Part shown: one piece after another, positions 1-64,000 of the stretch
How the letters are laid out: every line of letters begins with the position of its first letter
Numbering within the stretch: position 1 is the first letter of the stretch
Assembly (NCBI GenBank): GCA_016867455.1
Contig: VGJJ01000001.1
Coordinates: 3,337-67,336 of the forward strand
Source: Candidatus Iainarchaeum sp.
GTDB taxonomy: Archaea > Iainarchaeota > Iainarchaeia > Iainarchaeales > VGJJ01
Length of the DNA stretch: 64,000 nucleotides
Reading direction: 5' to 3'
Notes under the pieces: generated by a model
Told to the model about the DNA's origin: nothing
Databases searched by the model: none
What the model saw: the letters and a program-made list of their open reading frames with translations, nothing else
Made by a program: the position numbers and the translations under genes

Positions 1-312
1 GATGATTTGATTAATTGGACGCCTATCCAAAAAATAAAAGCATTGGATTTGCCATTTGGCCAAGCAGGGGAACCGAATTGTTTAGGCAGTTGGGTTTCCG
101 GCGCAACATTCAACATGTATCCTTCTCTTATCGACCATTCCGCCACCACGATTAATTTTGAAGATAGTGGGCAAACCCCTCATTTGTATTGGACGCGCAT
201 CAACAACTATTTGGGCGCGGGAAATCCAAATGGAAATGACCGTGATTTGGTTCGACAACAGGTAACATTGTGCTTGGAAAACGACCCCGAATATCCTAAT
301 TGCACTCCTTGA
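1..312 (+). CDS. Hypothetical protein, C-terminal fragment; the gene probably starts upstream of the window
   Basis: The reading frame is open from nt 1 and the ORF tool's TTG start at nt 7 is arbitrary. No recognisable motif. Confidence 0.3.
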   Translation, partial: DDLINWTPIQKIKALDLPFGQAGEPNCLGSWVSGATFNMYPSLIDHSATTINFEDSGQTPHLYWTRINNYLGAGNPNGNDRDLVRQQVTLCLENDPEYPNCTP

Positions 313-354
313 AATAATACAGCAAATTATTTTCAGAGCAGAAAAAATAATTAA

Positions 355-1860
355 TCAAGTACAGGTGCTTCCCGCGCATGTTTTGAGATACGTTACACGG
401 TTGTGGAATTGTTGAATGAGTGAAGAATAACACGGGTTCGCGTGCTGGCTTTCCAACAAATACGGGTCCCCCACGGGTCGGCATGAATCCGGGGTCAATG
501 CGAATAATTCTTTTTCGTCCACCACCCCATCATTCGTGTAATCGTATTCCGTGTACAAGTATTCTCGTCCCGTGGACACGTTATAGGTTCGCAGTCCGCG
601 ATAATAATTCACGAGAGGGTTTTCCGTGAGAATATCTGAACGCCAAGACGTGGTTCCGGTTGGATTAGTCAACAAAGGAACAAGCGAGCGGCCGTCTTGC
701 AGCAACCCGGGAGTAGCGGATGCCCATTCCAAAAATGTAGGAGTCAAGTCCACATTCATCACGAGTTCGGGAACAATTTTTCCTTTAGGAATACTTGGTC
801 CACTCATGATTAATGGTACGCGCAAGGATTCATACGCCAAGAATTTTCCACTTTTACGATGCTCTCCCAGCATGAATCCATTATCGCTCGTGAAAACAAC
901 AATGGTGTTGCCATATTGTCCCGTGGCTCGCAGGGTTTGGAGTATTTTTCCCACTCCCTCATCCACGGCTAACAAGCTTTCCATGCGGTGTTCATAATTA
1001 TTTTTTACTTCCGCAATATCTTGCGACGTGAGTGGGGGCAGGTAGCTGATGAAAATAGCTTTGTCGGAGACATCGGCTTCATTAAATGCAGGAGACATGG
1101 GCAATGATGACCCGGACATAAGCCCTTGATGTCTCGGCGCCGCGGGAGGGGGATTGTTTCCCATGCTCAAATCTTCATGCGGCGCTAAATAATCCACTTG
1201 CATGAAGAAGGGTTGATTCTCATACGGTCGCTGCGTCAAATAATCCTGGGCTTGCCGCGTGATTACATCCGTTTGATAATCACTCGCACTCGAACCATAA
1301 GTCACAACATTCGTCCCATCATACACGGAATAATTGTAATACTTGTGCATGTTCCCAAACGTCGTGAACCACTTATTCCATCCCGCAGGGGGAGCATGAT
1401 AGCTTCCACTCGGATCGAGGACAACGTTATACCCATTCATGTATTTTCCCAAGTGCATCGTATAATATCCCGCTTGTCCTAACCATATGGGGAGCGTGTT
1501 CGTGTGATTCAATTTGGCATAGCCTCCCGTGCTTCCTCCATTCGATAACACGGTGTGGTTGTGCGCGTATTGTCCCGTGAGGGTGGTTGCTCGTGAGGGG
1601 CAACATAGAGGGAATGACACGTAGGAGCGGTCAAAATAGGTTCCCCTGCGCATGATGAGTTCGCGCACGTTTTTCATGACCGGCCTTCCGTTGGGAAGTT
1701 TATCAAAAAATGTTTGAAAATCCTGGTCATCCGTGCGAATGAAAACAATGTTAGGCTGCGTCGCCGAGGAAGGGGGTAAACTATTCGCGGATGACACGTT
1801 GGCCAAAATAATAATCGTTAACAATCCCAATCCAATTACCGTATAGAGTGCACGATTCAT
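355..1860 (-). CDS. Sulfatase (arylsulfatase / N-acetylglucosamine-6-sulfatase family), secreted
   Basis: N-terminal signal peptide or TM segment. Cys-type sulfatase signature PLCCPSRATTLTGQY (C-x-P-x-R, the formylglycine site). Length ~500 aa is typical of the family. Confidence 0.85.
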   Translation of the reverse strand: MNRALYTVIGLGLLTIIILANVSSANSLPPSSATQPNIVFIRTDDQDFQTFFDKLPNGRPVMKNVRELIMRRGTYFDRSYVSFPLCCPSRATTLTGQYAHNHTVLSNGGSTGGYAKLNHTNTLPIWLGQAGYYTMHLGKYMNGYNVVLDPSGSYHAPPAGWNKWFTTFGNMHKYYNYSVYDGTNVVTYGSSASDYQTDVITRQAQDYLTQRPYENQPFFMQVDYLAPHEDLSMGNNPPPAAPRHQGLMSGSSLPMSPAFNEADVSDKAIFISYLPPLTSQDIAEVKNNYEHRMESLLAVDEGVGKILQTLRATGQYGNTIVVFTSDNGFMLGEHRKSGKFLAYESLRVPLIMSGPSIPKGKIVPELVMNVDLTPTFLEWASATPGLLQDGRSLVPLLTNPTGTTSWRSDILTENPLVNYYRGLRTYNVSTGREYLYTEYDYTNDGVVDEKELFALTPDSCRPVGDPYLLESQHANPCYSSLIQQFHNRVTYLKTCAGSTCT

Positions 1861-1864
1861 CCCA

Positions 1865-3058
1865 TCACTTCCGTTTGGTCTTCAATTCCCTCATTATTTT
1901 TTGGGCTTCTTTCCTCGCCCACGCGTCCGCGTGCAACACATCCTCAAAGGAAGGGTGTTTGTTATTTTTATGACGCGAAACAACTTCGCGTATGGTGCGT
2001 TGAATATCCAAAAATTCAATTTCATTTTTCAAAAATGATTCCACGCACGTGTCATTGGCTGCGTTTAACACGCAGCAAACGGTTCCTTTTTCTCGCGCCG
2101 CATCTAATCCCATTTGCAAACAATCAAATGTTTTCACGTCCGGTTGTTCGAATGTGAATTGTTTTGCTTTCACAAAATCAAATGGAGGAACGTTGAGTTT
2201 GATATGCGAAGGGTGTGTGAGTGCATACTGTATAGGAATCCTCATGTCGTGATGACCCACTTGGGCCATAATACTTCCGTCTGTGAATTCGACCATGGAG
2301 TGAATAATGGATTGGGGGTGAACCACCACATCAATTTTTTCGGCGGGAATATCATACAGCCACATGGCTTCATTGACTTCAAATCCTTTGTTCATAAGGG
2401 TAGCGGAATCAATCGTAATTTTTCCACCCATTTTCCAGGTGGGGTGGTTCAATGCTTGTTCACGTGTCACGCCTTCCAATTGGTTGAGCGTTTTTCCGCG
2501 GAAGGGGCCGCCGGAGCACGTGATAATGAGTCGCGTGACTTCATTCACGTTTTCTCCTTTCAAGCATTGAAAAATAGCCGAGTGTTCCGAATCAATGGGA
2601 GTCAAATCAATATGGTGTTTTTTTACGAGAGGCATGACGACCGCGCCCGCACTCACGAGCGTTTCCTTGTTGGCAAGTGCAATTTTTTTGCGCGCGTGAA
2701 TGGCTTCAATCGTGGGTTTCATTCCAATATTCCCCACTAATGCTTGAACAATCGTATCCGCGTTTTCCCATCGCGCGGCTTCATTCAATCCAGCGTATCC
2801 GGAAAGGACGTGCACGCTTCCCTTCATTTTTTTCTTCAACGCATCCGCTTTCGTTTCATCCACTAAGCACACGGCTTCAGGACGGTATTGGTGGACTTGT
2901 TTCTCCAATAATTCCATCGAACCATTCGCGGTGAGGACTTTCACACTAAACTCGTTGGGGTGTTGGTCCACAATATCCAATGTTTGCGTACCAATGCTTC
3001 CGGTGCTTCCTAAGATAGCTAATCGTTGATGGGGACGGGAGGGCATGAGCATAATCAT
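1865..3058 (-). CDS. dxr: 1-deoxy-D-xylulose 5-phosphate reductoisomerase (MEP pathway)
   Basis: Motifs LAILGSTGSIGTQTLDIV at the N-terminus, LANKETLV and PIDSEHSAIFQ are hallmark DXR blocks. The true start may be the Met 2 or 4 codons downstream (3052 or 3046). Confidence 0.9.
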   Translation of the reverse strand: MIMLMPSRPHQRLAILGSTGSIGTQTLDIVDQHPNEFSVKVLTANGSMELLEKQVHQYRPEAVCLVDETKADALKKKMKGSVHVLSGYAGLNEAARWENADTIVQALVGNIGMKPTIEAIHARKKIALANKETLVSAGAVVMPLVKKHHIDLTPIDSEHSAIFQCLKGENVNEVTRLIITCSGGPFRGKTLNQLEGVTREQALNHPTWKMGGKITIDSATLMNKGFEVNEAMWLYDIPAEKIDVVVHPQSIIHSMVEFTDGSIMAQVGHHDMRIPIQYALTHPSHIKLNVPPFDFVKAKQFTFEQPDVKTFDCLQMGLDAAREKGTVCCVLNAANDTCVESFLKNEIEFLDIQRTIREVVSRHKNNKHPSFEDVLHADAWARKEAQKIMRELKTKRK

Positions 3059-3210
3059 TCATGGATTGGGTTAAATATCCTCTCCCACCCCCTAAAATGA
3101 AAAAATGATGCATACAATCTACAATTGACGTAATTACCCTTGTTGCGCGTCAAAAATAACGATTGTTTTTTATGCGATTTCCAAATGAAGTAAATCATTC
3201 GACCATTTTT

Positions 3211-3215
3211 GGAGG
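3211..3215 (+). promoter_or_regulatory. Shine-Dalgarno-like GGAGG, 8 nt upstream of the ispH ATG
   Basis: The sequence ggaggattttttcATG is seen directly. It supports ATG 3224 as the start rather than the ORF-track start at 3209. Confidence 0.5.
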
Positions 3216-3223
3216 ATTTTTTC

Positions 3224-4237
3224 ATGAAGATTGAACTCGCTCGCGCCGCTGGTTTTTGTTTTGGAGTCAAACGCAGCGTAAAACTTTCTCATGAGACACT
3301 CGACCAGGGTCCCGCATTCTTGTATGGGATGCCCGTGCACAATCAGCGAGTTGTCCAGAAAATCATTGACCACGGCGGAAAACTCGTGGAAGACAATCCC
3401 TACGCCGCGTCCAAAATTTCTCGCTTTACTCATTTGAATTCCATGGATGAAATTCCGGCAGGAAGCACCGTCCTCATGCGTGCGCACGGTGTTACCGTAC
3501 AAGCATTGGAAAAAGCCAAAGAAAAAGAGTTGAAAATCGTCGACACCACCTGCCCATTCGTGACCATGGTTCACAAGACCGCAAAAGTATTGTTTGATGA
3601 AAAATACCAAGTCATTATTGTGGGCGAACATGGTCATCCGGAAGTGGAAGGAATCAAAAGTTATGCCCCCAACGCGATTGTAGTGGAAAATGCGGAAGAA
3701 GCCAGCAAATTATTCCCGCGAAAAACACAATACTACACGAATGATGAACTCATGAAAGCTAAAACCGACGCGGAAGTAGTGGAAAAATTACATTATCCCG
3801 TGTTAACGAAGATTGGAATTGTTTCCCAAACCACCCAATCAAACGACAATGTGCAAGCCGTGGCCATGGCGGTCATGGGTAAAGCTCGTGAAGTAAGAGT
3901 GTACAACACTATTTGCAATGCCATGCATGAAATGCAGCCCGGTGCGGTGCAGCTTTCCACTCAAGTTAATGTCATGCTCATTATTGGGGGAAGAAATAGT
4001 GGAAACACCAAAAGACAGGCCGAATTGTGCGCGCAGCAGACGAAAACACACTGGATTGAATCCGCGGACGAGTTGAAACCCGAATGGTTTACGAATGTAA
4101 AACACGTGGGAATAGGCGCTGGCGCCAGTACACCGGATGAAGACATTGAAGACGTGATTGCGTGGTTGAAAAAATACGACAAGGAAACGAATCACGTTGA
4201 GAGTGAAATCATCCGCCCTGCGTACGTGGTGCATTGA
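3224..4237 (+). CDS. ispH: 4-hydroxy-3-methylbut-2-enyl diphosphate reductase (IspH/LytB)
   Basis: N-terminus MKIELARAAGFCFGVKRSV is the classic LytB block. Conserved Cys residues and ~340 aa length fit. The stop overlaps the next gene. Confidence 0.9.
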   Translation: MKIELARAAGFCFGVKRSVKLSHETLDQGPAFLYGMPVHNQRVVQKIIDHGGKLVEDNPYAASKISRFTHLNSMDEIPAGSTVLMRAHGVTVQALEKAKEKELKIVDTTCPFVTMVHKTAKVLFDEKYQVIIVGEHGHPEVEGIKSYAPNAIVVENAEEASKLFPRKTQYYTNDELMKAKTDAEVVEKLHYPVLTKIGIVSQTTQSNDNVQAVAMAVMGKAREVRVYNTICNAMHEMQPGAVQLSTQVNVMLIIGGRNSGNTKRQAELCAQQTKTHWIESADELKPEWFTNVKHVGIGAGASTPDEDIEDVIAWLKKYDKETNHVESEIIRPAYVVH

Positions 4238-4251
4238 AGAAGGTAAATTCC

Positions 4252-5142
4252 ATGCCTTCCTCGCTCACTCTTTCTTCTCCCGCTAAACTCACGCTGGTAC
4301 TGGATATTATCCGCAAGCGCGAGGATGGTTATCATGAAGTCGAATTAGTGCTGCAGGAATTGGCCATCCACGACACGATAACCATTGAAGCGCTTCCTCA
4401 TTCCAGTGAAATTATTCTCTCATGCACAGACGCAAGCGTTCCCTTGAATGAGAAAAACTCGTGCCACAAAGCAACCATTCTGATGCAAAATGAATTCGCC
4501 AGCCAAAATCCTGGCAAACCTATTCAGGGAGTGAAAATTCATATTGATAAAAAAATTCCTTCCGCGGGAGGATTAGGTGGGGGAAGTTCTAACTCGGCAA
4601 CGGTTTTGAAAGGGTTGAATGAGTTGTGGCAATTGAACTTGTCCAAGAATGTTCTCAAAAATTTGGGGGCGAAGATTGGTTCCGATGAAGTATTTTTGAT
4701 TGAAGGGGGAACGTGCATTGGTTTAGGTCGCGGAGAAATCGTTGAGCCTATTGAAAAATGTCCGCGTCTTGAACTCGCTATTATTACTCCCCCTGTCAAG
4801 GTTCCTGAGAAAAAAAGTGCGTGGGTATATGGTCATTTTGACGTGAACAAAGTTTCCCATCATTATTCGATACACGAAATGAGGAAAGCCATTCGATCGA
4901 ATGATCCTCAAAAAGTGGCCGAAAAAATGGGGAATGTTTTTGAAACACTTGAACTACTGGAGTACGCGGTCGTGTTTGCCCTCATTGAAGGGTTGAAGCA
5001 AATGTCGGGCGTCCGGACGAGTATGCTCGCCGGCGCCGGACCCACCGTGGTATGCGTGTGCGACTCTCAACGGACGGCGAGTCAAATCATTGAACCTTTC
5101 CGCGCGCGCGGGTGGGTGGCATTTACCACACACACGGTTTAG
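4252..5142 (+). CDS. ispE: 4-diphosphocytidyl-2-C-methyl-D-erythritol kinase (IspE, GHMP kinase)
   Basis: N-terminus SPAKLTLVLDI...EDGYHEVELVLQ matches the IspE family (compare E. coli PAKLNLFLYI...DGYH). GHMP ATP-binding loop IPSAGGLGGGSSNSA is present. ATG 4252 is preferred over the TTG at 4234 that overlaps the ispH stop. Confidence 0.85.
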   Translation: MPSSLTLSSPAKLTLVLDIIRKREDGYHEVELVLQELAIHDTITIEALPHSSEIILSCTDASVPLNEKNSCHKATILMQNEFASQNPGKPIQGVKIHIDKKIPSAGGLGGGSSNSATVLKGLNELWQLNLSKNVLKNLGAKIGSDEVFLIEGGTCIGLGRGEIVEPIEKCPRLELAIITPPVKVPEKKSAWVYGHFDVNKVSHHYSIHEMRKAIRSNDPQKVAEKMGNVFETLELLEYAVVFALIEGLKQMSGVRTSMLAGAGPTVVCVCDSQRTASQIIEPFRARGWVAFTTHTV

Positions 5143-5150
5143 GAATTAGA

Positions 5151-5675
5151 CTAGCTCAATCCCAGCGCGTGCATGATGGCATTAATCACCGTCATAATCC
5201 ACGTCACGATGTTGGCGATGAACACGGCGAATTCTCCTCCGCCACCTTGCACCGCGGAGTAGGTTAGTTTTCCTGAGTTCACGGCTTGAATAAATGCGTT
5301 TGAAATATTTTCACTCTGCGCGATTCCCAGGATGGTGGCTTCATCTGTTGTAATGACCATACTCGGATTCGTGGGCGCGTATCGTGTAAAGGAAACAATT
5401 TCATTGTTGCTCAACACTACTCCCAGTGTTTCCGACACCCCATCATTCCTCGTCAAATTGACTTGCACGCGCTGATTTCCAAAAATAGCTTTTACGGGAG
5501 CGGGCAATTCAGAAAATTGCTGCGATGCAAATGAGAGTTGTCCCTGCACCTCGGGCAAAAGATTTCCGCTCGCATCAAATGACGCATCCAAAAATTGCGA
5601 AGCATTAATGGGTTGAGCGTGCGTTGATATAGAAAATAAGAAAACAAAAATAAATCCCATGAGAAGTGATTTCAT
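5151..5675 (-). CDS. Small secreted protein with signal peptide and C-terminal TM anchor; paralogue of 12481..12993
   Basis: Signal peptide MKSLLMGFIFVFLFSISTHA. C-terminal hydrophobic helix FAVFIANIVTWIMTVINAIM. Clear similarity to the 12481..12993 product (blocks Q/SGNLI/L..VQ, NQRVQVN/NQRIQVN, SFT). Confidence 0.6.
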   Translation of the reverse strand: MKSLLMGFIFVFLFSISTHAQPINASQFLDASFDASGNLLPEVQGQLSFASQQFSELPAPVKAIFGNQRVQVNLTRNDGVSETLGVVLSNNEIVSFTRYAPTNPSMVITTDEATILGIAQSENISNAFIQAVNSGKLTYSAVQGGGGEFAVFIANIVTWIMTVINAIMHALGLS

Positions 5676-5712
5676 TTAGACTTTTCTCATTTCATTTATT
5701 TAAAGCCATTCT

Positions 5713-7176
5713 TCAGCGGGAACGAATACTCAGTTGTTCCCCCACTTTTTGGTCGAACATGGACAAGAATGCCGGGGCCTGTTCTACTTCTAACCGGCAT
5801 CCGGCCGCGATGCGATGACCCCCTCCTTCGGCGGTTTTTCCTAATGCTACGCACGTTTCCTTTAACGCCGCGCCCAAATTCACTCCATTGCGTACGAGTT
5901 CACTCGTCGCGCGCGCACTGACTTTAATGCTCCCATCCTCATGCCTGGAAAACGCTACAATAGGTTTGTCGGTTTTGACGCCGCCACTTCCGTATAACAT
6001 TCCCGCGACGATTCCCACAATGGAATCCTTTATTTTATTCTCCGCGTCAAAAAAATAATAATTTTCATACTCGCGCAATCCTTCCGTCTGCATGAGTTGA
6101 ATTCCTTCCGCCAAATTGCGCCGGTGTTCTTGCAACAATCCCATGGCACGTGCATAATAGTCTTCGCGGTCTCCTAAACACACGTGGAAACCAATGGTTG
6201 ATTGTCCATTTCGTCCGCACGCGTTTAATACGGTGGAATATTCTTTGGCATCCCTCAATGGAGAATACGGATTTTCCCGCGTGAGCGTGTACACTTCCCC
6301 AATGAGTTCATTCAATTTCCATTCCGGCGTGTTGTGCTCGTGCAAGTGCATCAGTATCGCGGTGGAGAGTGTTTTTTTCTCACTCGCATTCAAATCTTCA
6401 TACGCTCGCCATTTCCCACTTTCGTCTTGCAGGGGAATGTCCAAGTTTTCCAAGAATTTGATGCAATTATCTTTGTTGGCTGTCAAATTGGGGAGAATGG
6501 GGCTTGTGGAAAAAGTTAGATACTGCGCCAGGGGACGAGAGATGCGTCCATATAATCGCAAGTCCGTTTTCACGCGCAACACGTCGGCATCCACTCCTTC
6601 CTGCACCATTTGTTGATTCAATCCCAGCAATCCATTTGAACGGGAGTCCTGCATGTCCCCGCACGCGCCCACTACTCCAATGGAGGCGAGTTCCTTGTTT
6701 TTGCGGGAAATAGCTTTCGCAGTATAATAGGCAATTCCCGCACTGGAAATTTCGACTCCCCCATCTAAACCAAATTCCATGGGATTGAGGTGTTGATCAT
6801 GGGCACCGTTTCCCCGCTGATGATGATCAATAATGTAGAATTCGTTTCCGTATTCGCTTTTGAGCGTGGGAATGTAGCTCGAACCAAAGTCGGTGAAGAT
6901 GAGAGTAGCGTGCATATTTTTGAGTCGCGAAATATCCTCCGTGTATAATTGCTTGAGCGTCACTGTGTTTACCTCAATTTGCTCCCGCTGCAGGGCTTTT
7001 ACCATGATGCTCCCGCTCGTTAAACCATCACAATCATGGTGGGTCACCACCACGGCTTTGTCTAATATGCGCAACTTTTCCGCGCATGCGTCAATGCGCT
7101 CAAAAAATGCTTTAACCGCTTCATCGCGCCCTTCTTTGGAAACAAGGGCATTCAATTCCTGCACGCTTCCGCCCAT
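5713..7176 (-). CDS. DHH-family phosphoesterase, archaeal RecJ-like (GAN/Cdc45-like) nuclease
   Basis: DHH motif VTHHDCDGLTSG. DHHA1-like C-terminal GGGHRIAAG. Length ~490 aa. Confidence 0.8.
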   Translation of the reverse strand: MGGSVQELNALVSKEGRDEAVKAFFERIDACAEKLRILDKAVVVTHHDCDGLTSGSIMVKALQREQIEVNTVTLKQLYTEDISRLKNMHATLIFTDFGSSYIPTLKSEYGNEFYIIDHHQRGNGAHDQHLNPMEFGLDGGVEISSAGIAYYTAKAISRKNKELASIGVVGACGDMQDSRSNGLLGLNQQMVQEGVDADVLRVKTDLRLYGRISRPLAQYLTFSTSPILPNLTANKDNCIKFLENLDIPLQDESGKWRAYEDLNASEKKTLSTAILMHLHEHNTPEWKLNELIGEVYTLTRENPYSPLRDAKEYSTVLNACGRNGQSTIGFHVCLGDREDYYARAMGLLQEHRRNLAEGIQLMQTEGLREYENYYFFDAENKIKDSIVGIVAGMLYGSGGVKTDKPIVAFSRHEDGSIKVSARATSELVRNGVNLGAALKETCVALGKTAEGGGHRIAAGCRLEVEQAPAFLSMFDQKVGEQLSIRSR

Positions 7177-7285
7177 ACGTTAAACATATGGCAAAAGTCA
7201 CTTTTAAGGGTGCGGTAGGCATTTTTCCGTGAAAATCAAGTTTGAGTCAAATTGGGTTTATATTCCACGAAAATTTGATGAAAGT

Positions 7286-7996
7286 ATGAATCATCGCTCC
7301 CTGGCGTTCACCCTGCTCGTGTGCGCCATGCTTGTGTCCATTGCTTTCGGATTATTTGTCGCCCAATCCGCGGAACGACCCTCCCCTACAGGAGAAGTGA
7401 GCCAGTCCCCCTACATCTATCTCATTTTCACTATTCTCTTGTTCACCATGGGCTTCCTCTTGAGTAAAGTTCTCGCGGGGGAAAATTCAAAGTTTTCATT
7501 TGCTGCTTTTCTTAACGTGTGTTTTGCCGCCTTGTTGATTAGTGGCCTTGCCCATGAATTCGTGCACATTCTCCTCATCAATCACCCCGTGCAAATGCGC
7601 TTCCACTTTGGTGATTCGAATGCTATTTTTTCCACGTGTTGTTTGTCCCCCGGAGAAGCACCCTATGAAGAAGTAGCGTATGCTATTCAATTCATGGTCC
7701 TTATTTTGTGGATATTTTTCAGTCGACACACATTCTACAATGGCCGCTTCCGCGAATTATGGAAATATAATTTCACTAAAAATGATTCTAAATTTATTCC
7801 CGCAAAGAATACGAAGAAAAAAAATATACCCGCCAAAAAAACAAGCGAATGGGATGAAGAAGACTTGGAGCGCGAGTGGAATGAACACAAAACGGCGATG
7901 GAGAACAACCTTTCTCGCAAAACAAAACCCGCTCAACGAGGAAAGCAAAGCGATTTAGAAGACGATGTTCAAAAGATTGGCCGATTAAAAGTTTAA
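7286..7996 (+). CDS. Hypothetical membrane protein with Lys-rich C-terminal tail
   Basis: About four predicted TM helices followed by a K/E-rich tail. ATG 7286 is ~22 nt downstream of a TATA-like box TTTATATT (7257-7264), consistent with a leaderless archaeal transcript. The ORF-track start at 7229 would include the promoter. Confidence 0.5.
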   Translation: MNHRSLAFTLLVCAMLVSIAFGLFVAQSAERPSPTGEVSQSPYIYLIFTILLFTMGFLLSKVLAGENSKFSFAAFLNVCFAALLISGLAHEFVHILLINHPVQMRFHFGDSNAIFSTCCLSPGEAPYEEVAYAIQFMVLILWIFFSRHTFYNGRFRELWKYNFTKNDSKFIPAKNTKKKNIPAKKTSEWDEEDLEREWNEHKTAMENNLSRKTKPAQRGKQSDLEDDVQKIGRLKV

Positions 7997-8033
7997 AAAA
8001 AATAGTAATCAGCAAAGACGACTAAAAAAATGA

Positions 8034-11021
8034 TTATTCTGTCACTATTTCAGGCGCGGCCCGCAATCCAATGACGGAACTATTATTGCTGCTCTTGGCC
8101 ACCCCCACTATTCGGTCGGCGACTTTGACAATGCTATCATTGTGTGTAATGGAAATGAATTGCGAGGACTTGGACATTTCTCTAATCAACGCACCAATTT
8201 TTCTGGAATTATTCATGTCTAATGCCGCGTCCACTTCATCAAAGAAATAAAATGGCGCAGGCTCGTACAATTGTATAGCAAAAATGAACGCTAACGAAGT
8301 AAGTGACTTTTCCCCTCCGGACATAGAATCAATATTCTTCAGGCTTTTTTCCAAACCATGCTTGGCTTCGATGAGGAGTCCGGATTCCAGTGGTTTCGCT
8401 GGGTCCGTGAGTTCGAGTTTAGCGGTTCCATCAAAAAACCCGGTGTATATTTTGTTGAAATTCTCGCTTATTTTGTCAAATGTCCCCATGAATGTTTCAT
8501 TGCGCTTAGCATCAATGCTGTTAATCAAATCCAGCACCGCGAGTCTTTCCACGTCCAGTGTTTGAGACTTCTGCTTGATGTCCAATACATCTTTTTCATA
8601 CTGCGAAAAATCCTCCAGCGCCTTCATGTTGACGGTTCCTAATTGCCTGATTTCATGTTCAATCACCGGAATGCGCTTCTTCAATTCCAACGTGTCATTT
8701 TTTTCCAGTGTTTTGACTCCCTCAAAATTCTTCAATTCTTCGTTGACATCCGTTAAGCGTGTATCGTACTTGGATTGGTCAATCTTGATTTCATTCACCT
8801 GCCCTTCGATGCGAAACGCTTTTTCCTGCCATGCGCGCTCCTTTTCGCGTTCGCTGGTTATTTTTTGCCCCACCCTATCGCGCTTTTGGAGCAATGCTTG
8901 ATTGGCGTGAAGCATTCTATCATATTCTTGTTCCACTTGCGCGAGTTTTTTAATTAACTCTTCGCGCTTCTTTTCCTCTTGCTTTCGTGTTTCTTCCGTG
9001 TGTTTTTCTTCTTCTTTTACATGCTTCATTCTTGAGCTTGCTTGCACGAGCGCGTTATCGTGCACGCTTTTTTGGGTTTGGTATTGGAATAATTGCTTCT
9101 CGATGCGCGACTTTTCCTCGTTGAGCGAGTTAAGGGTTTGGTCCATCGTGGTTTGATTGAGTGCATCGCGGAGTTTATTGAGTTTTACTTCTAATACGTC
9201 GAGTGTTTTCTTTTCTTCAACCAATTTTTCTTCTAACTTTTTTCTTTCTCCGATTAATGAAACACTGCCCTCATCTTTTTCGCTCACTCTTGCTTTTTCC
9301 AACTCAGTAATGAGTATTTTTTCTTGTTTGGCATACTCGCTCATTTTTTCCTCGCTCACCGCGAGACGTTTCATGAGTGTTTCCGCGCGATGCAGTGCAT
9401 CCCATTCTTCGTGAAGTTTTTTCTTTTCTTCTTCCCATTTCTTTGCATGCAGGCGGGCTTCCTCAATGGCTTCCTTTTTTTGTTTAGCTAGTTCTTTTTT
9501 GTGCTCTTCCTTTAATTCGCGTTCGCAGATGGGGCAGTGGCTCTTGGTTTTTCCTAGTTGTGTCAAACTTTCCGTGTGCGCAAACACATGTCCATGGTGT
9601 TCAGCGACGTGGTGTTCAACTTCTTTCATTTCTTGTGAAATTTTTACCCGAGCTTTTTCTACATGGGGGTATTTTTTCTGGAGTTTCTCCAACTCTTCAA
9701 CATCATTCTTTAACAAACTAATTTCGCGTTTAACATTAACGATTTGCTTCTCTAATCGTTCACGCATGAGCTGAGTTAATTCATTGGAACGGCGGATGTT
9801 TTCCACTTTGGCATGAATATGGGCAATCTTTTCCCGAGTATGGGTCACCGTGTCGCGTGCGAATTGAACATCTTTCTCTATTTTTTGGGATTCGTTCAAT
9901 AATTCTACTTTTTTCTTGAGGGAATCGGCTTGCTTCTGGCGCAGAGGGGAGATTTTCCCCTCAATTTCAGCAAATTGGCTTTGCAACTGTTTGGATTCTT
10001 CATCTACTTTAACTATTCCTTCTTTGGCGTGCGTGGTGATGTGTTCAATTTCTTTTCTTGTATGAGTAAGTTCTTCTAGTTTTTGGGACGCGTGATGGAT
10101 GCGTTCTTCCGTGATGCGTATTTCGGATTTATTTTCTTCCACGCTCTTTCCCACGCTTTCGTACGCGTGGCTTTTAACGCCTAACACTTTTTGGTCTAAT
10201 TCCGTGAACTCTTTTTCCATTTCTTGAATAGCTTGTTGAGCGTCTTTTTGCTTGGTGATAGCCTCCTCTTTTTTTCCAATCAATTCCACTTGCCGCGTTA
10301 CAAGCCCTTCTAATTTCACATTCAACTCATGGGCTTCCGTGTGCAAGATAGTGGCTTTTGTTTCACGCAATTCTTTTTCGAGTTTTTTGAATTTGGATGC
10401 AATATCTCTTTCTTTCCCCAATTGTTCAATAATGGCCATGCGTTCGTTCAAAACAATGGTGACGTCTTTTACCTTTCGATCCACTTTTTCCAAGTCTTTT
10501 AGTGCCTCGTTTTTCTTTTCCTCAAATTCTTGCAGTCCCGCCACTTCATCAATGAGTTCTCTTCTCTCAATAGGATTCATGTCAATAATTCGCATGAGGT
10601 CTCCTTGCGAAACGAGATTGTGTCCATCCACGCGCAAACCTAGTTCATGCAGCAAATTCTGAATCTCTCCTAACGTGACTCGTTTTTCATTCAAACGATA
10701 CACGGATTTTCCCTGCTTGTCAATGGTGCGCGATAATTCATACGAGTTTTCTTTTCCTTGGAGAGTGAGATTAACCACTGCATAGTTTTCTCCCGCGGGG
10801 GCGCCGGAAAACACTAAGTCGGTTAAACGTGCGGCGCGGATGGATTTCAGGCTTGTTTCTCCCAATGCAAATAATACCGCGTCCATGATGTTGCTTTTTC
10901 CGCTGCCATTCGCTCCGGCAATGGCGGTAAATCCTTTCGTGAAGGGAATGGTGACGTTCTTGAATGATTTAAAATTTTTGAGACGAAGCTTGGTGAGCGT
11001 TAGTTCGGTTATTTCACTCAT
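8034..11021 (-). CDS. rad50: Rad50-like SMC-family ATPase (Walker A, coiled coil, CxxC zinc hook, signature motif)
   Basis: N-terminal Walker A AGANGSGKSN. Central CPICERELKEEHKK hook in the middle of a long coiled coil. C-terminal signature SGGEKSLTSLAFIFA and Walker B FYFFDEVDAALD. Confidence 0.75.
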   Translation of the reverse strand: MSEITELTLTKLRLKNFKSFKNVTIPFTKGFTAIAGANGSGKSNIMDAVLFALGETSLKSIRAARLTDLVFSGAPAGENYAVVNLTLQGKENSYELSRTIDKQGKSVYRLNEKRVTLGEIQNLLHELGLRVDGHNLVSQGDLMRIIDMNPIERRELIDEVAGLQEFEEKKNEALKDLEKVDRKVKDVTIVLNERMAIIEQLGKERDIASKFKKLEKELRETKATILHTEAHELNVKLEGLVTRQVELIGKKEEAITKQKDAQQAIQEMEKEFTELDQKVLGVKSHAYESVGKSVEENKSEIRITEERIHHASQKLEELTHTRKEIEHITTHAKEGIVKVDEESKQLQSQFAEIEGKISPLRQKQADSLKKKVELLNESQKIEKDVQFARDTVTHTREKIAHIHAKVENIRRSNELTQLMRERLEKQIVNVKREISLLKNDVEELEKLQKKYPHVEKARVKISQEMKEVEHHVAEHHGHVFAHTESLTQLGKTKSHCPICERELKEEHKKELAKQKKEAIEEARLHAKKWEEEKKKLHEEWDALHRAETLMKRLAVSEEKMSEYAKQEKILITELEKARVSEKDEGSVSLIGERKKLEEKLVEEKKTLDVLEVKLNKLRDALNQTTMDQTLNSLNEEKSRIEKQLFQYQTQKSVHDNALVQASSRMKHVKEEEKHTEETRKQEEKKREELIKKLAQVEQEYDRMLHANQALLQKRDRVGQKITSEREKERAWQEKAFRIEGQVNEIKIDQSKYDTRLTDVNEELKNFEGVKTLEKNDTLELKKRIPVIEHEIRQLGTVNMKALEDFSQYEKDVLDIKQKSQTLDVERLAVLDLINSIDAKRNETFMGTFDKISENFNKIYTGFFDGTAKLELTDPAKPLESGLLIEAKHGLEKSLKNIDSMSGGEKSLTSLAFIFAIQLYEPAPFYFFDEVDAALDMNNSRKIGALIREMSKSSQFISITHNDSIVKVADRIVGVAKSSNNSSVIGLRAAPEIVTE

Positions 11022-11035
11022 TTTTGATCATCTCA

Positions 11036-11830
11036 TTATTTTTTTCTCCGCGCGTGGCGCGTAATGTTTGGCGCAAGTGGTTCCGGCGCCGCCAATGCGA
11101 GCACGGTTCCGGAATAAAATAATCCAATGGATGAGAACACGAATAAAATAATAGTGAGAATGGTTTCATCTTCAATATTCTGTGTAATTAGTTCGCCCGC
11201 TCCTTGAATGATAGTTGTTATTAGCAGCATTAGAAATAGGAGCACGAGCACGTGCACTAATTTTCCTCGCGTGGCATTCCATGATTGCGCTAACGCATCT
11301 TTGGGCAGGAGTCCCATTCCTAAATAGGTGGGTGCGAATGAAAATTTGAGTATGCTCAACGCAATAATTAATCCTGCAATCGCATTGAATACGGTTGCCA
11401 TGAGGGTGAGTATTCCCCCGCTGATGGATAATTCATTCACTGCACGCAGCACGACAAACAATCCCAGAAGCATGGCGATGAATACGATGGCAAATGCCGC
11501 GCACGAAGATAGGAGGGAATTTTTATTCGTTGAGAGTACGTTCATTCGGCGCGAAACAATGCTCATACTATAGAGCGAGAAAAACAAGCTCCCAAACAAG
11601 AGTAGTAGGGCGCGTGCTAGGAGCAGGGTGTCTGTGGAGTAAAGGAGCGTGTCCCCGCCCCCTTGCGTGAATGCATTGTAAATATCCCCATTCAGGAGGT
11701 ATAATACCCCGTGTATTCCGGTGAGAGCGAGAATAATCCCATACGTGGGGAGGTATTTCAGCATCTGCCCCGGTGCGCGAATAATAGACGATAGCATGTC
11801 ATTAACCCTCAGCGTGGGCACCCAACCCAT
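11036..11830 (-). CDS. Hypothetical polytopic membrane protein, 15 nt upstream of rad50 on the same strand
   Basis: Multiple hydrophobic helices, no recognisable motif. The basic C-terminus RHARRKK is probably cytoplasmic. Confidence 0.5.
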   Translation of the reverse strand: MGWVPTLRVNDMLSSIIRAPGQMLKYLPTYGIILALTGIHGVLYLLNGDIYNAFTQGGGDTLLYSTDTLLLARALLLLFGSLFFSLYSMSIVSRRMNVLSTNKNSLLSSCAAFAIVFIAMLLGLFVVLRAVNELSISGGILTLMATVFNAIAGLIIALSILKFSFAPTYLGMGLLPKDALAQSWNATRGKLVHVLVLLFLMLLITTIIQGAGELITQNIEDETILTIILFVFSSIGLFYSGTVLALAAPEPLAPNITRHARRKK

Positions 11831-11857
11831 CCTTTGGACGAATTTGCTGTTTTTAAG

Positions 11858-11928
11858 GCAGGCCGGTAACCTCCGGCCGCGCAGACAGACTACTATCGAG
11901 GGGTCTTCGACCCCTCACACCGGTTTTT
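11858..11928 (+). ncRNA. Two-hairpin sRNA-like element 'A' (GGCCGG-TAACCT-CCGGCC hairpin, GGGGTCTTCGACCCC hairpin, T5 tail)
   Basis: Two perfect hairpins followed by CACACC and TTTTT. It sits in a divergent intergenic region upstream of rpl44e. It is a paralogue of elements at 22555, 22828, 22895 and 23118. Confidence 0.3.
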
Positions 11929-11952
11929 GATCGAACTTTTGGCAAAAGTTCG
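11924..11952. terminator. AT-rich GATC palindrome TTTTTGATCGAACTTTTGGCAAAAGTTCG (family member)
   Basis: Perfect inverted repeat CGAACTTTT / AAAAGTTCG seen directly. It immediately follows the T-tract of element A. Confidence 0.45.
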
Positions 11953-12002
11953 GGTGGCTTTTTAAGTGTTTTCCATGCGTTTTTCATAGTGCGTGAACCC
12001 GT

Positions 12003-12284
12003 ATGAAGATGCCTAAAACCAAGAAATTATACTGTAAGAAGTGTAATTCTCACACCGAACAAAAACTCAAATTGTTTAAATCCGGCCAAGCCCGCGCCAT
12101 GGCAATAGGAACGCGTCGAAATGTTCGAAAGCACAAGAAAGGTTTTGGTGGAAAGGCCAAGTTTGTGATTAAAGTCAAGAAGCAAACTAAGAAACCCGCT
12201 TTCGTAGCCGAATGCCCCACCTGTAAAAGCAAGCGCTACTACGTCATTCCCAAGCGAATGAAAAAAGTAGATATGGGCGCATAA
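12003..12284 (+). CDS. rpl44e: Ribosomal protein L44e (eL42)
   Basis: MKMPKTKKLYCKKCNSHTEQ...CPTCK. Two CxxC zinc-ribbon pairs. Basic ~93 aa protein specific to archaea and eukaryotes. Confidence 0.85.
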   Translation: MKMPKTKKLYCKKCNSHTEQKLKLFKSGQARAMAIGTRRNVRKHKKGFGGKAKFVIKVKKQTKKPAFVAECPTCKSKRYYVIPKRMKKVDMGA

Positions 12285-12480
12285 TCGGGTTTTGATCAAA
12301 CTTCATGGCATCCCAAAAGGTTTGTCATGCCAGCAAACATTGTTTGCTTGGTTCTCAAAAGTTTGATGGACATGGGCGCATAAGGTCGTTTTTTCCCCAG
12401 GCTTTTTGAAAAAGGCTGGTGGGTATGGGCGCATAAAATTAATTTTAGTGGTATTGAAATTCAACACCACGTCAACTTTT

Positions 12481-12993
12481 TCAAATAAATATTTTGTATA
12501 TTCCAATCATTATTCCGTGGAAAAAATCCTTCGAAACGATTTTGATTCGGCCATCCTTAATGTATTGAGGCAAAGCTGCCTCAAATCCCAATTTTTCTCG
12601 GCTTTCTTCGTATGTTGCAGCGTCTAAATCTATTTCCATGGTTGAATTGGAGAGTTCTCCTAATGTGAATGAGCGAACTTCTTCATCTTTTATCACAATA
12701 CCAAATTGTTTGGTGATAGATGGAGTAACTTTAAAGTTCACTTGAATACGCTGATTATTCAATATTGACTTGACGGGCCATGAAAACGATTGAAATCGCT
12801 GAGAGATTTCTATAAACCCATAATCATATTTTTGCACATCAATTAGGTTTCCTTGGCTATCAAACAAATTATCGATACTCGAAGACCATGAAGCCCATTG
12901 CTCGACTTCCTCAGAAGTTAGTGCGTGCACGGCAGTCACACTGGCAACCAAAAATAAACTAACCAAAATTATTCCAAAATACATTTTATCCAT
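12481..12993 (-). CDS. Small secreted protein, paralogue of 5151..5675
   Basis: Signal peptide MDKMYFGIILVSLFLVASVTAVHA. Conserved blocks shared with the 5151..5675 product. Confidence 0.6.
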   Translation of the reverse strand: MDKMYFGIILVSLFLVASVTAVHALTSEEVEQWASWSSSIDNLFDSQGNLIDVQKYDYGFIEISQRFQSFSWPVKSILNNQRIQVNFKVTPSITKQFGIVIKDEEVRSFTLGELSNSTMEIDLDAATYEESREKLGFEAALPQYIKDGRIKIVSKDFFHGIMIGIYKIFI

Positions 12994-13006
12994 ATTTTCA
13001 TCTCCT

Positions 13007-15517
13007 TCATTTTTTCATTTCATTTAATCGTTTTTGTTCAAGGGTAAAATGGTCGATATACGCATTCGCACATACCCTATTGTCAGGCTCGCTTGGAATT
13101 CTCATGCGGCTGCACCACTCTTGAGCCGATGATTCAAGTTGAGGAGCCCCTTCTTCAACTGGTTCTTCCCCTTCCCACGGGTCAATGGGTGGGTTATTGG
13201 GGAAAAAGTATGGAACAATTGGATAATACCAACCACAATCAATTCCCGGGTAGTAATATCCAGTAAATGCTTGGGTTGAGGGAAGCGTGTCGTAATTTCC
13301 GCACTGTTGCGTGTTCAAATTGCATGTTTTGTATGGACATTGACTATCTTGCGTGCACGTAAATAATGGCGGAGCACTACTTGGTGGAATAGTAATCGTC
13401 CCCGAAACACCACCCCAATAATTTCCAACAGGAGAAAATGTATTCGGATAAGACATATACAAATATTCAGTTGAACCCACCCCTCGTATGAGTGGAGCGT
13501 CCTCGTAACATTGACACGTATTCGATGTCGCGTTCCCAATCAATCCTGGTGCGCATTCACACAGATTAGTGGTTGCGTTGCATGTTGAATCTCCATTGAA
13601 TGCCCACGAAAAACCGCACTCATTATCGTACGTGCAAGCCGTATTGTACTTGCAGTGATACTGATTGTAAGACGCTGCAAACGCAGCTTCGTCCCATTGA
13701 TCTTCATACGTGTTTTTTCCCGTATCCGATGCTTGCGGGTTCTGCATATTGGCATAAATATTGTTGGCAAAAAAACCGCCGCCGTAAAGGCCGTCAATTT
13801 TGACGCCTTGTCTGGCATTATTGAATATGTGATTATTTGAAATGCGGGCCACATACTCCCACGGCGTGTTGGGTAAAACATTGATGAAATTCAACTCTAA
13901 ACCAGTTGAACCATTATTGATAATTCTATTTTTTGAAATATCCTCAATACTCATTGGGGTTGAAATAGTTGGATACCCATCATAAAAAAATCCTTGTTGA
14001 GCGTTATTCGAAAAATCATTGCATAAAACGTCTGATAGTGTATTTTGTGCTGTGTTGCTTGCGTAAAAGCCTCTTTCTCCATTGTTATTAACTTGATTCA
14101 AGAATGTATTTCGTGCGATACTGTAATCAAGATGTACGCCGTTTTTTCCATTCGCGGAAATAGTATTCTTGTAGAGGAAACGATAGGCCCCAGAATATCC
14201 TCCAGTTTCTCCAACTAATACTCCTTCTTCGATATTATTTTGGATAGTATTTTCTAGCACATCAGTAGAAAATCCCCCTTCCCGTAAAAATAGTCCAGTT
14301 TTATTATTTGTAATAGTATTTTGTTGAATAACAGTGTACTCTTCAAACTTATTGGTGAATGGTACTGAAGCATAGGCGGGTGTTGCACCCAAGAGAACAC
14401 CTATACCCTGTGTGCCATTCCCAGCCGTAATTATATTTTCTTTAATTAGAGTAGAATGCCAGTATTGCTGTGACAACTGAAAATAAAATACAGAATACCC
14501 TTGTAAAATAATTCCTGCTTTGGCATTGCCGCGAATGGTATTTTTGAGTATTTGAACGCCGCTGTTAAAGTATTCCTGCAAATATCCGTATGGATTATTT
14601 TCAGAACCTGTAAAAATTGCTTGGGCCTGAATACCTGCCGTATTTTTTTCTATCCTGTTTTCAGAAATTTCAGTATCAAGGCCATATGTCTCGATTCCGA
14701 TGCCATTTTCTCGAATAGTAGCGCGAGTAATTTTCTGATTCTTTCCTACAGTTGGGATGCTGCACAGAATGGGCCCTCCATTTTGTCCTGTTGAACAAAC
14801 ACTATTGGGGAAAGTGAAATTGGAAGGATACACTCCTACTAAGATGCCTGTTGAATTTTTTGAAATAATTCCGCCGCTAATTAGACTGTTACTTCCTTGA
14901 AGTTCAAAACCATTCGTAGTATTCTTCACCACATTATCTTGATACAAATTATTCGACGATTGTGGTTCTTCAAAAATTCCCGTTTGCGCTCCATCAATCG
15001 TGTTTTGAATCACGCGCATATTTTTATTCGCTGAGAGTGAAACAGCATTCAAAAATTTTCCTTGAAAGGCGCACTTTTCAATGGACGCACCATCTCCAAT
15101 GAGTTTTACCCCGTCGAAAAGATACGGCGACGCGCCCCCATAAATCAAATTGACGCCGCTCTGACATTTCAACGCGGAATTGGCTGAAACACTGATGGGC
15201 GAGGTTAGCGTGTAGGTTCCCGTGCATAAAACATGTGTTCCATTCACAGTAGTGGGAAGAACATATGTACACGCGGGAGTGGGGGGAGGAGCCGCTACAC
15301 GAGTCCCCGTTGGAGTGGCTGAAGAAATAGATAACTGCGTCACATTTCCCGTGTTCACTAAACTAGAAACAAAAAGAAACGCAAACGCGAACACGAGCAC
15401 GGTCAAAATAGCTCCCTGCATGCGCGTGTCTGCTTTCATGTGGTGAAAAAATCGTTCAAGAATTAAAAGACAGACACCCGCGAAACAAGGCAAAACACCC
15501 CCAATTCCCGCCACCAC
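13007..15517 (-). CDS. Large secreted surface protein with parallel beta-helix repeats and a C-terminal Cys-rich (EGF-like) region
   Basis: N-terminal TM/signal (likely start MKADTRMQGAIL at about 15439). Many N/G/T-rich ~22-aa repeats typical of right-handed beta-helix (NosD/pectate-lyase-like) proteins. C-terminal cluster CKYNTACTYDNECG...CECAPG...CQC. Confidence 0.7.
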   Translation of the reverse strand: MVAGIGGVLPCFAGVCLLILERFFHHMKADTRMQGAILTVLVFAFAFLFVSSLVNTGNVTQLSISSATPTGTRVAAPPPTPACTYVLPTTVNGTHVLCTGTYTLTSPISVSANSALKCQSGVNLIYGGASPYLFDGVKLIGDGASIEKCAFQGKFLNAVSLSANKNMRVIQNTIDGAQTGIFEEPQSSNNLYQDNVVKNTTNGFELQGSNSLISGGIISKNSTGILVGVYPSNFTFPNSVCSTGQNGGPILCSIPTVGKNQKITRATIRENGIGIETYGLDTEISENRIEKNTAGIQAQAIFTGSENNPYGYLQEYFNSGVQILKNTIRGNAKAGIILQGYSVFYFQLSQQYWHSTLIKENIITAGNGTQGIGVLLGATPAYASVPFTNKFEEYTVIQQNTITNNKTGLFLREGGFSTDVLENTIQNNIEEGVLVGETGGYSGAYRFLYKNTISANGKNGVHLDYSIARNTFLNQVNNNGERGFYASNTAQNTLSDVLCNDFSNNAQQGFFYDGYPTISTPMSIEDISKNRIINNGSTGLELNFINVLPNTPWEYVARISNNHIFNNARQGVKIDGLYGGGFFANNIYANMQNPQASDTGKNTYEDQWDEAAFAASYNQYHCKYNTACTYDNECGFSWAFNGDSTCNATTNLCECAPGLIGNATSNTCQCYEDAPLIRGVGSTEYLYMSYPNTFSPVGNYWGGVSGTITIPPSSAPPLFTCTQDSQCPYKTCNLNTQQCGNYDTLPSTQAFTGYYYPGIDCGWYYPIVPYFFPNNPPIDPWEGEEPVEEGAPQLESSAQEWCSRMRIPSEPDNRVCANAYIDHFTLEQKRLNEMKK

Positions 15518-15551
15518 GCCCCTTTTTATTCCCCAAACGCATGCTTAACGC

Positions 15552-16601
15552 ATGACCTCCAAAACGAGTATTTTGTTAATAGTTTCTCAAAATCCGGGGA
15601 TTGATTACCAGGCATTATTGTCCAAGATTGCACCCAATTATGCTAATCTTAATTCCGCCCGCGCGGCTCTTTCCCGTGTCCTCAAAGATGCGGTCTCTTT
15701 TGGAATGGTGGCCAAGCAGAATCACCAGCTCTTTTTGACGGACAAAGGCAGTGCCTCGTTGAAAGTCAAGATGCACGATAAACTGGTGTTAAAACTCAAC
15801 CAATTAATGAATATTCGTTCCGTGGCCAGCAACCCCGATCCATTGGTACAGCATCTTTCTGTTTTACTCGAGCGCGGAAAAAGCGACCCGCGCTTATTTG
15901 ACAACGCCCGGGCGTCCGTCAATTTTTCAGTGGATGACGTGCTAAAAGTCCACGAGGGAGTGAAGCAGAACATTAAGCATTTGGAATACTTGGAGAAAAC
16001 GCTCGAAAATCAATTGTCCTCGTTGCGCGAACTCAATTTTCCCGGAGAAAGAGTCAAACACTTGTCCGCGTTCCACGAACACATTCCTCGATTGATTAAG
16101 GAATCATCCGCGGAAGAAATTCAAGTGGAACATTCCCAAGTGGATTTTTCCACGCAAACTAGCCATTCGCTCGTGCAGGGACTTTCTCCTATTTCCAAGG
16201 GAAGTCGCGCTGCGATTAATGCCCACCATTTGGGGGAGTTAACCACCCGCTTTTCTAATCAAAGTGATTTGGAAAACTTGCGCGTGTACATGGGTTTTTT
16301 TACCCTGGATTATTCCCCGCACCAAGTAAGTATTCGGGGGCCCTCGCAATTATTGGACAAGTTGGAAATAACCAACGACACTCGTTCCAGTGAGAATGTT
16401 AGCAGCACCGCTCCCGTGAGCGAACCAGGAGTGGTGACTAAAAGTAATTCGAGAAGCGAAAAGACAGTAGTCGAGGGAGATTATGCGGTTACTCTCCCAA
16501 CATTTCCCCTGCCGGAAATGCCATTGTATATTTCAGCGAGCGAAAATAAGTATCGCGACAACGTGTTTACGCCCGATGAGAATTCGGAAAAACGATTATG
16601 A
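15552..16601 (+). CDS. Hypothetical protein
   Basis: Long clean ORF with no recognisable catalytic motif. The N-terminal ~60 aa could be a winged-helix DNA-binding fold, which is inference only. Confidence 0.5.
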   Translation: MTSKTSILLIVSQNPGIDYQALLSKIAPNYANLNSARAALSRVLKDAVSFGMVAKQNHQLFLTDKGSASLKVKMHDKLVLKLNQLMNIRSVASNPDPLVQHLSVLLERGKSDPRLFDNARASVNFSVDDVLKVHEGVKQNIKHLEYLEKTLENQLSSLRELNFPGERVKHLSAFHEHIPRLIKESSAEEIQVEHSQVDFSTQTSHSLVQGLSPISKGSRAAINAHHLGELTTRFSNQSDLENLRVYMGFFTLDYSPHQVSIRGPSQLLDKLEITNDTRSSENVSSTAPVSEPGVVTKSNSRSEKTVVEGDYAVTLPTFPLPEMPLYISASENKYRDNVFTPDENSEKRL

Positions 16602-17831
16602 TGTGGCGCCTAATGCGCTCTGCAATTTGAGTTGTGCCGCTGCAAAATTTCCCTGCTGAGCGTCTCCGGATGCGAGGGCGATTGTTTTTTGCATTCCCCT
16701 CAGTTGAGCGTCGTACGCCATCGAATCTGATACTGCTTTCAGCCAAGGAGCTAGCCAGAATGCTCTTCCTGCGTTGAGCGTCCAATATTCCATGTTATCT
16801 TCCACTAGTTTCAATTGATGAGTAATGATTTGATGACGCTTTTCAACGGGCCAATCCATCATCTCACGCAAAACAGATGCTTTGACAATAAAATTTCTCG
16901 CGTAGCGGACGTATATCCATTGCTTCAGCGTGGACAAGCGATAAAGTGCTCCCTTTTCGTTTGAAATTATTTCGCGGCTAATTTCATCATACAATCGTGC
17001 CAATTGTTTTCCTTCCGGAGTGGGAGTATGTTTTTCGAGCAGTTCATAATTTGCTGCCCGCGCTTGAAATGAGTGAGATATTTTTTCCCTATTTTCGCGC
17101 GAAAGTTCTCCGCGCCGAAGTTCACTCATCAAGCGGGTGGCTTCCTCTATTCGCTCAACACCTAATTGTCGGTGCCTCTGGCTCTCGTGCACGGCTAACT
17201 TGACATCGCGCACAATGCGCGGGCGCTGCCGGTTGAGCGCACTCAGACGAATGCCTAAATCATTAAACACGCCCCACAATTGGTTGACGAATGCAGGGCT
17301 GTTTCCTTCTTCTAATAATTCCGCTGCTCGAAGCAGTTTGGCTTGCGCGCCGCGCTTGGATTCTTTTCGCAGCCGCTTTCCCATTCCTCCAGCAATGGTT
17401 GTTAATAGTTCGACTAATTTTTTTCTCGCCGGACCCGCGGGAACGCCGCGCTGAATGAACATGTTGTGCATTTTTTGCACGCGCGTGGCGAGGCTTTCTA
17501 AATTCAAGTATTCGGCTGCCACGTTTTGGGAAATGTGTTTTTGTCTCCGCTCGAGTGTTGAGAAGCCCCATATGGTTGCCTTTCCCTCTTGCATGAGCTG
17601 CCCAAGTTCATGTCCTAATGTTTTGTAGCGCGGCCACTCAATTTTTCCCGCGGGAGAAATACTGACTCCTATTCGTGTAAGAACCATTGGAACAGCCGGC
17701 CGCGATACAATCAATTCTCCCCTTCGATAGGGCAATTCCATTCCGGGTTCGCGCTTAGTAAAACGGAGCGGTCGGCGGGGTGGTTTTCGCCCTCCTTTTC
17801 CGTTGGATGGAGATAGTGCCATTCCTTTCAT
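16596..17831 (-). CDS. Hypothetical protein (Arg/Lys/Glu-rich, helical)
   Basis: Long ORF that converges on and overlaps the stop of 15552..16601 by 6 nt. No motif recognised. Confidence 0.5.
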   Translation of the reverse strand: MKGMALSPSNGKGGRKPPRRPLRFTKREPGMELPYRRGELIVSRPAVPMVLTRIGVSISPAGKIEWPRYKTLGHELGQLMQEGKATIWGFSTLERRQKHISQNVAAEYLNLESLATRVQKMHNMFIQRGVPAGPARKKLVELLTTIAGGMGKRLRKESKRGAQAKLLRAAELLEEGNSPAFVNQLWGVFNDLGIRLSALNRQRPRIVRDVKLAVHESQRHRQLGVERIEEATRLMSELRRGELSRENREKISHSFQARAANYELLEKHTPTPEGKQLARLYDEISREIISNEKGALYRLSTLKQWIYVRYARNFIVKASVLREMMDWPVEKRHQIITHQLKLVEDNMEYWTLNAGRAFWLAPWLKAVSDSMAYDAQLRGMQKTIALASGDAQQGNFAAAQLKLQSALGATS

Positions 17832-17997
17832 TCGTCATCCGTGTTTAAATGGATTCTTCCACGAGGAATAGTATATTGGCCTATCGAGCGCAAGCGAAGA
17901 TAGTCCGTCAACCTTTTAGCAAAAGGTTGATCAAAAGAGTGCCTACCACCGCAACGCGGTTGGTAGTCCGTTAGCGTCAACCGATAATGCGGTTGTT

Positions 17998-18080
17998 GCG
18001 GAGTTGGCAGAGCGGTCAAATGCACTGGTCTCGAAAACCAGGGCCTCACGGCTACGAGAGTTCGAATCCCTCACTCCGCG
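17998..18080 (+). tRNA. tRNA-Ser (anticodon CGA), type II with long variable arm
   Basis: Acceptor GCGGAGT/ACTCCGC. Anticodon stem CTGGT/ACCAG with loop CTCGAAA. Variable arm ~14 nt. T-arm GAGAG-TTCGAAT-CCCTC. Discriminator G. No encoded CCA. Confidence 0.8.
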
Positions 18081-18200
18081 CTTCGCGCCATTATCCATCT
18101 GGCGGGTCGGTATAGAGGTATCGCAGCGCGATACCTCGGCTGAACGTTTCTTTTTGACCGCGCACCACTTTTTCTCACTCAAAGAAAAAGGGGCGCTTCT

Positions 18201-18217
18201 GAATCCCTCACTCCGCG
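18201..18217 (+). repeat. Exact 17-nt copy of the tRNA-Ser 3' end (GAATCCCTCACTCCGCG), 120 nt downstream of the gene
   Basis: Identical to 18064..18080, seen directly. It follows an AT-rich palindrome CTTTTTCTCACTCAAAGAAAAAGG (18168-18191). Confidence 0.7.
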
Positions 18218-18253
18218 TCCAATTTACCATCATTTAATGAGACAAAATCAAAA

Positions 18254-18595
18254 CTAATCGTCTTCTACTTCTATTTTTAGTCCGCCCACCATTTTGGCGA
18301 CGGCGTTATACACTAATGCAACGAGTGCGCCGGAAATGAATCCGGTGACAATTCCTAAAACCAAGAAAAATAACAATCCAATGAATCCCAATTGCTGCGT
18401 TTTCTCTATCAAATCAATGGGAGTGCCGGAGAGTGTTTGCAAGTATCCCGATACAATTCCCGATGTGAGTAAGGAAAGTATTCCCATGAGCAGTCCCATC
18501 ACGAATCCAAAGATGGCATTTACTTTTCCCAGCATGAGGGGGTCGACGTGATGGATGGTTAATCGTTTGCTCGTCATGCGCAACACCGCATTCAT
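18254..18595 (-). CDS. Small membrane protein (3 TM), hypothetical
   Basis: Hydrophobic helices with an acidic C-terminus EVEDD. Confidence 0.45.
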   Translation of the reverse strand: MNAVLRMTSKRLTIHHVDPLMLGKVNAIFGFVMGLLMGILSLLTSGIVSGYLQTLSGTPIDLIEKTQQLGFIGLLFFLVLGIVTGFISGALVALVYNAVAKMVGGLKIEVEDD

Positions 18596-18663
18596 TAGTC
18601 CAAAAATCGGGTGTTAATAAAGGTGAGTGCACGTGGGAAAGAATTTCTGTCGAAAACGACTCA

Positions 18664-18990
18664 TTATGCTTCCGCAAAAGCAGAACATTTTTCTAGTTTT
18701 TTCGTGAGTTGAGTGAAGAGCTTTTTGGCATCCTTTTCCACGTTCAGGTTTTTGAACAAAAATCTCCCGGAGGGGTATAAACTCACGCGTATTCCTTGGA
18801 AATGAAACACTAATACAAAAGCCGTTTTCACATCAAACATTAATCCTTCGTCCGCAAGTTGATTCCCCAATGTTGTGAGATTTAGTTTCAAGTTTGGTTG
18901 CGTGAAAAATTCGTATGAGACGTTGGATTCGCATAGCCTTCCTTGGTAGTATTTTCGAGACATTTTTTCACGACACTGATTATTTTTCAA
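18664..18990 (-). CDS. Small hypothetical protein, 18 nt downstream of the large ATPase gene on the same strand
   Basis: ORF with a basic, helical C-terminus. No motif recognised. Confidence 0.4.
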   Translation of the reverse strand: MKNNQCREKMSRKYYQGRLCESNVSYEFFTQPNLKLNLTTLGNQLADEGLMFDVKTAFVLVFHFQGIRVSLYPSGRFLFKNLNVEKDAKKLFTQLTKKLEKCSAFAEA

Positions 18991-19008
18991 TGAATTTTTG
19001 CAACACGA

Positions 19009-22000
19009 TTATTCATTCAGAATAGTTCCCGTGTATCCGTCCATTTTCACGATGCGGTGTTCGCCCGTTTTCGTGTTAATTAATAATCCTTCAAACAAGG
19101 GTCGATAAATTTCTTTCACGGTATTCACCACTACATTCGGCCACAAATTAGTAAGGAGTGCGTGGAGTTGTTCTTCGGAATATTTTGGAATGGATTTGGC
19201 AATGTTTGTCACGTGCACGAGTTTGAGTGCTTGCAATGAAGATAATTGCTTCTCCCCTCCCGAGAAGGGGATGTCCAAGTCCTTTGCAATGACAAATGTG
19301 GGGAGCGTGTTTTCGTTCAACACGCGAATCATTCCTCGATCACGCAGTTTGACGAGAGAGCGCTTCACGGTCTTTTCATCTAGTCCTGTTTTCTTTTGGA
19401 GGTTGGCAATGGTTTGTCCCCCCATGCGTATCATGCGTAAAACGTGCTGGTCATTCGTGGAGAGTCCGGCCAGTGCTTGCAACCCATTCGATGTCACGAA
19501 TTGGTTGTTCAAGTAATGCAAAAATTCTCCTTTTTCGGCGTCAATGAAGCATTCTCGTACGACATAGGATGTTTTTCCGGTGAATTGCCGGTATTGGACT
19601 TTCCATATGGGAACATACGATAGAGTGACTTCTTTGAGTTGCTCGGCGGGTTTTCCTATTCCTAATAATGTTTTTTTGCTTGCTTTCAAAAATCGTTGAA
19701 CGATTTCCTCACGTGAATACGGAACGGGGAATGCGGACAAGTCCGTGTCCTCATTTATAGAGGGAAGTTCGACGAGTTTAGCGAGGTTTTCAACTTTTTG
19801 CACCGCGGCTAACTCGGCTTCGGGCAATGGTTGAGTGTGCTTATCTTTTTCTTTTTTGGAAATGACTTCCACAAAGTTGGGGGATTTTACGGCTTCTGTT
19901 TTCGGGTCGATGCGTGCTCCGCGTGCTTCCATTTCGTCTAATATACTAGATAGGAGCATTTTTTGTCCGTATTTTTGGTTGAGCATTCCCATGACTTGTT
20001 CAATCGTTTCCTTATCTAACATTCCTTCTTTTTCTAATTTGGACATGAGTAAGGATACACACAGCATGCGGGCTTCTTTTTCGCTCATGGATTTTTTACG
20101 CTCTCCCGTTTCCGCATCCCTTCCTTCGTGTTGGGACATGCGTGGACGAATTTTGAGTACGAATGCGCGGTTGGTTTCCTCGCGGCGGTCTCCCACGAGA
20201 GCCGTTCCCACGGGGAGCGTTTTCAAAAAGTGGGGGTGTTTGTATTTCATGGGAATAATGGTTGGCGTGCGTTTGGTTACGGCTTTAATGTCATCATCAA
20301 AAATGAGTTTGTGCGAGAGAATAATATCCAATTGACTCAAAACACGGGTGTCAATCGCGGATGGTTGCTGCGTGGCAAACACGAGTGAACAGCCTGGTCG
20401 GCGTCCCTGCTTTACGTATTCAACAATTGCTGTCGTCGCAGGAGTAGAAACATTCCCCCCCGGAATGAGGGTGTGGGCTTCATCAATGAACAACCACGTG
20501 GGAGGGATTTCGTTTTCCATGAGACTCTCAACGGATTTTTCCATGGGTTCGTTCGCGGCTTCTTTGCGTGTTTGAATTTTTCGCGCCGCCAAAAGTCTTC
20601 GTGCGAGAATTCCAATAACGAGTGCAGTCACCGTGTCATCCAAAAAACTCGTGTCAATAACCGTGAGTTGTCCCGCGCGGGATATTTCACTTAATGGGGT
20701 TCCTTTGTCAGAGAATATTCCCCATCCCTTGGCGGCTTCAAATCGTGAAACGAGGGCGCGCACACTGTCTGTTTTGTATCCTTTTTCTTTGGAATTTAAT
20801 TCGGTATCATTTTCTAAGCACGCAACGAGTTCGTTGAGCGTGTACGCGTCTTTTTTTCCTTTGATGGTTTCTCCGCCAGTACTGCGATATCCTTTTTCTA
20901 ATTTCTTGAGGGCTTTTTCTAATAGTAATCCCGTGGGAGAGAATCGTTCAATTCCAAATGTTAGACACCAATCCTCACTCGTGAGTAGTGAAGGGGGAAC
21001 GGAGAATAATGCATCATACGTTGAGCGGGGGGTTTCGCTTTTCATTCCTTCGGGGATGAACACGCGCATGTTTTCTAACCCTTGCGGCATGAGTTCATAG
21101 TGCGGGAGTTCTTTCACTTCTTTTTCTTCCTTGTTGGGATAGCGCATGGACCAGAATACTCCCACGGGGTCAACCACTACAATTCCCACGTTCGTGTTGT
21201 GCAATGCTAATTCTTCCGCGAGCACTCCTAACAAGTATGATTTTCCGCTTCCGCGTGAACCGCATGTGAAAATAACATGTGGGTTGAGTGAGTCCACGTA
21301 CAATTTGAAGGCGCGATAACGCTCATCATCTTGTACTTTTCCCACGTACAACGCGCCATCCAATCCTGATTTTTGCATGACGCTGCGTTTTCGTCCAATG
21401 AAAATGGCTTTCTTTTTTTCATCTTCTAATAAGGATAATTTGAGCACGCTCGCGGGTTCCTCTAATGCATGTCCTCTTGTTTTGAGTAAAATGTTTTGTT
21501 TGATTTGTTCACGTGAAACCGCATGCTCATCCACTCCCTCCACGGGTTCAATGGGTGGACGCTCAACGAGAGTATGTTTGGCAGAAACTCCTTCGGAATG
21601 AATTCCTTCTTCTTGGATCCCATGTTCAAACAAAAAATCATCTTCATCCATGGGGGGCATTTCTCCTTCTTCTACGGACGAGGAATGAGCCGAGGCGCGC
21701 GTATCTTCGTGTGAGTGTGTTTCCATTTCTTCTTCGCTTTCACTTGTTGCGCGTCCTTTCTTTTTGCGCAAGGGAATCATGCGTGAATTTTCTTCCGTGT
21801 CGGCAGACAAATCATCGTCCAAATTTGTGCGTTTTTCTTCGTCGTTGTTTGGTGGAGTTTCTTCCCCTTTTTCTTCAGCATCCCCTTCGCGCTCCACATC
21901 TTGCATAATCTTATCAAAGGGGTCCTGGTGCCCTTTTTCCACGTGAACACGGGGCTTTTTTTCTTCACTCATGGGTGGAACTACGTTTTTGGACTTATAA

Positions 22001-22065
22001 TCCTTGTCCACCCCTCCCAACACCCATAAAAACAAGGAATGGGTTCCTTTCTCGTGAAAAAGCAC
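19009..22065 (-). CDS. Very large HerA/FtsK-superfamily (DUF87-type) P-loop ATPase with acidic N-terminal region and C-terminal winged-helix-like domain
   Basis: Walker A FTCGSRGSGKSY. Walker B LFIDEAH. FtsK/HerA/VirB4-type motif LVFATQQPSAID. About 230-aa acidic, low-complexity N-terminus. C-terminal LRMIRMGGQTIANLQKKTGL...LVKLRDRGMI resembles a wHTH fold. Confidence 0.75.
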   Translation of the reverse strand: MLFHEKGTHSLFLWVLGGVDKDYKSKNVVPPMSEEKKPRVHVEKGHQDPFDKIMQDVEREGDAEEKGEETPPNNDEEKRTNLDDDLSADTEENSRMIPLRKKKGRATSESEEEMETHSHEDTRASAHSSSVEEGEMPPMDEDDFLFEHGIQEEGIHSEGVSAKHTLVERPPIEPVEGVDEHAVSREQIKQNILLKTRGHALEEPASVLKLSLLEDEKKKAIFIGRKRSVMQKSGLDGALYVGKVQDDERYRAFKLYVDSLNPHVIFTCGSRGSGKSYLLGVLAEELALHNTNVGIVVVDPVGVFWSMRYPNKEEKEVKELPHYELMPQGLENMRVFIPEGMKSETPRSTYDALFSVPPSLLTSEDWCLTFGIERFSPTGLLLEKALKKLEKGYRSTGGETIKGKKDAYTLNELVACLENDTELNSKEKGYKTDSVRALVSRFEAAKGWGIFSDKGTPLSEISRAGQLTVIDTSFLDDTVTALVIGILARRLLAARKIQTRKEAANEPMEKSVESLMENEIPPTWLFIDEAHTLIPGGNVSTPATTAIVEYVKQGRRPGCSLVFATQQPSAIDTRVLSQLDIILSHKLIFDDDIKAVTKRTPTIIPMKYKHPHFLKTLPVGTALVGDRREETNRAFVLKIRPRMSQHEGRDAETGERKKSMSEKEARMLCVSLLMSKLEKEGMLDKETIEQVMGMLNQKYGQKMLLSSILDEMEARGARIDPKTEAVKSPNFVEVISKKEKDKHTQPLPEAELAAVQKVENLAKLVELPSINEDTDLSAFPVPYSREEIVQRFLKASKKTLLGIGKPAEQLKEVTLSYVPIWKVQYRQFTGKTSYVVRECFIDAEKGEFLHYLNNQFVTSNGLQALAGLSTNDQHVLRMIRMGGQTIANLQKKTGLDEKTVKRSLVKLRDRGMIRVLNENTLPTFVIAKDLDIPFSGGEKQLSSLQALKLVHVTNIAKSIPKYSEEQLHALLTNLWPNVVVNTVKEIYRPLFEGLLINTKTGEHRIVKMDGYTGTILNE

Positions 22066-22140
22066 CCCAGACCCTCATCACAATCCCCTCGTGCGTCCCC
22101 CGCACATGCTCATACGACTGCGCATCACACGCATTCTCCC

Positions 22141-22518
22141 ATGTTTTATGCGTGGGAATTGATTACACTATCCTGCGTCTTCTTTGTTGCCGAAGCATTT
22201 TTTGGACACCCCTTCATTCACGTGGATACGGAAACCGAACACATCCTCGAACTCGCCGTGGAAGGGGCGGAAGTCATTCTCATTGCCGAAGTCGCATTAT
22301 TATTAATCGTCGCACGCGACAAAGTTTCTCATATCAAACGAAATTGGTGCAATATCCTCGCGGTTGCTCCCGCGGGGGGAAGTTTACGCATAGTTACCAT
22401 CATTAAAATTACCTGGCACGCTTTTGAAAAAACACGATTGGGTCACTTTTTCAAACACCCCATTCAATACTCGCGGCGCTGGATACGGGTAAAATTAGGC
22501 CTCCGTCCCCTGGCTTGA
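22141..22518 (+). CDS. Possible small membrane protein (low confidence), divergent from the ATPase gene
   Basis: The only clean ORF in a ~470-nt gap. Two predicted hydrophobic helices. No homology recognised, and it could be non-coding. Confidence 0.25.
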   Translation: MFYAWELITLSCVFFVAEAFFGHPFIHVDTETEHILELAVEGAEVILIAEVALLLIVARDKVSHIKRNWCNILAVAPAGGSLRIVTIIKITWHAFEKTRLGHFFKHPIQYSRRWIRVKLGLRPLA

Positions 22519-22554
22519 ACCGTTTTTAAACGCACCCACTCAAGAATGATATAC

Positions 22555-22625
22555 CAGGCCAGTTTCGGCTGGCCGCAGCGAGAGACTACTTATAAGGGAT
22601 TGCACGCAATCCCTTGAGGTAGGCT
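22555..22625 (+). ncRNA. Two-hairpin sRNA-like element 'B' (GGCCAG-TTTCGG-CTGGCC; AAGGGATTGCACGCAATCCCTT; T4 tail)
   Basis: Same architecture as element A, with compensatory changes in the stems. Confidence 0.3.
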
Positions 22626-22652
22626 TTTGATCAAACTTTTTCAAAAAGTTTG
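22625..22652. terminator. GATC palindrome TTTTGATCAAACTTTTTCAAAAAGTTTG abutting the tRNA-Ala 5' end
   Basis: Perfect 10-bp arms CAAACTTTTT / AAAAAGTTTG. The last G is nucleotide 1 of the tRNA. Confidence 0.45.
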
Positions 22653-22723
22653 GGCAAGTAGCGCAACGGTAGCGCGTCCGCTTCGCATGCGGGAGGCTGG
22701 GGGTTCGAATCCCCCCTTGTCCA
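22652..22723 (+). tRNA. tRNA-Ala (anticodon CGC) with the G3:U70 identity pair
   Basis: Acceptor GGGCAAG/CTTGTCC (position 3 G pairs with T). D-arm GCGC-AACGGTA-GCGC. Anticodon loop TTCGCAT. T-arm GGGGG-TTCGAAT-CCCCC. Discriminator A. No encoded CCA. Confidence 0.85.
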
Positions 22724-22832
22724 TCGCCCATTCCGTAGGGCGAATCCGGTATAGTGGGATAGCAGAGCTATCCCACGTCTTTTGATCAAACTTTTAGAAA
22801 AAGTTTGTTTGATTTCCCCCTTGTCCATGGCC
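22712..22832 (+). repeat. 121-nt direct repeat, copy 1: tRNA-Ala 3' end + conserved two-hairpin trailer + GATC palindrome + second copy of the tRNA 3' end CCCCCTTGTCCA
   Basis: Identical to 23001..23121, compared base by base. Internal hairpins CGCCC-ATTCCGTA-GGGCG and GTGGGATAGC-AGAG-CTATCCCAC. Confidence 0.8.
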
Positions 22833-22870
22833 TGTTTCGGAACCCTTTAGTAAAGGGTTCATCGAAATTT
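22828..22870 (+). ncRNA. Two-hairpin sRNA-like element 'E' (degenerate first hairpin; AACCCTT-TAGTA-AAGGGTT; T4 tail)
   Basis: It follows the second copy of the tRNA-Ala 3' end and is followed by the palindrome at 22868-22895. Confidence 0.25.
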
Positions 22871-22894
22871 TGATCGAACTTTTTTCAAAAGTTC

Positions 22895-22950
22895 GGCAGG
22901 CCGCCTCGAGAAACGGGTTATCGTTTCACGATAACCCCTATTTTTCTTTT
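22895..22950 (+). ncRNA. Two-hairpin sRNA-like element 'C' (GGCAGGCCGCC...; GGGTTATCG-TTTCA-CGATAACCC; T5 tail)
   Basis: Same family. Followed by the palindrome CTTTTCTTTTATCAAAAGAAAAGG (22963-22986). Confidence 0.25.
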
Positions 22951-23000
22951 GACTCCGAATTACTTTTCTTTTATCAAAAGAAAAGGAACTCTTCTGATTT

Positions 23001-23121
23001 CCCCCTTGTCCATCGCCCATTCCGTAGGGCGAATCCGGTATAGTGGGATAGCAGAGCTATCCCACGTCTTTTGATCAAACTTTTAGAAAAAGTTTGTTTG
23101 ATTTCCCCCTTGTCCATGGCC
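23001..23121 (+). repeat. 121-nt direct repeat, copy 2 (lacks the 5' two-thirds of the tRNA)
   Basis: Identical to 22712..22832. Preceded by CTTCTGA, as is the tRNA-Ser 3' copy. Confidence 0.8.
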
Positions 23122-23183
23122 GCTAACCTGCGGCCGTGCGGAAGTTAGGGAAACATGAATGTTCCCTAGACAAACTATTTTTC
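23118..23183 (+). ncRNA. Two-hairpin sRNA-like element 'D' (GGCCGC-TAACCT-GCGGCC; AGGGAAACAT-GAA-TGTTCCCT; ACA; T5 tail)
   Basis: Closest relative of element A: same TAACCT loop, and an ACA triplet after hairpin 2. Confidence 0.3.
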
Positions 23184-23199
23184 GCCAACCATTTTTATA

Positions 23200-23778
23200 G
23201 TGCAATTCACTCGTACACGCATGCATTTCCCTATTCGCTTGCTCATTGGTCTTGTTTTCTTGGTGATGATTTCACCAACGATTTTTGCGGCAGATGTTTA
23301 CATTCTTCGCGCTATCACAGTCCCCCAAACGTATTTGACGGGATATGTGGATGTGGAGATTACGATTGAAAATGTGCAATTCAATCAACAAGGATATGGT
23401 GCTGCATCCTCGGGCAATCAATTGATCCATACCTCGATTCGAAATGACAAAGGGCAATTTCTCCCAGGTTTTGATGACTATCAAACATCTATCCCATTGC
23501 CCGCCGCAATAAATGTGATCAACGTGACAATTCCCCAATCTTCATTGAACGCGGGGGAAATATACACTATTCAAGCGAGTATTGATCCATACAATCCAAA
23601 TGGAACAACATACGATGAAACCACTAAAGGAAATAATTCCGCACGCAAGACATTTACCGTATTAAAAGCTCCGCAAACGTATCAAGTTCCCGACATGCCA
23701 TTCGAATTATCCTTCGCGGGCATGTTGCTCGTGTTGAGCGGATTATTTTATTATGGTCGAGTGAAAAAAAATAATTAA
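23200..23778 (+). CDS. Secreted protein with signal peptide and C-terminal TM anchor plus basic tail
   Basis: Signal peptide MHFPIRLLIGLVFLVMISPTIFA. C-terminal FAGMLLVLSGLFYYGRVKKNN. Several N-x-S/T sequons. Confidence 0.55.
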   Translation: MQFTRTRMHFPIRLLIGLVFLVMISPTIFAADVYILRAITVPQTYLTGYVDVEITIENVQFNQQGYGAASSGNQLIHTSIRNDKGQFLPGFDDYQTSIPLPAAINVINVTIPQSSLNAGEIYTIQASIDPYNPNGTTYDETTKGNNSARKTFTVLKAPQTYQVPDMPFELSFAGMLLVLSGLFYYGRVKKNN

Positions 23779-23832
23779 TTATCTCGACCAAGCAAAATTA
23801 AACTAACTAATTTTCTTGCCGGTTCTGCCAAA

Positions 23833-23861
23833 CAAACTTTTTAGAAAAAGTTTGATCAAAA
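23833..23861. terminator. GATC palindrome in reverse orientation (CAAACTTTTTAGAAAAAGTTTGATCAAAAA) at the 3' ends of convergent genes (secreted protein and ferredoxin)
   Basis: Perfect inverted repeat with flanking T- and A-runs. It lies between convergent genes. Confidence 0.45.
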
Positions 23862-23864
23862 ATA

Positions 23865-24143
23865 CTAAATAATTTTCTTGCCAGTTTTGTCAAACAAGTG
23901 AATCACATTCACGGGGCAAGAGTCCGCGGCTTCCTTGTTGGGAGTATACTGTGCTTGGGCAATGTCTCTTTGTTCACCATCTTCTCCGCTTTCGAGTTTG
24001 ATGTGAATGGATCCCTTCAAGTTGCTCTTTCCATCCACGGGGGACATTTCCCAATAATCCGGTGCCACGGCTGCGCAGGCCCCGCATCCAATACAATTGG
24101 GTCGGTCGTGTTTGATTTGATAGTCGGGCATAGGATATTCCAC
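23865..24143 (-). CDS. Small [4Fe-4S] ferredoxin
   Basis: CIGCGACAAVAP...CPV cluster-binding pattern (CxxCxxC...CP). 92 aa. Confidence 0.7.
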   Translation of the reverse strand: MEYPMPDYQIKHDRPNCIGCGACAAVAPDYWEMSPVDGKSNLKGSIHIKLESGEDGEQRDIAQAQYTPNKEAADSCPVNVIHLFDKTGKKII

Positions 24144-24290
24144 CTCAATTCGGAATGGTTATACTAAAAACGCGCAAAAAGTAATTTTAAAGGTATAGGA
24201 ACAAATCACGAAAATCCCTCCCATTAGCGAAATTACGGGCGTTTATGTTTTCAGTTTATAACGGTTTTCCGACCGTGATTGTAGTGAAAT

Positions 24291-24363
24291 AGCCCCATCG
24301 TCTAGTGGTCAAGGATATGGGACTCTGACTCCCAGGACCTGCGTTCGAATCGCAGTGGGGCTA
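24291..24363 (+). tRNA. tRNA-Gln (anticodon CTG)
   Basis: Acceptor AGCCCCA/TGGGGCT. Anticodon stem TGGGA/TCCCA with loop CTCTGAC. T-arm CTGCG-TTCGAAT-CGCAG. Discriminator A. T-tract immediately downstream. Confidence 0.8.
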
Positions 24364-24422
24364 TTTTTATTTTCACGCCACCCATTAAATACTAGAAAAT
24401 CGTTAATCACGTCCGGATACGC

Positions 24423-26048
24423 ATGAATGCTCCGGATTCTCTTTCTGAAAGAAAACAAACCAAATTCATTATCGTCACGGGAGGAGTCGTCTCCGGCCTC
24501 GGTAAAGGAATTGCTGCCGCATCCATTGGCCGCTTGCTTGTTTCGGCGGGGTTGAAAGTGATTCCCATCAAGATGGATGGCTACTTGAACGTGGATCCGG
24601 GGACGATGAATCCCATGGAGCATGGGGAAGTGTTCGTGTTGGATGACGGGGGAGAAGTCGACATGGATTTTGGTCATTATGAACGCTTCTTGAATGTTGT
24701 TCCAAAGTCGCATTGGAATTTGACCATGGGAAAAATATTTGATTATGTGAGACAGAAAGAACGCAAGGGAGATTATTTGGGAAAGACCGTGCAGTACATT
24801 CCTCACGTCACAAGCGCTATTAAAGAAAAAATAATGCACGTGGTGAGTGAAGAACGCCCGGATGTAGTGTTGATTGAAGTCGGTGGAACGATTGGGGACT
24901 TGGAGAACGAATTGTACGTGGAAGCGGTTCGCCAATTGAAGAAAGATGTGGGGGTGAACAACATTGCGTATGTTCACCTCACGTATGTTCCTATTTTCGC
25001 GGGAACGAAGGAACAAAAATCAAAACCCACGCAGCAAAGCGTAAACATTCTGCGTCAGCGCGGATTGCAACCGGATATTATTATTGGGCGATGTGCGCGA
25101 AAACTCGATGATAGCATTAAAGAAAAAATTGCATTATTTGCGGACATTGAAAAGGAATCCGTTATTACGGGTTTGGACGTGGATAACGTGTATGAGATTC
25201 CCCTCGTTTTTCAGGAAGAGGGAATCTTGAAACAATTGAATGAAAAATTGCAATTGAATGCCATTCCCAAAATGGATGAGTGGAAAAAACTCGTTAGCAA
25301 CATGAGTCGTGCTCCTAAAACAATTAACATTGCGCTGTGTGGAAAATACACTAAACTAGAAGATAGTTATGCGAGTGTGATTGAAGCCTTGCATCACGCG
25401 GGGGCGCATGTTAATGTTATTCCTAAAATTCATTGGATTGAAACCACGCGCATTGAAGAAGGCACGTTAAACGTGGAAGACGCATTACGCGGAATGGATG
25501 GCATTATTGTTCCCGGTGGTTTTGGTTCACGCGGGGCGGAAGGAAAAATTTCCGTCATTCAGCACGCGCGCACGCACCACATGCCCTATTTGGGATTGTG
25601 TTATGGCATGCAGCTCGCGGTAATTGAATACGCACGCAATCGCTGCGGTCTCTCCCTTGCGAACAGCACGGAAATCAATCCACGCACAACATTTCCAGTG
25701 ATTGATTTGCTTCCGGAACAAACAACCATTACTCAGAAAGGAGCCACCATGCGTTTGGGCGGGCAAGACGTGGAAATTAAGCCTCAAACGAATGCCGAAA
25801 AATTATTTGGTCCCGTGGCACGTTTGCGTTTTCGCCACCGATACGAGGTTAACCCTGCCTTCATTGAAAAACTGGAAAATATGGGACTTATTTTCTCAGG
25901 TAAAGCACCGCAGCGTGAAATTATGCAAATCATGGAACTCCCCGACCATCCCTTTTTCATGGCTACGCAGGCGCATCCGGAATTGACTTCGCGATTAGAC
26001 AAGCCGTGTCCTTTCTTTCATGCGTTTGTCCGTTCCTGCGTGAAATGA
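24423..26048 (+). CDS. pyrG: CTP synthase
   Basis: N-terminal IIVTGGVVSGLGKGIAAASIG. Glutamine amidotransferase C-terminal domain with GLCYGMQLA. 541 aa. Confidence 0.9.
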   Translation: MNAPDSLSERKQTKFIIVTGGVVSGLGKGIAAASIGRLLVSAGLKVIPIKMDGYLNVDPGTMNPMEHGEVFVLDDGGEVDMDFGHYERFLNVVPKSHWNLTMGKIFDYVRQKERKGDYLGKTVQYIPHVTSAIKEKIMHVVSEERPDVVLIEVGGTIGDLENELYVEAVRQLKKDVGVNNIAYVHLTYVPIFAGTKEQKSKPTQQSVNILRQRGLQPDIIIGRCARKLDDSIKEKIALFADIEKESVITGLDVDNVYEIPLVFQEEGILKQLNEKLQLNAIPKMDEWKKLVSNMSRAPKTINIALCGKYTKLEDSYASVIEALHHAGAHVNVIPKIHWIETTRIEEGTLNVEDALRGMDGIIVPGGFGSRGAEGKISVIQHARTHHMPYLGLCYGMQLAVIEYARNRCGLSLANSTEINPRTTFPVIDLLPEQTTITQKGATMRLGGQDVEIKPQTNAEKLFGPVARLRFRHRYEVNPAFIEKLENMGLIFSGKAPQREIMQIMELPDHPFFMATQAHPELTSRLDKPCPFFHAFVRSCVK

Positions 26049-26073
26049 ATAGGATTATATCCCGCATTTTCCA

Positions 26074-26919
26074 ATGAAAGATATGTCCACTGAAAAAAAA
26101 TTAGTTGATTGTTTGAAAGAGTTTGCGGTGTTTGCGGGCAATTTGGCGTTGCCATATTATGGTAAAATTGAGCGCCAGAATAAACTAGTGGGAGTCGCGG
26201 AGCATTTGCATGAATCTCCCGTCACGGTGGTGGATCATGGTATTCAGGAAATGGTTTTGTCGGAACTCATTCGAAATGGTTTCACCAACCTTGCGTTTAA
26301 TGGGGAAGAAGAAACGCACTTGAAGTTTTTTTTCAAGGGAGATTATTCTAATGGTTTGGTGGTGCATTGCGATCCCATCGATGGGACGAAAGCGTTTGTT
26401 AATGGAAAAAATCGTTTCGCGGTAGGGTTTGCCCTTTCTAGAGTTAAAAATAATGTTCATGATTTTTTTGCGACGATTGTTTATTCCCCTATTGATCAAC
26501 AATTATTTTGGTCATACGAGGATAAGGCGAGCAAGCACGTAAAACAATCCCTTGTTTCGCGTGAATTAGCGTCCGTTCGTTTGCTAACGAATGAGGGAAA
26601 GGACTGCCTCTCCCAAAAAGGATATGTTCCTGCGCCCCCGGAGAGTATGCATTTGAGTATTATTGACACCGCATTGGGAAAGCGTGCCGCGGTAACAGGT
26701 TATCATGTGGAGGCGCATGATGCGTTCATTCCGTTTGCTTTTGCACGCAATTATGGCATTACTCCTTACACCCACGCGGGCAAAAAGTTGAAAAAAATAA
26801 TTCTCGAACCCACTCCCAAGGGTTATCGCACGATGCACAAAGTGTATTATTTTGCCAATAATGAAATCCGTGATGAATTATTGCCTGTTTTTCAGAACGC
26901 GAAATATGTGAACAAATAA
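26074..26919 (+). CDS. Inositol-monophosphatase/FBPase-superfamily phosphatase (tentative)
   Basis: Metal-binding motif HCDPIDGTKAF (DPIDGT) and size ~280 aa. The second IMPase motif is not clearly seen. Confidence 0.5.
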   Translation: MKDMSTEKKLVDCLKEFAVFAGNLALPYYGKIERQNKLVGVAEHLHESPVTVVDHGIQEMVLSELIRNGFTNLAFNGEEETHLKFFFKGDYSNGLVVHCDPIDGTKAFVNGKNRFAVGFALSRVKNNVHDFFATIVYSPIDQQLFWSYEDKASKHVKQSLVSRELASVRLLTNEGKDCLSQKGYVPAPPESMHLSIIDTALGKRAAVTGYHVEAHDAFIPFAFARNYGITPYTHAGKKLKKIILEPTPKGYRTMHKVYYFANNEIRDELLPVFQNAKYVNK

Positions 26920-26963
26920 TAAAAAAATGAAATAAATAGGAAAATAATTGAATTGCCTATTTT

Positions 26964-28115
26964 TTATTTAATCAGCGCGAACTTCACCGCTTCGGGGATG
27001 AGTGAAATAATTCCGGGCTGAGTAATCATTTTGCTCACGAAGCGCGAGGGTTCATCCATGTCTCCATGGTTGGAGAGGAAGTGTTCCATTCCCGCGTCCT
27101 TGAGTTTGAGGAATAATTTATCCAATTGTGCATCGGTTTGGCGTGATTGATACGTGTGGATTTTGTAGTGTAATTCTAATTCCTTGAAAATGGGTTCCAT
27201 TCGTTTCTCGTACTCATTAAGTGGGGTGTGGTGGTGAATGTGATCGTGAATACTCGTTGCGAGAATGTCGGCAGACTTGCAGTTCATGATGATTCCTCCT
27301 CCCGTGGTTGCTTTGGTTTGGTAGGCAGCGTCTCCTAAGAGGAGCATGTTATCCTTGGTGAGCGTGCGAATGGGCGGGGCGCAGGGGATTAGGAAGGAGT
27401 TGTCGCTCTTGATGTGTACGTCGATTTGTTTTTCTTTCAAGAATTTTTTGAATGCGTGAACAGGGTTCACTCCGACTTTGCATCCTAATCCTATTTTGGC
27501 GCTGGATTCGTTTTCGGGGATTACCCATGCAAAAAAATGCGGTGCGAATGATTCGCTGAAATATAATTCCACAAAACGCGGGTCAAAGTTTCCGGATGCT
27601 TTGACTTGATACGAGTGTACAAAATCACTGGCTTTGCTTTCAATCCCTACTACTTTTCGTAAGCGTGAATTCACTCCATCCGCGGCCACCATGATGTCGG
27701 CTTTTTTGACGCCGCCTTTTCCTTTGCTTTGAGTAAAAATAGTATTTCCTTTCACGTTCATGACGCTCGTGTTCAACACGATTTCCGCGCCGGCTTTTTT
27801 GGCTTGTTGATAGAGTGTTTTATCGAATAGGCTTCGGTCCATGACATGGGCAACGGGCTTCTTGCTCTCGATGCGGAGCTGGGTATTGTTGGGGGAATAA
27901 ATTTTCGCTCCATAAATAGTATTCGTAAAACTGTCTTTCAAATCAAAACCAAGTGTTTCCGTGTTGCGTGCGGAGATGAGTCCCGAGCAGTGTTCGGGAA
28001 TCCCTATTTCTGCATGGTCTTCAAAAACGGTTACCGGAATGTTGTTTTCGGCTAGTTTTCGGGCGAGGCGTAATCCTGCACTCCCTGCACCAATGACGGA
28101 GACGTGACGATCCAT
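26964..28115 (-). CDS. Geranylgeranyl reductase family flavoprotein (digeranylgeranylglycerophospholipid reductase-like)
   Basis: FAD-binding N-terminus VSVIGAGSAGLRLARKL...EHCSGLIS. Length and overall pattern match the GGR family. Confidence 0.8.
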   Translation of the reverse strand: MDRHVSVIGAGSAGLRLARKLAENNIPVTVFEDHAEIGIPEHCSGLISARNTETLGFDLKDSFTNTIYGAKIYSPNNTQLRIESKKPVAHVMDRSLFDKTLYQQAKKAGAEIVLNTSVMNVKGNTIFTQSKGKGGVKKADIMVAADGVNSRLRKVVGIESKASDFVHSYQVKASGNFDPRFVELYFSESFAPHFFAWVIPENESSAKIGLGCKVGVNPVHAFKKFLKEKQIDVHIKSDNSFLIPCAPPIRTLTKDNMLLLGDAAYQTKATTGGGIIMNCKSADILATSIHDHIHHHTPLNEYEKRMEPIFKELELHYKIHTYQSRQTDAQLDKLFLKLKDAGMEHFLSNHGDMDEPSRFVSKMITQPGIISLIPEAVKFALIK

Positions 28116-28196
28116 ACTAGAATACCCCCTGAGTATGATTTTTAACGCAACCCCTTGGGGAGAAGCTTTTAGCCACGTTGTGCGTGTTAATTTTCT

Positions 28197-28454
28197 ATGC
28201 TCTCACTACCATCCATTGCAGCCATTGGGTTGGTATTGCTTGCGGGAGTGTTGATTCATTCCCGCCTCCCATCGTATCCTCGTGAAACGAGTGAAAAATG
28301 GCTCGTTTCTTTTTTTTCATTAATCCTGCTTATTCCTGCGTTTTTTTGGGCGGGGCACTATTGGTTCCACATGCGTGTGAGCGTGTGGTCGTTCGCTGCG
28401 GGAGTGGGTGTTCTTTTCCTCGTGTGGGTGCTTATTCCCACCCGAGAAAAATAA
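28197..28454 (+). CDS. Small membrane protein, hypothetical
   Basis: Two or three hydrophobic helices. No motif recognised. Confidence 0.35.
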   Translation: MLSLPSIAAIGLVLLAGVLIHSRLPSYPRETSEKWLVSFFSLILLIPAFFWAGHYWFHMRVSVWSFAAGVGVLFLVWVLIPTREK

Positions 28455-28460
28455 CGTGTT

Positions 28461-31259
28461 TTAGTATCGTCCGATGCGCGAACTACTATCGCTCTTCCAC
28501 ATTTTACTCCCTCTCACGGGAGTGCTCGTGCGGTGAACGGGCCCCGTGTTGCGTACGCCTATGGAACTGCGCAGGATGGGATTGTCTGCTCCTTCCACGC
28601 TTCCTTTGACGACGCGGATGGATACGAAAATTAATCCCACGACGAGGAGGAACCCTAATACGAGTGGTCCTACGTTGCCAACGAAGCCCACGAATCCTGT
28701 CATGAGGTTTCCGCCATCAAATAATGGTGGTCCGGCTTCTTTGTTGGCCACGGGTTTTCCGATACCGCTGGAAAACAAAATGGGCGGATTAACGATGAGT
28801 GCTTGGAGTGCTTCCATTTTGCTTTGGGCCACGCCAAACGTGTAGGTGTTAACGCTCGTCAACACAATCTCAACGGCTTGTCCTTCAAACAATTCGCTGA
28901 CTTCAAATTGCACTAATGGGTCGTCTTTCAATATGGTCATGTTCACATTGGATGTGAATTCGCTCGCGGTCTTGGCGAACGATTTAGGTACGTCTACGAC
29001 AATTTTGACACTGCCTTTGTTTCCCGTGTTTTGGAGGGAGAGAACATATTGCAGAGCATATTTTCCTTTTTCTCCTTCCACTGGAACCATTTTTACGATT
29101 GGTTGCGCGTTCCATTGGGTAATGGCTTGCTCCGCATCGCTCACGAGTTGCGCGTTATCCACGTTGAATCCTGCCGCGGATAATAATGCGGTTAATTGTT
29201 CCATTCCCACGTTCAACGATACGGGTTCGGGCAACACGGGCTCATTTTCCAACGCCGTGTTGGTTGGGCTTGTATTCGTTCCCGTGTTTGTGGAAGTAGC
29301 GGCGGGTGCGGCTGCCGCGGGTTTCGAGGATGGGTCCTTAATCACGCGTGACGTGGATGCGGTACATGAATCGGTTCCGAAAACAAACTTCACGCTTGTT
29401 CCAATGGAGTTAGGCACGTCAAATGGTCCCGTCCACTTGGTGGCGGCCGTTCCTACTTTTTGGATGGCAACCGTTGCTTTTCCCATTGGCGTGGCGCGAA
29501 AATATCCATTCACGTATGAGTTTCCTTGTGCCGTTGCCGTGATTTTTTCTCCTGCATAAATGGATGTGGGCACGTCAAATGTAACGTTGCATGAACCGCC
29601 GCCCCCACCGCCGCCACCGCCGCCACCGCCGCCACCGCCGCCGGAGCCGCCGCTATTGTTGTTTCCTCCGCTGGTACAACCAGTGGTGGTCGCATTAATG
29701 GGTCCCGTCGCCGAACTTTTGTGGCCGACGTTGTCTACGGCTTCAATCCAATAATTGTAGGAGGTGCAGCTGGATAATCCGCTGTCCGTGGTGCTGGTAG
29801 CGGGGTGGTTTGCGGTCTTGGATGGAGAGTCCGGCTTAGTGGTGGTCGTGCTGCGGTATAATCGGTACTCTTTCACGCCGCTTCCTCCATTATCCGTTGA
29901 GACACTCCAGCTGAAGGATGCGCTCGTGTCTTCGCGGTCCGTGTTCGTAAAATTCGTTGGTGCGGTTGGGCTCGTGGAATCGTACACAATGACTACGTCT
30001 ACTCCCTGCGCGGAAATATTTCCTAATGCGTCTTTGACTTTCACATTCACGGTGCGTGAACCATCCCCGGCTGGGCAGCTCGTGACTATGTTGTAGGTGT
30101 TGATGCTGGTCGCATAATCAATTTCAACCGGCGTGTTCGTGGAGCACTGGAAAATGACTTTATGGTTGCCCACTCCCGCGTCGGTGGCACCGATAGTAAA
30201 AGTAGGTGTTGCTGAACTCGTTGGTGTGGGCGCGGAGGCTGTTACACTGGTGGGGCCGGTCGTGTCGACTTTAATGACTTGTGATAAGTTGGCCGTGTTT
30301 CCGGCAGCATCCGTCACGTCGACCGTGTACGTGTATGTGCCATCCGTCAATGCGGATGCGGGAGTGTATGAAAAACTATTCCCGTTTTGAGTGGGGGATA
30401 CGGTGACTCCATTTTGTTTGAATACGACTGAAGCCACGTTGAGTCCGCTCCCATTGGCACCATCGGAAAGCGTCACTTCAATCGTGGGGGTGGTGTTGAT
30501 TGTTCCTGAATGAGCGGGAACCGCTGCCGCGTTGAGGGTAAAAGTTCCCGTGGGGGCGGTCGTGTCTACTTTCAAATCAAATGCCGTCGTGACAGCTGTG
30601 TTTCCTGCCGCATCGGTGGCGCGGATGATGATGGAATTATTTTCATTGGAAAAAACCACTCCTGCCGTAGGAAGAGTTGTAAAATTTCCACCGGCATTAT
30701 AGTCGAGTGTGCATGCCGTGGCATCCGTGCACGTGGCGGTCATGGTTGTTGCTGCGTGGCTCCATACTCCGCTTGTAACGAGGGGATTGAAGGTGGGTCC
30801 GGTGATGACAGGATTAATGGAATCAAATGTGATAGGGGTTCCGGCACTGGTGGCGGTTGTTTGTTCGGGAAATGTTTCTTGAAAAATGGCTTTCATGAAA
30901 ATGGTTTGGTTTCCATTAGCAGGGGCTTGTGCGCTCGTGTCAAATGTCCAATGGCATGTCATTCCATTCGCCGTGTTAATGTTGTCCAATACGCAGGCGG
31001 ATGAAATATCCAATGCGTCAAAATGACCGGCGATGATTTCAGGGTCTCCGGCATCGAATGTGGCGTCCGTACTCAGGAAGAATCGAAAATCATATGTTGC
31101 GGAAGTAACATAGGCAGAGTCTTGCAGGTTGAAGTTTACCGTCAAATCATTACTCGGATTAATCGTGTAGCTTGGGTCCGTCACCGTGATGGTCGCACCC
31201 CACACGCTCATACTCAATAATACGACTCCTGTTAACACGATTAACCAAGCACGATTCAT
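28461..31259 (-). CDS. Large Thr/Ser-rich cell-surface protein with FN3-like domain, poly-Gly linker and C-terminal TM anchor
   Basis: Signal peptide MNRAWLIVLTGVVLLSMSVWG. Ig/FN3-like segment SASFSWSVSTDNGGSGVKEYRLYRS. GGSGGGGGGGGGGGGGGGGS tract. C-terminal helix LVLGFLLVVGLIFVSIRVV followed by a cytoplasmic tail. Confidence 0.75.
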   Translation of the reverse strand: MNRAWLIVLTGVVLLSMSVWGATITVTDPSYTINPSNDLTVNFNLQDSAYVTSATYDFRFFLSTDATFDAGDPEIIAGHFDALDISSACVLDNINTANGMTCHWTFDTSAQAPANGNQTIFMKAIFQETFPEQTTATSAGTPITFDSINPVITGPTFNPLVTSGVWSHAATTMTATCTDATACTLDYNAGGNFTTLPTAGVVFSNENNSIIIRATDAAGNTAVTTAFDLKVDTTAPTGTFTLNAAAVPAHSGTINTTPTIEVTLSDGANGSGLNVASVVFKQNGVTVSPTQNGNSFSYTPASALTDGTYTYTVDVTDAAGNTANLSQVIKVDTTGPTSVTASAPTPTSSATPTFTIGATDAGVGNHKVIFQCSTNTPVEIDYATSINTYNIVTSCPAGDGSRTVNVKVKDALGNISAQGVDVVIVYDSTSPTAPTNFTNTDREDTSASFSWSVSTDNGGSGVKEYRLYRSTTTTKPDSPSKTANHPATSTTDSGLSSCTSYNYWIEAVDNVGHKSSATGPINATTTGCTSGGNNNSGGSGGGGGGGGGGGGGGGGSCNVTFDVPTSIYAGEKITATAQGNSYVNGYFRATPMGKATVAIQKVGTAATKWTGPFDVPNSIGTSVKFVFGTDSCTASTSRVIKDPSSKPAAAAPAATSTNTGTNTSPTNTALENEPVLPEPVSLNVGMEQLTALLSAAGFNVDNAQLVSDAEQAITQWNAQPIVKMVPVEGEKGKYALQYVLSLQNTGNKGSVKIVVDVPKSFAKTASEFTSNVNMTILKDDPLVQFEVSELFEGQAVEIVLTSVNTYTFGVAQSKMEALQALIVNPPILFSSGIGKPVANKEAGPPLFDGGNLMTGFVGFVGNVGPLVLGFLLVVGLIFVSIRVVKGSVEGADNPILRSSIGVRNTGPVHRTSTPVRGSKMWKSDSSSRIGRY
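29596..29653. repeat. GC-rich triplet microsatellite (CCGCCGCCACCG)n encoding the poly-Gly linker of the surface protein
   Basis: About 58 nt of near-perfect GCC/ACC triplet repeats, seen directly. Confidence 0.8.
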
Positions 31260-31389
31260 TTGTTCTCCCCCTGAGATATGAGTAATACTCTTTTTTGATG
31301 AGTATTTAAACCATTCTCGATATTATAGAATAATCCTGCCATTTGGCTGGTCATGTAGCAGGAATTTTTTTGAGTTGGAGGTTTTCGCC

Positions 31390-32229
31390 ATGGAACAGTT
31401 GCGCACCGTCTTTTTTCTGAGTCTCTTGACGGGACTCCTTCTCCTCATTGGGGGAATAGTGGGGGGAGAAAGTGGAATACTCGTGGCATTCATTTTTGCA
31501 TTAATCATGAATGGTTTCTCGTATTTTTTTTCAGACAAAATAGTGTTAGCATTGTATCGCGCTCAACCCGCGGATGAAAAAACGAGTGAAGGAAAACGTA
31601 TTCATTCACTTTTGAAAACAGTTGCTCAACGCATGCAACTCCCATTGCCTAAATTATTTATCATTGATGAAAAATCTCCTAATGCATTTGCCACGGGGAG
31701 AGATCCTCAACACGCGGCCGTGGTTTTCACGCGGGGGATTCTTTCATTGTTAGATGATCATGAATTGGAAGGCGTTATTGCTCACGAACTTTCGCACGTG
31801 AAGAATAGGGATATTCTCATCGCATCCATGGCAGCCACGATTGCGGGGGCCATTAGTATGCTCGCACACATGGCTCAATGGAGCGCGTTTGGTTCGCGTG
31901 ACCGGGATGGGAGAAATGTCATTGGATTAATGATCGTGGCGATTTCGGTTCCCATTATTGCGATGCTCATTCAATTAGCGGTTTCTCGTTCCCGTGAATT
32001 TTTGGCGGATGAGACGGCGGCGAAAACCCTTCATTCGGGAAAAGGCCTCGCTTCCGCATTGAGAAAACTCGAAAAGGGCATTCATACGCATCCCTTTGAT
32101 TCGGCAAATGAGGGAACCGCCCATTTGTTTATCGCTAATCCCTTTGCGGGGGAAGGATTATTGGGTTTATTCCGCACCCATCCCTCGACAAGTGAACGAG
32201 TGGCGCGACTCGAATCGTTCCGCTCATAA
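31390..32229 (+). CDS. htpX: Protease HtpX (M48 zinc metalloprotease)
   Basis: HEXXH motif IAHELSHV. TM helices. GGAGG lies 9 nt upstream of ATG 31390, preferred over the TTG at 31375. Confidence 0.85.
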   Translation: MEQLRTVFFLSLLTGLLLLIGGIVGGESGILVAFIFALIMNGFSYFFSDKIVLALYRAQPADEKTSEGKRIHSLLKTVAQRMQLPLPKLFIIDEKSPNAFATGRDPQHAAVVFTRGILSLLDDHELEGVIAHELSHVKNRDILIASMAATIAGAISMLAHMAQWSAFGSRDRDGRNVIGLMIVAISVPIIAMLIQLAVSRSREFLADETAAKTLHSGKGLASALRKLEKGIHTHPFDSANEGTAHLFIANPFAGEGLLGLFRTHPSTSERVARLESFRS

Positions 32230-32264
32230 AAGTTGGTTTTATATGGTGTGGGGACGCTCTTCTG

Positions 32265-33248
32265 GTGATGAAGATTCCCTACCTCACTATTTTTTTCACG
32301 CTTATTATTTTGTATGTGGCGGCGACTCAACTCAATTGGCCGAGTCTCTTGCACGCATTCCAATCAGCGAAAATAGAATATATTTTTCTCGCACTCAGTG
32401 CGTGGGTGGTGCTGGTTTTTCTTAAAGGATTCAAGTGGCAGCGTCTCGTGATTAGTTTGAATGGTAAAATTTCCTTGATTGATTCACTCATGGTCATTTT
32501 TATTGGTCTATTTGTCAGTGTGATTACGCCCGGTAGGCTGGGTGATTTTGTGCGGGCCGTGTACATTAAGGATCGTCTCGCGCTGGGAAAGGGAATTTTG
32601 GCCGTAATTGTTGATCGTGCCATGGATGTCATCACGCTGCTCATCTTTGCGGGAATCGGTCTCATTCTCTTGACGCGTGCGAAGGGAATTGAAATTATTT
32701 CTCCGGAGCTCGTTCTCATTCTGATTGCGGGATCATTTATGGCGTTAGGTGCTGGATTAAACAAGCGGGTGGCGCGTAAACTATTCAAATTATTTCAGGG
32801 AATTATTCCTCAAAAAATTCGCGAATTATTGTTGAAGCACGGTCGATCGTTCTATGAAGCGGTTCCCCTCTTTCAAACGAATGGTATTCATGTGTTGGCT
32901 GCCGTATTTTCGAGCACTGCTGCGTGGTTATTATCAATTACCTTTGGCTGGTTCCTCATGCTGGCGCTCAACATGCCATTGTCATGGAATTCCGCATTAG
33001 CGGTTGTTCCCGTTCTCGCATTAATTGAAATTATTCCCGTGGGAATACTGGGGATTGGCACGCGCGAAATTGGTGCGGTGATTGTATTAGGGGCATTTGG
33101 CATTTCTCCCGAATCCGCAGTGGCGTATTCCCTGCTTTATTTCGCATTGGGGTATATTCCCAGTTTTGCCATTGGTGCGGTGTTATTCAACCATAAACCA
33201 CTCCCCATGGACGGTGGCCTCAAAGGGTTAGCGTCCAGGTTAGGGTAA
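32265..33248 (+). CDS. UPF0104/flippase-like integral membrane protein (lysyl-PG-synthase TM-domain family)
   Basis: Eight or so TM helices. Family-typical ITPGRLGDFVRAVYIK block. Confidence 0.55.
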   Translation: MMKIPYLTIFFTLIILYVAATQLNWPSLLHAFQSAKIEYIFLALSAWVVLVFLKGFKWQRLVISLNGKISLIDSLMVIFIGLFVSVITPGRLGDFVRAVYIKDRLALGKGILAVIVDRAMDVITLLIFAGIGLILLTRAKGIEIISPELVLILIAGSFMALGAGLNKRVARKLFKLFQGIIPQKIRELLLKHGRSFYEAVPLFQTNGIHVLAAVFSSTAAWLLSITFGWFLMLALNMPLSWNSALAVVPVLALIEIIPVGILGIGTREIGAVIVLGAFGISPESAVAYSLLYFALGYIPSFAIGAVLFNHKPLPMDGGLKGLASRLG

Positions 33249-33271
33249 TACTCTCCGCGCTGCTTCGTTGA

Positions 33272-33922
33272 TTATTTTTTTTGAAACGCGAGCAAGCACG
33301 TAAGGGATAGTCCAAATGGCAATCCAAATGGCAAGTTTTGTTGGGCCATCACTCGCAGTCCCACGCGTCGCTTCATGAATCCTGGAACAAATGCATTCAC
33401 GTGATCAGGAACGCGCAGGGGTCTGCGTCCCAACAACAATCGGCTGAACGTCCACAAAACTTCATTGGGGTGAGTAATAATGAGCAACCCATTCGGTTTG
33501 AGTACGCGGGTTAATTCTGCAATGACATCCTGGTATTCGTACACGTGCTCCAATACTTCCGTACACGTGACAACGTCAAAATAATTATCTGGGAATTGCA
33601 GCGAATCCAAGTCCATGCGTTTAACCTGAGCAAATGGCACTCGTTCATGGGATTGACGCACCGCGTTATCCATGATGTCCACGCCAAAATACTCATGCAG
33701 GGGCATTTGTTGGTGAAAGCGTTGAATCAAATGTCCTTCGCCGCAGCCCGCGTCGAGGATGCGAGCCCCTTTTGGGAGATTGGCTTTGGCTACAAACTCA
33801 ACAATTTTATCCAATCGTTGAGAGTGAACAAACCGCACGAGGGCATTTTGACTCGTGTATAAACTATCCATGTTCTCGTCCGGCATATACAAATGATCGA
33901 TTCGCGCCATGGTCAATCCCAC
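33272..33922 (-). CDS. Class I SAM-dependent methyltransferase
   Basis: Motif I ARILDAGCGEGHL. Acidic motif II. 216 aa. Confidence 0.75.
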   Translation of the reverse strand: MGLTMARIDHLYMPDENMDSLYTSQNALVRFVHSQRLDKIVEFVAKANLPKGARILDAGCGEGHLIQRFHQQMPLHEYFGVDIMDNAVRQSHERVPFAQVKRMDLDSLQFPDNYFDVVTCTEVLEHVYEYQDVIAELTRVLKPNGLLIITHPNEVLWTFSRLLLGRRPLRVPDHVNAFVPGFMKRRVGLRVMAQQNLPFGLPFGLSLTCLLAFQKK

Positions 33923-33933
33923 TCATAACATGT

Positions 33934-35574
33934 TTAACGTTTTATAAACACCGCAAAATCATCATGCCAATAATCCGGGGTCATTCCGTTCGGCAGCGCA
34001 TACAAACGGGTGTCCACCACCAAATAATGGTATGGAATTTTTTCCACGCAGGAAAAACAACCCTTTTCGACTGCTTCACGAACAATCGTGGTCTCACTCA
34101 AATAGTATTGGGCAGCCGGGTTGCGTGAGAAGAGGTGCAGTGCCAGCGTAAAGTTGGCCGATGTCGCATCCACGGGAATCTTGTTTGAGTATTGAGCCAT
34201 TTTCCCGGGTCCGCGAGCGAAAAAAATAGTTCTTTCCGGGAGGGGTTCCACTCGACTAAACCATTCTGAAAAAGCCGCTTCCCGAATGCCTGTTTTGCTT
34301 CCGTGAGCGAGTCGAGTCAAATCGTTTGACGTAAAATTAATGAAAAATCCAATGAGTAATACTGCCAGTAGTACGAAAACAATTATCCGTGCGGGTGTAG
34401 CACGTGATAATGCGGCTGCCGCAAAAATAATAGTAAACAATGCCCCTGCCTCCAAGAATTTAGAATGCAACAACAATACGGGAAAAAAATTGGCCAAAAT
34501 AACATACAGCAACACTCCTAATGCGGCCAGAATTCCCGCGCGCGGGAGAAATAGGTTCCCGCGAAACGCGGCAGGCATTCTCATTCCTAAAACCAAAATG
34601 GATACGATGGGAACTACTCCCAAAAAAACAACTAATGGGAGAATCGTTCGCAAAAATGATTCAACCGATAATGAGTGTTCCAAGGGAGTAGATCCCCCGC
34701 TCAGGAGGGCGGGGAGAAACATGAATACGAGTAAGGGCAGCACGGCCACGAAGCCAATGATACTCACGCGGAGAATAGTGGTGATAGTGGGTCGATGCAA
34801 AAAGAGTGCAAACCCAAAAAGAATGCCCGCCACGTAAGGGTGGGTAATTCCCGCTCCCGCAAAGAGAATAGCACTCATCACGGGTCGGTCACGCAAGGAT
34901 AGAATAGCCGTGAACGATAGTCCCAATCCCAATAGGAGGGGATATTCTCCCACGAATAAATCCACGAAAATGAGTCGCGCCCCAATTAGTAGTGCGGCTG
35001 CAAAAAATAATGCTTCTTTTTTTCCGCTCGTCCAAATCGCGAGTCGTGTGATGGCATACACGAGCAAAATAATTCCTAGCACGCCCAACAACCATCCCCC
35101 CGCGTGGAAGGGTAATCCTGTTACTTGATGAAGTTGAGAAATTAAGAGTGGAACTCCCGGCTGATAGAAAAAGGGCACATCAAAATACGGCGCATACGTC
35201 GCGGGAATAGTTGTTTGAATTAATTTCCCTGCCGCGCTCGGAGTGGCATCCGCACTCAAATCGTATCCTCCTTGCACGCCAAAAAAAACATATCCTAGTG
35301 TAGCAACGAGGAATAGTGTGAGTAAAATCATTGCGTGAAAAGAATGGGGTGAAAAATCAAACGTGATGGCAGCGCTGTTTCCATCCACCCATTTTTTTTT
35401 GAAATGATGCAGACAAAAAACAAAAATAATGGTTGCGAGTGGAATCATCCACGTGATGCCAATCGTGTATCCTGCCCAGAGTGAAAAAATAATCCACGCG
35501 CTCAAAAATAATGCAAATTGATCCGTGAATGAAAATAGGACATTCATCAAATAATTATTTTCAAGACGATTCAT
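33934..35574 (-). CDS. Polytopic membrane protein, possible GT-C-type glycosyltransferase or oligosaccharide polymerase
   Basis: At least 12 hydrophobic helices plus a C-terminal soluble domain. No diagnostic motif. Confidence 0.5.
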   Translation of the reverse strand: MNRLENNYLMNVLFSFTDQFALFLSAWIIFSLWAGYTIGITWMIPLATIIFVFCLHHFKKKWVDGNSAAITFDFSPHSFHAMILLTLFLVATLGYVFFGVQGGYDLSADATPSAAGKLIQTTIPATYAPYFDVPFFYQPGVPLLISQLHQVTGLPFHAGGWLLGVLGIILLVYAITRLAIWTSGKKEALFFAAALLIGARLIFVDLFVGEYPLLLGLGLSFTAILSLRDRPVMSAILFAGAGITHPYVAGILFGFALFLHRPTITTILRVSIIGFVAVLPLLVFMFLPALLSGGSTPLEHSLSVESFLRTILPLVVFLGVVPIVSILVLGMRMPAAFRGNLFLPRAGILAALGVLLYVILANFFPVLLLHSKFLEAGALFTIIFAAAALSRATPARIIVFVLLAVLLIGFFINFTSNDLTRLAHGSKTGIREAAFSEWFSRVEPLPERTIFFARGPGKMAQYSNKIPVDATSANFTLALHLFSRNPAAQYYLSETTIVREAVEKGCFSCVEKIPYHYLVVDTRLYALPNGMTPDYWHDDFAVFIKR

Positions 35575-35613
35575 AGTTTACCTTCGATTATAGGGTTTAA
35601 ATGGTCAACCGAT

Positions 35614-36345
35614 GTGCAATACATGAAACCCATGAATTCTCCCTGCTCGGTGTCGCTGGTGATTCCGGCGCATAATGAAGAAAATATTATTCGCGAAACC
35701 GCATTGTCCTATTATGATGCTCTTACTCATGCGAAGGAAATCAAATCATTTGAAATTATTCTCGTGAGCAACCATTGCTCGGATAATACTCCAAAAGTTT
35801 GCCGCGAGCTATCCAAGAAAAAAAATATTATTCATTTGGATTTTACCGAAAAAATCGGCAAAGGGGGAGCGGTAGAAAAAGGATTTATTCAAGCCAAATA
35901 CGATTGGTTGGGTTTCGTGGATGCGGATAATTCCATTAAGCCTGAACAGTTTCTTCGATTAGTGCGCGAAACCAACGCACAGGAAGTGGGTGCGGTCATT
36001 GGTTCCAAACGCATGCCTGAAACCATCATGAATCCTCCGCAGCCATTATCGCGTCAAATCATGGGATGGTTTTTTTCTAAGTTTCAGAATATTTTGTTTC
36101 AAACGGGAGTCAATGATAGTCAATGCGGTGCCAAAATTTTTAGGAGAAAAGCGATTGAGCCTATTCATTTTTTAGAAAAAGGATTCACGTTTGACGTGGA
36201 GTTGCTTCATCGCACGCTCCGCGCGGGATATAAAATAAAAGAATTGGGAGTGGTTTGTCAAAACAGTTCCGTTTCTCGCGTCAAATGGTTTTCTCCCATT
36301 CAGATGTTTATTGAACTCATTCGTTTGCGTGCGCGGGTAAAATAA
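35614..36345 (+). CDS. GT2-family glycosyltransferase (dolichyl-phosphate sugar synthase-like)
   Basis: VSLVIPAHNEE...ILVSNHCSDNT...VDADN (DxD-type) pattern. Confidence 0.8.
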   Translation: MQYMKPMNSPCSVSLVIPAHNEENIIRETALSYYDALTHAKEIKSFEIILVSNHCSDNTPKVCRELSKKKNIIHLDFTEKIGKGGAVEKGFIQAKYDWLGFVDADNSIKPEQFLRLVRETNAQEVGAVIGSKRMPETIMNPPQPLSRQIMGWFFSKFQNILFQTGVNDSQCGAKIFRRKAIEPIHFLEKGFTFDVELLHRTLRAGYKIKELGVVCQNSSVSRVKWFSPIQMFIELIRLRARVK

Positions 36346-36387
36346 TGCGCCAAAATAAAAAAATAACAAACGAAAAATATAATTCCA

Positions 36388-37344
36388 TTATACGATTCGC
36401 GCGCGCCAATAATCCAGCGTATCATCCAGCGTCTTCTCGAAAGGAATCTCGGGCTTCCATCCGGTTTTTTGGTGGAATTTGGAGTAATCCCCGTGGAGTA
36501 TTTCTACGTCGCTCGGCCGCATGCGGGATTGATCCACTTCTACGCGAATATCTTTTTTATGGCTCTTGGACACGAGGTAATTGAGCATGTCTCGAATCAC
36601 CCATGGTCTTCCGGAGCAAATATTATATGCTTCTGCATAATCGCATTTTTGTACCGCTAAATAATAGGCTCTCACCACGTCGCGCACATCCGTATAATCG
36701 CGCTGCGCATTAAGATTTCCCACTTGAATAATGGGGCTTCGTTTTCCTTTTTCGATTTCAGCAACTTGTTTAGCAAAATTTGATGTCACAAATACGTCTC
36801 CGCGTCTCGGTCCTTCATGATTAAAGGTTCTCGTGATAATTGTTTTGAGTCCGTAACTTTTATGGTATTGATAAGCGAGCATTTCTTCGGCAACCTTGGA
36901 CACGGCGTATGGTGAAAGCGGGCGAAGGGGATTCGTCTCCTTGATTGGTACTTCCTGCGGGGTTACAAAACCGTATTCTTCAGACGAGCACGCTACTTGA
37001 ATCACTGGATTAATTTCCGCGTGGCGAACGCCTTCCAATACATTAATGGTTCCGTGCACATTCGAATCAATGGTTCCCGCAGGATGGTCGAAGGATGCGC
37101 GCACAAAACTCTGTGCGGCTAAATGGAAAATATAATCAGGCTCGGAGCGCTTGATGGCCGAATACGTTGAGAAGGGATCGCGCAAATCACATTCAATTAA
37201 TCCAATTTTGTGTTTGATGGAATCAATGTTATCCATGCGGGAGCGCCAGCGATAAGTACCATCGACTTCCAGCCCCTGCGATAGCAAATACTCGGCAAGG
37301 TGTGATCCCACGAATCCGGTTATTCCTGTGATGAGCGCGCGCAT
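36388..37344 (-). CDS. NAD-dependent sugar-nucleotide epimerase/dehydratase (GDP-mannose 4,6-dehydratase-like extended SDR)
   Basis: N-terminal MRALITGITGFVGSHLAEYLL Rossmann motif. YxxxK region. 318 aa. Confidence 0.75.
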   Translation of the reverse strand: MRALITGITGFVGSHLAEYLLSQGLEVDGTYRWRSRMDNIDSIKHKIGLIECDLRDPFSTYSAIKRSEPDYIFHLAAQSFVRASFDHPAGTIDSNVHGTINVLEGVRHAEINPVIQVACSSEEYGFVTPQEVPIKETNPLRPLSPYAVSKVAEEMLAYQYHKSYGLKTIITRTFNHEGPRRGDVFVTSNFAKQVAEIEKGKRSPIIQVGNLNAQRDYTDVRDVVRAYYLAVQKCDYAEAYNICSGRPWVIRDMLNYLVSKSHKKDIRVEVDQSRMRPSDVEILHGDYSKFHQKTGWKPEIPFEKTLDDTLDYWRARIV

Positions 37345-37368
37345 AGTTAACCACCATCCAATTCCTAT

Positions 37369-38148
37369 TTAAATCTCATTTTTTTGTTGCAGAATTAATT
37401 GTTCCAATTTTTTAGACCATTTCCACTGATCAATGTTTTTCGTGATGAATAGTCTCATTTTTTTTTCTAGTTTTTGCTGGTAAAATTGAATGACTTTTTC
37501 AGTTATTTCGTTCTCGCTTCCGGCCGAGAATAGTAAACCATTTTTCCCATCGTTTACCCATTCGGCATTTCCTCCCACGTTCGAGGCTAAAATGGGCACG
37601 CCGAATGATAGGGCTGTGGGAATCACGGCAGACTGGGAGATGGCTGTATATGGTAAAATGACCGCATCCGCTGCGCTAAAGTAGAGTGGCATTTCTTCGT
37701 CTTTCACGAATCGATTCACGAGTTTGACGTGTTCACGAATGTGGAGCGCGTCAATGATATTTTCGTATTCGGCCTGGTCACCCCAGTATTCTCCCACCAC
37801 TAATAATGTTAGTTTTGGCCGTTGGGCGAGGATGGCGGGCATTGCGTTTAGGAGGATTTTCAATCCCTTGTAGGGGCGGACAAACCCGAAGAAGAGGAGC
37901 ACGTCTCCTTTAATTTGTAGTTTTTTTTGAGCGAGTTCTTTTGAAATGGTTTCATTCGTTCGCGGAATCAAATCAAGTTGGGGTCCCCGAACGTAAACAA
38001 CCTTTTTTTTCGGGAGATGTTTTTGAATCAAGTGCTGAGACTCATGAGACTGCACCACTAAGTAGTCAAGTTTTCCCAAAAATAATTTGGTTAACAGTCG
38101 GTGCACGGCAAAAAAGGGTTGGCTGTGGAGCAGGTGAATGATTTTCAT
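37369..38148 (-). CDS. GT4 glycosyltransferase, C-terminal (Glycos_transf_1) half
   Basis: Carries only the C-terminal GT4 domain (FVRPYKG...SFGVPILASNVGG). Its start overlaps the stop of 38145..38570 by ATGA. Confidence 0.65.
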   Translation of the reverse strand: MKIIHLLHSQPFFAVHRLLTKLFLGKLDYLVVQSHESQHLIQKHLPKKKVVYVRGPQLDLIPRTNETISKELAQKKLQIKGDVLLFFGFVRPYKGLKILLNAMPAILAQRPKLTLLVVGEYWGDQAEYENIIDALHIREHVKLVNRFVKDEEMPLYFSAADAVILPYTAISQSAVIPTALSFGVPILASNVGGNAEWVNDGKNGLLFSAGSENEITEKVIQFYQQKLEKKMRLFITKNIDQWKWSKKLEQLILQQKNEI

Positions 38149-38570
38149 GCGTTTTTCACTCCGTGGGGAAACACATTATGAATCATCGCCGCAGTGGTGG
38201 TGTGTCCGCGGATGAGTAGGTTAATGAAAAAATAGCACGGAAACAAGTACGTGGTCCACCACACAAAAAATACTCGGTCGGGTTTTTCTCGGCGAATGAA
38301 CGTGCTCACGTTCCACCAATTCAGAGGGTTGAGTGCATCCACCCATTCTCTTTTTTCATAGGATAATTTTTCTTTTTTTTCGTCCATGCGCGAGTGGGCG
38401 AAAAGAATCGAAGGGTAGAGTCTCTTGAATGAGAGTCCAATTACCGTGTTTGATTCTCCGAGCAGCGTGCAAAACTCGTGGGTGGCACCGGCGATTCCTC
38501 CTCGCGTCGGAGGGAGTGGTCCGATGATGATTATTTTCATTCCAACACGTTCCGTTTTATTGTTTGACAA
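38145..38570 (-). CDS. GT4 glycosyltransferase, N-terminal half (split from 37369..38148)
   Basis: MKIIIIGPLPPTRGGIAG is a typical GT4 N-domain start. It is only 141 aa. Confidence 0.55.
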   Translation of the reverse strand: MSNNKTERVGMKIIIIGPLPPTRGGIAGATHEFCTLLGESNTVIGLSFKRLYPSILFAHSRMDEKKEKLSYEKREWVDALNPLNWWNVSTFIRREKPDRVFFVWWTTYLFPCYFFINLLIRGHTTTAAMIHNVFPHGVKNA

Positions 38571-39522
38571 GGGGCTTCCACCACCATTCGTTCTGCCTAT
38601 ACCATGTCAATGTTTCGCGCAGTCTTTCGTCGAATGGTTTGGTGTGGGTGAATCCAAGTGCTTTGATTTTTTGGGCATTCACCGAGTATCGTTTGTCGTG
38701 CCCTTTCCGGTCTTCGACGTATTGAATCATGTCTTCCCCTTTTCCCATTTCGTGGAGAATCATTTTGATTATTTTGAGATTGGGCATCTCGTTTTCTCCC
38801 GCGATGTTGTATACTTCCCCGCTGGTTCCTTTTTGTAAAACTAAATCAACGCCCCGGCAGTTGTCTTCTACGTATAACCAGTCTCGTATGTTCATTCCGT
38901 CGCCGTACACGGGGACTTTTTTTCCGCGGATGAGGTTAGTGGCAAATAGTGGGAGCATTTTTTCGGGAAATTGATATGGTCCAAAATTGTTGGAGCTGCG
39001 GGTGATGACGACGTGCATTCCGTATGTTTGCGAGTAGGAATACGCTAAGCGCTCCGATCCTACTTTTGATGCCGCATACGGGTTGCGCGGGTTGAGCGTG
39101 TCACTTTCGACAAAACTTCCATCGAGGATGTGTCCGTAGACTTCGTCCGTGGAGATGCATAAGAATTTTTGGATATTATTTTTTCGTGCTGCCTCCAACA
39201 AGGAATGAGTGCCCAGCACATTCGTGCGAAGGAAAATGGCCGCGTCTTGGATGGCTCGGTCCACGTGGGATTCGGCCGCGAAGTGCACCACGGCGTCGCA
39301 GTCTTTCATGACTTCATCCATTTTTTTGGTATCACAAATGTCCGCGTGCACAAATGAGTAGCGGGGATTTTTTTCTACATCCAAGAGGTTTTCTTTTCTT
39401 CCCGCATACGTGAGGAGGTCCACGTTCACGACTTCATGCGTGGGGTGGTCTTTCAAATAGGTTCGAACGAAATGGCTTCCTATAAAACCGCTTCCGCCGG
39501 TGACAAGGACTTTCATACTCAT
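38557..39522 (-). CDS. rfbB: dTDP-glucose 4,6-dehydratase
   Basis: MKVLVTGGSGFIGSHFVRTYL...VDLLTYAGRKENL. YxxxK. 321 aa. Strongly RmlB-like. Confidence 0.85.
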   Translation of the reverse strand: MSMKVLVTGGSGFIGSHFVRTYLKDHPTHEVVNVDLLTYAGRKENLLDVEKNPRYSFVHADICDTKKMDEVMKDCDAVVHFAAESHVDRAIQDAAIFLRTNVLGTHSLLEAARKNNIQKFLCISTDEVYGHILDGSFVESDTLNPRNPYAASKVGSERLAYSYSQTYGMHVVITRSSNNFGPYQFPEKMLPLFATNLIRGKKVPVYGDGMNIRDWLYVEDNCRGVDLVLQKGTSGEVYNIAGENEMPNLKIIKMILHEMGKGEDMIQYVEDRKGHDKRYSVNAQKIKALGFTHTKPFDERLRETLTWYRQNEWWWKPLVKQ

Positions 39523-39642
39523 GAATGCCCCCTCTTTTGTTTTAAGGAAGCACGTTCAATCGTGGAATAATCATAGTACAATCCTCGCGTGAACCGTTGT
39601 AAAAATAGCGGGTTTATTAGTCATTGCGTGCCATGCTTACGT

Positions 39643-40629
39643 ATGAGTATTCCTCGGAAACTCCCAACCAAAGTTAAACTAGTGGTCACCATTCCGGCGT
39701 ACAATGAAGAATCCACCATTGTTTCAGTTATCAACAGCATTCCTTCTGTTATCGAGGGTGTTCATGATATTCGTATTTTAGTGGTGGATGATGGGAGCTC
39801 GGATCAAACCGCCGCACGTGCAACGAAAGCGGGTGCTCGTGTGGTTTCAAATGCGATGAATCGCGGTCTAGCGTATACTTTTTCCCGCGGTCTCGAAGAA
39901 GCATTGGGCATGGGTGCGGATATTATTGTGAATACGGACGCGGATAATCAGTATGATCAGTCTCAAATTCCTCAATTGATTCAGCCTATTCTTAATCGTC
40001 AAGCCGACATGGTGTTAGGTTCTCGTTTCAAGGGCCACATTGAAGATATGTCTTTTTCCAAGCGCTGGGGAAACCAGCTCGCTTCTCGCGTCGTAAAATG
40101 GGTTTCGGGCTTGAATATTTCGGATGGTCAAACGGGTTTTCGCGCGTTCACGCGTGATGCGGCACTGCGTTTGAATATTTTTTCCTCGTTCACGTATACG
40201 CAGGAAACTATTTTGGAAGCGGCTGATAAAAAAATGCGCGTGGTTGAAATTCCGTGCACGTTTCGCAAGCGCGCGGATAAGAATCGATTGTTCGCGGGTG
40301 TTTTTGATTATGCGCGGCGCGCGATAATGACATTAGTGGTGGGCGCCCTCAAGTACCATCCTATCAAAACGTTTGGATACGCGGGCATCGGTCTTGTGAT
40401 AATTGGTGGCATCATTGGTCTTCCGGTAGCGGAACTTTTTTGGTCAACGGGTTCCGTGGGTCCTTTTACCCTGCGTGCGATTGCTACGGGAATTTTTTTC
40501 ATTTTGGGTTTTCAACTAATTTTCTTGGGTTTTATTGCTGAGTTGTTGAAGCATAATCGTCAGATTGCCGAACGGCAATTAGTGGAAGCCAAGCGTGCGC
40601 GATTGGATAACGTGTCGCGTGCCAACTAA
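39643..40629 (+). CDS. GT2-family glycosyltransferase with C-terminal TM segments (DPM/DPG-synthase-like)
   Basis: VVTIPAYNEESTI...VVDDGSSDQT...TDADN. Two C-terminal TM helices. Start chosen at MSIPRK (the ORF track extends to 39589). Confidence 0.8.
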   Translation: MSIPRKLPTKVKLVVTIPAYNEESTIVSVINSIPSVIEGVHDIRILVVDDGSSDQTAARATKAGARVVSNAMNRGLAYTFSRGLEEALGMGADIIVNTDADNQYDQSQIPQLIQPILNRQADMVLGSRFKGHIEDMSFSKRWGNQLASRVVKWVSGLNISDGQTGFRAFTRDAALRLNIFSSFTYTQETILEAADKKMRVVEIPCTFRKRADKNRLFAGVFDYARRAIMTLVVGALKYHPIKTFGYAGIGLVIIGGIIGLPVAELFWSTGSVGPFTLRAIATGIFFILGFQLIFLGFIAELLKHNRQIAERQLVEAKRARLDNVSRAN

Positions 40630-40652
40630 TTTTTTTGTTTTATAGAAATAGT

Positions 40653-40811
40653 TTACTTTTCGTTTCCAGTCGCGTCTCGTTCGGCGGGTGCTTCATTATT
40701 CCAGGTAATGCGGCTGGTTTCTTTTCCTTTGTGGCATTCGCATGTGCAGTGGGGCCAATATACGCTGACGCCGCATCCGCATAACAAACAGGGGTTTTTC
40801 CACACGGTCAT
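40653..40811 (-). CDS. Small Cys-rich protein (52 aa), possible zinc-binding; leaderless
   Basis: Product MTVWKNPCLLCGCGVSVYWPHCTCECHKG... A TATA-like TTTAAAGT lies ~22 nt upstream of the ATG on the minus strand. It is shorter than the ORF-track cutoff. Confidence 0.35.
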   Translation of the reverse strand: MTVWKNPCLLCGCGVSVYWPHCTCECHKGKETSRITWNNEAPAERDATGNEK

Positions 40812-40936
40812 ATGCACACCATGTCGGTAAAATACTTTAAATCAACCCGTACATTCTTCGAAAAAACATTGTTATTCATGCGGAAAGCGAAAATGTACCA
40901 CTAGGCATTTTAATTGGATTTGAATTCTTTTCATGC

Positions 40937-42391
40937 ATGAAGGTCCTTCTCATCCGTTCTCCCTCGCTTACGGGAGGAACGAATTCTCGTCTCGCGGCCA
41001 GTTTGGCTAAAATCATGGGAGTGGTTCCCCCGTTGGGATTGTTGTATGTGGCTGCGGTCTTGGAGCGGAGTAAAATCCCCGTTAACGTGTTGGATGCTCT
41101 CGTGGAAGAGATTGATATGGCGGAGACGCAGCGTCGAATTAAGGATTATGCCCCCGATTTAGTGGGGATTGCTATTTCGAGCTCCACTATCAAGCAGGAT
41201 TTGGATGTTGCTCGTTTTTGTAAGGAAGCCGGTGCTAAAGTCTTGTTTGGGGGAGCCCACATGACGAGCTACCCTCATGAGTTGCTTTCCTATGATGAAG
41301 TTGATTTTGGCATCATGGGAGAGGGAGAAACACCCTTCCTTAAACTCACGGAAGCCCTGCGCGATAGTCTTCCATATGAGCATATTGATGGTCTCGTCTT
41401 CAAGAAGAATGGTCGCGTCACCATCAATAAACCGTGGATTGAGCCTGATTTGAATGCACTTCCCTACCCTGCACGTCACATGGTTCCGTGGGAAAAATAC
41501 TCTATTATTATTGCCGACCATCCCATGGCAACTATTTCCACGGGAAGAGGGTGCCCTTATCGCTGCGGCTTTTGTTACAAGCAGCCGAGCGACATGAAGT
41601 ATCGTTTTCGCAGTGCGGATTCGATTATGGGGGAAGTCCACGAAGTGTATAATCGATACAAGGTTCGCGAGATTTGTTTTGTGGATGACACATTCACGGT
41701 TGAAAAAAAACATGTTTTGGAATTTTGTGATAAATTTATTGCAGCCGGTCTTCACAAGAAAATTAAGTGGCAGACCACCACGCGCGTGGATTGTGTCGAT
41801 TATGAGTTGTTGAAGCGTATGAAAGAAGCGGGTTGTCGTCAGTTGCGTTTTGGTATTGAGTCCGGTGACCCTGAAACACTCAAGTTGATGAATAAACAGA
41901 TTTCTCTCGAGCGAGCCAAGCAAGTCGTTAAGTGGTGCCGTGAAATTGGTATCGAATCGTTTTCGTATTTCCAAATTGGCTACGCTCATGAGACGGAAGA
42001 AAGTATTCAGCGCACGATTGATTTTTCGATTGACTTGGATTTGGATCTAGTCATGTACAATGTGGCTACTCCCTTGCCGCAGACGCCATTGTATATGTTG
42101 GCCATGCAGGAAGGCATTATTCAGGGGGATTATTGGCGCGAGTACACATTAGGAAAACGCACCGATCGGATTCCTTTTTTTGTGAAGGATGCGGACAAGT
42201 GGGTTTCGCGCGCATACAAGGCTTTTTTCTTCCGCCCTACATTTATGCTGAGACAAGTGGGTAAGCTGCGCAGCCCCCGGATGTTCAAAAAGTATGTGGA
42301 AGCATTCTTGGCTATTACGTTCTTCAACATGGTTCCGGACGAAGAAGCGAAAGTGGATGAGTCGGCGGCGGCTGGAACAACCACTGCGTAA
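40937..42391 (+). CDS. Cobalamin-binding (class B) radical SAM enzyme
   Basis: N-terminal B12-binding Rossmann-like domain. CxxxCxxC motif GRGCPYRCGFC. About 480 aa. Confidence 0.85.
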   Translation: MKVLLIRSPSLTGGTNSRLAASLAKIMGVVPPLGLLYVAAVLERSKIPVNVLDALVEEIDMAETQRRIKDYAPDLVGIAISSSTIKQDLDVARFCKEAGAKVLFGGAHMTSYPHELLSYDEVDFGIMGEGETPFLKLTEALRDSLPYEHIDGLVFKKNGRVTINKPWIEPDLNALPYPARHMVPWEKYSIIIADHPMATISTGRGCPYRCGFCYKQPSDMKYRFRSADSIMGEVHEVYNRYKVREICFVDDTFTVEKKHVLEFCDKFIAAGLHKKIKWQTTTRVDCVDYELLKRMKEAGCRQLRFGIESGDPETLKLMNKQISLERAKQVVKWCREIGIESFSYFQIGYAHETEESIQRTIDFSIDLDLDLVMYNVATPLPQTPLYMLAMQEGIIQGDYWREYTLGKRTDRIPFFVKDADKWVSRAYKAFFFRPTFMLRQVGKLRSPRMFKKYVEAFLAITFFNMVPDEEAKVDESAAAGTTTA

Positions 42392-42427
42392 TTCAACTCA
42401 AAAAAAAAGAAAACAAATTCAAAATGA

Positions 42428-42904
42428 TTATTTTCGCTCGCATACTTCGGCGAGGAGGCCATTGATGACTCCAATCACATACTTGAGGGAGTTGGCTTCT
42501 ACTTCTAATATTTCATGTTCGTTTCCCGCGTACAAGTATACTTTTTCTTCGTCAAAAATTTGTTCATCGATGACTTTCCATAAATAGTTTTCTAGAAAAG
42601 GGTGCAAGTGTTGAAGAGACAACCCCGTGTGAGCGAGGCATTCGTTATTTTCACCCACACGCAAGGGAGACATTCCCACGTGCTTTTCCAATTCGTGAAT
42701 GTTTGTTTTTTTTCCGTGGGAGCGAACCACAATCACGGGGTCTTTGGGTCCCATGTAGAATTCGTATTCCAGTACTTGTTCGGGTCGGCAGTGAATCATT
42801 TCGATGATTTGCTTGGAAGACAGTTTCGCGGGAGTGGGTATCACTCGATAATCCACGCGCTGCGCGTCCAGCCAATCTTTTCCGGAAGAACGAGAATGAA
42901 CCAT
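42428..42904 (-). CDS. Hypothetical protein (158 aa) between radical-SAM and membrane-protein genes
   Basis: Clean ORF. A possible small beta-rich sugar-modifying fold is speculation. No motif recognised. Confidence 0.4.
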   Translation of the reverse strand: MVHSRSSGKDWLDAQRVDYRVIPTPAKLSSKQIIEMIHCRPEQVLEYEFYMGPKDPVIVVRSHGKKTNIHELEKHVGMSPLRVGENNECLAHTGLSLQHLHPFLENYLWKVIDEQIFDEEKVYLYAGNEHEILEVEANSLKYVIGVINGLLAEVCERK

Positions 42905-42939
42905 ATCAACTAGTTTGACGCGGCAATTGATATTTAACG

Positions 42940-44583
42940 CTATTCGGTCAAAACGCGATAAATTACCACGTCATCATTCGAATATTCTTCCTCAAGCGGG
43001 AGGTTGAGGAATAATTCTCCTATTTTCTTCTCGCGGGGGCCATAAAACACGTAGGATATTCGTGCGTTGGATAGCAATAATTGTTTTTGATTCAGAGAAA
43101 CCGATTTGTCCAATATTGTGCGCAATTCTGCTTGTTTTTTATCATAATCCATCGTCAAAAACCCATGGGCCAAATAGGGCAGGTGGTGCGTCCTCCATGA
43201 AATGACTTGCCCCACGGGTGGAGAAGATAGCACGATACCCTCCCCTTGTGAAGCGAGCCAGTGAATAGCCGCATCTTCTCCTCGCGTGAGAAAATACTGT
43301 TCTCCCTCACGAATATCAGTGGCCCGATTCTCCACCACGAATGGGACGCTGGCGCATACTAGTATAACGATGGCCCCCCACACCCATGATTTCACGTGGA
43401 AGTGGGGAAAACGTTCGGCTATCCACTCCACGAGGGTGTGCAGTCCCATGATGGAGAAACCCACCACGGCAGGATAGACTAAATACAAATATTTCACTCC
43501 CGCGGGAAGCATGAGTGAAAGTAGGAGTGCACTCCCAAAGAAAATAATTGAAACCACTTTAACGGGCTCTCGAGAAAATCGCACGCGTGCGAGGGCAAAC
43601 AATCCCAAAACGAATGGGAGCCCCATCGCGAAGGGATACATCCAAAATGGTTCACGCCGCTCCCATGACAAATAATAGGCTTGATGATAAACATACACGG
43701 GGTCCCCGCGCGCCCACCACAAATACAATCCAATTAGCACGGCCCCTCCTCCCAAAATAATTCCGTTTCTCCAAACAAATGAAACCCAGTCACTTTTGCG
43801 GCGCACCCACAACGCATACAAAAATGTTATTCCCGCGAGAATACTTCCCACTACTCCTGACGCGGGATGATTAAAAAAAGCGAGTAGAAAACAACCCACT
43901 GCAAAAACAAGATGGCGCGGATTCTCGTTGCTCAACCATCGTGTCAAAAAAATGGTTTCCCAGAGAATAAATCCCAATGACAGCATGGCCAATGGGTGAA
44001 ACATGAATGAGAAAACCGTGTATCCTAAATAGTAAATCAAATCCGTTGAATGCAGCCGTGAAAGTAGTGGAAAAATGGGCGCCAATACCACTGTCGTCCA
44101 ACCGAGTCCTCCCCCAAATAAAAATACAATCAAATAAGTGAAACGTTTTTTGGTTTCGGAAAAAAATTCGCCGCTCAATTTCCACGCGCTCAATGCCAGA
44201 AAAAAAATAATGAGAAAGCGAAACAAGTTCCACGCTGTGTCAATTCCCATTCCCGTGAGTTTAACCACGATTGCGAGCAATGAAAAGTAGAGCACGATGT
44301 ATCGGCCATCCTGCGGTTCACTCGTACTATTGTCTTTCAACAAGAAAGGGTTTCCTTCCACGCCCGAGCGGACATATGCGGCGTATGCTTGTGAGTCTTC
44401 TCCAAAATCAAATCCAATAAAAACGCGATCCGTTTTGGACGCATCATCGAATCCCGTATGCACGGGCAACCATGTCAATATACCCGCGAGCAGGGACAAA
44501 CCAAGCAGCATCATCCACACACGCATCTTACACCACGACTCCGATAATTGTACGAGGGGGATTTTAAATGCTGTTTCACCCAT
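42940..44583 (-). CDS. Polytopic membrane protein, possible glycan polymerase or GT-C
   Basis: At least 12 TM helices. The C-terminal ~150 aa are soluble. Confidence 0.55.
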   Translation of the reverse strand: MGETAFKIPLVQLSESWCKMRVWMMLLGLSLLAGILTWLPVHTGFDDASKTDRVFIGFDFGEDSQAYAAYVRSGVEGNPFLLKDNSTSEPQDGRYIVLYFSLLAIVVKLTGMGIDTAWNLFRFLIIFFLALSAWKLSGEFFSETKKRFTYLIVFLFGGGLGWTTVVLAPIFPLLSRLHSTDLIYYLGYTVFSFMFHPLAMLSLGFILWETIFLTRWLSNENPRHLVFAVGCFLLAFFNHPASGVVGSILAGITFLYALWVRRKSDWVSFVWRNGIILGGGAVLIGLYLWWARGDPVYVYHQAYYLSWERREPFWMYPFAMGLPFVLGLFALARVRFSREPVKVVSIIFFGSALLLSLMLPAGVKYLYLVYPAVVGFSIMGLHTLVEWIAERFPHFHVKSWVWGAIVILVCASVPFVVENRATDIREGEQYFLTRGEDAAIHWLASQGEGIVLSSPPVGQVISWRTHHLPYLAHGFLTMDYDKKQAELRTILDKSVSLNQKQLLLSNARISYVFYGPREKKIGELFLNLPLEEEYSNDDVVIYRVLTE

Positions 44584-44590
44584 CTATTCT

Positions 44591-45703
44591 ATGGTTAATG
44601 ACATTTCCGCACTAAAGCAAGTGCCGAGGCTCTTTTTCAAAGACAATGCCATGCCTCTCCAGCTTATTTTTTTCGTGACAAACAAGTGCAACGCGCGCTG
44701 TTCTCATTGCTTTTACTGGGATGAACTCAACAATCCAGCCAAAAAAGAACTCACCTTGGAAGAAGTCCAAAAAATGTCTAAGTCCATGGGAGAAATGCTC
44801 ATCCTATACTTAGGGGGAGGCGAGCCCTTTTTGCGCAGGGATTTGCCGGAGATTGCCCAAACATTTTATGAAAATAACAACACACGACTCGTGGGAATTC
44901 CCACCAATGCGTTTTTGCCGGAAATCATGCTCCCCAGCATTGACCGAATGTGCACGCTCTGTCCGAATGCGAATATCCTCATCAATGTCTCGATTGATGA
45001 TATCGGCATTGCTCACGAACAGTTTCGTGTTGTTCCCGGAGGATGGGAAAAACTTTTGCGCACAATCGCGGGAATAAAAGAACTCAAAAAAAAGCACAAG
45101 AACCTTGCGCTAGGATGCAACGCTACATTCAATTCCAAAAATCAGGACAAAATTAAAGAAATTTATTATTATTTACGAGACGAAATAAAACCGGATTCGA
45201 TTAATATTAATTTGGTCCGCGGAAAACCAAAAGACCCTCATTGTTCCGACATTGACATTGCCAAATATAATGAAGTCATTGGGATTCTTCAAACGGATTT
45301 AGCTAAAGCGGATTTGGGGTACACGACTTCTTCGTTCCAGAATATTATTAATCAGAATCAGATTCGCACGAAGGAACTTATTTCGCAAACGTATCAAGAC
45401 AAGAAGGCATTCGTCACGTGCACGGCATCCCGGCTCATTGGAGTATTATATCCGGATGGAGAATTATTCCCGTGCGAGTTGCTTGATTCAAAGTATCGTA
45501 TTGGAAATATTCGCGAAACGGACTATGATTTCAAAAAGCTCTGGTTTTCGGAGCGAAATAAAGAAATTGCCAAATGGATCGTGGACACGAAGTGTTTTTG
45601 CACGCATGAATGTTTCATGAGCACGAACACCATGTTTTCTCCGAAAGAAGTAATTGGAACGGTTCTCACCGCTGTGACGCGGCCGATTAAAAATATTAAA
45701 TAG
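44591..45703 (+). CDS. Radical SAM enzyme with C-terminal SPASM/twitch-like Cys cluster (anSME-like or glycan-modifying)
   Basis: CNARCSHCFYW (CxxxCxxC). C-terminal CTASRLIGVLYPDGELFPC...CFCTHEC. ATG 44591 chosen because the longer ORF overlaps the upstream minus-strand gene. Confidence 0.75.
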   Translation: MVNDISALKQVPRLFFKDNAMPLQLIFFVTNKCNARCSHCFYWDELNNPAKKELTLEEVQKMSKSMGEMLILYLGGGEPFLRRDLPEIAQTFYENNNTRLVGIPTNAFLPEIMLPSIDRMCTLCPNANILINVSIDDIGIAHEQFRVVPGGWEKLLRTIAGIKELKKKHKNLALGCNATFNSKNQDKIKEIYYYLRDEIKPDSININLVRGKPKDPHCSDIDIAKYNEVIGILQTDLAKADLGYTTSSFQNIINQNQIRTKELISQTYQDKKAFVTCTASRLIGVLYPDGELFPCELLDSKYRIGNIRETDYDFKKLWFSERNKEIAKWIVDTKCFCTHECFMSTNTMFSPKEVIGTVLTAVTRPIKNIK

Positions 45704-45726
45704 TTTTCACGCAGGAATGGGAAAAT

Positions 45727-46689
45727 TTATTTTTTCATCTCGTGTTGTTTGGCGCAGACACCATGATACACGCCGATGGCGTGGGCTAATTTACTTAAGT
45801 AAACAAATGGGGCATACGCGATTACTTCCATGTGTCGTGGCAACCAATGTCCAATAACAAATCCAGTATGTAAAATGGATAATGGAATAATCATCAATGC
45901 CGCCCCAAGCGGCCGTTGGGGGAATAACCAACTGTATTCCGTTCCGCTTTCTTTGGTGCGGATCCACGCGGCTTTCGTCCCATAGTTATAATGGTGCTTC
46001 AGAAATTTTTTCAACGTTTGTCGATCGTGATGGGCCATTCGAATGCGGGGAGCAAATGCAATCGAGTATCCTGCGCGGTGAATGCGTTGACAATATTCCA
46101 CGTCCTCCAAGTAGCGCAACGATTCATTGAAATAACCCACTTTCTCAATGACCTCGCGCGCGAACGAGAGATTAGTGGATGAAATTTGGTAGCGGTCATC
46201 CTGGGGTTTTTTTTCAGGGTAATACTCGTACCACGTCGAAAAGTGATCGCACATGCCCACAAAATTATTATTCCAGGGAACCACACTTCCGCCTACGATT
46301 TTTTTTCCCAATGATTGTTCATGCACGTGCGCAGCAATCCATCCAGGAAATACTTTTGCATCCGCGTCCTGTATCAAAATTATTTCTCCCTTTGCCATTC
46401 GAAAGGCAACATTTCGTGCAACGGCTTGGCCGGAGTTAGGTTGGTAAACATACGTCACGCGTGGAAATGATTGAATAATGGCGGCGGTATCGTCCGTGCT
46501 CCCGTCATCCACTGCAATAATCTCAAATGCTGGATAATCCTGCGTCACAATCGACTCAAGTACTTCGCGCAGGGTGGATGAGGCATTGTAACACGGAAGC
46601 ACTACGGAAACAAATGGAAATTCCTTCGTGGAGCGTGTGTTTTTGGATACCGTGGCGCGTTGTTTTTTCACGCGGGGTCGGGGGGTCAT
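45727..46689 (-). CDS. GT2-family glycosyltransferase
   Basis: VSVVLPCYNASSTL...IIAVDDGSTDDT...QDAD. Confidence 0.8.
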   Translation of the reverse strand: MTPRPRVKKQRATVSKNTRSTKEFPFVSVVLPCYNASSTLREVLESIVTQDYPAFEIIAVDDGSTDDTAAIIQSFPRVTYVYQPNSGQAVARNVAFRMAKGEIILIQDADAKVFPGWIAAHVHEQSLGKKIVGGSVVPWNNNFVGMCDHFSTWYEYYPEKKPQDDRYQISSTNLSFAREVIEKVGYFNESLRYLEDVEYCQRIHRAGYSIAFAPRIRMAHHDRQTLKKFLKHHYNYGTKAAWIRTKESGTEYSWLFPQRPLGAALMIIPLSILHTGFVIGHWLPRHMEVIAYAPFVYLSKLAHAIGVYHGVCAKQHEMKK

Positions 46690-46787
46690 ACACCATGCTG
46701 AATTAACCCTGTTTTAAACTCACTCCCAGGGTGGGATACACATATATATCATCCCCGACGTAATCCTCTTGTTGGATGGATTAATTC

Positions 46788-47558
46788 ATGAAAAAAAATA
46801 GTCGTGTCCGTTCCCCAAAAAGTGGGAATGAGAAATCGTTTGCCATTTTGGTGGTGGCATATTTTGCTGAAAAAACAATTGAGGATGTTCTCTCAAAAAT
46901 TCCCCCTCAAACAGTGAAGGAATGTGCGGAAATTATTGTACAAGACGATGCATCCACGGACCGAACCACGCCAGTCGCGGAAGAATTCAAGAAAAAAAAT
47001 GGTTGGAAAAACCTCACGATTGTTCACAATGAAAAAAACCTCGGGTATGGGGGGAACCAAAAAAAGGGATACCAGTATTGCTACGAGAAAGGGTATGATT
47101 GCGTAGTCATGCTGCACGGGGACGCACAATATCCTCCTGAGGATTCTCCCAAACTCCTCGCCCCCTTGCTTGCCGGAGAGGCCGAGATGACGTTTGGTTC
47201 ACGCATGACGGGAAAACCCTTGGAAGGGGGAATGCCCTTGTGGAAATTTTTGGGAAACAAATTTTTGACCATTTATGCCAACTTTATGCTGGGAATGAAA
47301 TTGAGTGAGTATCATTCCGGTTTTCGCGCCTATAATGTAAAGGCCCTTCATGAAGCGGGAGTCCAAAACTGTTCCGATAATTTTGTTTTTGACACGGATA
47401 TTGTTATTGCATTCAAGAAAAAAAATTTCCGGATTGCCGAGTGTACAATCCCAACGCATTATGGTCCCGAGTCCCGGCAGATTCGACCCATTCCCGTCCT
47501 GCGGTATGGTCTTCAAATCATGAAACGCGTAACCTTCTTTCGTCTAAATTTGCGATGA
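46788..47558 (+). CDS. GT2-family glycosyltransferase (DPM-synthase-like)
   Basis: ILVVAYFAEKTIEDVL...VQDDASTDRT...HGDAQY. Confidence 0.75.
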   Translation: MKKNSRVRSPKSGNEKSFAILVVAYFAEKTIEDVLSKIPPQTVKECAEIIVQDDASTDRTTPVAEEFKKKNGWKNLTIVHNEKNLGYGGNQKKGYQYCYEKGYDCVVMLHGDAQYPPEDSPKLLAPLLAGEAEMTFGSRMTGKPLEGGMPLWKFLGNKFLTIYANFMLGMKLSEYHSGFRAYNVKALHEAGVQNCSDNFVFDTDIVIAFKKKNFRIAECTIPTHYGPESRQIRPIPVLRYGLQIMKRVTFFRLNLR

Positions 47559-47617
47559 TTGCACGAATACTCTTTAAAAGTGCCGGACTTCCCTATTAGT
47601 AAATTGAGTGTTTTTTC

Positions 47618-49249
47618 ATGACTATTCCTATTATTGAACACCCTATCCCGCCGACGCGCTCGAATGGGCGTAGTGACCTATTTTTGGCCGCGGAAGAACC
47701 GGAAGAATACAAAGCTCCCGAGTTCCAAATCAAGGAAAACAATCACATCCGTGTGACGCGGGTCGAGGCACCGGCCATTTATGAGTCTCGCCTCTCTTCC
47801 GAAGAGGAAAAATCCCGTTTGGCGGGAAAAAAAGTATTGTTGATTCTGCCGATTGATTTTAGTGTGAACACTGCTCTCCCCAAAGGATTGAAGCATCACA
47901 TTCCCCCATTGGGAGTATTGTATATTGCTTCCTGCATGCGCGAATTAGGTGTGAGTGTAAAAATTTTGGATATGCAAGTGGAAATGGAAGGAAAAGTGGC
48001 GAACGAGGAAAATGTAAAAATAATCATTCAAAATGAAAAACCCGACTATGTGGGAGTAGGGGCTACTATCATTAATTGGGACGCGGCCATTGCCACGATT
48101 AAAATGTCCAAGGAGCTTTTTCCCAATGTCAAAATTTTTGTGGGCGGACCCCACATTACGGCGTTGGGCACCGATGCATTAGACTTGGTTCCCCAAATTG
48201 ATTTCGTGATTAATGGAGAAGGAGAAGAAGTTGCTCCTAACATGCTGCGCGAAGCCGTTCAGGACAATCCTGATTTTTCGCGCGTGCGCGGACTCATTTA
48301 CAAGACAAGTGAGCGCGCATACACGGTGACGGGATACAACATGTTTCTCCGCGACCTGAACAAGATTCCTTTTCCGGCGTGGGATTTGGTGAAACTTGAC
48401 CATTATGCGCTTTCCCCATTAATGCAATTTCAGCCCGGACGCAGCGTGAATATGATTTCTTCCCGCGGTTGCGTGTTTTCGTGCATCTTCTGCGACCACG
48501 GTGTTCGCGGAAGCGGTTGGCGTGCGCGTTCTCCTGAGAATGTGGTGGGTGAATTCAAGTACTTGCATTCCCTCGGCGTCCGAAACGTTTGGTTGGTGGA
48601 TGATTTGTTCACCGTCTCGCGGCAGCGTGTTCAAGAGATTTGTGATTTGCTTTTGAAAGAAAAGATTAACATGAATTGGTCCTGCCAGGCGCGCGTGGAT
48701 TGTATTGATGAACCCACTCTCATCAAAATGAAGGAAGCAGGTTGCCGTCTCATTAGTTATGGGGTCGAATCCGGCAATGAGCGCGTGTTGAAATTAATCA
48801 AGAAAAGACTCAACTTGGATAAGGTGCGCGAAATTATTGCATTGACGAACAAAGTAGGAATTGAGACCCGCTGCTTTTTCATGATGGGTTTCCCCTCGGA
48901 AACGAAAGAAGAGATTGAGGACACTCTCCGCTTGGCTCTTGAATTAAATCCCACGTTCATCACGTATTCCATTGCCACTCCTCTCCCTAACACGGAGATG
49001 TGGGACATGTTGAAAGACCAATTATCCTATGAAAAATGGTCCCAATTCAATAGTTTTGGCGCGGACAAACTCGCCTATACTCCGGATGGTATTTCTCAGA
49101 AAGACCTCATGGTGTTGTGGAAGAAAGCCCATCGACAATTTTTGTTGAGGCCATCATGGTTAATGGGCCGCATGGTGGATGGGATTAAACACCCGTACAA
49201 TTTTGTGCGATACTACAAAGCCTCTTCAGCCATGAAACTAGTTGCCTAA
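47618..49249 (+). CDS. Cobalamin-binding (class B) radical SAM enzyme
   Basis: B12-binding N-domain. SRGCVFSCIFCDH. Paralogue of 40937 and 58000. Confidence 0.85.
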   Translation: MTIPIIEHPIPPTRSNGRSDLFLAAEEPEEYKAPEFQIKENNHIRVTRVEAPAIYESRLSSEEEKSRLAGKKVLLILPIDFSVNTALPKGLKHHIPPLGVLYIASCMRELGVSVKILDMQVEMEGKVANEENVKIIIQNEKPDYVGVGATIINWDAAIATIKMSKELFPNVKIFVGGPHITALGTDALDLVPQIDFVINGEGEEVAPNMLREAVQDNPDFSRVRGLIYKTSERAYTVTGYNMFLRDLNKIPFPAWDLVKLDHYALSPLMQFQPGRSVNMISSRGCVFSCIFCDHGVRGSGWRARSPENVVGEFKYLHSLGVRNVWLVDDLFTVSRQRVQEICDLLLKEKINMNWSCQARVDCIDEPTLIKMKEAGCRLISYGVESGNERVLKLIKKRLNLDKVREIIALTNKVGIETRCFFMMGFPSETKEEIEDTLRLALELNPTFITYSIATPLPNTEMWDMLKDQLSYEKWSQFNSFGADKLAYTPDGISQKDLMVLWKKAHRQFLLRPSWLMGRMVDGIKHPYNFVRYYKASSAMKLVA

Positions 49250-49279
49250 TCACAAACAAAAAATAAAAAAAATCGCACA

Positions 49280-50194
49280 CTAATTGTCATTTTTTTTGAT
49301 CAGTACACGCGCCCAAAATATAGAAAAAATAAATGCTAGCACGTAGCCCGTCGCGGTGTTTATTCCTGAAACAACAATCGTCACACTGCTGGGAACGCCC
49401 ACGTTTTCAAGGAGCACAGCCATGAGTCCTTCACGAATTCCAATCCCATTAATACTAATGGGAGCGAGCGCGGCTAATTGTACAAGTGAAGTTGCCACCA
49501 GTACGGTCGTCCACTCCACCGAGTATCCGGCTATAGCAAAAAGTTGTTGAAAAATGAGTGAGGTGATGCCAAGTTGTATCGTACCCATCAGCAACAAACT
49601 AACAAAAATAGGGGGTTGTAAAAAAACGGTTTGAAAAGCAAGAGTGAAGCCGGATAATTTTTTTATCCAGGATAAAGGAAGGAGCTTCTGCCACGTGGAA
49701 CGGAAAAGAAATAATCCACTCCCCGCGAGGAGCACCCCTAAAATGAGTCCCACGACCATGAGTGGTTGTTGATTCACAAACGGAAAAACCCAGTAGCTTC
49801 CAACCACACCAAACAAGAGCACCAAAATGCCCAGGCTGACGCGATACGAGAGTGCAATAGCGGCTCCTTGTCCAAGCGACAATCCTTCTTTCTGCCAAAA
49901 CCACGCCACCGCAAACGACCCTAATTTTCCGGGCGTTACGGACTCCACAATCCAGCTGCGCATGACGGATTCCATAACACGCGTGAATGGAATTTTTCGA
50001 ATACGCCACAATTGCGCATAGTATGCCGTTGCATTCAACAATAAATTGACAAAGACTCCGATGACCGACCAAAAAAGGAGTGCGGGAGCAGCCGCTGCGA
50101 GTTTTTCGGCAGCGTGAAGCGGGTCAAACACATAGAGAAGGATGCCCAAAATTCCAATGGTTGCCACCCAGCGCCACACGGGAGATTTCATCAT
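49280..50194 (-). CDS. UPF0104/flippase-like integral membrane protein (paralogue of 32265..33248)
   Basis: VTPGKLGSFAVAWFW block similar to ITPGRLGDFVRAVYI. Multi-TM. Confidence 0.55.
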   Translation of the reverse strand: MMKSPVWRWVATIGILGILLYVFDPLHAAEKLAAAAPALLFWSVIGVFVNLLLNATAYYAQLWRIRKIPFTRVMESVMRSWIVESVTPGKLGSFAVAWFWQKEGLSLGQGAAIALSYRVSLGILVLLFGVVGSYWVFPFVNQQPLMVVGLILGVLLAGSGLFLFRSTWQKLLPLSWIKKLSGFTLAFQTVFLQPPIFVSLLLMGTIQLGITSLIFQQLFAIAGYSVEWTTVLVATSLVQLAALAPISINGIGIREGLMAVLLENVGVPSSVTIVVSGINTATGYVLAFIFSIFWARVLIKKNDN

Positions 50195-50781
50195 GCGTTA
50201 TTCCCCGTTTTGGTTAACCAAACCCTAATTCCGGAGACATAAAAAAATCGTTCCCAAATAGCAGGAAACGCGTTTGCAAAAATATCCAATAAGGAGAGTG
50301 GAAATCGTTTATCCACGAGAAGGTGAATTTTGGTGACGCGCAAATCCTGTACACGGTCGTGGGGTTCAAGAAAAATGGTAAACATGGAGTGAGAAAAAAA
50401 ATGACGATGGGTAAAACGATAGGCGCTTGGATTCTTGAAATGAGGAACTTGAATTTCAAGTGTTCCTCCCACCTTCAGGATTCGGGATGCGCTCTCCAGA
50501 AAGTGTTCCAGCGACTCGACGTGTTCTAATCCATCTTCTATCAAAATGTATTCAGCACTTCCCGGTTTGGAGAAAGACCATGGTTTATTGATGTCCGCCA
50601 CGACTTCTTGTCCAAACTTTTCGCGGTCAACATTGATCCATCCCGGCAATATTTTCTGGGGGCCGCAGCACAAATGATAATGCATACTCACAACTAGTAT
50701 CATGCCCCGGTTCCTTTTTGAGCCTTTACTCTTCGAGCATTGTCCCATAAATACGCGTAAAACACCCGCCAACCAACCCAA
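50191..50781 (-). CDS. SAM-dependent methyltransferase (Methyltransf_11/23-like)
   Basis: LCCGPQKILPGWINVD...ILKVGGTLEIQVP. The true start may be an internal Met near 50700. Confidence 0.65.
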   Translation of the reverse strand: MGWLAGVLRVFMGQCSKSKGSKRNRGMILVVSMHYHLCCGPQKILPGWINVDREKFGQEVVADINKPWSFSKPGSAEYILIEDGLEHVESLEHFLESASRILKVGGTLEIQVPHFKNPSAYRFTHRHFFSHSMFTIFLEPHDRVQDLRVTKIHLLVDKRFPLSLLDIFANAFPAIWERFFYVSGIRVWLTKTGNNA

Positions 50782-50820
50782 TCCATAAAAAGCGTTTTTG
50801 ACAGAGGATGGTTATCTCCC

Positions 50821-52311
50821 ATGTCCCACATGATTGTACAAGCACTGACTCACCCGAATGCTCGGTGGAAAATTCTCTTGGTTAGCGCATTATTTTTCCT
50901 CCTGGTTTTCGGATGGTATTACCCGTCCTACTATACATCGGGAGATGAACACCAATACGTGACCAACGCCGCACTCATCACGCAAGGAGATTTGACCCAA
51001 GAGAGCAACCATTATTACTGTGCTCTCCGCGCCTCTCCCAACGGATATTTTTCACCGTATCCGATTGGAAAATCACTGCAATTAATTCCCTTTCTCAACA
51101 ATTTTTTATCCGTCATTTTTTGGTCGGGTGCACTCATTCACATCATTAATTTTTTTCTTATCATACTCATTTTCCGCCGGACGAAGACAAATGAATGCTG
51201 GTCGCTCATTTACATATTTTTCCCCGCATTTCAATGGAGTGCACGCACCCTCTTTCCCGAGTTGAGCGTGCTGACGTTTTTCCTCGCGGCATATTATGCG
51301 TGGCTGCACACGCGATTACGACATACAATAATGAGTGGATTTCTCCTTGGTTGCGCACTATTTTTCCGTACGGACGCATTCTTGGGAATGATTGCGTTCA
51401 CCGCTCAGGCTATTCTGCGTGAACGATCACGAGTCATTCCGTTGCTCATTGGATTTCTCATCCCGTTGGCCGTTCTCTTAGTATTCAACGCGAGCACATA
51501 CCACGCCCTCCTCCCTCAAGCAGGCAGTACTTCATCCATTCTTGGAAGTAATTTTGGCTGGAGTTTACTCTTGGAATGGATTACTTTCCTCGTACTCTTA
51601 CTCATTATCACTCCCCCCCTCTCGGGTTGGGCGATTTGGAAACACGCTTCTCATCGAATACTTTTCATGACGCTTGTTTTAGGCACGAGCATTTTCTTTG
51701 TTCGCTTTTATTCATTCTGGTCGCTCGGCACATCTATTCCACATATTTTTACCGTGCGCCTCCGTTATTTCATTCCTGCGATTGGATTGTTGATTATTCC
51801 CGCGGCCCAAGCATATTCACACATCGTCGCAATGCACATCATGCCTTTCTTTTCAATAATGAATGAAAAAAAGCGCACTATTCTCACGGGAATCATGGTG
51901 GTTTTGACTCTCCTCCTCTTGGGGGCGGGCACCATTGTTATTCACGCTCAACACGGTGCGTTATTGGATTCTCGCCGCGTCGCATTTGATGCTATTCACG
52001 CGTCCATACCTGAGAATGCAATCGTTATTGGTTCGGCGGATGATTGTATTTATTTTCTCCCCGAAATCAGTGGTATGAAAAAATATTATCACATTGATAA
52101 CCTCCCCGACGATTTCGTTATTACAAAAGAGGCGTATTTCATTTCCCTTTCATACGCTACGCAGCGTGATTCGGGAACGGTGCGCCAACCCCTCATCGAT
52201 GCGGAGCGCCAAAAAATGCAAAAATATGTGGATGCTCACGCAAGTAATCTTAAGCTCATTTTTTCGTATCGCGGAGAAACGTACATTGATATCTGGCAGG
52301 GTTTTCCATGA
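50821..52311 (+). CDS. GT-C-like polytopic membrane glycosyltransferase (ArnT/PMT-like), tentative
   Basis: 11-13 TM helices. N-terminal luminal loop with Asp/Glu. C-terminal soluble domain. Confidence 0.5.
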   Translation: MSHMIVQALTHPNARWKILLVSALFFLLVFGWYYPSYYTSGDEHQYVTNAALITQGDLTQESNHYYCALRASPNGYFSPYPIGKSLQLIPFLNNFLSVIFWSGALIHIINFFLIILIFRRTKTNECWSLIYIFFPAFQWSARTLFPELSVLTFFLAAYYAWLHTRLRHTIMSGFLLGCALFFRTDAFLGMIAFTAQAILRERSRVIPLLIGFLIPLAVLLVFNASTYHALLPQAGSTSSILGSNFGWSLLLEWITFLVLLLIITPPLSGWAIWKHASHRILFMTLVLGTSIFFVRFYSFWSLGTSIPHIFTVRLRYFIPAIGLLIIPAAQAYSHIVAMHIMPFFSIMNEKKRTILTGIMVVLTLLLLGAGTIVIHAQHGALLDSRRVAFDAIHASIPENAIVIGSADDCIYFLPEISGMKKYYHIDNLPDDFVITKEAYFISLSYATQRDSGTVRQPLIDAERQKMQKYVDAHASNLKLIFSYRGETYIDIWQGFP

Positions 52312-53372
52312 AAAAAAAATTGGGCAACGCCGTATTATTCAATTTGTCTAATCGCTCGATTCCCGGAGGAACGGAGAGTTTTGCCCGAGTTCTGGGAAAA
52401 ATAGTTCCTGATTTGCGCGTGGTGGGAAGAGAAGACGTCTTGTCGGATGGCCTTCGTTTTCCTCAAACCATGTTGAATGATGTGGCGGTGGCTAAGGCGC
52501 AAGCAGAATGGTTGGAAAATCAATCGGTTAAACCATCGTTTCTTTTCACCAGCGGCCTCCACGGTTGGGCAGTTCCTTCAACGTTAACAAACATTCCAAC
52601 GATTGGTGTTCTCCACGGGTCATTTTTCCGATTGGCAGATGTTGCCTATCCAGCATGGCATCCGCTCTATTGGAGAATGAAGCTGGTATATTCTCATTTT
52701 GAGAAGAAGAGTCTGGCGAATGCCCATGTGCGCGTGTCCAATTCTCCCCTCACTCAAAAAAATAATGAAATAGATTATCAATTAGACTCGCGCGTGGTGG
52801 AATTGCCCATTGACACGACTATTTTTTCTCCTGGAAGTAAAACAATCGCGCGTAAAAAAATAGGTTTTGCTGACTCCAAAAAAATAGTATTATTCGTGGG
52901 CAATCCAACTTATTCAAAGGGATGGGATATTGTCCAAATGCTTGCGCGAGAATTCCCCGAAGTCGCATTCATGTGCATCTGCTACCCCGCTCCCCTGTCA
53001 ACGGATAAAAACATGATTATTATCCCATCGGTCCCGCACGAAAAATTAGTGAATTATTATCGCTCCGCTGATGTGCTGGTGTTTCCCTCTCGCTATGAAG
53101 GATTTGGCTTTGTATTATTGGAAGCCCTCGCGAGCAATTGCCCCGTCATTTCTTCCCGTGTGGGGATTGTGAATAATTTTACAGGAGAAGGATTGCACGT
53201 CATTCCTCACCACCCGGATGCGTTTGTTGTAAAATTGCGGGAAGTATTGAAAAGCAATTCCGGCGCCAACACGCACCGCGTGATTCGTGAACGGTTTTCG
53301 TTCAACCATTTTTCTCGCGGAATTAGAGAGGCCATGAACGATGCCGCGCAACGCGCAGGTGATTATGAATGA
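52308..53372 (+). CDS. GT4-family glycosyltransferase
   Basis: VLVFPSRYEGFGFVLLEALASNCPVISS (E-x7-E). Confidence 0.8.
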   Translation: MKKKLGNAVLFNLSNRSIPGGTESFARVLGKIVPDLRVVGREDVLSDGLRFPQTMLNDVAVAKAQAEWLENQSVKPSFLFTSGLHGWAVPSTLTNIPTIGVLHGSFFRLADVAYPAWHPLYWRMKLVYSHFEKKSLANAHVRVSNSPLTQKNNEIDYQLDSRVVELPIDTTIFSPGSKTIARKKIGFADSKKIVLFVGNPTYSKGWDIVQMLAREFPEVAFMCICYPAPLSTDKNMIIIPSVPHEKLVNYYRSADVLVFPSRYEGFGFVLLEALASNCPVISSRVGIVNNFTGEGLHVIPHHPDAFVVKLREVLKSNSGANTHRVIRERFSFNHFSRGIREAMNDAAQRAGDYE

Positions 53373-54481
53373 ATTCACCAAAAATAATAGTATATTCGCC
53401 ATACGCCCCGTCTGCTCCGGGTGCCGCTGGAATGAGAGTCAAAGCCATTCAAGATGCACTCGAACGGGAAAACGCCCGCGTAACGATTCTTACTCCCCGC
53501 GATGGAAGGGAATGGTCCATCTTTCAACGAATTCAGGACGAAAAACCATCCACGATTATTGCAACATCACCCCCTCTTCCTCCGCTCGCATGGGTGTGGT
53601 TTGCTGCAAAAGTAAGCGGTTCACGCTTCATCCTCGATGCGAAAGATGATGGCCGCGCCCTCGCTCTTTTATCCAAAAAAAATAACTCATGGAAAGAAAT
53701 AATGTATTTGCAGCTCCGCGCATTCCTCTACAAGAATGCGGACAGGATTTGGTTTCTCACGCAGAGCGATAAAGAAGAAGCACGGCAGCGTTATCATCTT
53801 TCAGAGTCGCGGACCGCTATTGTTCCGAATGGGTGTGATGAGCGCATCACGTTTAGCACGGTTCTCCGCAAAAAAATCCGGAGCGAATGGAATGTTTCTC
53901 CCCGGAGAATGGTGCTCCTATACGCGGGATCGCTCGGCGATGAAGACATTCATGGTTTCGTTCAAGCAACCCAAAAAATACGAGACAACTATCACCTCAT
54001 TTTTGTGGCAACGGTAGACAACACGACGCAGGATCGCGCGCGCAGAGATGCATTGCATGCACAGCTCAATCAGAAAGAACAATCCTATCATTTTTATGAA
54101 AATATTTCTCCCAGTGAGTTGAGTGCTATTTTTTCCGGTGCGGATATAGGAATAGTCCCCTGGTCAGATGACCTTCCTTCCAGTATTCCCGTTAAAACAT
54201 TTGATTATGCCGGGACTGGGCTCCCGATACTGGCAAAATGTCCTCCTTCAGGGGAATTGCACGCTCTCCTAGAAAATAACAAGGAGTGGGGGGATTCTAT
54301 TGCAAGCTGGGATGCCTTCCCCCGTGCATTTGCGCGCACCCTGCGTCGTTTTTCATTATCCAAGTATACGCTAAAACAGCGCGCTGTGCATGCGAAACGC
54401 GTTCAGGAAACGTGGGGTCGTCGGAAACGAATCCAACGTGAAATGTCTCGCGTCATTGATATGAACAAAAACCAATCATAA
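53369..54481 (+). CDS. GT4-like glycosyltransferase
   Basis: C-terminal Glycos_transf_1-like region DIGIVPW...GLPILAK. Confidence 0.65.
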   Translation: MNSPKIIVYSPYAPSAPGAAGMRVKAIQDALERENARVTILTPRDGREWSIFQRIQDEKPSTIIATSPPLPPLAWVWFAAKVSGSRFILDAKDDGRALALLSKKNNSWKEIMYLQLRAFLYKNADRIWFLTQSDKEEARQRYHLSESRTAIVPNGCDERITFSTVLRKKIRSEWNVSPRRMVLLYAGSLGDEDIHGFVQATQKIRDNYHLIFVATVDNTTQDRARRDALHAQLNQKEQSYHFYENISPSELSAIFSGADIGIVPWSDDLPSSIPVKTFDYAGTGLPILAKCPPSGELHALLENNKEWGDSIASWDAFPRAFARTLRRFSLSKYTLKQRAVHAKRVQETWGRRKRIQREMSRVIDMNKNQS

Positions 54482-54492
54482 GCTGATGGAAA

Positions 54493-55812
54493 TCAGGGAC
54501 GCGAACGCATACCCAGTATTTTTGTAACGCGTCGCAAAATATCTTTTTCAAATGGGGCTAATTGAAAAATACCCGGTCGGATGGGGACTTTCCACGTGGT
54601 GTAGAGGATGATCCACCCGCTCAAAATACTAAACGTAATCACGTTAGCCTGTGCCACGCCCAACGCACCCCCCACGGATGCAGCATACGCATAAATGGGC
54701 ACCGCGGCCAGCGAAGGTATGAGATATAATTCAAAAAATATTTTTCGCGGAGAGACACGGGAGAGAGATAGAGCAATCCAGGGGCGCGCCACATTAATGA
54801 TAGCCACTCCGGCCGTGATATATAGTCCATACGCCAACACATTATCCGGATTCTCGGGCTGCACAATCTGCATGAGGACCCATCCCAAAAAAACAAAGCC
54901 AATCCACTGAAGGAGAGAGAGTATGGTATTGTATCGCACCCCCACCCCAAAAAGAAGAGACACCCGCTCATTCGGTAATTGTGAAAAGCTCAGCGAGAGC
55001 ACTTTCTGCACCATTTGGGGGAAAAGAAAGAAAACATTCGCCAATGTGAGTGCAACGGAATAACTTCCCACGCCACTCAACGCGGCAAAAAATCCAAGGA
55101 TGACAATATCAATTTGATACACAAGCTTGACCACCGACCCCGAGAGGTGATTCCAAAAAGCAAAACCGCGTAGTGCATCAAGGGATAATTTTAGTTTAAC
55201 ATGTGAAATAAATCGAAAATGCAGATGCTTGACTGCGGTAAAATACCACAAGCTCACTCCCACGACTGCAGAAAAAAACTGGAGCCAACCATAGGTTATT
55301 ACATCTCTCGAGAAAAACAAGAAAATCATGGAGAGCAGCAACAGGATGCTCGTCAATACATCCACTTGCGTAATCCGTCCCTGCCTAAAAAAACCATAAA
55401 ATGCTTCACGAAAGGGTCCCGTGAGTGTGCTTACGAGCGTGGCGCCCCCTAAAAGCAAAAAATAGCTTCCTAATCGCGGATCACTAGCGGATTGAAATAA
55501 GAATAATGACACAGGAATGAGCAGCGTGAACAAAATGATTCCGCGGACCGCACTAAACTGCAAAAAGGAAGAAATGTATTCGTGCAATTTTCCTTCCATT
55601 TTTTTAAAATCGCGAATAAAAATAGTTTCGGGAGCCACGAGGATAAAGCCCAGTAGCGCAACGTATCCTCCTGCGAGACCGATAATTCCAATCTCTTCCC
55701 CGGATAATAAACGAACTAATATCGCAAAATTGATGAGACTAATAAACTTCGTCAAAACGATTTGAAGCGAATTGAATGAAAGCACTGAAACTATTTTGTT
55801 AAACATGCTCAC
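54493..55812 (-). CDS. Wzx-type oligosaccharide flippase (MOP superfamily)
   Basis: 12-14 TM helices. Polysaccharide-biosynthesis-protein-like N-terminus. Confidence 0.75.
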   Translation of the reverse strand: MSMFNKIVSVLSFNSLQIVLTKFISLINFAILVRLLSGEEIGIIGLAGGYVALLGFILVAPETIFIRDFKKMEGKLHEYISSFLQFSAVRGIILFTLLIPVSLFLFQSASDPRLGSYFLLLGGATLVSTLTGPFREAFYGFFRQGRITQVDVLTSILLLLSMIFLFFSRDVITYGWLQFFSAVVGVSLWYFTAVKHLHFRFISHVKLKLSLDALRGFAFWNHLSGSVVKLVYQIDIVILGFFAALSGVGSYSVALTLANVFFLFPQMVQKVLSLSFSQLPNERVSLLFGVGVRYNTILSLLQWIGFVFLGWVLMQIVQPENPDNVLAYGLYITAGVAIINVARPWIALSLSRVSPRKIFFELYLIPSLAAVPIYAYAASVGGALGVAQANVITFSILSGWIILYTTWKVPIRPGIFQLAPFEKDILRRVTKILGMRSRP

Positions 55813-56948
55813 GTGAAATCATCCCCCAATAGGGTTGCGTATATTTTCAACTGCTTGTTCGCCACTTCCTGTACAGAAAACGTATTCGCATACGCGCTTG
55901 CTTCGCGGGATAATTTTTGAATCCGTGTCAGGGAAAGAGATGAAGCCGATAGCAATGCTTCGCTTGCCGTAGAAATGGATGAGAAATCCACCACCCATCC
56001 TCTTCCGTTCCCAGCAAATTCCCGGAATGTGGGAATATCATTCAGGATGGGAATTTTTCCCGCAGCCATGGCCTCAACCGCACTAATTCCAAATCCCTCA
56101 TATTCCGAAGCAGATACCGCAAAGGCGCATTGGGAGTATACATCCATCATTTCTTTCGGAGAAAGGGTTCCATGAAACGTGACATTTTTTCCAATTCCAT
56201 GTTTCTTTACTAATGCTTCAAGCGAGGGCCGTATTCCTTCCCAGTCACTGCCAATAATATGCAGGTAAATATTTTTCTTCGCAAGCGCGGCAGAAAATGC
56301 TTCGATGAGCCGATCCACACGTTTGTTAACCGAGAGTCTTCCCACAAAAATAAAATGATTCACCATTTTTTTTCGAATGGGAATTAGTTTGAACTGGGCG
56401 GTATTAACTCCATCAGGAATAATCGATGAACGTCCTTTTGATGGAAGAAAAGCAAAATGTTGCCGGTCTTGCTGGCTGTCGAAAATAATATAATCAAAAT
56501 TTTTCCAGGAAAGCGGTAAAATAAAATTGGCATAAATTTTTTTTAGAAAACCCCTATTTTTGGTGTGAAAAAATCCCCCGTGCGTGTTAATGACAATGGG
56601 CTTGCGATGCCAATTTTTCAAAATAGAAAGAACATCCGCCGATCCGCCGAGACCGTGGACGTGGATAATATCATGTTTCCGTGCGAGGTTCAAGAGTTCT
56701 CGAACAGGAGGAATACGATAAAACGAAAAACCGCGCATGGGGACGCGGCGAATAACCACCCCTTCCACGATTTCTTTTGCGGGGAGCGTTGTCGCACCAT
56801 TCGTACACGTGTTAAACACGAGAATCGTCACGTCATGCCCCGCGGTAGCCATTTTTCGTGCAATATCCCAAATGACCGTTTCAATTCCCCCGATACAGGG
56901 AATCGTGTGATTCCCCACGTGGAGTATGCGCATTTTTTTCATGACCAC
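55809..56948 (-). CDS. GT4-family glycosyltransferase
   Basis: MRILHVGNHTIPCIGGIE...EGFGISAVEAMAAGKIPI. Confidence 0.8.
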   Translation of the reverse strand: MVMKKMRILHVGNHTIPCIGGIETVIWDIARKMATAGHDVTILVFNTCTNGATTLPAKEIVEGVVIRRVPMRGFSFYRIPPVRELLNLARKHDIIHVHGLGGSADVLSILKNWHRKPIVINTHGGFFHTKNRGFLKKIYANFILPLSWKNFDYIIFDSQQDRQHFAFLPSKGRSSIIPDGVNTAQFKLIPIRKKMVNHFIFVGRLSVNKRVDRLIEAFSAALAKKNIYLHIIGSDWEGIRPSLEALVKKHGIGKNVTFHGTLSPKEMMDVYSQCAFAVSASEYEGFGISAVEAMAAGKIPILNDIPTFREFAGNGRGWVVDFSSISTASEALLSASSLSLTRIQKLSREASAYANTFSVQEVANKQLKIYATLLGDDFT

Positions 56949-57925
56949 ACCCTCCTATCAAGGAAACCCGCACTCATGCCTGCGGCAAATGCAAGTGAAC
57001 GGAAGAAATAGATAACCAAACCAAAAGTCCATAATAAAATTCCTGCACGCATTGGAGAGTAAGATAAACTGTACAAGAAAAGAAATCCAATAAAACAGAG
57101 TAGTGACCAATATTCCCACACAGGCAGAAGTAATGATCCTAAAGCAAACAAAACGGAAGAAATAGCCAAAGTAACACTTAACTTCAGCGAAGTGGGAGTA
57201 TAGCTATCTCGGATTAGTTTTCTTGGATGTTTAATGTACATCCGCATTCGCCAATATGCGCGAAAATACTTAACTTTCAAATAGTGAAATAAATCTTGTG
57301 GATGAGTATGAAACACGACTGCTTGCGGTGCAAAAATAAGTCGGTGCCCTTTCTTCGCCATACGATAGCTTAATTCAGCATCCTCCCCCGATGCTTTTGG
57401 GAAACTTTCATCAAATCCACCCTCTTCGATAAATATTTTTTTTCGATACGCCGCAGAGTAGCTTCCTATCCAGTCCAACGTTGTCGCCCGCTTCATGCGC
57501 TCATAACGGTACTCAATATCCAACTGATCAAACCGCGCTACTAAAGAAGTTTGTTTCGTGCGATACGCGCCTTGCACTCCAATTACTTTTTCATCCGTGA
57601 ATGGTTTTATCATTTCGTCTAACCAGTTTTTTTCAGGCACGCAATCACTGTCCAAAAAAACAATAATGGTTCCTTTGGCGCGAGACGCACCCACATTACG
57701 GGCACGCGCAGGTCCTTGATTTTTTTGCGAAATGACTGTAACCAAGGAGTATGATTCCGCAACCCCTTTGGTCTCATCGACACTCCCATCATCCACCACG
57801 ATTATTTCATCCGGGATGCGGGTCTGCAGCATGAGTGCATCAAGGCAGGACTGCAGGGTTTTTGCAGCATTGTACGCGGGAATAATAACACTCACACGCG
57901 CGCGAGTACGAGTAGTGGATGGCAT
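56939..57925 (-). CDS. GT2-family glycosyltransferase with C-terminal TM helices
   Basis: VSVIIPAYNAAKTL...IIVVDDGSVDET. Confidence 0.8.
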   Translation of the reverse strand: MPSTTRTRARVSVIIPAYNAAKTLQSCLDALMLQTRIPDEIIVVDDGSVDETKGVAESYSLVTVISQKNQGPARARNVGASRAKGTIIVFLDSDCVPEKNWLDEMIKPFTDEKVIGVQGAYRTKQTSLVARFDQLDIEYRYERMKRATTLDWIGSYSAAYRKKIFIEEGGFDESFPKASGEDAELSYRMAKKGHRLIFAPQAVVFHTHPQDLFHYLKVKYFRAYWRMRMYIKHPRKLIRDSYTPTSLKLSVTLAISSVLFALGSLLLPVWEYWSLLCFIGFLFLYSLSYSPMRAGILLWTFGLVIYFFRSLAFAAGMSAGFLDRRVWS

Positions 57926-57999
57926 ACTATACCCCCTTGAAATGGACGCTTTTTAACGCACAGGGTTTTGATTAATACAAGCCTCGGACGTTAGTCTGG

Positions 58000-59529
58000 T
58001 TATGGCTGTATTACGGGCAATGCTGTTCGTTGATTGGTTTCCCCTAGGCTGGCTTTCTTGGATGTGTTAAACAAGTATTTGAAAAATGTTAATCCACTTT
58101 TAACGAGTCGGGGAAACTCGTGGGGTGAAGTAATTCCTTCCCAGACTTTGGCGGCAATAAACGATGGCCGCATGTAAAAGTTTCTCCGGGCATCATCGCA
58201 TGCTTGCACGAGTTCGTTCGCAGTGAGTTTATCCGTGCTCACAATCGTGTTATGAGTCCCGTCTTCAAGGAGCCAGTTCTCCCAATTCTCTGCTTGAATG
58301 GTCAAAAAATTATTGGTCTTCGCCCACTCATAGGCTTCGGTTCCCGGGTACACCATGATAGGGAAGAATTGTACCGTATCGGGGTTCACGCGCTTGGCGA
58401 ATTCAACGGTTTGTTGAATCGTTTCACGTGTCTCGCCACGGTTTCCCATCATGAAGCACGCGTGCACGAGAACACCGGCCTCTTTCGTGTCTTTGAAGAA
58501 TTGTTCAATCTTCGTCACGTGGGTTCCTTTCTTGATGTTGTTTAATATTTCCTGCGACGCACTCTCAACGCCGACGCAAACTAATCGGCACCCGGCTTTT
58601 TTCATTATTTTAAGTGTCTCCAAATCCACATCCGCGCGGGAATTAACGGTCCATGTTACGTTTAGTTTGCGGTCAATTATTTCTTGGCAAATTTGTTTGA
58701 CGCGGATGCGATCAACAGTGAATGTGTCATCTTCCACCATGATGTCTTTCACATAAGGCAAGTTTTCCTTAATCCATGCTAATTCATCCACCACATTCTT
58801 CACGCTGCGCGAGCGAAAATTATGTCCAGTAAAGTTTTGGGGCCAATCACAAAACGTGCAACGGAATGGGCATCCTCTTCCAGTAATAATCGTCACTTCT
58901 GGATACAATACGGAGGGATAAAAGTAATCGCGTATGTTCAAATGTTTGTCCCAAATCTGCGTAACGAAGGGGAGTTTATCTAAATAGTCCGCGGGCACGT
59001 CGGGTGCATCCGGGTTTTTGATAATTTCATTTTTTTCATTACGATACGTTATCCCTTTCACCGACTCGTAGGATTTTCCCTGTTCCAAGTGGTTAGCTAC
59101 TTCAACGGCAATCAAATCGTATTCCTTACGCATGACCATGTCCACTCCTGGAGAAATAGTCAAGGTATTTTCGGATACCGCGGAGACGTGGGGTCCGACC
59201 ATGGCAATAATACAATTCGGGAGGACTTTCTTAATGGCTGCAGCGACTTTTCCATCATTGACAACGGATGAGGTGACCGTGTGCATAATGAGCAAGCGGG
59301 GATTGAATGATTTAGCAATAGTGACCATTTGTTCCAGCGTCATCATTTCTTTCGGCGCGGTCGCATCAACCAGTTTAGGAGTATGCCCGTTGATTTCAAG
59401 GGACCCTGCTGCGTAACCCAACCAAATAGGATAATACACACACCCCCCCTTTGACACGGCGGGAGAGCGGGAGTTTTTGCTAAACTGAGGAAAATAGGGC
59501 GGATTGAGTAGCATGACGTTTATTCCCAT
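58000..59529 (-). CDS. Cobalamin-binding (class B) radical SAM enzyme
   Basis: B12-binding N-domain. GRGCPFRCTFCDW. Confidence 0.85.
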   Translation of the reverse strand: MGINVMLLNPPYFPQFSKNSRSPAVSKGGCVYYPIWLGYAAGSLEINGHTPKLVDATAPKEMMTLEQMVTIAKSFNPRLLIMHTVTSSVVNDGKVAAAIKKVLPNCIIAMVGPHVSAVSENTLTISPGVDMVMRKEYDLIAVEVANHLEQGKSYESVKGITYRNEKNEIIKNPDAPDVPADYLDKLPFVTQIWDKHLNIRDYFYPSVLYPEVTIITGRGCPFRCTFCDWPQNFTGHNFRSRSVKNVVDELAWIKENLPYVKDIMVEDDTFTVDRIRVKQICQEIIDRKLNVTWTVNSRADVDLETLKIMKKAGCRLVCVGVESASQEILNNIKKGTHVTKIEQFFKDTKEAGVLVHACFMMGNRGETRETIQQTVEFAKRVNPDTVQFFPIMVYPGTEAYEWAKTNNFLTIQAENWENWLLEDGTHNTIVSTDKLTANELVQACDDARRNFYMRPSFIAAKVWEGITSPHEFPRLVKSGLTFFKYLFNTSKKASLGETNQRTALPVIQP

Positions 59530-59621
59530 AGAAAATCACTCGGGTGTGGAATAACACACCTCATTCTTTGTATTTAAAAGCAAAAGCCCTTTTTCGAATC
59601 TTGCACTACACTTAACATGGT

Positions 59622-60203
59622 TCACTTTTTGCGCGCAACAAAAACCATGTCCTCTTTCAGGGAAAAAGGCACGAGTTGATGGATTATCTTTCGTATGGGA
59701 AAAAACCATTTGTTTCGAGCCCCATCCGATGATTCTTCCGTGAACGGAAATAATTCCACGCGCTCAACCAGAAACCCGTTTCTTTCAAGCAAATTTTTCA
59801 GCGAGGGAATGTCAAAAAGGGAAAGGTGGAGGGGCATTTCATACGAGTGAGTAAGACGGTTGAGCCAGCTTTTCTTGTTCGGGGTTGAAAGTGCCAGCAC
59901 GCCATTTTTTTGGAGAACACGCGCACACTCCTGGATGAAACGCTCGGGTTGGGGAACGTGTTCGATTACTTCCCCCGCGAGTATCCCATCAAACGAGTTA
60001 TCGCGGAATGGCATTTGTTGACCATCCCCAATGACTTGATTCGTGCGCACGTGGATGAGCTCGATGTCTAATGAAATAATTTTTGGAGGAGAGTGGCGCG
60101 CGAGCAAATCCTCATGCAGTGTTCCCGCACTCCCGCCCACATCAAGTATTTTTCCAGCAAGGGGAGTCAGTAATGCTTCGACGCGCGTCCTCATGAATAT
60201 CAC
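59622..60203 (-). CDS. SAM-dependent methyltransferase
   Basis: ILDVGGSAGTL motif I. Methyltransf_11-like. Confidence 0.75.
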   Translation of the reverse strand: MIFMRTRVEALLTPLAGKILDVGGSAGTLHEDLLARHSPPKIISLDIELIHVRTNQVIGDGQQMPFRDNSFDGILAGEVIEHVPQPERFIQECARVLQKNGVLALSTPNKKSWLNRLTHSYEMPLHLSLFDIPSLKNLLERNGFLVERVELFPFTEESSDGARNKWFFPIRKIIHQLVPFSLKEDMVFVARKK

Positions 60204-60943
60204 CCTAGTTTTCCGGCGTGAATACTTTTCCAGTTTTTTACTACTTCATTGGCACGCGTCAACTCATCAATGGTTCCCGCATCCAACCATTCGCCGGATA
60301 ATTTACTCGCCGCGAGTGCATTCCGTGAAATGTATTGATTATGAATGTCGGTTATTTCAAGCTCTCCCCTCTGTGAAGGTTTGAGGGTTCGAATAATATC
60401 GAACACGCCGGGGTTGAACATATACACTCCGATGCTCACCCAATTCGTGGGGGGATCTTTTGGTTTTTCGATTAATTTAGTGACGCGCTCTCCCTCCATG
60501 ACGGCAACTCCTGCTTTCATGGCTTCTTCTCGTGTCGTCTCATACAATAAAATGCGCGCGTCTTCTTTTCCGTGGGCAAATGCATCCATGAATGGTTTAA
60601 TGGAGTGCGACAAAATATTGTCTCCATTTACTGAAACGAATTTTTCTTTTCCAACAAATCCTTCGGCCAATGCAATGGCGTGCGGCAATCCTCCCGCGGT
60701 GTCTTGTACGCGATACGTGAAATGCACTCCGAAGTCTTTTCCGCTTCCCATGAGTTTGAAAATATTTCCCGCATGTTCGGTTCCCGTGATGATTAGTATT
60801 TCCGTTATTCCTGCTTCCTTGAGGGTTTGCAACGGATAATAAATCATGGGCCTATCATAAATGGGAAGTAAATGTTTGTTGGTCACGGAAGTCAATGGTC
60901 GCAGTCGCGTGCCATTTCCTCCAGCAAGAATAACGCCTTTCAT
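60200..60943 (-). CDS. rmlA: Glucose-1-phosphate thymidylyltransferase (short archaeal form)
   Basis: MKGVILAGGNGTRLRPLT...NKHLLPIYDRPMIYYP. Start at ATG 60943, immediately after the stop of the upstream gene. The ORF-track N-terminal extension is unsupported. Confidence 0.85.
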   Translation of the reverse strand: MKGVILAGGNGTRLRPLTSVTNKHLLPIYDRPMIYYPLQTLKEAGITEILIITGTEHAGNIFKLMGSGKDFGVHFTYRVQDTAGGLPHAIALAEGFVGKEKFVSVNGDNILSHSIKPFMDAFAHGKEDARILLYETTREEAMKAGVAVMEGERVTKLIEKPKDPPTNWVSIGVYMFNPGVFDIIRTLKPSQRGELEITDIHNQYISRNALAASKLSGEWLDAGTIDELTRANEVVKNWKSIHAGKLG

Positions 60944-60944
60944 T

Positions 60945-61928
60945 TTAGTTGCCTCCTTTTGGTAAAAAATACTCATGATACCATGGAACCGTTTCACGCA
61001 ATCCTTTTTCAAGCGAATAATTGGGAGACCATCCCAATAATTCTTGCGTGGAACGAATGTCAAGCACGGGGTGATCACGGTCATCAAATGGTCGATTATC
61101 AAACGAAATTTGGGTGGGAAAAGGCATTGTTTTCTGGACAATTTCAGCAATCTGGCGAATAGTCGACAGGTTTCCGGACGCAAAAGTGACTGCCTTTCCA
61201 TTGACGGATTTGGAATGACAGTTCTCGGCTAAGCGAATCATTCCATTTACTGCATCCTGCACATACAAAAAGTCCCGCTTGATTTTTCCATCACCTTTTA
61301 GGGTGATTGTTTTTTTCGTAAAAAGTTCTTTCATCATAATAGGTATGAGTCGATTAAAGTTCGTGTCATTGGGGCCATAAATATTTGTATTCTGCGCGAT
61401 GGCTCCATTCATTCCATATGCGTGAAAATAACTTCGTGCAATAACTTGCGTGCAAAACTTGCTGGCATCATACGGATGAAGGGGCGCCATGACATCTGTT
61501 TTGTTGCTGGACAATGGTTCGAATGCTCTCACCGATCCGGCTAGTATTAGGGGTGTTTGTTCCTTTTTTGCGCGGAGTGCATCCAATAAGAAAAGAGTGC
61601 CATTCACATTGCTTTCAAATGTTTCCACTGGAATTTGGATTGATTTCCACGTGTCCGATTGCGATGCTAAGTGAAAAATGAAATCAAACGCGTGGGTGTT
61701 AACTAATTGTTGTACACTCTCGCGCGAACGCAATTCAAGGGGGTGCACCTTAATCGTTTTTCCGGGGAATAAACGGTCTAAATAAGGAGTATTTTTGGGA
61801 GATCGGCTCGCGCCCTCAATGATGGCTCCCTGCTGAAGCAATTCGTTGGCGAGGTGGGAGCCGATAAAGCCATTTATCCCCGTGATTAGGACTCGCTTCC
61901 CTGACCAATTAGTCGTTCGCATACGCAT
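60945..61928 (-). CDS. NAD-dependent sugar-nucleotide epimerase/dehydratase (extended SDR)
   Basis: VLITGINGFIGSHLANELL Rossmann motif. 327 aa. Confidence 0.75.
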   Translation of the reverse strand: MRMRTTNWSGKRVLITGINGFIGSHLANELLQQGAIIEGASRSPKNTPYLDRLFPGKTIKVHPLELRSRESVQQLVNTHAFDFIFHLASQSDTWKSIQIPVETFESNVNGTLFLLDALRAKKEQTPLILAGSVRAFEPLSSNKTDVMAPLHPYDASKFCTQVIARSYFHAYGMNGAIAQNTNIYGPNDTNFNRLIPIMMKELFTKKTITLKGDGKIKRDFLYVQDAVNGMIRLAENCHSKSVNGKAVTFASGNLSTIRQIAEIVQKTMPFPTQISFDNRPFDDRDHPVLDIRSTQELLGWSPNYSLEKGLRETVPWYHEYFLPKGGN

Positions 61929-61936
61929 CTTTGCTC

Positions 61937-63334
61937 CTACACCAATAAATGACCATGTTTAATGCTCCCGGCCAATCGTGCCCATTTGATGGCGAATGCA
62001 TAACAAATGCCGAGCATCACAATCGCCAAAAAATGGAGCATACTTTGATTCCGAATAAAGGTCATTCCACGGGGAGAGGACAATTCAAAAGTAGGTTTAG
62101 CGTCATTCCATAACCCGGTGGCAACTTTAAAATCAACCACGGGATCAACGATAAATCCACCCCTCACGTGCAGGAAAGTATTGCATAGTTTACTTTTTGC
62201 ATGCTTCTGATGCAGCAACACGTCATTCATGTGATACTTGAATCGCTGCAGCGTGTATAAAATAATTTTTTGAAACGTTTTAGGTGTAACGAGCGTTCGA
62301 TCCCCATGCCACTTGGCACCGTTCACTTTCACGTATTCGTAACCCAATTCAATAATCCTAAATGAAAGATCCGTGTCTTCGCGGTAATAAAAAAAGTCCT
62401 CATCATAGCCGCCTAAATAATCCAGCAGGTCTTTTCGAAAACCAGTCGATGTTCCGCCGTAGTGACCGTACGCGCTCACCGCACCCACGCGCGGAGAATC
62501 AAATCCATTCACCATAATCTGCAGCCAATCCGGTTCAGGATTGTCATCATGATCCATGTTGATGACTACTTCATATTTGGCCGCGCGTATTCCGGCATTA
62601 CGCGCTTTGCACACTCCGGAGCGCGGAAGAAAAAGGAGCGTCACTCGTTTATCATGAGCAAAATTTTTCTTCAAAAGTGAAGGAGTTACTCCATCAAAAC
62701 TCCCATCATCCACCACAATAACTTCGTATTTTCCGGCAAATTGTTGGCTGAGCATTCCGTGAATTGCCTTGATAAGTGGTTCTCCACCATTGAGGGTGGC
62801 CACTACAATACTGGCTGTTTTTGGAGGAGGGCTTTTGGGGCGCGGGGTAGTTGGCAGAGCAACTTCCAATTCGCTGGCAGCATGTTTGAGTGAAGGAATC
62901 ACGTGGCCTCTTACGGGCAATGGGGGGTTTTTTTGCGCACGTTGAATAGCTGCGGATAAATTTTCAATATCATATACGACCACACCGTATTTTTCTTTCT
63001 CCGCGGCGCGAGCTAGTTCTAGTTGATGATCATTCGTGTGTTCACCATATTTTTTTCGGCGAGGCACAATGACCATGGGTATTCGTCCCTGGATTGCCCA
63101 ACCCATGTTTCCCTCCCCCGCGTGTGTAATAAATACATCCGCTTCCCGAATCGTTTTTTCAAAAACGTCCGGGTTCATGAAGGGATGAACTTCCACGCCA
63201 TGATGAGTGAATGGCGTGTATCCTGATTGTATGATTATTTTTCCTCGAATGATTCCTTTTTCTCGCAGTCGGACCACTTCGTTGAGCAAGCGGGAAAATG
63301 AGTCAGGATGCGTTCCCACGGAAACAAAAATCAT
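61937..63334 (-). CDS. Fusion protein: Alg13-like (GT28 C-terminal domain) + GT2 glycosyltransferase
   Basis: N-terminal ~150 aa MIFVSVGTH...FITHAGEGN resembles the Alg13/MurG C-domain. C-terminal IVVATLNGGEPL...VIVVDDGSFDG is GT2. Confidence 0.7.
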   Translation of the reverse strand: MIFVSVGTHPDSFSRLLNEVVRLREKGIIRGKIIIQSGYTPFTHHGVEVHPFMNPDVFEKTIREADVFITHAGEGNMGWAIQGRIPMVIVPRRKKYGEHTNDHQLELARAAEKEKYGVVVYDIENLSAAIQRAQKNPPLPVRGHVIPSLKHAASELEVALPTTPRPKSPPPKTASIVVATLNGGEPLIKAIHGMLSQQFAGKYEVIVVDDGSFDGVTPSLLKKNFAHDKRVTLLFLPRSGVCKARNAGIRAAKYEVVINMDHDDNPEPDWLQIMVNGFDSPRVGAVSAYGHYGGTSTGFRKDLLDYLGGYDEDFFYYREDTDLSFRIIELGYEYVKVNGAKWHGDRTLVTPKTFQKIILYTLQRFKYHMNDVLLHQKHAKSKLCNTFLHVRGGFIVDPVVDFKVATGLWNDAKPTFELSSPRGMTFIRNQSMLHFLAIVMLGICYAFAIKWARLAGSIKHGHLLV

Positions 63335-63792
63335 GAATGGTCACTTCCAAAAATACTTCCAACGTAAACGCCGGAAGGATAATAGGGTTTGAGTTCTTTC
63401 CACTGATATAAAACACGATCCGCGAATAATGATACGATTCTCCCCGTGATGCCAGGCTCCGTTACCCGGCAAAAACTTTCAATAAAAATAATGGGGACCC
63501 CTTGAATTTTGGCGGCCACGCAAACGGGAACAGTAACATCGGCCCCCGTGCTGATAACGAGGCATGGTTTTTCGGTTGAAATTATTTTCCATGCCTGAAA
63601 AAAAGATTTTATCGTTCGAAAAGGATTTCGTGCCGGTCGTTCAATGAAGTATACTTTCTCGGATGAAGAAAGAGCACGCGTGTCCGGTCGTTCAAATGTT
63701 ACAAAAAAATGGTTTGTTTGACGATAAAATGATTGCAATTGTTTCATTTCGGCCAAGTGACCGCCCGCGGAACATGTTAACAAAACACTCAT
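63331..63792 (-). CDS. Alg14-like (GT28 N-terminal domain) membrane-anchoring subunit
   Basis: MSVLLTCSAGGHLAEM...PCLVISTGA is the pattern of Alg14/EpsF-type partners. Adjacent to the Alg13-like gene. Confidence 0.7.
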   Translation of the reverse strand: MSVLLTCSAGGHLAEMKQLQSFYRQTNHFFVTFERPDTRALSSSEKVYFIERPARNPFRTIKSFFQAWKIISTEKPCLVISTGADVTVPVCVAAKIQGVPIIFIESFCRVTEPGITGRIVSLFADRVLYQWKELKPYYPSGVYVGSIFGSDHS

Positions 63793-64000
63793 GATGCCAA
63801 CCCCAAATAGGAAATCGCACTGGTGCTTGTCACATAATTAATCCAAAAAACAGCAAGGGTAATGGCAATAACCACTAGCTGCATTCCTAGAATAATGAGA
63901 ACCACTTGTTTTTCCGTAAAATTTCCCATCCGCATTACTACGTGGGTTAGGCTTCCTATTTTTTCTGGTGCACGCAGTGTTCCATCCGGCTGTATTTTTC
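63789..64000 (-). CDS. Partial CDS (C-terminus of a membrane protein, possibly the TM tail of a GT2/GtrA-like protein); continues beyond the window
   Basis: Hand translation of the minus strand gives ...KQVVLIILGMQLVVIAITLAVFWINYVTSTSAISYLGLAS* with its TGA overlapping the Alg14-like ATG (ATGA). Confidence 0.4.
   Translation of the reverse strand, partial: KIQPDGTLRAPEKIGSLTHVVMRMGNFTEKQVVLIILGMQLVVIAITLAVFWINYVTSTSAISYLGLAS

Follow-up and report, generated by a model that had tools for sequence, protein, structure and literature searches.

The window, i.e. the whole 64-kb stretch of DNA analysed here, encodes three of the seven MEP pathway enzymes (dxr, ispH and ispE). The features of the locus, together with the archaeal genes that bear on its interpretation, are the following:

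355-1860, minus strand: sulfatase, not a pathway gene, directly downstream of dxr (Pfam Sulfatase, 152 bits)
1865-3058 (GenBank: 1865-3046), minus strand: dxr, 1-deoxy-D-xylulose-5-phosphate reductoisomerase, MEP step 2 (NCBIfam and Pfam profiles)
3059-3223, no strand: A+T-rich intergenic region between the divergent dxr and ispH genes (sequence)
3224-4237 (longest ORF 3209-4237), plus strand: ispH, HMBPP reductase, MEP step 7 (TIGR00216, Pfam LYTB)
4252-5142 (longest ORF 4234-5142), plus strand: ispE, CDP-ME kinase, MEP step 4 (TIGR00154, GHMP motifs)
5151-5675, minus strand: small secreted protein, conserved neighbour of ispE
5713-7176, minus strand: archaeal RecJ (NF053576, 508 bits, cut-off 360)
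7229-7996, plus strand: membrane protein, part of a conserved syntenic block (tblastn)
8034-11021, minus strand: SMC (SMC_N, 160 bits; tblastn synteny)
12003-12284, plus strand: L44e (sole family match, E 2e-15, under cut-off)
26964-28115, minus strand: geranylgeranyl-reductase (GGR) family (TIGR02032, 199 bits, cut-off 158.8)

All three MEP genes lie where the initial annotation had placed them; their products pass the equivalog cut-offs, the catalytic residues that were checked are intact, and none of the genes is degraded. With NF009114, Dxr attains 515.6 bits (cut-off 461), with TIGR00243 475.8 bits (cut-off 315.7), and each of the three Pfam Dxr domains (PF02670, PF08436, PF13288) is present. 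An alignment to solved structures revealed that the NADPH-binding (GSTGSIG), metal-ligand and substrate residues are all kept. In E. coli numbering, we take the metal ligands to be D150, E152 and E231, and the substrate residues to be S186, H209, W212, M214, N227, K228 and H257. The motifs LGSTGSIG, DSEHSA, SGGPFR, HPTWKMG, NKGFEVNEA and HPQSIIHS match solved Dxr chains column for column, the best structural match being 6mh4 (363 bits). The gene has three in-frame ATG codons, at 3058, 3052 and 3046. GenBank uses the one at 3046, which yields a protein of 393 aa (397 aa from 3058), and the encoded Dxr is 100% identical to MBM3281719.1. The intergenic region upstream presumably harbours the promoters of both dxr and ispH; in relatives this gap is variably filled by extra genes (GGR, methyltransferase and others; L001, L005, L012-L015). 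Scans for sigma-70 promoters and terminators gave nothing above shuffled sequences, and such models are inapplicable to archaea.

For IspH the TIGR00216 score is 238.6 bits (cut-off 187.85); the Pfam LYTB match, at 266.9 bits, spans positions 1-266 of the 267 in the profile. Translation most likely starts at ATG 3224, with a GGAGG element 8 nt upstream, and the product read from this codon matches GenBank MBM3281720.1 (337 aa) exactly. This form has two insertions, at residues 58-73 (16 aa) and 165-190 (26 aa), and a C-terminal extension of 20 aa. The cysteine ligands of the [4Fe-4S] cluster, C12, C110 and C231 (equivalent to C12, C96 and C197), are invariant in the alignment of the clade, as are H39, H88, H138, E140, T203/T204, S259, N261 and S302, which correspond to H41, H74, H124, E126, T167, S225, N227 and S269. 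The catalytic residues also align to the solved structures 3dnf and 3ke8.

With 220.4 bits against TIGR00154 (cut-off 138.7), IspE qualifies as a member of the equivalog as well. Its GHMP-kinase motif (PxGxGLGGGSS) reads IPSAGGLGGGSSNSA, including the GLGGGSSN loop; SPAKLTL and GSDEVF are present, and the motifs align to 1oj4, 8ckh and 3pyd, with equivalents of Lys10 and Asp141 in place. The models for homoserine kinase and mevalonate kinase scored far lower (52.6 and 23.1 bits). The likely start of ispE is ATG 4252, because orthologues start at the equivalent position (MPSSLTL...) and the codon is preceded by GAAGAAGG, which contains an AAGG site; TTG 4234 defines the longest ORF only. An overlap between ispH and ispE, as claimed earlier, amounts to 4 nt and exists solely with the TTG start, whereas ATG 4252 leaves a gap of 14 nt, compared with 13-24 nt in relatives. 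For all three proteins, enzymatic activity and flux through the pathway are predicted from sequence.

By its gene content the host belongs to Iainarchaeota (Diapherotrites), a DPANN phylum: the contig carries archaeal informational genes, the same junction is found in the closed archaeal genome CP064981.1, and GenBank lists the matching proteins under Candidatus Diapherotrites or Iainarchaeum sp. The archaeal neighbours invoked in the initial annotation (rpl44e, a GGR-family gene and an archaeal RecJ) are indeed there, but the label "GAN-like" for RecJ is too specific, since the protein attains only 295 bits with the GAN-specific model (cut-off 850). SMC scores higher with SMC_prok_A (561 bits) than with SMC_prok_B (452 bits), both under cut-off. 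The GGR gene of the window, likely a downstream user of isoprenoid units, is distant from the MEP genes, and its product shares only 24% identity with the GGR encoded inside the L001 cluster; some relatives have a different GGR paralogue between ispH and dxr.

The order SMC-x-RecJ-x-ispE←ispH<>dxr (<> denotes divergent genes) is preserved collinearly at 11 further loci that stem from different studies; of these, 10 are distinct, as L002 and L003 share one sequence. One of the 11 is CP064981.1, a closed 1.05-Mb chromosome titled complete genome of Candidatus Iainarchaeum, which contains all seven MEP genes and IDI2 (TIGR02151, 356 bits, cut-off 281) next to the SMC-x-RecJ-x-ispE flank. In the relatives the cluster reads ispE←ispH<>dxr→ispD→nudix→ispF→dxs→ispG, with TIM and type-2 IDI nearby. 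Since ispD, ispF, dxs and ispG come after dxr, the MEP pathway is complete there. Across the related loci that were analysed, L002-L020 with about 15 species-level representatives among them, the cluster is present whole or in part: the full seven-gene version occurs in L001, L002/L003, L005, L007, L009-L011 and L015, L012 and L013 have all MEP genes but ispH and ispE, which fall beyond the contig end, and every sufficiently long locus holds the remaining MEP genes. Even a deep lineage with a Dxr identity of only 59% has kept the RecJ-x-ispE←ispH<>dxr arrangement. On the other hand, the dxr-ispD interval is a variable spot (L010, L012, L013, L020, L021). The conserved Nudix gene was rejected as a true IDI-1, because the IDI-1/YfcD models remained sub-threshold (53.6 versus 127; in L026 76.9 versus 127); by these sub-threshold matches its product may be termed IDI1-like.

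When compared with bacterial Dxr, IspH and IspE (E. coli 1q0q, 3ke8 and 1oj4; Aquifex IspH 3dnf; the firmicute-like Dxr 6mh4), the three proteins have the same domain architectures, meet the equivalog scores and keep all checked catalytic, metal, Fe-S and nucleotide-binding residues. The host, however, is archaeal, and IspH is 37-43% identical to the bacterial sequences listed, from which it differs by the clade-specific 16-aa insertion, the 26-aa insertion and the 20-aa C-terminal extension. Woesearchaeota (L023, L024) likewise have a co-located bacterial-type MEP set beside archaeal housekeeping genes. Yet their genes run ispG-dxr-ispDF-ispE-ispH on a single strand beside a ribosomal-protein operon, with IspD and IspF fused, an IspG of 349 aa and an IspH of 307 aa that is 29% identical to that of the window; their Dxr clade stands apart from the Iainarchaeota clade in the neighbour-joining (NJ) tree. 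With this order, this IspH identity and separate ispD and ispF genes in the relatives, an assignment of the window to the Woesearchaeota type was rejected. Micrarchaeota (L025), a DPANN phylum related to Iainarchaeota, also have a complete MEP set with an associated Nudix domain, but here the genes run dxs-dxr-ispG-ispD-ispF, and the opposite strand carries an IspH-Nudix fusion and a polyprenyl synthase; their IspH is 36% identical to that of the window, and the 15-kb locus L025 has no ispE. The contig L026 (Logan SRR14699982) has its core genes arranged and oriented identically (ispE←ispH<>dxr→ispD→ispF→dxs→ispG), and also the 26-aa IspH insertion and an IDI1-like Nudix nearby, although its enzymes are only 29-49% identical and it lacks the RecJ/SMC flank, the 16-aa IspH insertion and the C-terminal extension. 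L026 is probably archaeal and has an archaeal-type D-aminoacyl-tRNA deacylase.

Within the Iainarchaeota clade IspH is 73-90% identical and always 337 aa long, and all other sequences among the matches listed are at most 49% identical. In the NJ tree, which was calculated without support values, all 27 Dxr sequences from Iainarchaeota group together as a single clade. On these grounds IspH and Dxr of the clade appear as a distinct monophyletic group; the donor clade sought in the initial annotation is not pinned by this tree. Pairwise identity values of the MEP enzymes and of RecJ are correlated (Pearson 0.59-0.93), and IspH, with a mean identity of 84% versus 75%, is more conserved than RecJ. 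The nearest relative varies from gene to gene, being L019 for RecJ and IspE, L020 and L005-7 for Dxr, and L011 for IspH. It follows from this mosaic pattern that the individual genes were not all inherited in a strictly vertical manner. For dxr, ispH and ispE, the values of GC, GC3 and codon-usage distance are mid-range among the 47 window genes, and by these measures their composition is ameliorated.

Horizontal acquisition and a mixed or mis-assembled contig had been offered as the two options for the block. A bacterial/archaeal chimera or a binning contamination would place bacterial-type genes directly beside archaeal ones in a sequence that stems from a MAG, and nucleotide homology with L020, the closest species representative (85% nucleotide identity), stops abruptly at exactly window position 355. 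But this break lies beyond dxr, at the variable dxr-ispD spot, ispE-x-RecJ-x-SMC is collinear in the 11 loci, which come from different projects and include the closed chromosome, and composition and codon usage are window-typical. Synteny and composition thus refute the mis-assembly, to which we give practically no credence, and uphold both the integrity of the contig and a horizontal acquisition in an archaeon. Just as implausible is the idea that only this genome took up the genes, recently, from a bacterium of the same habitat. Although the closest named non-archaeal Dxr among the matches listed (Bacteroidota, Patescibacteria, Clostridia) are from similar environments, bacterial identities among these matches reach at best 53-56% for Dxr and at most 43% for IspH; about 27 Iainarchaeota orthologues, among the matches listed, are 59-92% identical in conserved synteny, and codon usage is ameliorated. 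A broken cluster deserves more attention. Neither Pfam scans of 47 of the large ORFs (at least 120 aa) nor tblastn with the enzymes of a relative detected dxs, ispD, ispF or ispG in the 64-kb window, in agreement with the initial annotation. When we used the IspD of the closest relative as query, none of the matches listed in the protein collection could be assigned to this 70,254-bp contig or its MAG. The gene dxr is followed by the sulfatase, at the position of ispD in most relatives, and then by the tail of a converging ORF. With three of seven enzymes in the window and a negative IspD search, the earlier caution that a complete pathway is unproven stands for this genome, and the three genes could be a remnant or depend on intermediates supplied by a host, given the symbiotic lifestyle of DPANN archaea. 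Nevertheless, we regard an incomplete pathway as improbable, because the genes are full length with invariant catalytic residues, MAGs are usually incomplete, and L020 has the order dxr-sulfatase-ispD-nudix-ispF-dxs. Moreover, the left-end ORF of the window is 40% identical to a 784-aa gene located between dxr and ispD in L012; therefore, ispD may sit just outside the window, in the other ~6 kb of the contig. Going by the relatives, the other four MEP genes would be expected in this particular genome, too.

The most serious contender is an origin shared with the Woesearchaeota and Micrarchaeota clusters, either through ancient DPANN ancestry or through transfer from archaeon to archaeon. In its favour, the next-best Dxr and IspD matches among those listed include Woesearchaeota, Micrarchaeota and Nanoarchaeota, L026 matches the Iainarchaeota cluster in core order and in the 26-aa IspH insertion, and Iainarchaeota, L026 and Micrarchaeota all have an IDI1-like Nudix associated with the cluster. 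Yet gene order and fusion state differ between the DPANN groups, their IspH sequences are no closer to that of the window than bacterial ones, and the NJ tree without support values keeps their Dxr clades apart, so that we consider a shared origin rather unlikely. Very probably, the window encodes functional Dxr, IspH and IspE of Iainarchaeota and represents the proximal part of an old, mostly vertically inherited, clade-wide cluster of ultimately bacterial provenance. An ancestor of the clade would have acquired the MEP cluster from an ultimately bacterial source, beyond the gene set that is canonical for archaea; once established next to RecJ and SMC, the cluster would since have been passed on mostly vertically under purifying selection. 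In the proposed route, Dxs would form DXP from pyruvate and GAP, which Dxr would convert into MEP with NADPH and a divalent metal. IspD, IspE and IspF would then lead to MEcPP, and the [4Fe-4S] enzymes IspG and IspH to IPP and DMAPP. IDI would balance the two, and the units would enter prenyl and archaeal lipid synthesis (GGR). More tentatively, and with greater doubt than conviction, one may imagine that the Iainarchaeota clade makes its membrane lipids via a MEP pathway that was captured once, long ago and independently of Woesearchaeota and Micrarchaeota, and is inherited as a single super-cluster with recruited archaeal isoprenoid genes (type-2 IDI, GGR, IDI1-like Nudix), its own IspH variant and maybe a full replacement of the mevalonate pathway.

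According to the textbook rule, which is tied to the "lipid divide", archaea use the mevalonate and bacteria the MEP pathway, with DPANN archaea as a known exception. The MEP genes of this archaeon are real, but they are an exception of this known kind. MEP genes in DPANN archaea have already been published (PMC6107057, PMC8204110, PMC8421398, PMC12892359), including the Woesearchaeota cluster (Castelle & Banfield 2018, as cited in PMC8204110 and PMC8421398) and Micrarchaeota orders with a MEP cluster (PMC12892359). The acquisition is therefore less "notable" than assumed before; it is genuine, yet old, clade-wide and not specific to this genome. We found no description of MEP genes for Iainarchaeota in the literature, although an earlier mention for Diapherotrites is possible, and with this locus Iainarchaeota join Woesearchaeota and Micrarchaeota as a further case. 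The distinct architecture of the cluster speaks for more than one capture of the entire pathway among small archaea. In practical terms the value is modest, because the GenBank annotation is already correct and the general phenomenon has been published. Mevalonate genes, reported in other Diapherotrites/Iainarchaeota (PMC6107057, PMC10936187), may in this clade have been replaced or may coexist with the MEP genes. As an old, conserved cluster at a fixed chromosomal place, the locus offers a clean case for asking whether archaeal lipids are synthesized from IPP of the bacterial route and whether the mevalonate pathway was lost.

The interval 1865-5142 contains three long open reading frames, each of which reaches the curated equivalog threshold of one family of the bacterial-type isoprenoid precursor (MEP) pathway:

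1865-3058, minus strand: dxr; NF009114 score 515.6 (cut-off 461), TIGR00243 score 475.8 (cut-off 315.7), 3/3 Pfam Dxr domains
3209/3224-4237, plus strand: ispH; TIGR00216 score 238.6 (cut-off 187.85), Pfam LYTB 266.9 bits
4234/4252-5142, plus strand: ispE; TIGR00154 score 220.4 (cut-off 138.7), with far lower scores for homoserine-kinase and mevalonate-kinase models

Alignments to solved structures revealed that Dxr has the NADPH motif GSTGSIG, the metal-ligand motifs DSEHS and NKGFEVNEA, and the flexible loop HPTWKMG. IspH retains the three cysteines of the Fe-S cluster together with its substrate residues (His/Glu/Thr/Ser/Asn), all of them invariant across an eight-sequence alignment, and IspE keeps the catalytic Lys and Asp pair as well as the GLGGGSSN loop. 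Family scores and functional residues thus bear out the identification of the three genes in the initial annotation, and its counter-scenario of degraded genes or genes lacking catalytic residues is contradicted by the conservation of these residues in all three. Judged from sequence, dxr, ispH and ispE show no degradation. The ispH start is most likely ATG 3224, preceded at 8 nt by GGAGG, and yields a product identical to GenBank MBM3281720.1. The ispE orthologues start at the equivalent of ATG 4252, upstream of which lies GAAGAAGG, and this codon is most likely the ispE start. Therefore, the overlap of ispH and ispE noted initially is probably an artefact of extending the reading frame to TTG 4234; with ATG 4252 the genes are separated by a 14-nt spacer (13-24 nt in relatives). 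The divergent dxr and ispH are separated by an A+T-rich spacer of 165-177 nt.

The host is archaeal by several marks. Window Dxr, IspH, sulfatase and RecJ are identical to proteins in the GenBank series MBM3281718-23 from a Candidatus Diapherotrites archaeon MAG (UniProt: Candidatus Iainarchaeum sp.), encoded on a contig of 70,254 bp. The window also carries ribosomal protein L44e (12003-12284), a GGR-family gene, three tRNAs and an SMC that scores best with an archaeal-type model. Of the archaeal markers named in the initial annotation, L44e and the GGR-family gene stand, and RecJ is of archaeal type (NF053576, 508 versus a cut-off of 360), but its description as GAN-like does not hold against the GAN-specific model.

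Bacterial-type genes next to archaeal ones had been read either as a horizontal acquisition or as a mis-assembled or mixed contig. The collection gathered with Dxr as a probe comprised 15 species-level representative loci, the closed chromosome CP064981.1 (1.05 Mb), two contigs (446 kb and 246 kb) and one deep-branching lineage. Searches with CP064981.1 proteins (tblastn) revealed a conserved map: SMC, an intervening gene, RecJ, another intervening gene, then ispE and ispH, divergent from dxr, ispD, nudix, ispF, dxs and ispG, and further on triose-phosphate isomerase (TIM) and a type-2 IPP isomerase (IDI; TIGR02151 score 356 versus 281). The window carries the block from SMC to dxr in reversed orientation. 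Its nucleotide collinearity with the relative loci L009 and L007 spans the junction of bacterial-type and archaeal-type genes, which is found in 11 loci besides the window, including the deep Diapherotrites lineage L021, whose Dxr is only 59% identical. The GC content of dxr, ispH and ispE is 0.46-0.47, and their GC, GC3 and RSCU distance fall mid-range when compared with 47 genes of the window. The recurrent collinear junction and the window-typical GC and codon usage refute a chimera or mis-assembly.

The reading as a horizontal acquisition is supported, yet a recent transfer is rejected, given the synteny in relatives, the typical composition, and sequence comparisons within and beyond the clade. 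From one pair of loci to the next, identity of the MEP enzymes correlates with that of RecJ (Pearson 0.59-0.93), with IspH being better conserved than RecJ. In a neighbour-joining tree without support values, built from 119 full-length sequences out of the best 120 Dxr matches, the 27 Iainarchaeota sequences form a single clade, distinct from Bacteroidota, Clostridia and a large clade that includes the sequences named Woesearchaeota; the tree does not identify the donor. The acquisition of the MEP genes is ancient and clade-wide. Within the clade, the affinities of window 1865-7176 to L005-L020 are mosaic: RecJ (88%) and IspE (75%) are nearest to L019, IspH (95%) to L011, and Dxr (84-93%) to L020 and L005-L007, which suggests recombination around the dxr-ispH spacer. 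A 4.6-kb contig with an Iainarchaeota-type divergent ispH-dxr pair (L016, JAGVNS010000056.1), deposited as 'Thaumarchaeota archaeon', is probably mis-binned or mislabelled.

The initial annotation had found dxs, ispD, ispF and ispG missing from the window. This is confirmed, as 47 of the large ORFs (at least 120 aa), scanned against Pfam, included no further MEP gene and tblastn queries with IspD, IspF, Dxs, IspG, IDI2 and TIM gave no match in the window; among the matches to IspD of L020, the closest species representative, none lay on a contig of 70,254 bp. L020 (~85% nucleotide identity, Dxr 93%) has the order dxr-sulfatase-ispD-nudix-ispF-dxs. In the window, too, a sulfatase (355-1860) directly follows dxr, and homology with L020 ends exactly at its stop codon. 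Window 1-312 encodes the end of a converging ORF; this C-terminal part shares 40% identity with that of a 784-aa secreted protein, which in L012 lies between dxr and ispD on the opposite strand. The stretch between dxr and ispD (L020 458-1980, L012 2019-5657; compare window 1-1860) is a variable insertion site in L010, L012, L013, L020 and L021: it is occupied by a sulfatase in the window and L020, by a 457-aa ORF plus the 784-aa protein in L012, and by an FG-GAP protein in L021. With this variability, it is plausible that ispD-ispG lie just outside the window.

MEP genes are already known in other DPANN lineages, and the Iainarchaeota cluster has its own architecture. The pathway has been reported in 'a few DPANN', with transfer from FCB bacteria inferred (PMC6107057); in 52 Woesearchaeota forming a monophyletic group with co-located genes (PMC8204110, citing Castelle & Banfield 2018; PMC8421398); and in three Micrarchaeota orders (PMC12892359), the same paper stating that detection had until then been limited to Woesearchaeales. 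A survey from 2024 found mevalonate genes, not MEP genes, in its Iainarchaeota MAGs (PMC10936187). In the literature searched, no description of MEP genes in Iainarchaeota/Diapherotrites was found. The Woesearchaeota cluster differs in its order ispG-dxr-ispDF(fused)-ispE-ispH and its place beside a ribosomal operon, and its IspH is 29% identical to that of the window. The Micrarchaeota cluster runs dxs-dxr-ispG-ispD-ispF, and the opposite strand encodes an IspH fused to Nudix (IspH 36% identical). L026, a probably archaeal contig (Logan SRR14699982), has exactly the core gene order of Iainarchaeota and one of the IspH insertions, with enzymes that are 29-49% identical, and may represent a sister or donor lineage.

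IspH of the clade (window 3224-4237) has three additions, all highly conserved inside the clade: a 16-aa insertion (residues 58-73) confined to the clade, a 26-aa insertion (165-190) that occurs elsewhere only in the L026 group, and a C-terminal extension of 20 aa (318-337). The IspH proteins of the clade are all 337 aa long and show 73-90% identity; after a gap come three 303-aa proteins at 45-49%, and the rest reach at most 43%.

By established MEP biochemistry, Dxs would form DXP from pyruvate and GAP, Dxr would reduce and rearrange it to MEP, IspD, IspE and IspF would lead to MEcPP, and IspG and IspH would reduce MEcPP to IPP and DMAPP. The type-2 IDI, possibly together with a conserved IDI1-like Nudix protein, would balance the two products. 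TIM adjoins the cluster in relatives. In several relatives (L001, L012-L015) a GGR-family gene lies between ispH and dxr, a position that would link the cluster to the synthesis of saturated isoprenoids (archaeal lipids). Most Iainarchaeota loci that cover the interval from ispD to ispF carry the Nudix gene there (L001 12257-12793), and its similarity to type-1 IPP isomerase and YfcD is sub-threshold; in L021, YjbQ and a RuBisCO gene take its place. A Nudix gene is also found near the cluster in L026 (3880-4443), and in the Micrarchaeota contig L025 (11168-12400) IspH carries a Nudix domain at its C-terminus as a fusion. The repeated linkage of Nudix to the cluster suggests that it has a role in the pathway, as isomerase or diphosphatase.

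In L021, RecJ (984 aa, 3772-6726) contains an intein with a LAGLIDADG domain, and the gene inserted between ispD and ispF (14046-15344) encodes a RuBisCO large subunit. RecJ of L010 (3298-6234) matches in two parts separated by 1.4 kb, so that a further intein may be present. In the window, the conserved gene that separates RecJ from ispE encodes a small secreted protein (5151-5675) that shares the motif ...PVK.I..NQR.QVN... with that at 12481-12993; the two look paralogous by eye, and neither has a family match. A direct repeat of 126 nt (22707-22832 and 22996-23121; copies 98% identical and 289 nt apart), whose first copy extends into the 3' end of tRNA-Ala (22651-22725), may be the remnant of an integration event. 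Finally, a region of ~28 kb (35600-63800) is rich in glycosyltransferases, sugar epimerases/dehydratases and flippase-like proteins. Radical-SAM genes in this region comprise three of the B12-binding type (40937-42391, 47618-49249 and 58000-59529) and another with no B12 domain detected (44297-45703); the one run against NCBIfam (40937-42391) matches HpnJ best, under the cut-off.

Follow-up and report, generated by a model that had tools for sequence, protein, structure and literature searches.

The window analysed here, a 64,000-nt stretch of Candidatus Iainarchaeum sp. (Candidatus Diapherotrites, DPANN), carries five hairpin elements, A to E, at 11858, 22555, 22828, 22895 and 23118. They had been read in a first-pass annotation as a family of stand-alone small RNA (sRNA) genes, and the question is whether each of them is a gene of its own or a part of something larger. 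The second answer is favoured, with a probability of roughly 55%: the five elements would be part of a larger set of modular hairpin cassettes located at tRNA gene edges and gene 3' ends, a non-autonomous, insertion-prone kind of DNA and not independent sRNA genes.

The hairpins are real and non-random. RNA folding z-scores were -4.4 for A (11858), -5.6 at 22555, -3.4 at both 22828 and 22895 and -3.5 at 23118. Stable hairpins followed by T4-5 were indeed present at all five coordinates, with the T-run 3-12 nt from the second hairpin (hp2) in 5/5 elements. Perfect hairpins with a stem of at least 7 bp numbered 60 per strand, compared with about 33 in dinucleotide-type shuffles, and those with T4 within 15 nt numbered 20 (6.3 +/- 2.9 in shuffles). 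Terminator-like sites in the window were also in excess, 33 being counted and 19.7 +/- 4.6 expected. All stems of 9-10 bp followed by T4 in the window lay inside unit loci.

The two-hairpin layout proposed for all five elements was found in three (11858, 22555 and 23118). Only these carry the GGCC..GGCC first hairpin (hp1), while those at 22828 and 22895 are without it. The 22828 element keeps the 5' arm alone (GGCCTGTTTCGG), which matches the first part of the 22555 element at 92% identity; at 22895, GGCCGC is present and the partner arm is absent. These two units, C and D, are chimeras. The motif G(C/T)GC(A/G)G occurs in 11858 (GCGCAG) and 23118 (GTGCGG), but the 22555 element has GCAGCG there. 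The sharing of the loop TAACCT is real, but it joins 11858 to 23118, the fifth element, and not to the fourth as had been labelled.

Two modules recur. The first, DH, consists of one or two GC-rich perfect hairpins and a conserved linker (..CGGAAGTTAG then GG, or CGGTATAG), without terminal inverted repeats. A covariance model was made from six units; it covers hp1 and, of hp2, the outer pairs alone, since the MAFFT alignment of the second hairpin was non-structural. In the model-fitted alignment 93% of the cells pair and 6/10 pairs changed on both sides, a result reached by 0/500 shuffles. Unit A (11858..11928, plus strand; hp1 at 11861-11878, GGCCGG-TAACCT-CCGGCC; hp2 at 11898-11916) is a DH module ending in T5, and its hp1 matched the model with E=2e-3. 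Unit E (23116..23184, plus strand; hp1 at 23118-23135, linker GTGCGGAAGTTAG, hp2 at 23146-23168) is a DH module with T5, and scored 55 bits. Copies absent from the training set were recovered in the related genomes L141 (285-340, E=5e-9) and L126 (385-436, E=3e-4), and DH homologues with compensatory stem changes were found in relatives at a variety of loci and in either orientation. The description of a conserved structured family in the first-pass annotation is thus supported.

A second module, P, of about 28 nt, is composed of T4-8, GATC and an A/T-rich hairpin, C-R-A-M-C-T4-7 / A4-6-G-K-T-Y-G, with a stem of 9-10 bp; palindrome Q is a variant of it. The arms of P are inverted repeats able to enclose cargo, as evidenced by the window, L139 and L143, where the loops hold hairpins. 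The earlier concern that the elements might always be fused to this palindrome was not confirmed, since unit E and the homologues in L126, L127, L137 and L141 are free of it. In total, at least 12 units were identified in the window, including those at tRNA-Ser, at the rpl44e 3' end and at 23833.

Unit A is followed by a P module (TTTTTGATCGAACTTTTGGCAAAAGTTCG, 11924..11952, plus strand) and sits between two conserved TATA boxes, from which rpl44e and the neighbouring gene diverge. The spacer that holds it is different in each relative compared, and P-like sequence or a right-arm remnant (..AAAAGGTTG) is found in the same place in L127, L129, L139 and L143. A target duplication formed by the TTTTTAAG pair flanking A was considered and rejected, both being conserved TATA boxes in all relatives. 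In the rpl44e 3' flank (12273..12436, plus strand) the gene end ATGGGCGCATAA is repeated at 12273, 12372 and 12425. Two structures separate the copies: at 12290-12369 a P with two hairpins in its loop (cargo 12304-12351), and at 12389-12419 a P-like palindrome. The two units after rpl44e (12285-12371 and 12384-12424) had been overlooked. A translational reading of these repeats was discarded, as the first is in frame and the second, like those of L127, is out of frame.

Two more units, also overlooked, flank tRNA-Ser on both sides (17881-17995 on the minus strand and 18084-18199). The block between the tRNA-Ser promoter and the tRNA +1 (17881..17995, minus strand) contains an extra hairpin (17881-17903), a P module (17908-17936) and a DH module (hp2 17943-17966, hp1 17978-17995). 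On the 3' side (18064..18217, plus strand), the tRNA 3' end (18064-18080) and its duplicate (18201-18217) enclose a DH trailer (hp1 18084-18106, hp2 18115-18137), which gave a weak covariance-model match (E=0.3), and a palindrome of type Q (18147-18199).

At tRNA-Ala, unit B and a P module (22554..22652, plus strand; hp1 22557-22574, hp2 22594-22615, T4, P 22625-22652) precede the gene, and the final G of P is G1 of the tRNA. The gene is followed by an array (22712..23116, plus strand) in which CCCCCTTGTCCA appears four times, at 22712, 22816, 23001 and 23105. The spacers are occupied by DH+P (22724-22807), by unit C+P (22828-22895) followed by unit D+Q (22896-22994), and by DH+P again (23013-23096); a 126-nt repeat with 98% identity is present in the array. 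The two identical copies after tRNA-Ala (22724-22783 and 23013-23072) had not been noticed previously. The tRNA-Ala repeats are not a scaffold hosting the units; they are duplications that arose around them.

The modules are typically bracketed by direct duplication of the neighbouring sequence, a feature that the first pass had missed. Gene ends are repeated around units at the tRNA-Ala 3' end (four copies), the tRNA-Ser 3' end (two), the rpl44e stop region (three) and a ferredoxin-like gene (two). In the window, the duplications start inside the gene, in the T-loop in the case of tRNAs, and stop exactly at the gene end. The repeat was 17 nt long at tRNA-Ser, 12 perfect nt at tRNA-Ala (20 with mismatches) and 17 nt at L010. 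The intervals between the gene-end copies are non-coding and measure 30-185 nt. Mature-tRNA cDNA as the source of the tRNA-end copies was rejected, as these are without CCA.

Among related Diapherotrites genomes, orthologous sites varied in whether they carried modules. Downstream of rpl44e, none was found in L131 or L143; L129 has P alone there, DH stands alone in L126 and L137, and both modules occur together in L127 and L139. A DH unit follows rpl44e in four lineages. In L141 this flank is filled as well, in another way than in the window, and a DH unit forms the tRNA-Ser(CGA) trailer. Unit E is homologous to antisense units downstream of rpl44e in L127, L137 and L139. The conserved TATA CGTGTTTAAATGG lies close to tRNA-Ser in L141 (about 30 nt), somewhat farther away in L129 (about 45 nt) and about 150 nt from it in the window. 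In L135 and L134, tRNA-Ala and tRNA-Ser carry no such units. The second gene-end copy of L139 showed five differences from its own gene, all synonymous, and 21/21 matches with the gene end of other lineages, suggesting constraint or transfer and not neutral debris. Contigs encoding the same flanking proteins as the window shared 99.98-100% identity with it (same population), and no polymorphism was detected among them; one short-read contig with the flanking gene stops at 22741, within the repeats.

Genome contigs with P numbered more than 119 and came from both archaea and bacteria; the motif is near-identical in groups as distant as Methanosarcina, Micrarchaeota, Clostridia and Aminicenantes. 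Its arms were complementary in 159/159 copies, which showed four complementary combinations, where the search pattern permitted 16 combinations; an invariant TTTTGATC stands 5' of the hairpin, on one side only. In archaea, 19/69 copies lay within 150 nt of, or inside, a tRNA gene, 7 of them inside introns. Direct repeats of 13-50 nt often flank archaeal P: for 29/65 copies they outscored all 62 displaced controls, and the downstream repeat copy usually begins directly at the P right arm. Inserts consisting of P only (about 30 nt with a 0-6 nt linker) were seen at L010, L071, L129 and the window site 23833, and tandem arrays of identical (X-P) units in Methanosarcina and Altiarchaeales. The origin of P was sought in known replicons. 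It was carried by only 3 of 2.9 million viral contigs, and a Clostridial copy had no match in PLSDB, so that viral and plasmid origins were both set aside. A full-length transposon between two P copies was likewise rejected, the L074 interval being made up of ordinary metabolic genes; P pairs at other loci enclose ordinary host genes as well.

These results favour the cassette reading stated at the outset. The modules are separable, occur in both orientations, are nested in one another and have recombined into mosaics. The cassettes would be non-autonomous, insertion-prone DNA, brought in by a process in which 12-50 nt of the target, a length that varies, are duplicated; the candidates are a trans-acting enzyme or template switching of replication at hairpins. 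Purifying selection would retain only insertions that spare one intact gene copy, which would account for duplications that stop at the discriminator base or the stop codon. After insertion, the cassettes may be transcribed within pre-tRNA leaders, pre-tRNA trailers and mRNA 3' ends, where the hairpin with oligo-T probably serves as a terminator or 3'-end protector. Several observations count against this reading. Some copies are old and conserved at one site, such as the DH unit after rpl44e, and the contigs of this population are all identical. P has no preferred orientation towards the neighbouring protein genes across archaea (of 72 copies, 23 with a co-directional upstream gene and 19 with an opposed one), so that a general terminator role is at most putative. 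Sense-oriented P abuts the tRNA +1 in three or four cases, and a promoter-like or leader role fits as well. The duplication lengths of 12-50 nt are unlike those of any classical transposase, and no transposase, integrase, reverse transcriptase or Cas1 was found among the 57 ORFs of the 64-kb window. An autonomous partner element was found neither among these ORFs nor in the intervals between P pairs.

A more specific proposal, which we consider possible and put forward only tentatively, is that P is a minimal insertion element of archaea and bacteria, undescribed before. In archaea it would prefer DNA hairpin loops (the D-, anticodon- and T-loops of tRNAs and its own loop), carry or recruit GC-rich hairpin cargo and leave variable-length duplications through a new enzyme or template switching. 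It would in this way enlarge tRNA introns and build structured tRNA leaders and trailers and gene-end repeats. A literature search by sequence string gave unrelated primer matches alone, and a search by concept found analogies, among which motif P itself is undescribed.

The first alternative is that the units are scars of decayed att sites: tyrosine-integrase elements would have entered tRNA and gene 3' ends repeatedly, by tandem accretion, and would later have been deleted, leaving att repeats and short arms. Direct repeats of 17-20 nt that start in the T-loop and reach the 3' end of the tRNA are the classic mark of an integrase site, as reportedly set out by Williams (2002), and such repeats are what is observed here. 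The copy beside P is imperfect on the P-proximal side, as attP-derived arms would be, arrays of repeated tRNA ends exist, and the second L139 gene-end copy is donor-like. However, neither an integrase gene nor a larger element was found between the repeats in the window, inserts can consist of nothing but P at many independent loci and in many phyla, and duplications also occur at tRNA 5' ends. Moreover, the same module families occur at tRNA-Ala, tRNA-Ser, rpl44e and the SMC gene end, the targets of DH/P modules, which one att specificity cannot explain. This scenario is judged unlikely.

Independent sRNA genes, the original interpretation, are improbable. Each two-hairpin unit would be a transcription unit with its own oligo-T terminator, P perhaps acting as a compact promoter whose T-run/GATCAAA would be a TATA-like box about 25 nt upstream of where the following sequence starts. 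The conserved structure with compensatory changes and the T4-5 run after hp2 speak for this, and the geometry of P is suggestive. The centre of its T-run lies 24-27 nt before the P end, the tRNA +1 or the duplicated segment starts exactly at the P end (window tRNA-Ala, L096 and L019), and the same start occurs at a P-like palindrome in L133. In addition, possible covariation between the hp1 loop and the linker (CCG/CGG, CUG/CAG and UUCG/CGAA) would suggest a pseudoknot. Nevertheless, P would be at most a candidate promoter, as it is unlike the TATA boxes of this genome, whose real promoters are TTTTTAAG, TTTATAA or TTTAAAT. On reading the sequence, no TATA-like box was found at about -26 of A, C, D or E. 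A TATA-like GTTTTTAAACG is present at 22522-22532, about 30 nt 5' of unit B, and could equally serve the tRNA-Ala precursor. The units occupy tRNA 5' leaders, tRNA 3' trailers and mRNA 3' flanks in either orientation, and homologues are even squeezed between convergent genes; P also occurs within tRNA introns and in bacteria. The stems are nearly all Watson-Crick, with G.U pairs almost absent and no strand asymmetry, which also made G.U pairs indecisive for assigning a functional strand. Rfam gave only tRNAs and noise, both at the gathering score (window and 16 other loci) and at E<=5 in the two main regions, where no family was matched.

The suggestion that some elements are H/ACA-like guides was not sustained. 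The stems are perfect, with no internal loop that could form a pseudouridylation pocket, no K-turn was seen, and no H/ACA family of Rfam was matched at E<=5. The ACA triplet is found in two units only and is not conserved in homologues. The stated lack of C/D boxes was borne out, as the element sequences contain neither a C (RUGAUGA) nor a D (CUGA) box and have no Rfam match.

Terminator or processing structures that evolved in place, with the repeats arising by slippage or unequal crossing-over and no mobility involved, are decidedly unlikely. Hairpin plus T-run sites are enriched, most units in the window sit 3' of a co-directional gene, and a 126-nt local duplication and tandem (X-P) arrays exist, which speaks for this. 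Nonetheless, homologous units occur at non-orthologous loci of other genomes, P is near-identical across phyla and domains, and the intervals between gene-end copies hold different, unrelated units, so that they are not diverged tandem copies. RNA-mediated spread, in which P/DH transcripts would be retroposed into DNA at pre-tRNA processing sites (5' end, intron site and 3' end), is very improbable: the variable duplication length, as in target-primed reverse transcription, the constant junction at the P right arm opposite a variable one, the T-run of 4-9 nt and the insertions at the tRNA +1, the discriminator base and the 5' edge of introns would suit it, but the duplicated tRNA ends are without CCA, the window has no reverse transcriptase, the stems are perfect on both strands and selection alone could explain the positional regularities.

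The cassettes were compared with known systems. Mitochondrial repetitive or double-hairpin elements (Allomyces, sponges, yeast GC clusters) are short non-coding units that insert into the spacers between genes, and into tolerant positions, of compact genomes, differ among close relatives and spread singly or as blocks, their enzyme not being identified (PMC2800124). The window units resemble them as short one- or two-hairpin non-coding units in tolerant sites that differ among relatives, whereas the mitochondrial elements are organellar, lack a conserved T-run-GATC-hairpin module and show neither systematic gene-end duplication nor association with tRNA introns. Paquin et al. (2000) reportedly described such mitochondrial elements as well. 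REP, BIME and REPIN sequences, mobilised by RAYT (IS200/IS605-like) proteins, are many-copy extragenic palindromes with an invariant 5' motif and covarying arms. REP copies are often found at the 3' ends of genes, and it is the hairpin form that is recognised. P shares with them the invariant short motif 5' of a hairpin with covarying arms (159/159), but REP sequences are species-specific and insert without target duplication, unlike P with its near-identity across domains and its duplications of 12-50 nt, and no RAYT-like (Y1 transposase) gene was found in the 64-kb window.

MITE families are taxon-specific according to censuses (PMC11602168). Like MITEs, the window units are small, non-autonomous, multi-copy, nested and flanked by direct repeats; unlike in MITEs, their duplications are long and variable and not of a fixed length, and no parent insertion sequence was found. 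The only candidates for terminal inverted repeats would be the hairpin arms. Integrative elements that target tRNAs, and casposons, enter tRNA or gene 3' ends, repeat the last 14-20 nt and form tandem arrays sharing the repeat (PMC6614799). The window units likewise sit at the 3' ends of tRNAs and other genes, accompanied by a direct repeat, and form tandem arrays, but the inserts are non-coding and of 30-110 nt, integrase and Cas1 are absent from the window, the repeat length varies and tRNA 5' ends are also affected. A T4-8 tract right after genes or hairpins recalls archaeal oligo-T terminators. To our knowledge, archaeal termination requires no hairpin, and we know of no described terminator that includes a conserved GATC-hairpin or gene-end duplications; P, unlike such terminators, has both, and no orientation bias across archaea.

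If the cassettes are mobile, streamlined DPANN genomes, where little selfish DNA is expected, have their tRNA edges and gene 3' ends remodelled by very small elements, enzyme-less or mobilised in trans. The cassettes would also be a source of additional tRNA-intron material, of structured leaders and trailers and of tRNA-end fragments usually blamed on integrases. The P motif offers a testable handle, being near-identical across domains with arms always complementary; Methanosarcina is genetically tractable and its 3'-end maps are published. For annotation, the units should not be labelled as sRNA genes without transcript evidence, and partial tRNA ends should not be taken by default as pseudo-tRNAs or prophage scars.

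A further unit, overlooked in the first pass, lies on the minus strand at 23833-23862, at the end of the ferredoxin-like gene (23803..23894). Here P (23833-23862) separates the gene end (23865-23894) from an imperfect copy of it (23803-23832), in which 26/30 nt match.

Hairpins followed by T4 were more abundant in the window (G+C content 45.6%, high coding density) than expected by chance. Perfect stems of at least 7 bp numbered 60 per strand versus approximately 33 in shuffled sequences, and those with T4 within 15 nt amounted to 20 (6.3 ± 2.9 in shuffles). All stems of 9-10 bp with T4 after them were confined to three small regions. The first-pass annotation had described five two-hairpin elements ending in oligo-T, A to E (at 11858, 22555, 22828, 22895 and 23118), and a stable hairpin followed by T4-5 was found at all five positions, with folding z-scores of -3.4 to -5.6. 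The shared layout held for A, B and E, where the first hairpin (hp1) has the form GGCC..GGCC, and failed for C and D. C has only the 5' arm of this hairpin, which matches the beginning of B at 11 of 12 nt, while D starts with GGCCGC as E does and lacks the partner arm. Based on these incomplete first hairpins, C and D are mosaics in which the start of one unit type is fused to another hairpin. The loop TAACCT, ascribed to A and D, is actually common to A and E. The original observation is real, but too narrow and partly inaccurate as described. Units that had been missed comprise two identical copies after tRNA-Ala (22724-22783 and 23013-23072), units on either side of tRNA-Ser (17881-17995, minus strand, and 18084-18199) and others that follow rpl44e (12285-12424) and a ferredoxin-like gene (23833-23862, minus strand).

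Most units are terminated by a module, P, consisting of T4-8, GATC and an A/T-rich hairpin, as in TTTTGATCAAACTTTTTCAAAAAGTTTG; the window contains GATCRAACTTTT 8 times, versus 1.7 expected. A variant, Q (TTTTTGAC..ACTTTTCT..AAAGAAAAGG..CTTC), follows D and the tRNA-Ser trailer. The P loop can hold cargo: the rpl44e unit of the window carries two hairpins inside it, with a homologue in a related locus (L139), and a P copy in another (L143) encloses a hairpin homologous to C and a nested P-like palindrome.

Wherever units adjoin a gene, the gene end recurs on the far side of the unit. The 3' end of tRNA-Ala, CCCCCTTGTCCA, is present in four copies (22712, 22816, 23001 and 23105), that of tRNA-Ser, GAATCCCTCACTCCGCG, in two (18064 and 18201), and the rpl44e end including the stop codon, ATGGGCGCATAA, in three (12273, 12372 and 12425). 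The last 30 nt of the ferredoxin-like gene occur twice (23865-23894 and 23803-23832; 26/30 identical). The duplicated copies stop precisely at the discriminator base or stop codon, and the tRNA-derived ones start in the T-loop; CCA was absent from the duplicated tRNA ends.

Since contigs of the same population were identical to the window, two proteins served to retrieve orthologous loci through their homologues: the 264-aa protein encoded next to rpl44e and a HerA-like protein. The 3' flank of rpl44e was found empty in L131 and L143. It holds P only and a degenerate gene-end copy in L129, a double hairpin flanked by two gene-end copies, without P, in L126, and a double hairpin without P and with the second gene-end copy partly kept in L137. 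The order in L127 is gene end, double hairpin, gene end, P, gene end, to which L139 adds another P, a P with cargo and extra gene-end copies. The double-hairpin unit that follows rpl44e has been conserved in four lineages. The second gene-end copy of L139 (2185-2320, minus strand) shows five differences from the real gene end, all synonymous, and matches at 21/21 positions the gene end found in the window lineage and the L129 lineage, a pattern that points to constraint or lateral exchange. The segment from hp1 through linker and copy is approximately 10% diverged between L127 and L139, below the synonymous sites of the gene. A HicA toxin-like gene adjoins the rpl44e hairpin region in L141 (3119-3337).

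The tRNA-Ser promoter CGTGTTTAAATGG is conserved, and its distance to the tRNA is about 30 nt in L141, 45 nt in L129 and 150 nt in the window, where the extra 120 nt or so are hairpin modules placed right before tRNA +1. This single TATA-like box (17841-17852 in the window; also in L129 and L141) stands between tRNA-Ser and a protein gene that is divergent from it and appears leaderless, and may serve both. The spacer of A is bounded by two TATA boxes conserved in all relatives, and its content differs in every genome. In more distant relatives (L135, L134) tRNA-Ala and tRNA-Ser are plain. A GC-richer relative, L133, has a two-hairpin trailer and a hairpin array of its own at tRNA-Ala; the array (1540-1840, minus strand) is a row of at least six different perfect GC-rich hairpins upstream of the tRNA, and its last element, the P-like palindrome AGGGCTTTTGTAAAAAGCCCT, abuts tRNA +1.

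When their opposite strand is read, the units that L127, L137 and L139 carry downstream of rpl44e can be aligned to E in hp1 (CGCCGG-TCACCN-CCGGCG versus GGCCGC-TAACCT-GCGGCC in E) and in the linker (GTACGGAAGTTAG versus GTGCGGAAGTTAG), while the second hairpin (hp2) differs in sequence with pairing retained. The L141 unit has an 18-nt hp1 identical to that of the tRNA-Ala trailer in the window. A covariance model trained on six units matched copies outside the training set: a copy in L141 (E=5e-9), which is a tRNA-Ser(CGA) 3' trailer wedged between the end of the tRNA and the stop codon of a convergent gene, the L126 unit (E=3e-4), and hp1 of A. In the model-fitted alignment, which is biased towards the model, 93% of cells were paired and 6 of 10 pairs had changed on both sides; none of 500 shuffles and no slid register approached this pairing. 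Judged from these alignments, the double hairpins are one family, and the earlier idea of a structural family was borne out. In a small sample, hp1 loop and linker show possible covariation of a pseudoknot type (CCG/CGG, CUG/CAG, UUCG/CGAA).

P extends far beyond these relatives. An exact-pattern scan with one genome per species found it, among the matches listed, in more than 119 contigs, cultured isolates included. The listed archaeal hosts are Methanosarcinales, Methanobacteriales, Methanocellales, Methanomicrobiales, Methanophagales, Micrarchaeota, Woesearchaeota, Altiarchaeota, Hydrothermarchaeota and Halobacteria, and the bacterial ones Oscillospiraceae and other Clostridia, Aminicenantes and Cloacimonadota; viral contigs almost lacked it. 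All 159 listed copies used one of four complementary arm combinations (117 AA/TT, 20 GC/GC, 13 AC/GT, 9 GA/TC) out of 16 that the pattern permitted, showing that the hairpin is constrained, with TTTTGATC fixed in sequence. Between the two domains P is almost identical; it has no Rfam family, and no description was found in the searched literature.

Among the listed archaeal copies, 29/65 lay between direct repeats (13-50 nt) scoring higher than every displaced control. The downstream repeat mostly begins at the right arm of P, and mismatches are concentrated at that junction. Inside a tRNA gene or within 150 nt of one lay 19/69 listed copies, and seven were in tRNA introns, mostly at the 5' intron edge and antisense. 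Six such introns, from Methanocellales, Micrarchaeota and Altiarchaeota, are L014 2353-2476, L019 6056-6170, L040 2602-2769, L046 690-814, L079 5800-5929 and L110 6029-6255; in five of them P, antisense to the tRNA, lies at a distance of 0-4 nt from the 5' splice site. Were P removed, L014, L019 and L046 would be left with introns of ordinary length (15-22 nt). On the 5' side of tRNAs, the duplicated stretch starts immediately outside +1 and reaches the D-loop (positions 15-17); on the 3' side it starts in the T-loop and reaches the discriminator. P together with its duplicated segment was also found in tandem arrays (L062 3919-4280, minus strand; L076 1571-1719; L071 3668-3769), with periods of 83 nt in Methanosarcina (five identical ones in Methanosarcina sp. 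MSH10X1) and 68 nt in an Altiarchaeales MAG, there adjoining an intron-containing tRNA.

Bacterial P is the core of longer repeats, with flanking repeats at 8/72 and tRNA association at 0/82 listed copies. A repeat of approximately 135 nt, ..CCCCGTGCGCACGGGGAGGCGATAAGCGGCTTCGCCGC..GAGCGCTTTTGATT.. P GCCCCCGGCAGGGCCGCCGGAGGC, is present no fewer than 20 times in the Aminicenantes MAG CSMAG_1899 (L015, L020, L028, L042, L049, L051, L058, L060, L066, L092, L097, L098 and L102). Clostridia have another conserved right flank, GGGGCAGAGCCCC..TCGCGCCCGCAGGCGCGAAAC.

The units are modular, nested and mosaic, occur in both orientations, vary in site occupancy, have non-orthologous homologues and are bracketed by duplications. 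This combination fits non-autonomous insertion elements, and insertion-prone hairpin cassettes are the best explanation of the data. Such short elements would insert, or be copied in, together with a target duplication. The sharp duplication ends could be a residue of purifying selection: an insertion within a gene would survive only if the duplicated stretch extends to the gene end, and, if short duplications are the commonest, survivors would accumulate at the minimum length. Once in place, the units would be incorporated into the leaders and trailers of pre-tRNAs and into mRNA 3' ends. Among described elements, the closest analogues are bacterial REP elements, MITEs, and the repetitive and double-hairpin elements described in mitochondrial genomes (PMC2800124).

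A terminator role is plausible. Hairpin plus oligo-T is the form expected of a terminator or 3'-end protector, most units in the window are co-directional with the upstream gene, and the tRNA-Ser promoter is separated from its tRNA by a block whose orientation avoids long T-runs. It is unproven, since listed P copies across archaea had no orientation bias towards protein genes and at three or four sites a sense-oriented copy lies directly against tRNA +1; P may have a promoter-like role. The repeats from T-loop to 3' end resemble integrase att sites, yet the inserts here can be P alone. Duplication lengths are unlike those of known transposases, and the 64-kb window contains no gene for a transposase, integrase, reverse transcriptase or Cas1. 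The proposed stand-alone sRNA genes and H/ACA guides are not supported: A, C, D and E have no promoter of their own, the units are placed as leaders, trailers or UTRs in both orientations, stems are nearly all Watson-Crick (G.U pairs nearly absent) with neither strand folding consistently better, H/ACA features are absent, as are C/D features (the latter as first noted), the units match no RNA family, and an Rfam scan of the window at gathering score gave nothing besides tRNA-Ser (17998-18080), tRNA-Ala (22652-22723) and tRNA-Gln (24291-24363). Remodelling of tRNA gene edges by hairpin cassettes whose core motif is shared across domains would be a broader phenomenon, undescribed in Rfam or the searched literature.

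Elsewhere in the window, bacterial-type MEP/DOXP isoprenoid genes (Dxr, IspH/LytB, GHMP kinase) were observed at 1865-5142; the mevalonate route is the expected isoprenoid pathway of DPANN archaea, to which this organism belongs, given that a protein encoded nearby is deposited under Candidatus Diapherotrites. A large island (35600-63800) contains glycosyltransferases, sugar epimerases/dehydratases and methyltransferases, together with three B12-binding radical SAM proteins (40937-42391, 47618-49249 and 58000-59529). Two long stretches, 44584-45726 (plus strand) and 61202-61936 (minus strand), look coding and had no ORF called in a simple gene map; they may be frameshifted genes or have unusual starts.

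Follow-up and report, generated by a model that had tools for sequence, protein, structure and literature searches.

The 3′ end of a tRNA-Ser gene, repeated downstream of the gene behind a series of hairpins, is probably the gene-less footprint of small integrative elements of tyrosine-integrase type origin, a reading we draw from comparison of sequences. The locus lies in a stretch of 64,000 nucleotides, here called the window, from a DPANN archaeon of the Iainarchaeota (Diapherotrites). Comparable units stand behind tRNA-Ala and behind two protein genes, and the targets of insertion are perhaps the 3′ ends of tRNA genes and of a few short protein genes.

ARAGORN and Rfam identify three tRNA genes in the window, for tRNA-Ser(CGA), tRNA-Ala(CGC) and tRNA-Gln (Table 1). 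The 17-mer GAATCCCTCACTCCGCG at the 3′ end of tRNA-Ser (18064-18080) is found again at 18201-18217 with 17 of 17 nucleotides matching; these are its only two sites in 64 kb when up to three mismatches are allowed (0.12 expected by chance), and none of 100 shuffles contained two or more occurrences. The insert of about 120 nt between the gene and this copy has no ORF and holds two T5 runs upstream of the copy, and the flank beyond the copy leads into the same neighbour gene as in the related locus L123, which has no insert. The linker box CGGTATAG has three sites in the window where 0.38 are expected, all at the equivalent position 3′ of tRNA-Ser or tRNA-Ala. On the 5′ side, an inverted hairpin unit occupies the space between the promoter and tRNA-Ser; in L124 the TATA box lies 26 nt from tRNA-Ser without an upstream hairpin insert. 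Read on the minus strand, the hairpins at 17942-17995 make up an hp1-linker(GGACTAC)-hp2 unit. The covariance model described below gives no score on this stretch of the window, and it recognizes inverted copies 5′ of tRNA-Ser in L123 (4864-4929) and L130 (2852-2894). All the tRNA-Ser elements listed in an earlier note on this DNA (hairpins, box, palindrome, CTTCTGA and 17-nt copy) lie where that note had placed them.

Table 1. Coordinates of the tRNA genes, protein genes, hairpin units and end copies in the window
Feature	Position	Strand	Remarks
L44e gene (ribosomal protein)	12003-12284	+	3′ end and two downstream copies span 12270..12436
P-type palindrome TCAACCTTTTAGCAAAAGGTTGATCAAAA	17908..17936	.	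Upstream of tRNA-Ser; part of inverted hairpin unit
Two hairpins, 17942-17966 and 17978-17995	17942..17995	-	Adjoin tRNA-Ser 5′ end
tRNA-Ser(CGA)	17998..18081	+	3′ end same as that of integrase-bearing tRNA-Ser genes of relatives
hp1 CGCCA-ttatccatc-TGGCG	18086..18104	+	3′ of tRNA-Ser
Linker CGGTATAG (18108-18115) and hp2 GAGGTATCG/CGATACCTC (18115-18137)	18108..18137	+	
T-rich stretch of tRNA-Ser unit	18144..18158	+	
T-rich stretch with hp3, an AT-rich palindrome with GC clamp (GACCGCGCACC...GGGGCGC)	18144..18197	+	hp3 core 18168-18190; module type B
CTTCTGA	18196..18202	+	Before tRNA-Ser end copy
Pseudo-T-loop junction CTTCT/GAAT and exact 17-nt tRNA-Ser end copy	18196..18217	+	
H-type hairpin unit and P palindrome	22557..22652	+	hp1′ 22557-22574, linker GAGACTAC, hp2′ 22594-22615, P palindrome 22624-22652
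tRNA-Ala(CGC)	22651..22725	+	
Unit Ua	22726..22828	+	hp1 (CGCCC/GGGCG), CCGGTATAG, hp2 22754-22776, P palindrome 22779-22807, end copy 1 22810-22828
Unit Ub	22829..23013	+	Split hp1 holding two nested P-type palindromes (22840-22860, 22867-22895)
Unit Ub, continued		+	hp2 22915-22937, T-rich stretch, hp3 type A 22963-22985
Unit Ub, far end		+	CTTCTGA 22991-22997, end copy 2 22995-23013
Second Ua copy, then terminal hp1-linker-hp2 trailer	23014..23176	+	End copy 3 23099-23117; trailer 23118-23176
Ferredoxin gene	23865-24143	-	Gene end and repeat span 23802..23897
tRNA-Gln	24290-24364		Without end copy

The locus behind tRNA-Ala, which the earlier note described correctly, is richer than it had noted, with three copies of the tRNA end (22810-22828, 22995-23013 and 23099-23117; matches of 13-19 nt) and a block of 126 nt that is present twice, the two occurrences being 289 nt out of step (22707-22832 and 22996-23121, 98% identical). 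All three copies carry common private substitutions (GATTTCCCCC), which indicates that some of them arose from each other. Upstream, an H-type unit and a P palindrome are inserted between a TATA-like box at 22523-22530 and tRNA-Ala; in L136 the same promoter lies directly before the tRNA.

The pattern extends to protein genes. When the window was screened for short direct repeats 20-600 nt apart, tRNA-Ser, tRNA-Ala and the gene for ribosomal protein L44e stood out. Downstream of L44e there are two further copies of its final 12-15 nt, which include the stop codon (GACATGGGCGCATAA at 12369-12383 and TATGGGCGCATAA at 12424-12436); gene end and copies are separated by an 84-nt P-type element and by a 38-nt T-run with palindrome. 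Similarly, the ferredoxin gene has a second copy of its final 34 nt (23864-23897) at 23802-23835 with 88% identity, and the interval between the gene end and its copy is occupied by a T-run and a P palindrome (23833-23861).

A HerA-like protein encoded between the two tRNA genes led to 21 loci in MAGs labelled Candidatus Iainarchaeum, Diapherotrites or archaeon, and the close relatives include both filled and empty sites for Ser, Ala, Gln, L44e and ferredoxin. The tRNA-Ser end copy is present in the window and absent from L123, L124, L130 and L224; that of tRNA-Ala is present in L124, L125 and L127 and absent from L123, L128, L131, L132 and L136; that of tRNA-Gln is present in L127 and L128 and absent from the window. 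The L44e end copy occurs in L123, L124, L226, L227 and L229 and is missing in L130, L224 and L225, and the ferredoxin repeat is missing in L136. From gene to copy the modules follow a set order of hp1, a linker starting CCGR, hp2, T-run, palindrome and a mutated T-loop (TTC-T-GAAT, TTCCCGAAT or TTTGATT). T-run and palindrome alone make up the shortest units, of about 40 nt, and the inserts between gene end and copy measure 29-290 bp. The window and L127 share 89% identity in module type B, which stands behind tRNA-Ser in the former and behind tRNA-Ala in the latter, and 85% identity in module type A; their HerA proteins are only 62% identical. Arrays also differ in composition, with different unit types combined in that of L127 and a 110-nt unit duplicated in tandem in L125.

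The boundaries of the repeats are informative about their origin. The identity blocks are 12-34 nt long and their right boundary is always the gene end (the discriminator, or the stop codon with 0-1 nt added). Ser, Ala and Gln share one breakpoint position in the T-loop, including the extra T. Gene ends and copies can represent different alleles: the tRNA-Gln copy of L128 agrees with the L127 allele, unlike the resident gene end; L44e of L124 ends in GGAGCCTAG and its copy retains GGCGCAT; and in L226 the two L44e copies share two positions at which they depart from the gene end. Elsewhere the palindromes occur without a flanking direct repeat (at 11932, 17908 and 22632 of the window, and in L125, L130 and L127). 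Taken together, blocks that always end at the gene end, a flank that resumes after the copy, palindromes without repeats at other sites and differing alleles point to site-specific recombination within the gene, with a replacement gene end brought by an element. Identity that stops at the gene end is the classical signature of a replacement end carried by an element (PMC4383910).

The source is a MAG, and repeats like these interrupt assembly from short reads: the beginning of Logan contig L001 falls within the Ala array, and the L127 sequence contains N gaps close by. An assembly artefact is nevertheless hardly credible, because the distal Ala array and the ferredoxin repeat are recovered in L001, an independent Logan assembly, and the same architecture appears in independent MAGs, assemblers and studies. 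Moreover, the 17-nt repeat is shorter than the usual k-mer length, and the junction sequences are unique and must be present in the reads.

The hairpins themselves show clear evidence of covariation. In an alignment of 14 trailers from related Iainarchaeota MAGs, with shuffles and slid pairings as controls, 87.6% of the cells of hp1 and hp2 are paired, compared to 62% in shuffles and at most 48% in slid controls, and both-sided changes are seen in 13 of the 15 pairs. The tRNA-Ser unit likewise folds better than its own shuffles (z -3.4). The covariation implies that the hairpins are selected or recently copied structures. A covariance model, which the earlier note had suggested building, was used to scan 342 kb and then a further 162 kb with significance set at E below 0.01, and it located further copies; all significant matches are beside tRNA-Ser, tRNA-Ala or L44e, except one at 1488-1530 of L227. 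Several are inverted and either adjoin the tRNA-Ser 5′ end or lie between L44e and its copy, an interval in which the hairpin unit occurs in either orientation. Hairpin units are also seen without any end copy and 5′ of tRNAs, so that part of the architecture may be native flank. All perfect hairpins in the 64 kb with a stem of at least 9 bp are confined to these few intergenic spots, which argues that they are not general terminators.

These structural data have to be weighed against the possibility that the insert encodes a functional co-transcribed trailer RNA like E. coli RrA/B/F, in which the end copy would be a processing signal that sets the 3′ end of an sRNA. Strong covariation in hp1 and hp2, folding beyond that of shuffles and the 85-89% conservation of modules across diverged genomes are consistent with such an RNA, as is the precedent of the E. 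coli tRNA-linked repeats (TLRs), whose final 18-19 nt repeat those of the preceding tRNA or rRNA and which include processed sRNAs located between two terminators (PMC8144298). We nonetheless consider this explanation improbable, since the stems have no excess of G-U over A-C (5 vs 7 of 237 cells), the presence of the units is patchy even among close relatives and sister species, end copies also follow protein-coding genes and there end at the stop codon, and the unit is found inverted. The box CGGTATAG is limited to one subfamily, the others having CCGAGAAAC, CCGAATTCG or CGGAAGTTA at the linker position, and Rfam reports only tRNA in the region, with no other family even at E up to 10. The two T5 runs upstream of the copy, which are generally regarded as archaeal terminator signals, argue against efficient read-through, and the end copy has no pairing partner of its own, while archaeal RNase Z recognizes its substrates by tRNA shape. 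A further observation that goes against an RNA trailer is that the 17-mer is the end of an integrase-adjacent tRNA-Ser in relatives. Thus, the compensatory stem changes claimed in the earlier note stand, but their interpretation as a selected RNA trailer or processing signal is not supported. Its proposal that the shared flank organization is systematic is borne out by recurrence behind tRNA-Ala, tRNA-Ser and tRNA-Gln in related genomes, and because the evidence speaks against an RNA trailer the systematic mechanism is most likely DNA recombination rather than RNA maturation.

Recombination or transposition could in principle take several forms. One is that palindromic elements similar to MITEs or REPs transpose and generate long target-site duplications. 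Small palindromes of many kinds are present, one family has ends resembling terminal inverted repeats (TTTTGATCAAACTT...AAGTTTGAT), palindromes lie nested within another hairpin's loop, units are found in both orientations, and a GTAGTCC motif beside the hairpins recalls the GTAG head of REPs. Transposition of this kind is quite unlikely given that the same palindromes occur elsewhere without a flanking direct repeat, that a duplication of constant length around every palindrome copy, as expected of a MITE, was not found (the lengths range from 12 to 34 nt), and that random insertion does not predict a right-hand boundary that always coincides with the gene end. The window also lacks a transposase. 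Casposons likewise involve the 3′ end of a tRNA gene, the T-loop region and a direct repeat, but they make a fixed 15-bp duplication with only 5 bp of overlap with the tRNA (PMC5137440), a pattern that does not fit duplications of 12-34 nt lying wholly inside the gene, and their terminal inverted repeats, Cas1 and PolB are all missing from the window.

Local duplication could also proceed without any mobile element, by unequal crossing-over or slippage between palindromes, with tandem gene copies eroding to 12-34 nt. Palindromes adjoin the tRNA 5′ end and the end copies alike, tandem repeats are clear in the 289-nt period of the window and the 110-nt unit of L125, and the private substitutions common to the three Ala copies fit such a process. 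As a general account it appears very unlikely, because larger gene remnants are never seen, the breakpoint in the T-loop with its extra T is the same for Ser, Ala and Gln, one array can combine different unit types (L127), one unit type is found behind different genes in different genomes, and the linkage to integrases is left unexplained.

Additional candidates were considered and rejected. The tRNA-Ser unit has CUGA but no UGAUGA for a C/D box sRNA, in which box C is RUGAUGA and box D is CUGA. DGRs, group II introns and IS200/IS605 or IS110 insertions are not known to produce junctions with a long duplication of a gene end, and these too were set aside. Nor is a cDNA of a mature RNA the source of the copies, as the tRNA copies are not followed by CCA and those of the protein genes finish with the stop codon. 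In the minimum free energy fold of a precursor, the copy is paired with the 5′ acceptor strand and TTGACCGC with the D-arm; this long-range pairing is uninformative because the copy does not differ from the true end and complementarity over 8 nt is near chance. A split or permuted tRNA gene (compare PMC3218864) or a T-loop intron is not indicated, since both tRNAs are complete (54.7 and 68.9 bits) and no 5′ half follows any copy.

The connection to integrases, which is the decisive evidence, comes from relatives. Following homologues of L44e into their own contigs led to L230, which encodes a tyrosine integrase of 443 aa (PF00589, E 4.8e-27) whose start lies 62 nt beyond tRNA-Ser(CGA). Its homologues in archaeal MAGs are 37-66% identical, and in three of the four homologues whose contigs were read the integrase lies directly behind a tRNA gene. 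The integrase follows tRNA-Ser(GCT) by about 60 nt in L234, from the same MAG as L130 and L136, and tRNA-Ser(TGA) by about 60 nt in L235 and L236; in L237 it lies 226 nt after tRNA-Cys, beside small ORFs and a terminase gene. The fourth and most distant homologue is on a virus-like contig (L241) without a tRNA gene, which has arm-type repeats but no tRNA-like core. The tRNA-Ser genes of L234, L235 and L236 end in exactly the 17-mer that is duplicated in the window. In addition, the hp1 loop TTATCCA(T/C) of the window trailer recurs in relatives, in the hairpin that separates tRNA-Ser from the start codon of the integrase, the motif TTATCCA being invariant; beyond it the window unit has no similarity to the integrase-proximal sequence.

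L232 connects the two ends. Its tRNA-Ser(CGA) is followed by the integrase-proximal sequence common to L230, L234 and L235 without the integrase gene, and further on by one ORF, a degenerate end copy, hairpin units, a T-run, the palindrome CCAACCTTTTTCCAAAAGGTTGG, TTCTGAATCTCTCACTCCGCG and an hp1-type trailer. At its far end this decayed element has a T-run, a palindrome, TTCTGAATC and then a tRNA-end copy. The module made of T-run, palindrome and GGTTCTGAATC is found before the tRNA-Gln end copy of L128 as well, and it resembles the units of the window. In L237 the stretch from tRNA-Cys to the integrase gene contains two units of 79 nt, each with a stub-like sequence at its end.

Among the approximately 57 ORFs of the window there is no integrase, transposase, other recombinase or Cas1, and no match to PF00589. 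No integrase adjoins L44e or ferredoxin in 10 loci, and in L230, L234 and L235 a search for a distal end copy or second att site gave none up to 10 kb from the integrase, so that no complete element bounded by its two ends could be read. In viral contigs the integrase profile retrieved only proteins of 23-27% identity; attP-like strings joining TTCTGAATC to a tRNA-Ala or tRNA-Gln end and the module type A/B pattern were not found there, and the loose pattern CGCC..GGCG..CGGTATAG gave chance matches only. BLAST of both tRNA loci against phage and plasmid collections matched the tRNA bodies alone. A search of JGI metagenomes with the module pattern returned 81 stretches, of which only L152 is from a true relative.

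In the mechanism we propose, tyrosine-integrase elements would insert into the segment of a tRNA gene that runs from the T-loop to the 3′ end. The element would bring its own copy of the gene end and so regenerate the tRNA, and the old gene end would be displaced to the far side of the insert and left as a short direct repeat. The copy at 18201-18217 would then be the displaced att-type end of tRNA-Ser, and CTTCT/GAAT, a T-loop with one extra T, would be the junction between arm and core. The roughly 120 nt from the tRNA to the copy may be the fused remains of both element arms from which the genes have gone, with hp1, linker and hp2 forming the putative tRNA-side arm and the T-run and palindrome the far-side arm. 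The tRNA-Ala array could be several units in series, one of them duplicated in tandem. The hairpins are presumably arm or terminator sequences of the element, and the copies at L44e and ferredoxin may have arisen by the same route as those at the tRNAs. The units may be dead remnants trimmed by deletion or non-autonomous mini-elements moved in trans by an integrase encoded elsewhere.

Several considerations count against an integrase origin. Inserts of 29-290 bp are too small to circularize as double-stranded DNA, and a unit in either orientation at L44e is unusual for a single attP. The remnant route would require repeated and rather precise deletions, and mobilization in trans would require an intermediate of a new kind. 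More speculatively, and with real doubt on our part, the units could be active, miniature, gene-less site-specific cassettes, each consisting of two attP arms and a replacement gene end, that are moved in trans among the tRNA and short protein genes of Iainarchaeota by the integrase of a full-length relative (a virus or island) and that supply the terminator of the regenerated gene. The same origin could then explain the enterobacterial tRNA-linked repeats.

Comparison with known systems helps to separate what is ordinary here from what is not. Integrative elements that are cis-mobilizable or otherwise non-autonomous are flanked by att sites and lack an integrase of their own, and the known examples are kilobases long. 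Like these elements and MITEs, the window unit is bounded by att-like repeats and has no recombinase, and family members are alike across diverged genomes; unlike the known non-autonomous elements, the units measure 40-290 bp and are known from their sequence alone. Islands and proviruses integrated at tRNA genes leave a regenerated target and a displaced fragment (Islander, PMC4383910; archaeal examples, PMC9897764). The window shares with them a direct repeat that spans the tRNA T-loop to the exact gene end, an ancestral flank that resumes after the copy, units that pile up in tandem, presence that varies among relatives, and one integrase family located directly behind relatives' tRNA-Ser genes with the same 3′ end. 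It differs from such islands, which span kilobases, in that its inserts of 29-290 bp are gene-less with no integrase within 64 kb, that its units are made of conserved covarying hairpin modules, and that similar copies stand behind two protein-coding genes. The E. coli TLRs (Egan and Landy 1978; Rudd 1999), whose origin is unexplained (summarized in PMC8144298), are also short non-coding units immediately 3′ of a tRNA or rRNA gene, in which the last ~18 nt equal the end of that gene, with one to five units per locus and terminators nearby. The differences are the archaeal host, hairpin modules common to different tRNAs, units behind protein genes and a visible link to integrases; TLRs were compared by description, with no sequence similarity detected or expected. 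In sum, the att duplication at a tRNA gene is the ordinary part of these loci, and what is unusual is the size of the units, their modular covarying hairpins, their spread over several tRNAs and two protein genes, and their occurrence in a DPANN genome.

Integrative elements classically land in tRNA genes, and a displaced tRNA fragment is normally the sign of an island of kilobase size. If the units described here are only remnants, they are a record of a streamlined genome erasing its islands down to the arm sequences, which may then act as terminators, and they warn annotators that covarying hairpins linked to tRNAs are not necessarily RNAs. Should they still be mobile, they would rank as the smallest known elements that depend on an integrase and would offer a testable origin for the tRNA-linked repeats of E. 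coli. The identification of an Iainarchaeota integrase family that targets tRNA-Ser and tRNA-Cys provides a way into the mobilome of this phylum, which is scarcely known.

End copies, the short downstream direct repeats of a gene's 3' end, are found at protein genes as well, those for L44e and ferredoxin. Behind the L44e gene of the window the spacing is made up of a palindromic element of 84 nt and a 38-nt stretch consisting of a T-run plus palindrome. Among contig stretches of related Iainarchaeota assemblies (L-numbers), L44e end copies are also present in L123, L124, L226, L227 and L229, and the site is empty in L130, L224 and L225. The ferredoxin gene end is separated from its copy by a T-run and a palindrome of the P family; the copy retains a stop codon but differs non-synonymously at three places, and is not found in L136.

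Protein-gene ends in the window that are repeated downstream
Feature	Window position	Strand	Description
L44e gene end and copies	12003-12436		ribosomal protein gene; final 12-15 nt with stop codon present twice more, downstream
Ferredoxin gene end and copy	23802-23897	minus	final 34 nt repeated, 88% identity

Palindromes of the P type are also nested within the loops of other hairpins (window 22838-22896; L227 10300-10370). The hosts are the first trailer hairpin, hp1, of Ub, the second repeat unit behind tRNA-Ala, in the window and the second trailer hairpin, hp2, of the unit trailing L44e in L227. No duplication was found at the flanks of either nested palindrome, and therefore these small palindromes may insert independently. 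Two near-identical P sequences of 29 bp, at 23068-23096 and 23833-23861 and inverted relative to each other, flank an ORF of 192 aa (23200-23778), which has no Pfam match and whose ends can be read from the sequence as putatively signal-peptide-like and C-terminal-anchor-like. The entire segment 23068-23861 is missing from L136, and its arrangement recalls small modules with recombinase sites at both borders. A further motif, GTAGTCC (reverse complement GGACTAC), repeatedly adjoins hairpins in the window (11881-11890, 17901-17910, 17963-17972 and 22583-22590) and in L123, L130, L152 and L227; it is reminiscent of the GTAG head found in REP elements of bacteria.

Upstream of the tRNA genes in some relatives (L124, L136, L224) a TATA-like box lies ~26-35 nt from the tRNA 5' end, which suggests that these tRNAs would be transcribed near-leaderless. 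In the window, hairpin units spanning 95-125 nt in all are inserted between the TATA-like box and the tRNA (22523-22652 and 17843-17997), and at many Iainarchaeota loci (L132, L142, L234) the spacing between hairpins and tRNA 5' ends is zero.

Close relatives differ in how tRNA-Ala is oriented with respect to the adjoining HerA-like gene (window, L136 and L132 versus L123, L124, L125, L128 and L131), and one trailer type lies 3' of tRNA-Ala in L131 and L128 and 5' of it in the window; together these differences imply local inversion or rearrangement at this locus. In the window tRNA-Ser(CGA) (17998-18081) the T stem contains an A-C mismatch and the acceptor stem is GCGGAGT/ACTCCGC. Except in the anticodon arm, this tRNA almost matches tRNA-Ser(TGA) of L235, and tRNA-Ser(CGA) in the genomes closest to the window (L123, L124, L130) carries GGAGAGA in place of GCGGAGT. 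Replacement or conversion of the window gene is a possible explanation.

The mevalonate route is the usual isoprenoid pathway in Archaea. Genes of the bacterial-type MEP pathway, for DXP reductoisomerase, LytB/IspH and a GHMP kinase, are clustered at 1865-5142 of the window and likewise in L224, L227 and L232, with IspD close by in L227. L225 (1759-4761) encodes a DHH/DHHA1 (RecJ-like) protein of 1000 aa with intein and LAGLIDADG domains; the window orthologue (5713-7176, 487 aa) is without the intein.

The family of tyrosine integrases (PF00589) encoded directly behind tRNA-Ser or tRNA-Cys genes in relatives marks, at tRNA-Cys (L237 10001-16200), a provirus that has a terminase gene and, at tRNA-Ser(TGA) (L235 10001-21332), an island whose domains include ArdC-N/M78 peptidase, PLD-like and, from conflict systems, MC2/CTD6. 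This provirus and this island are candidate mobile elements of Iainarchaeota.
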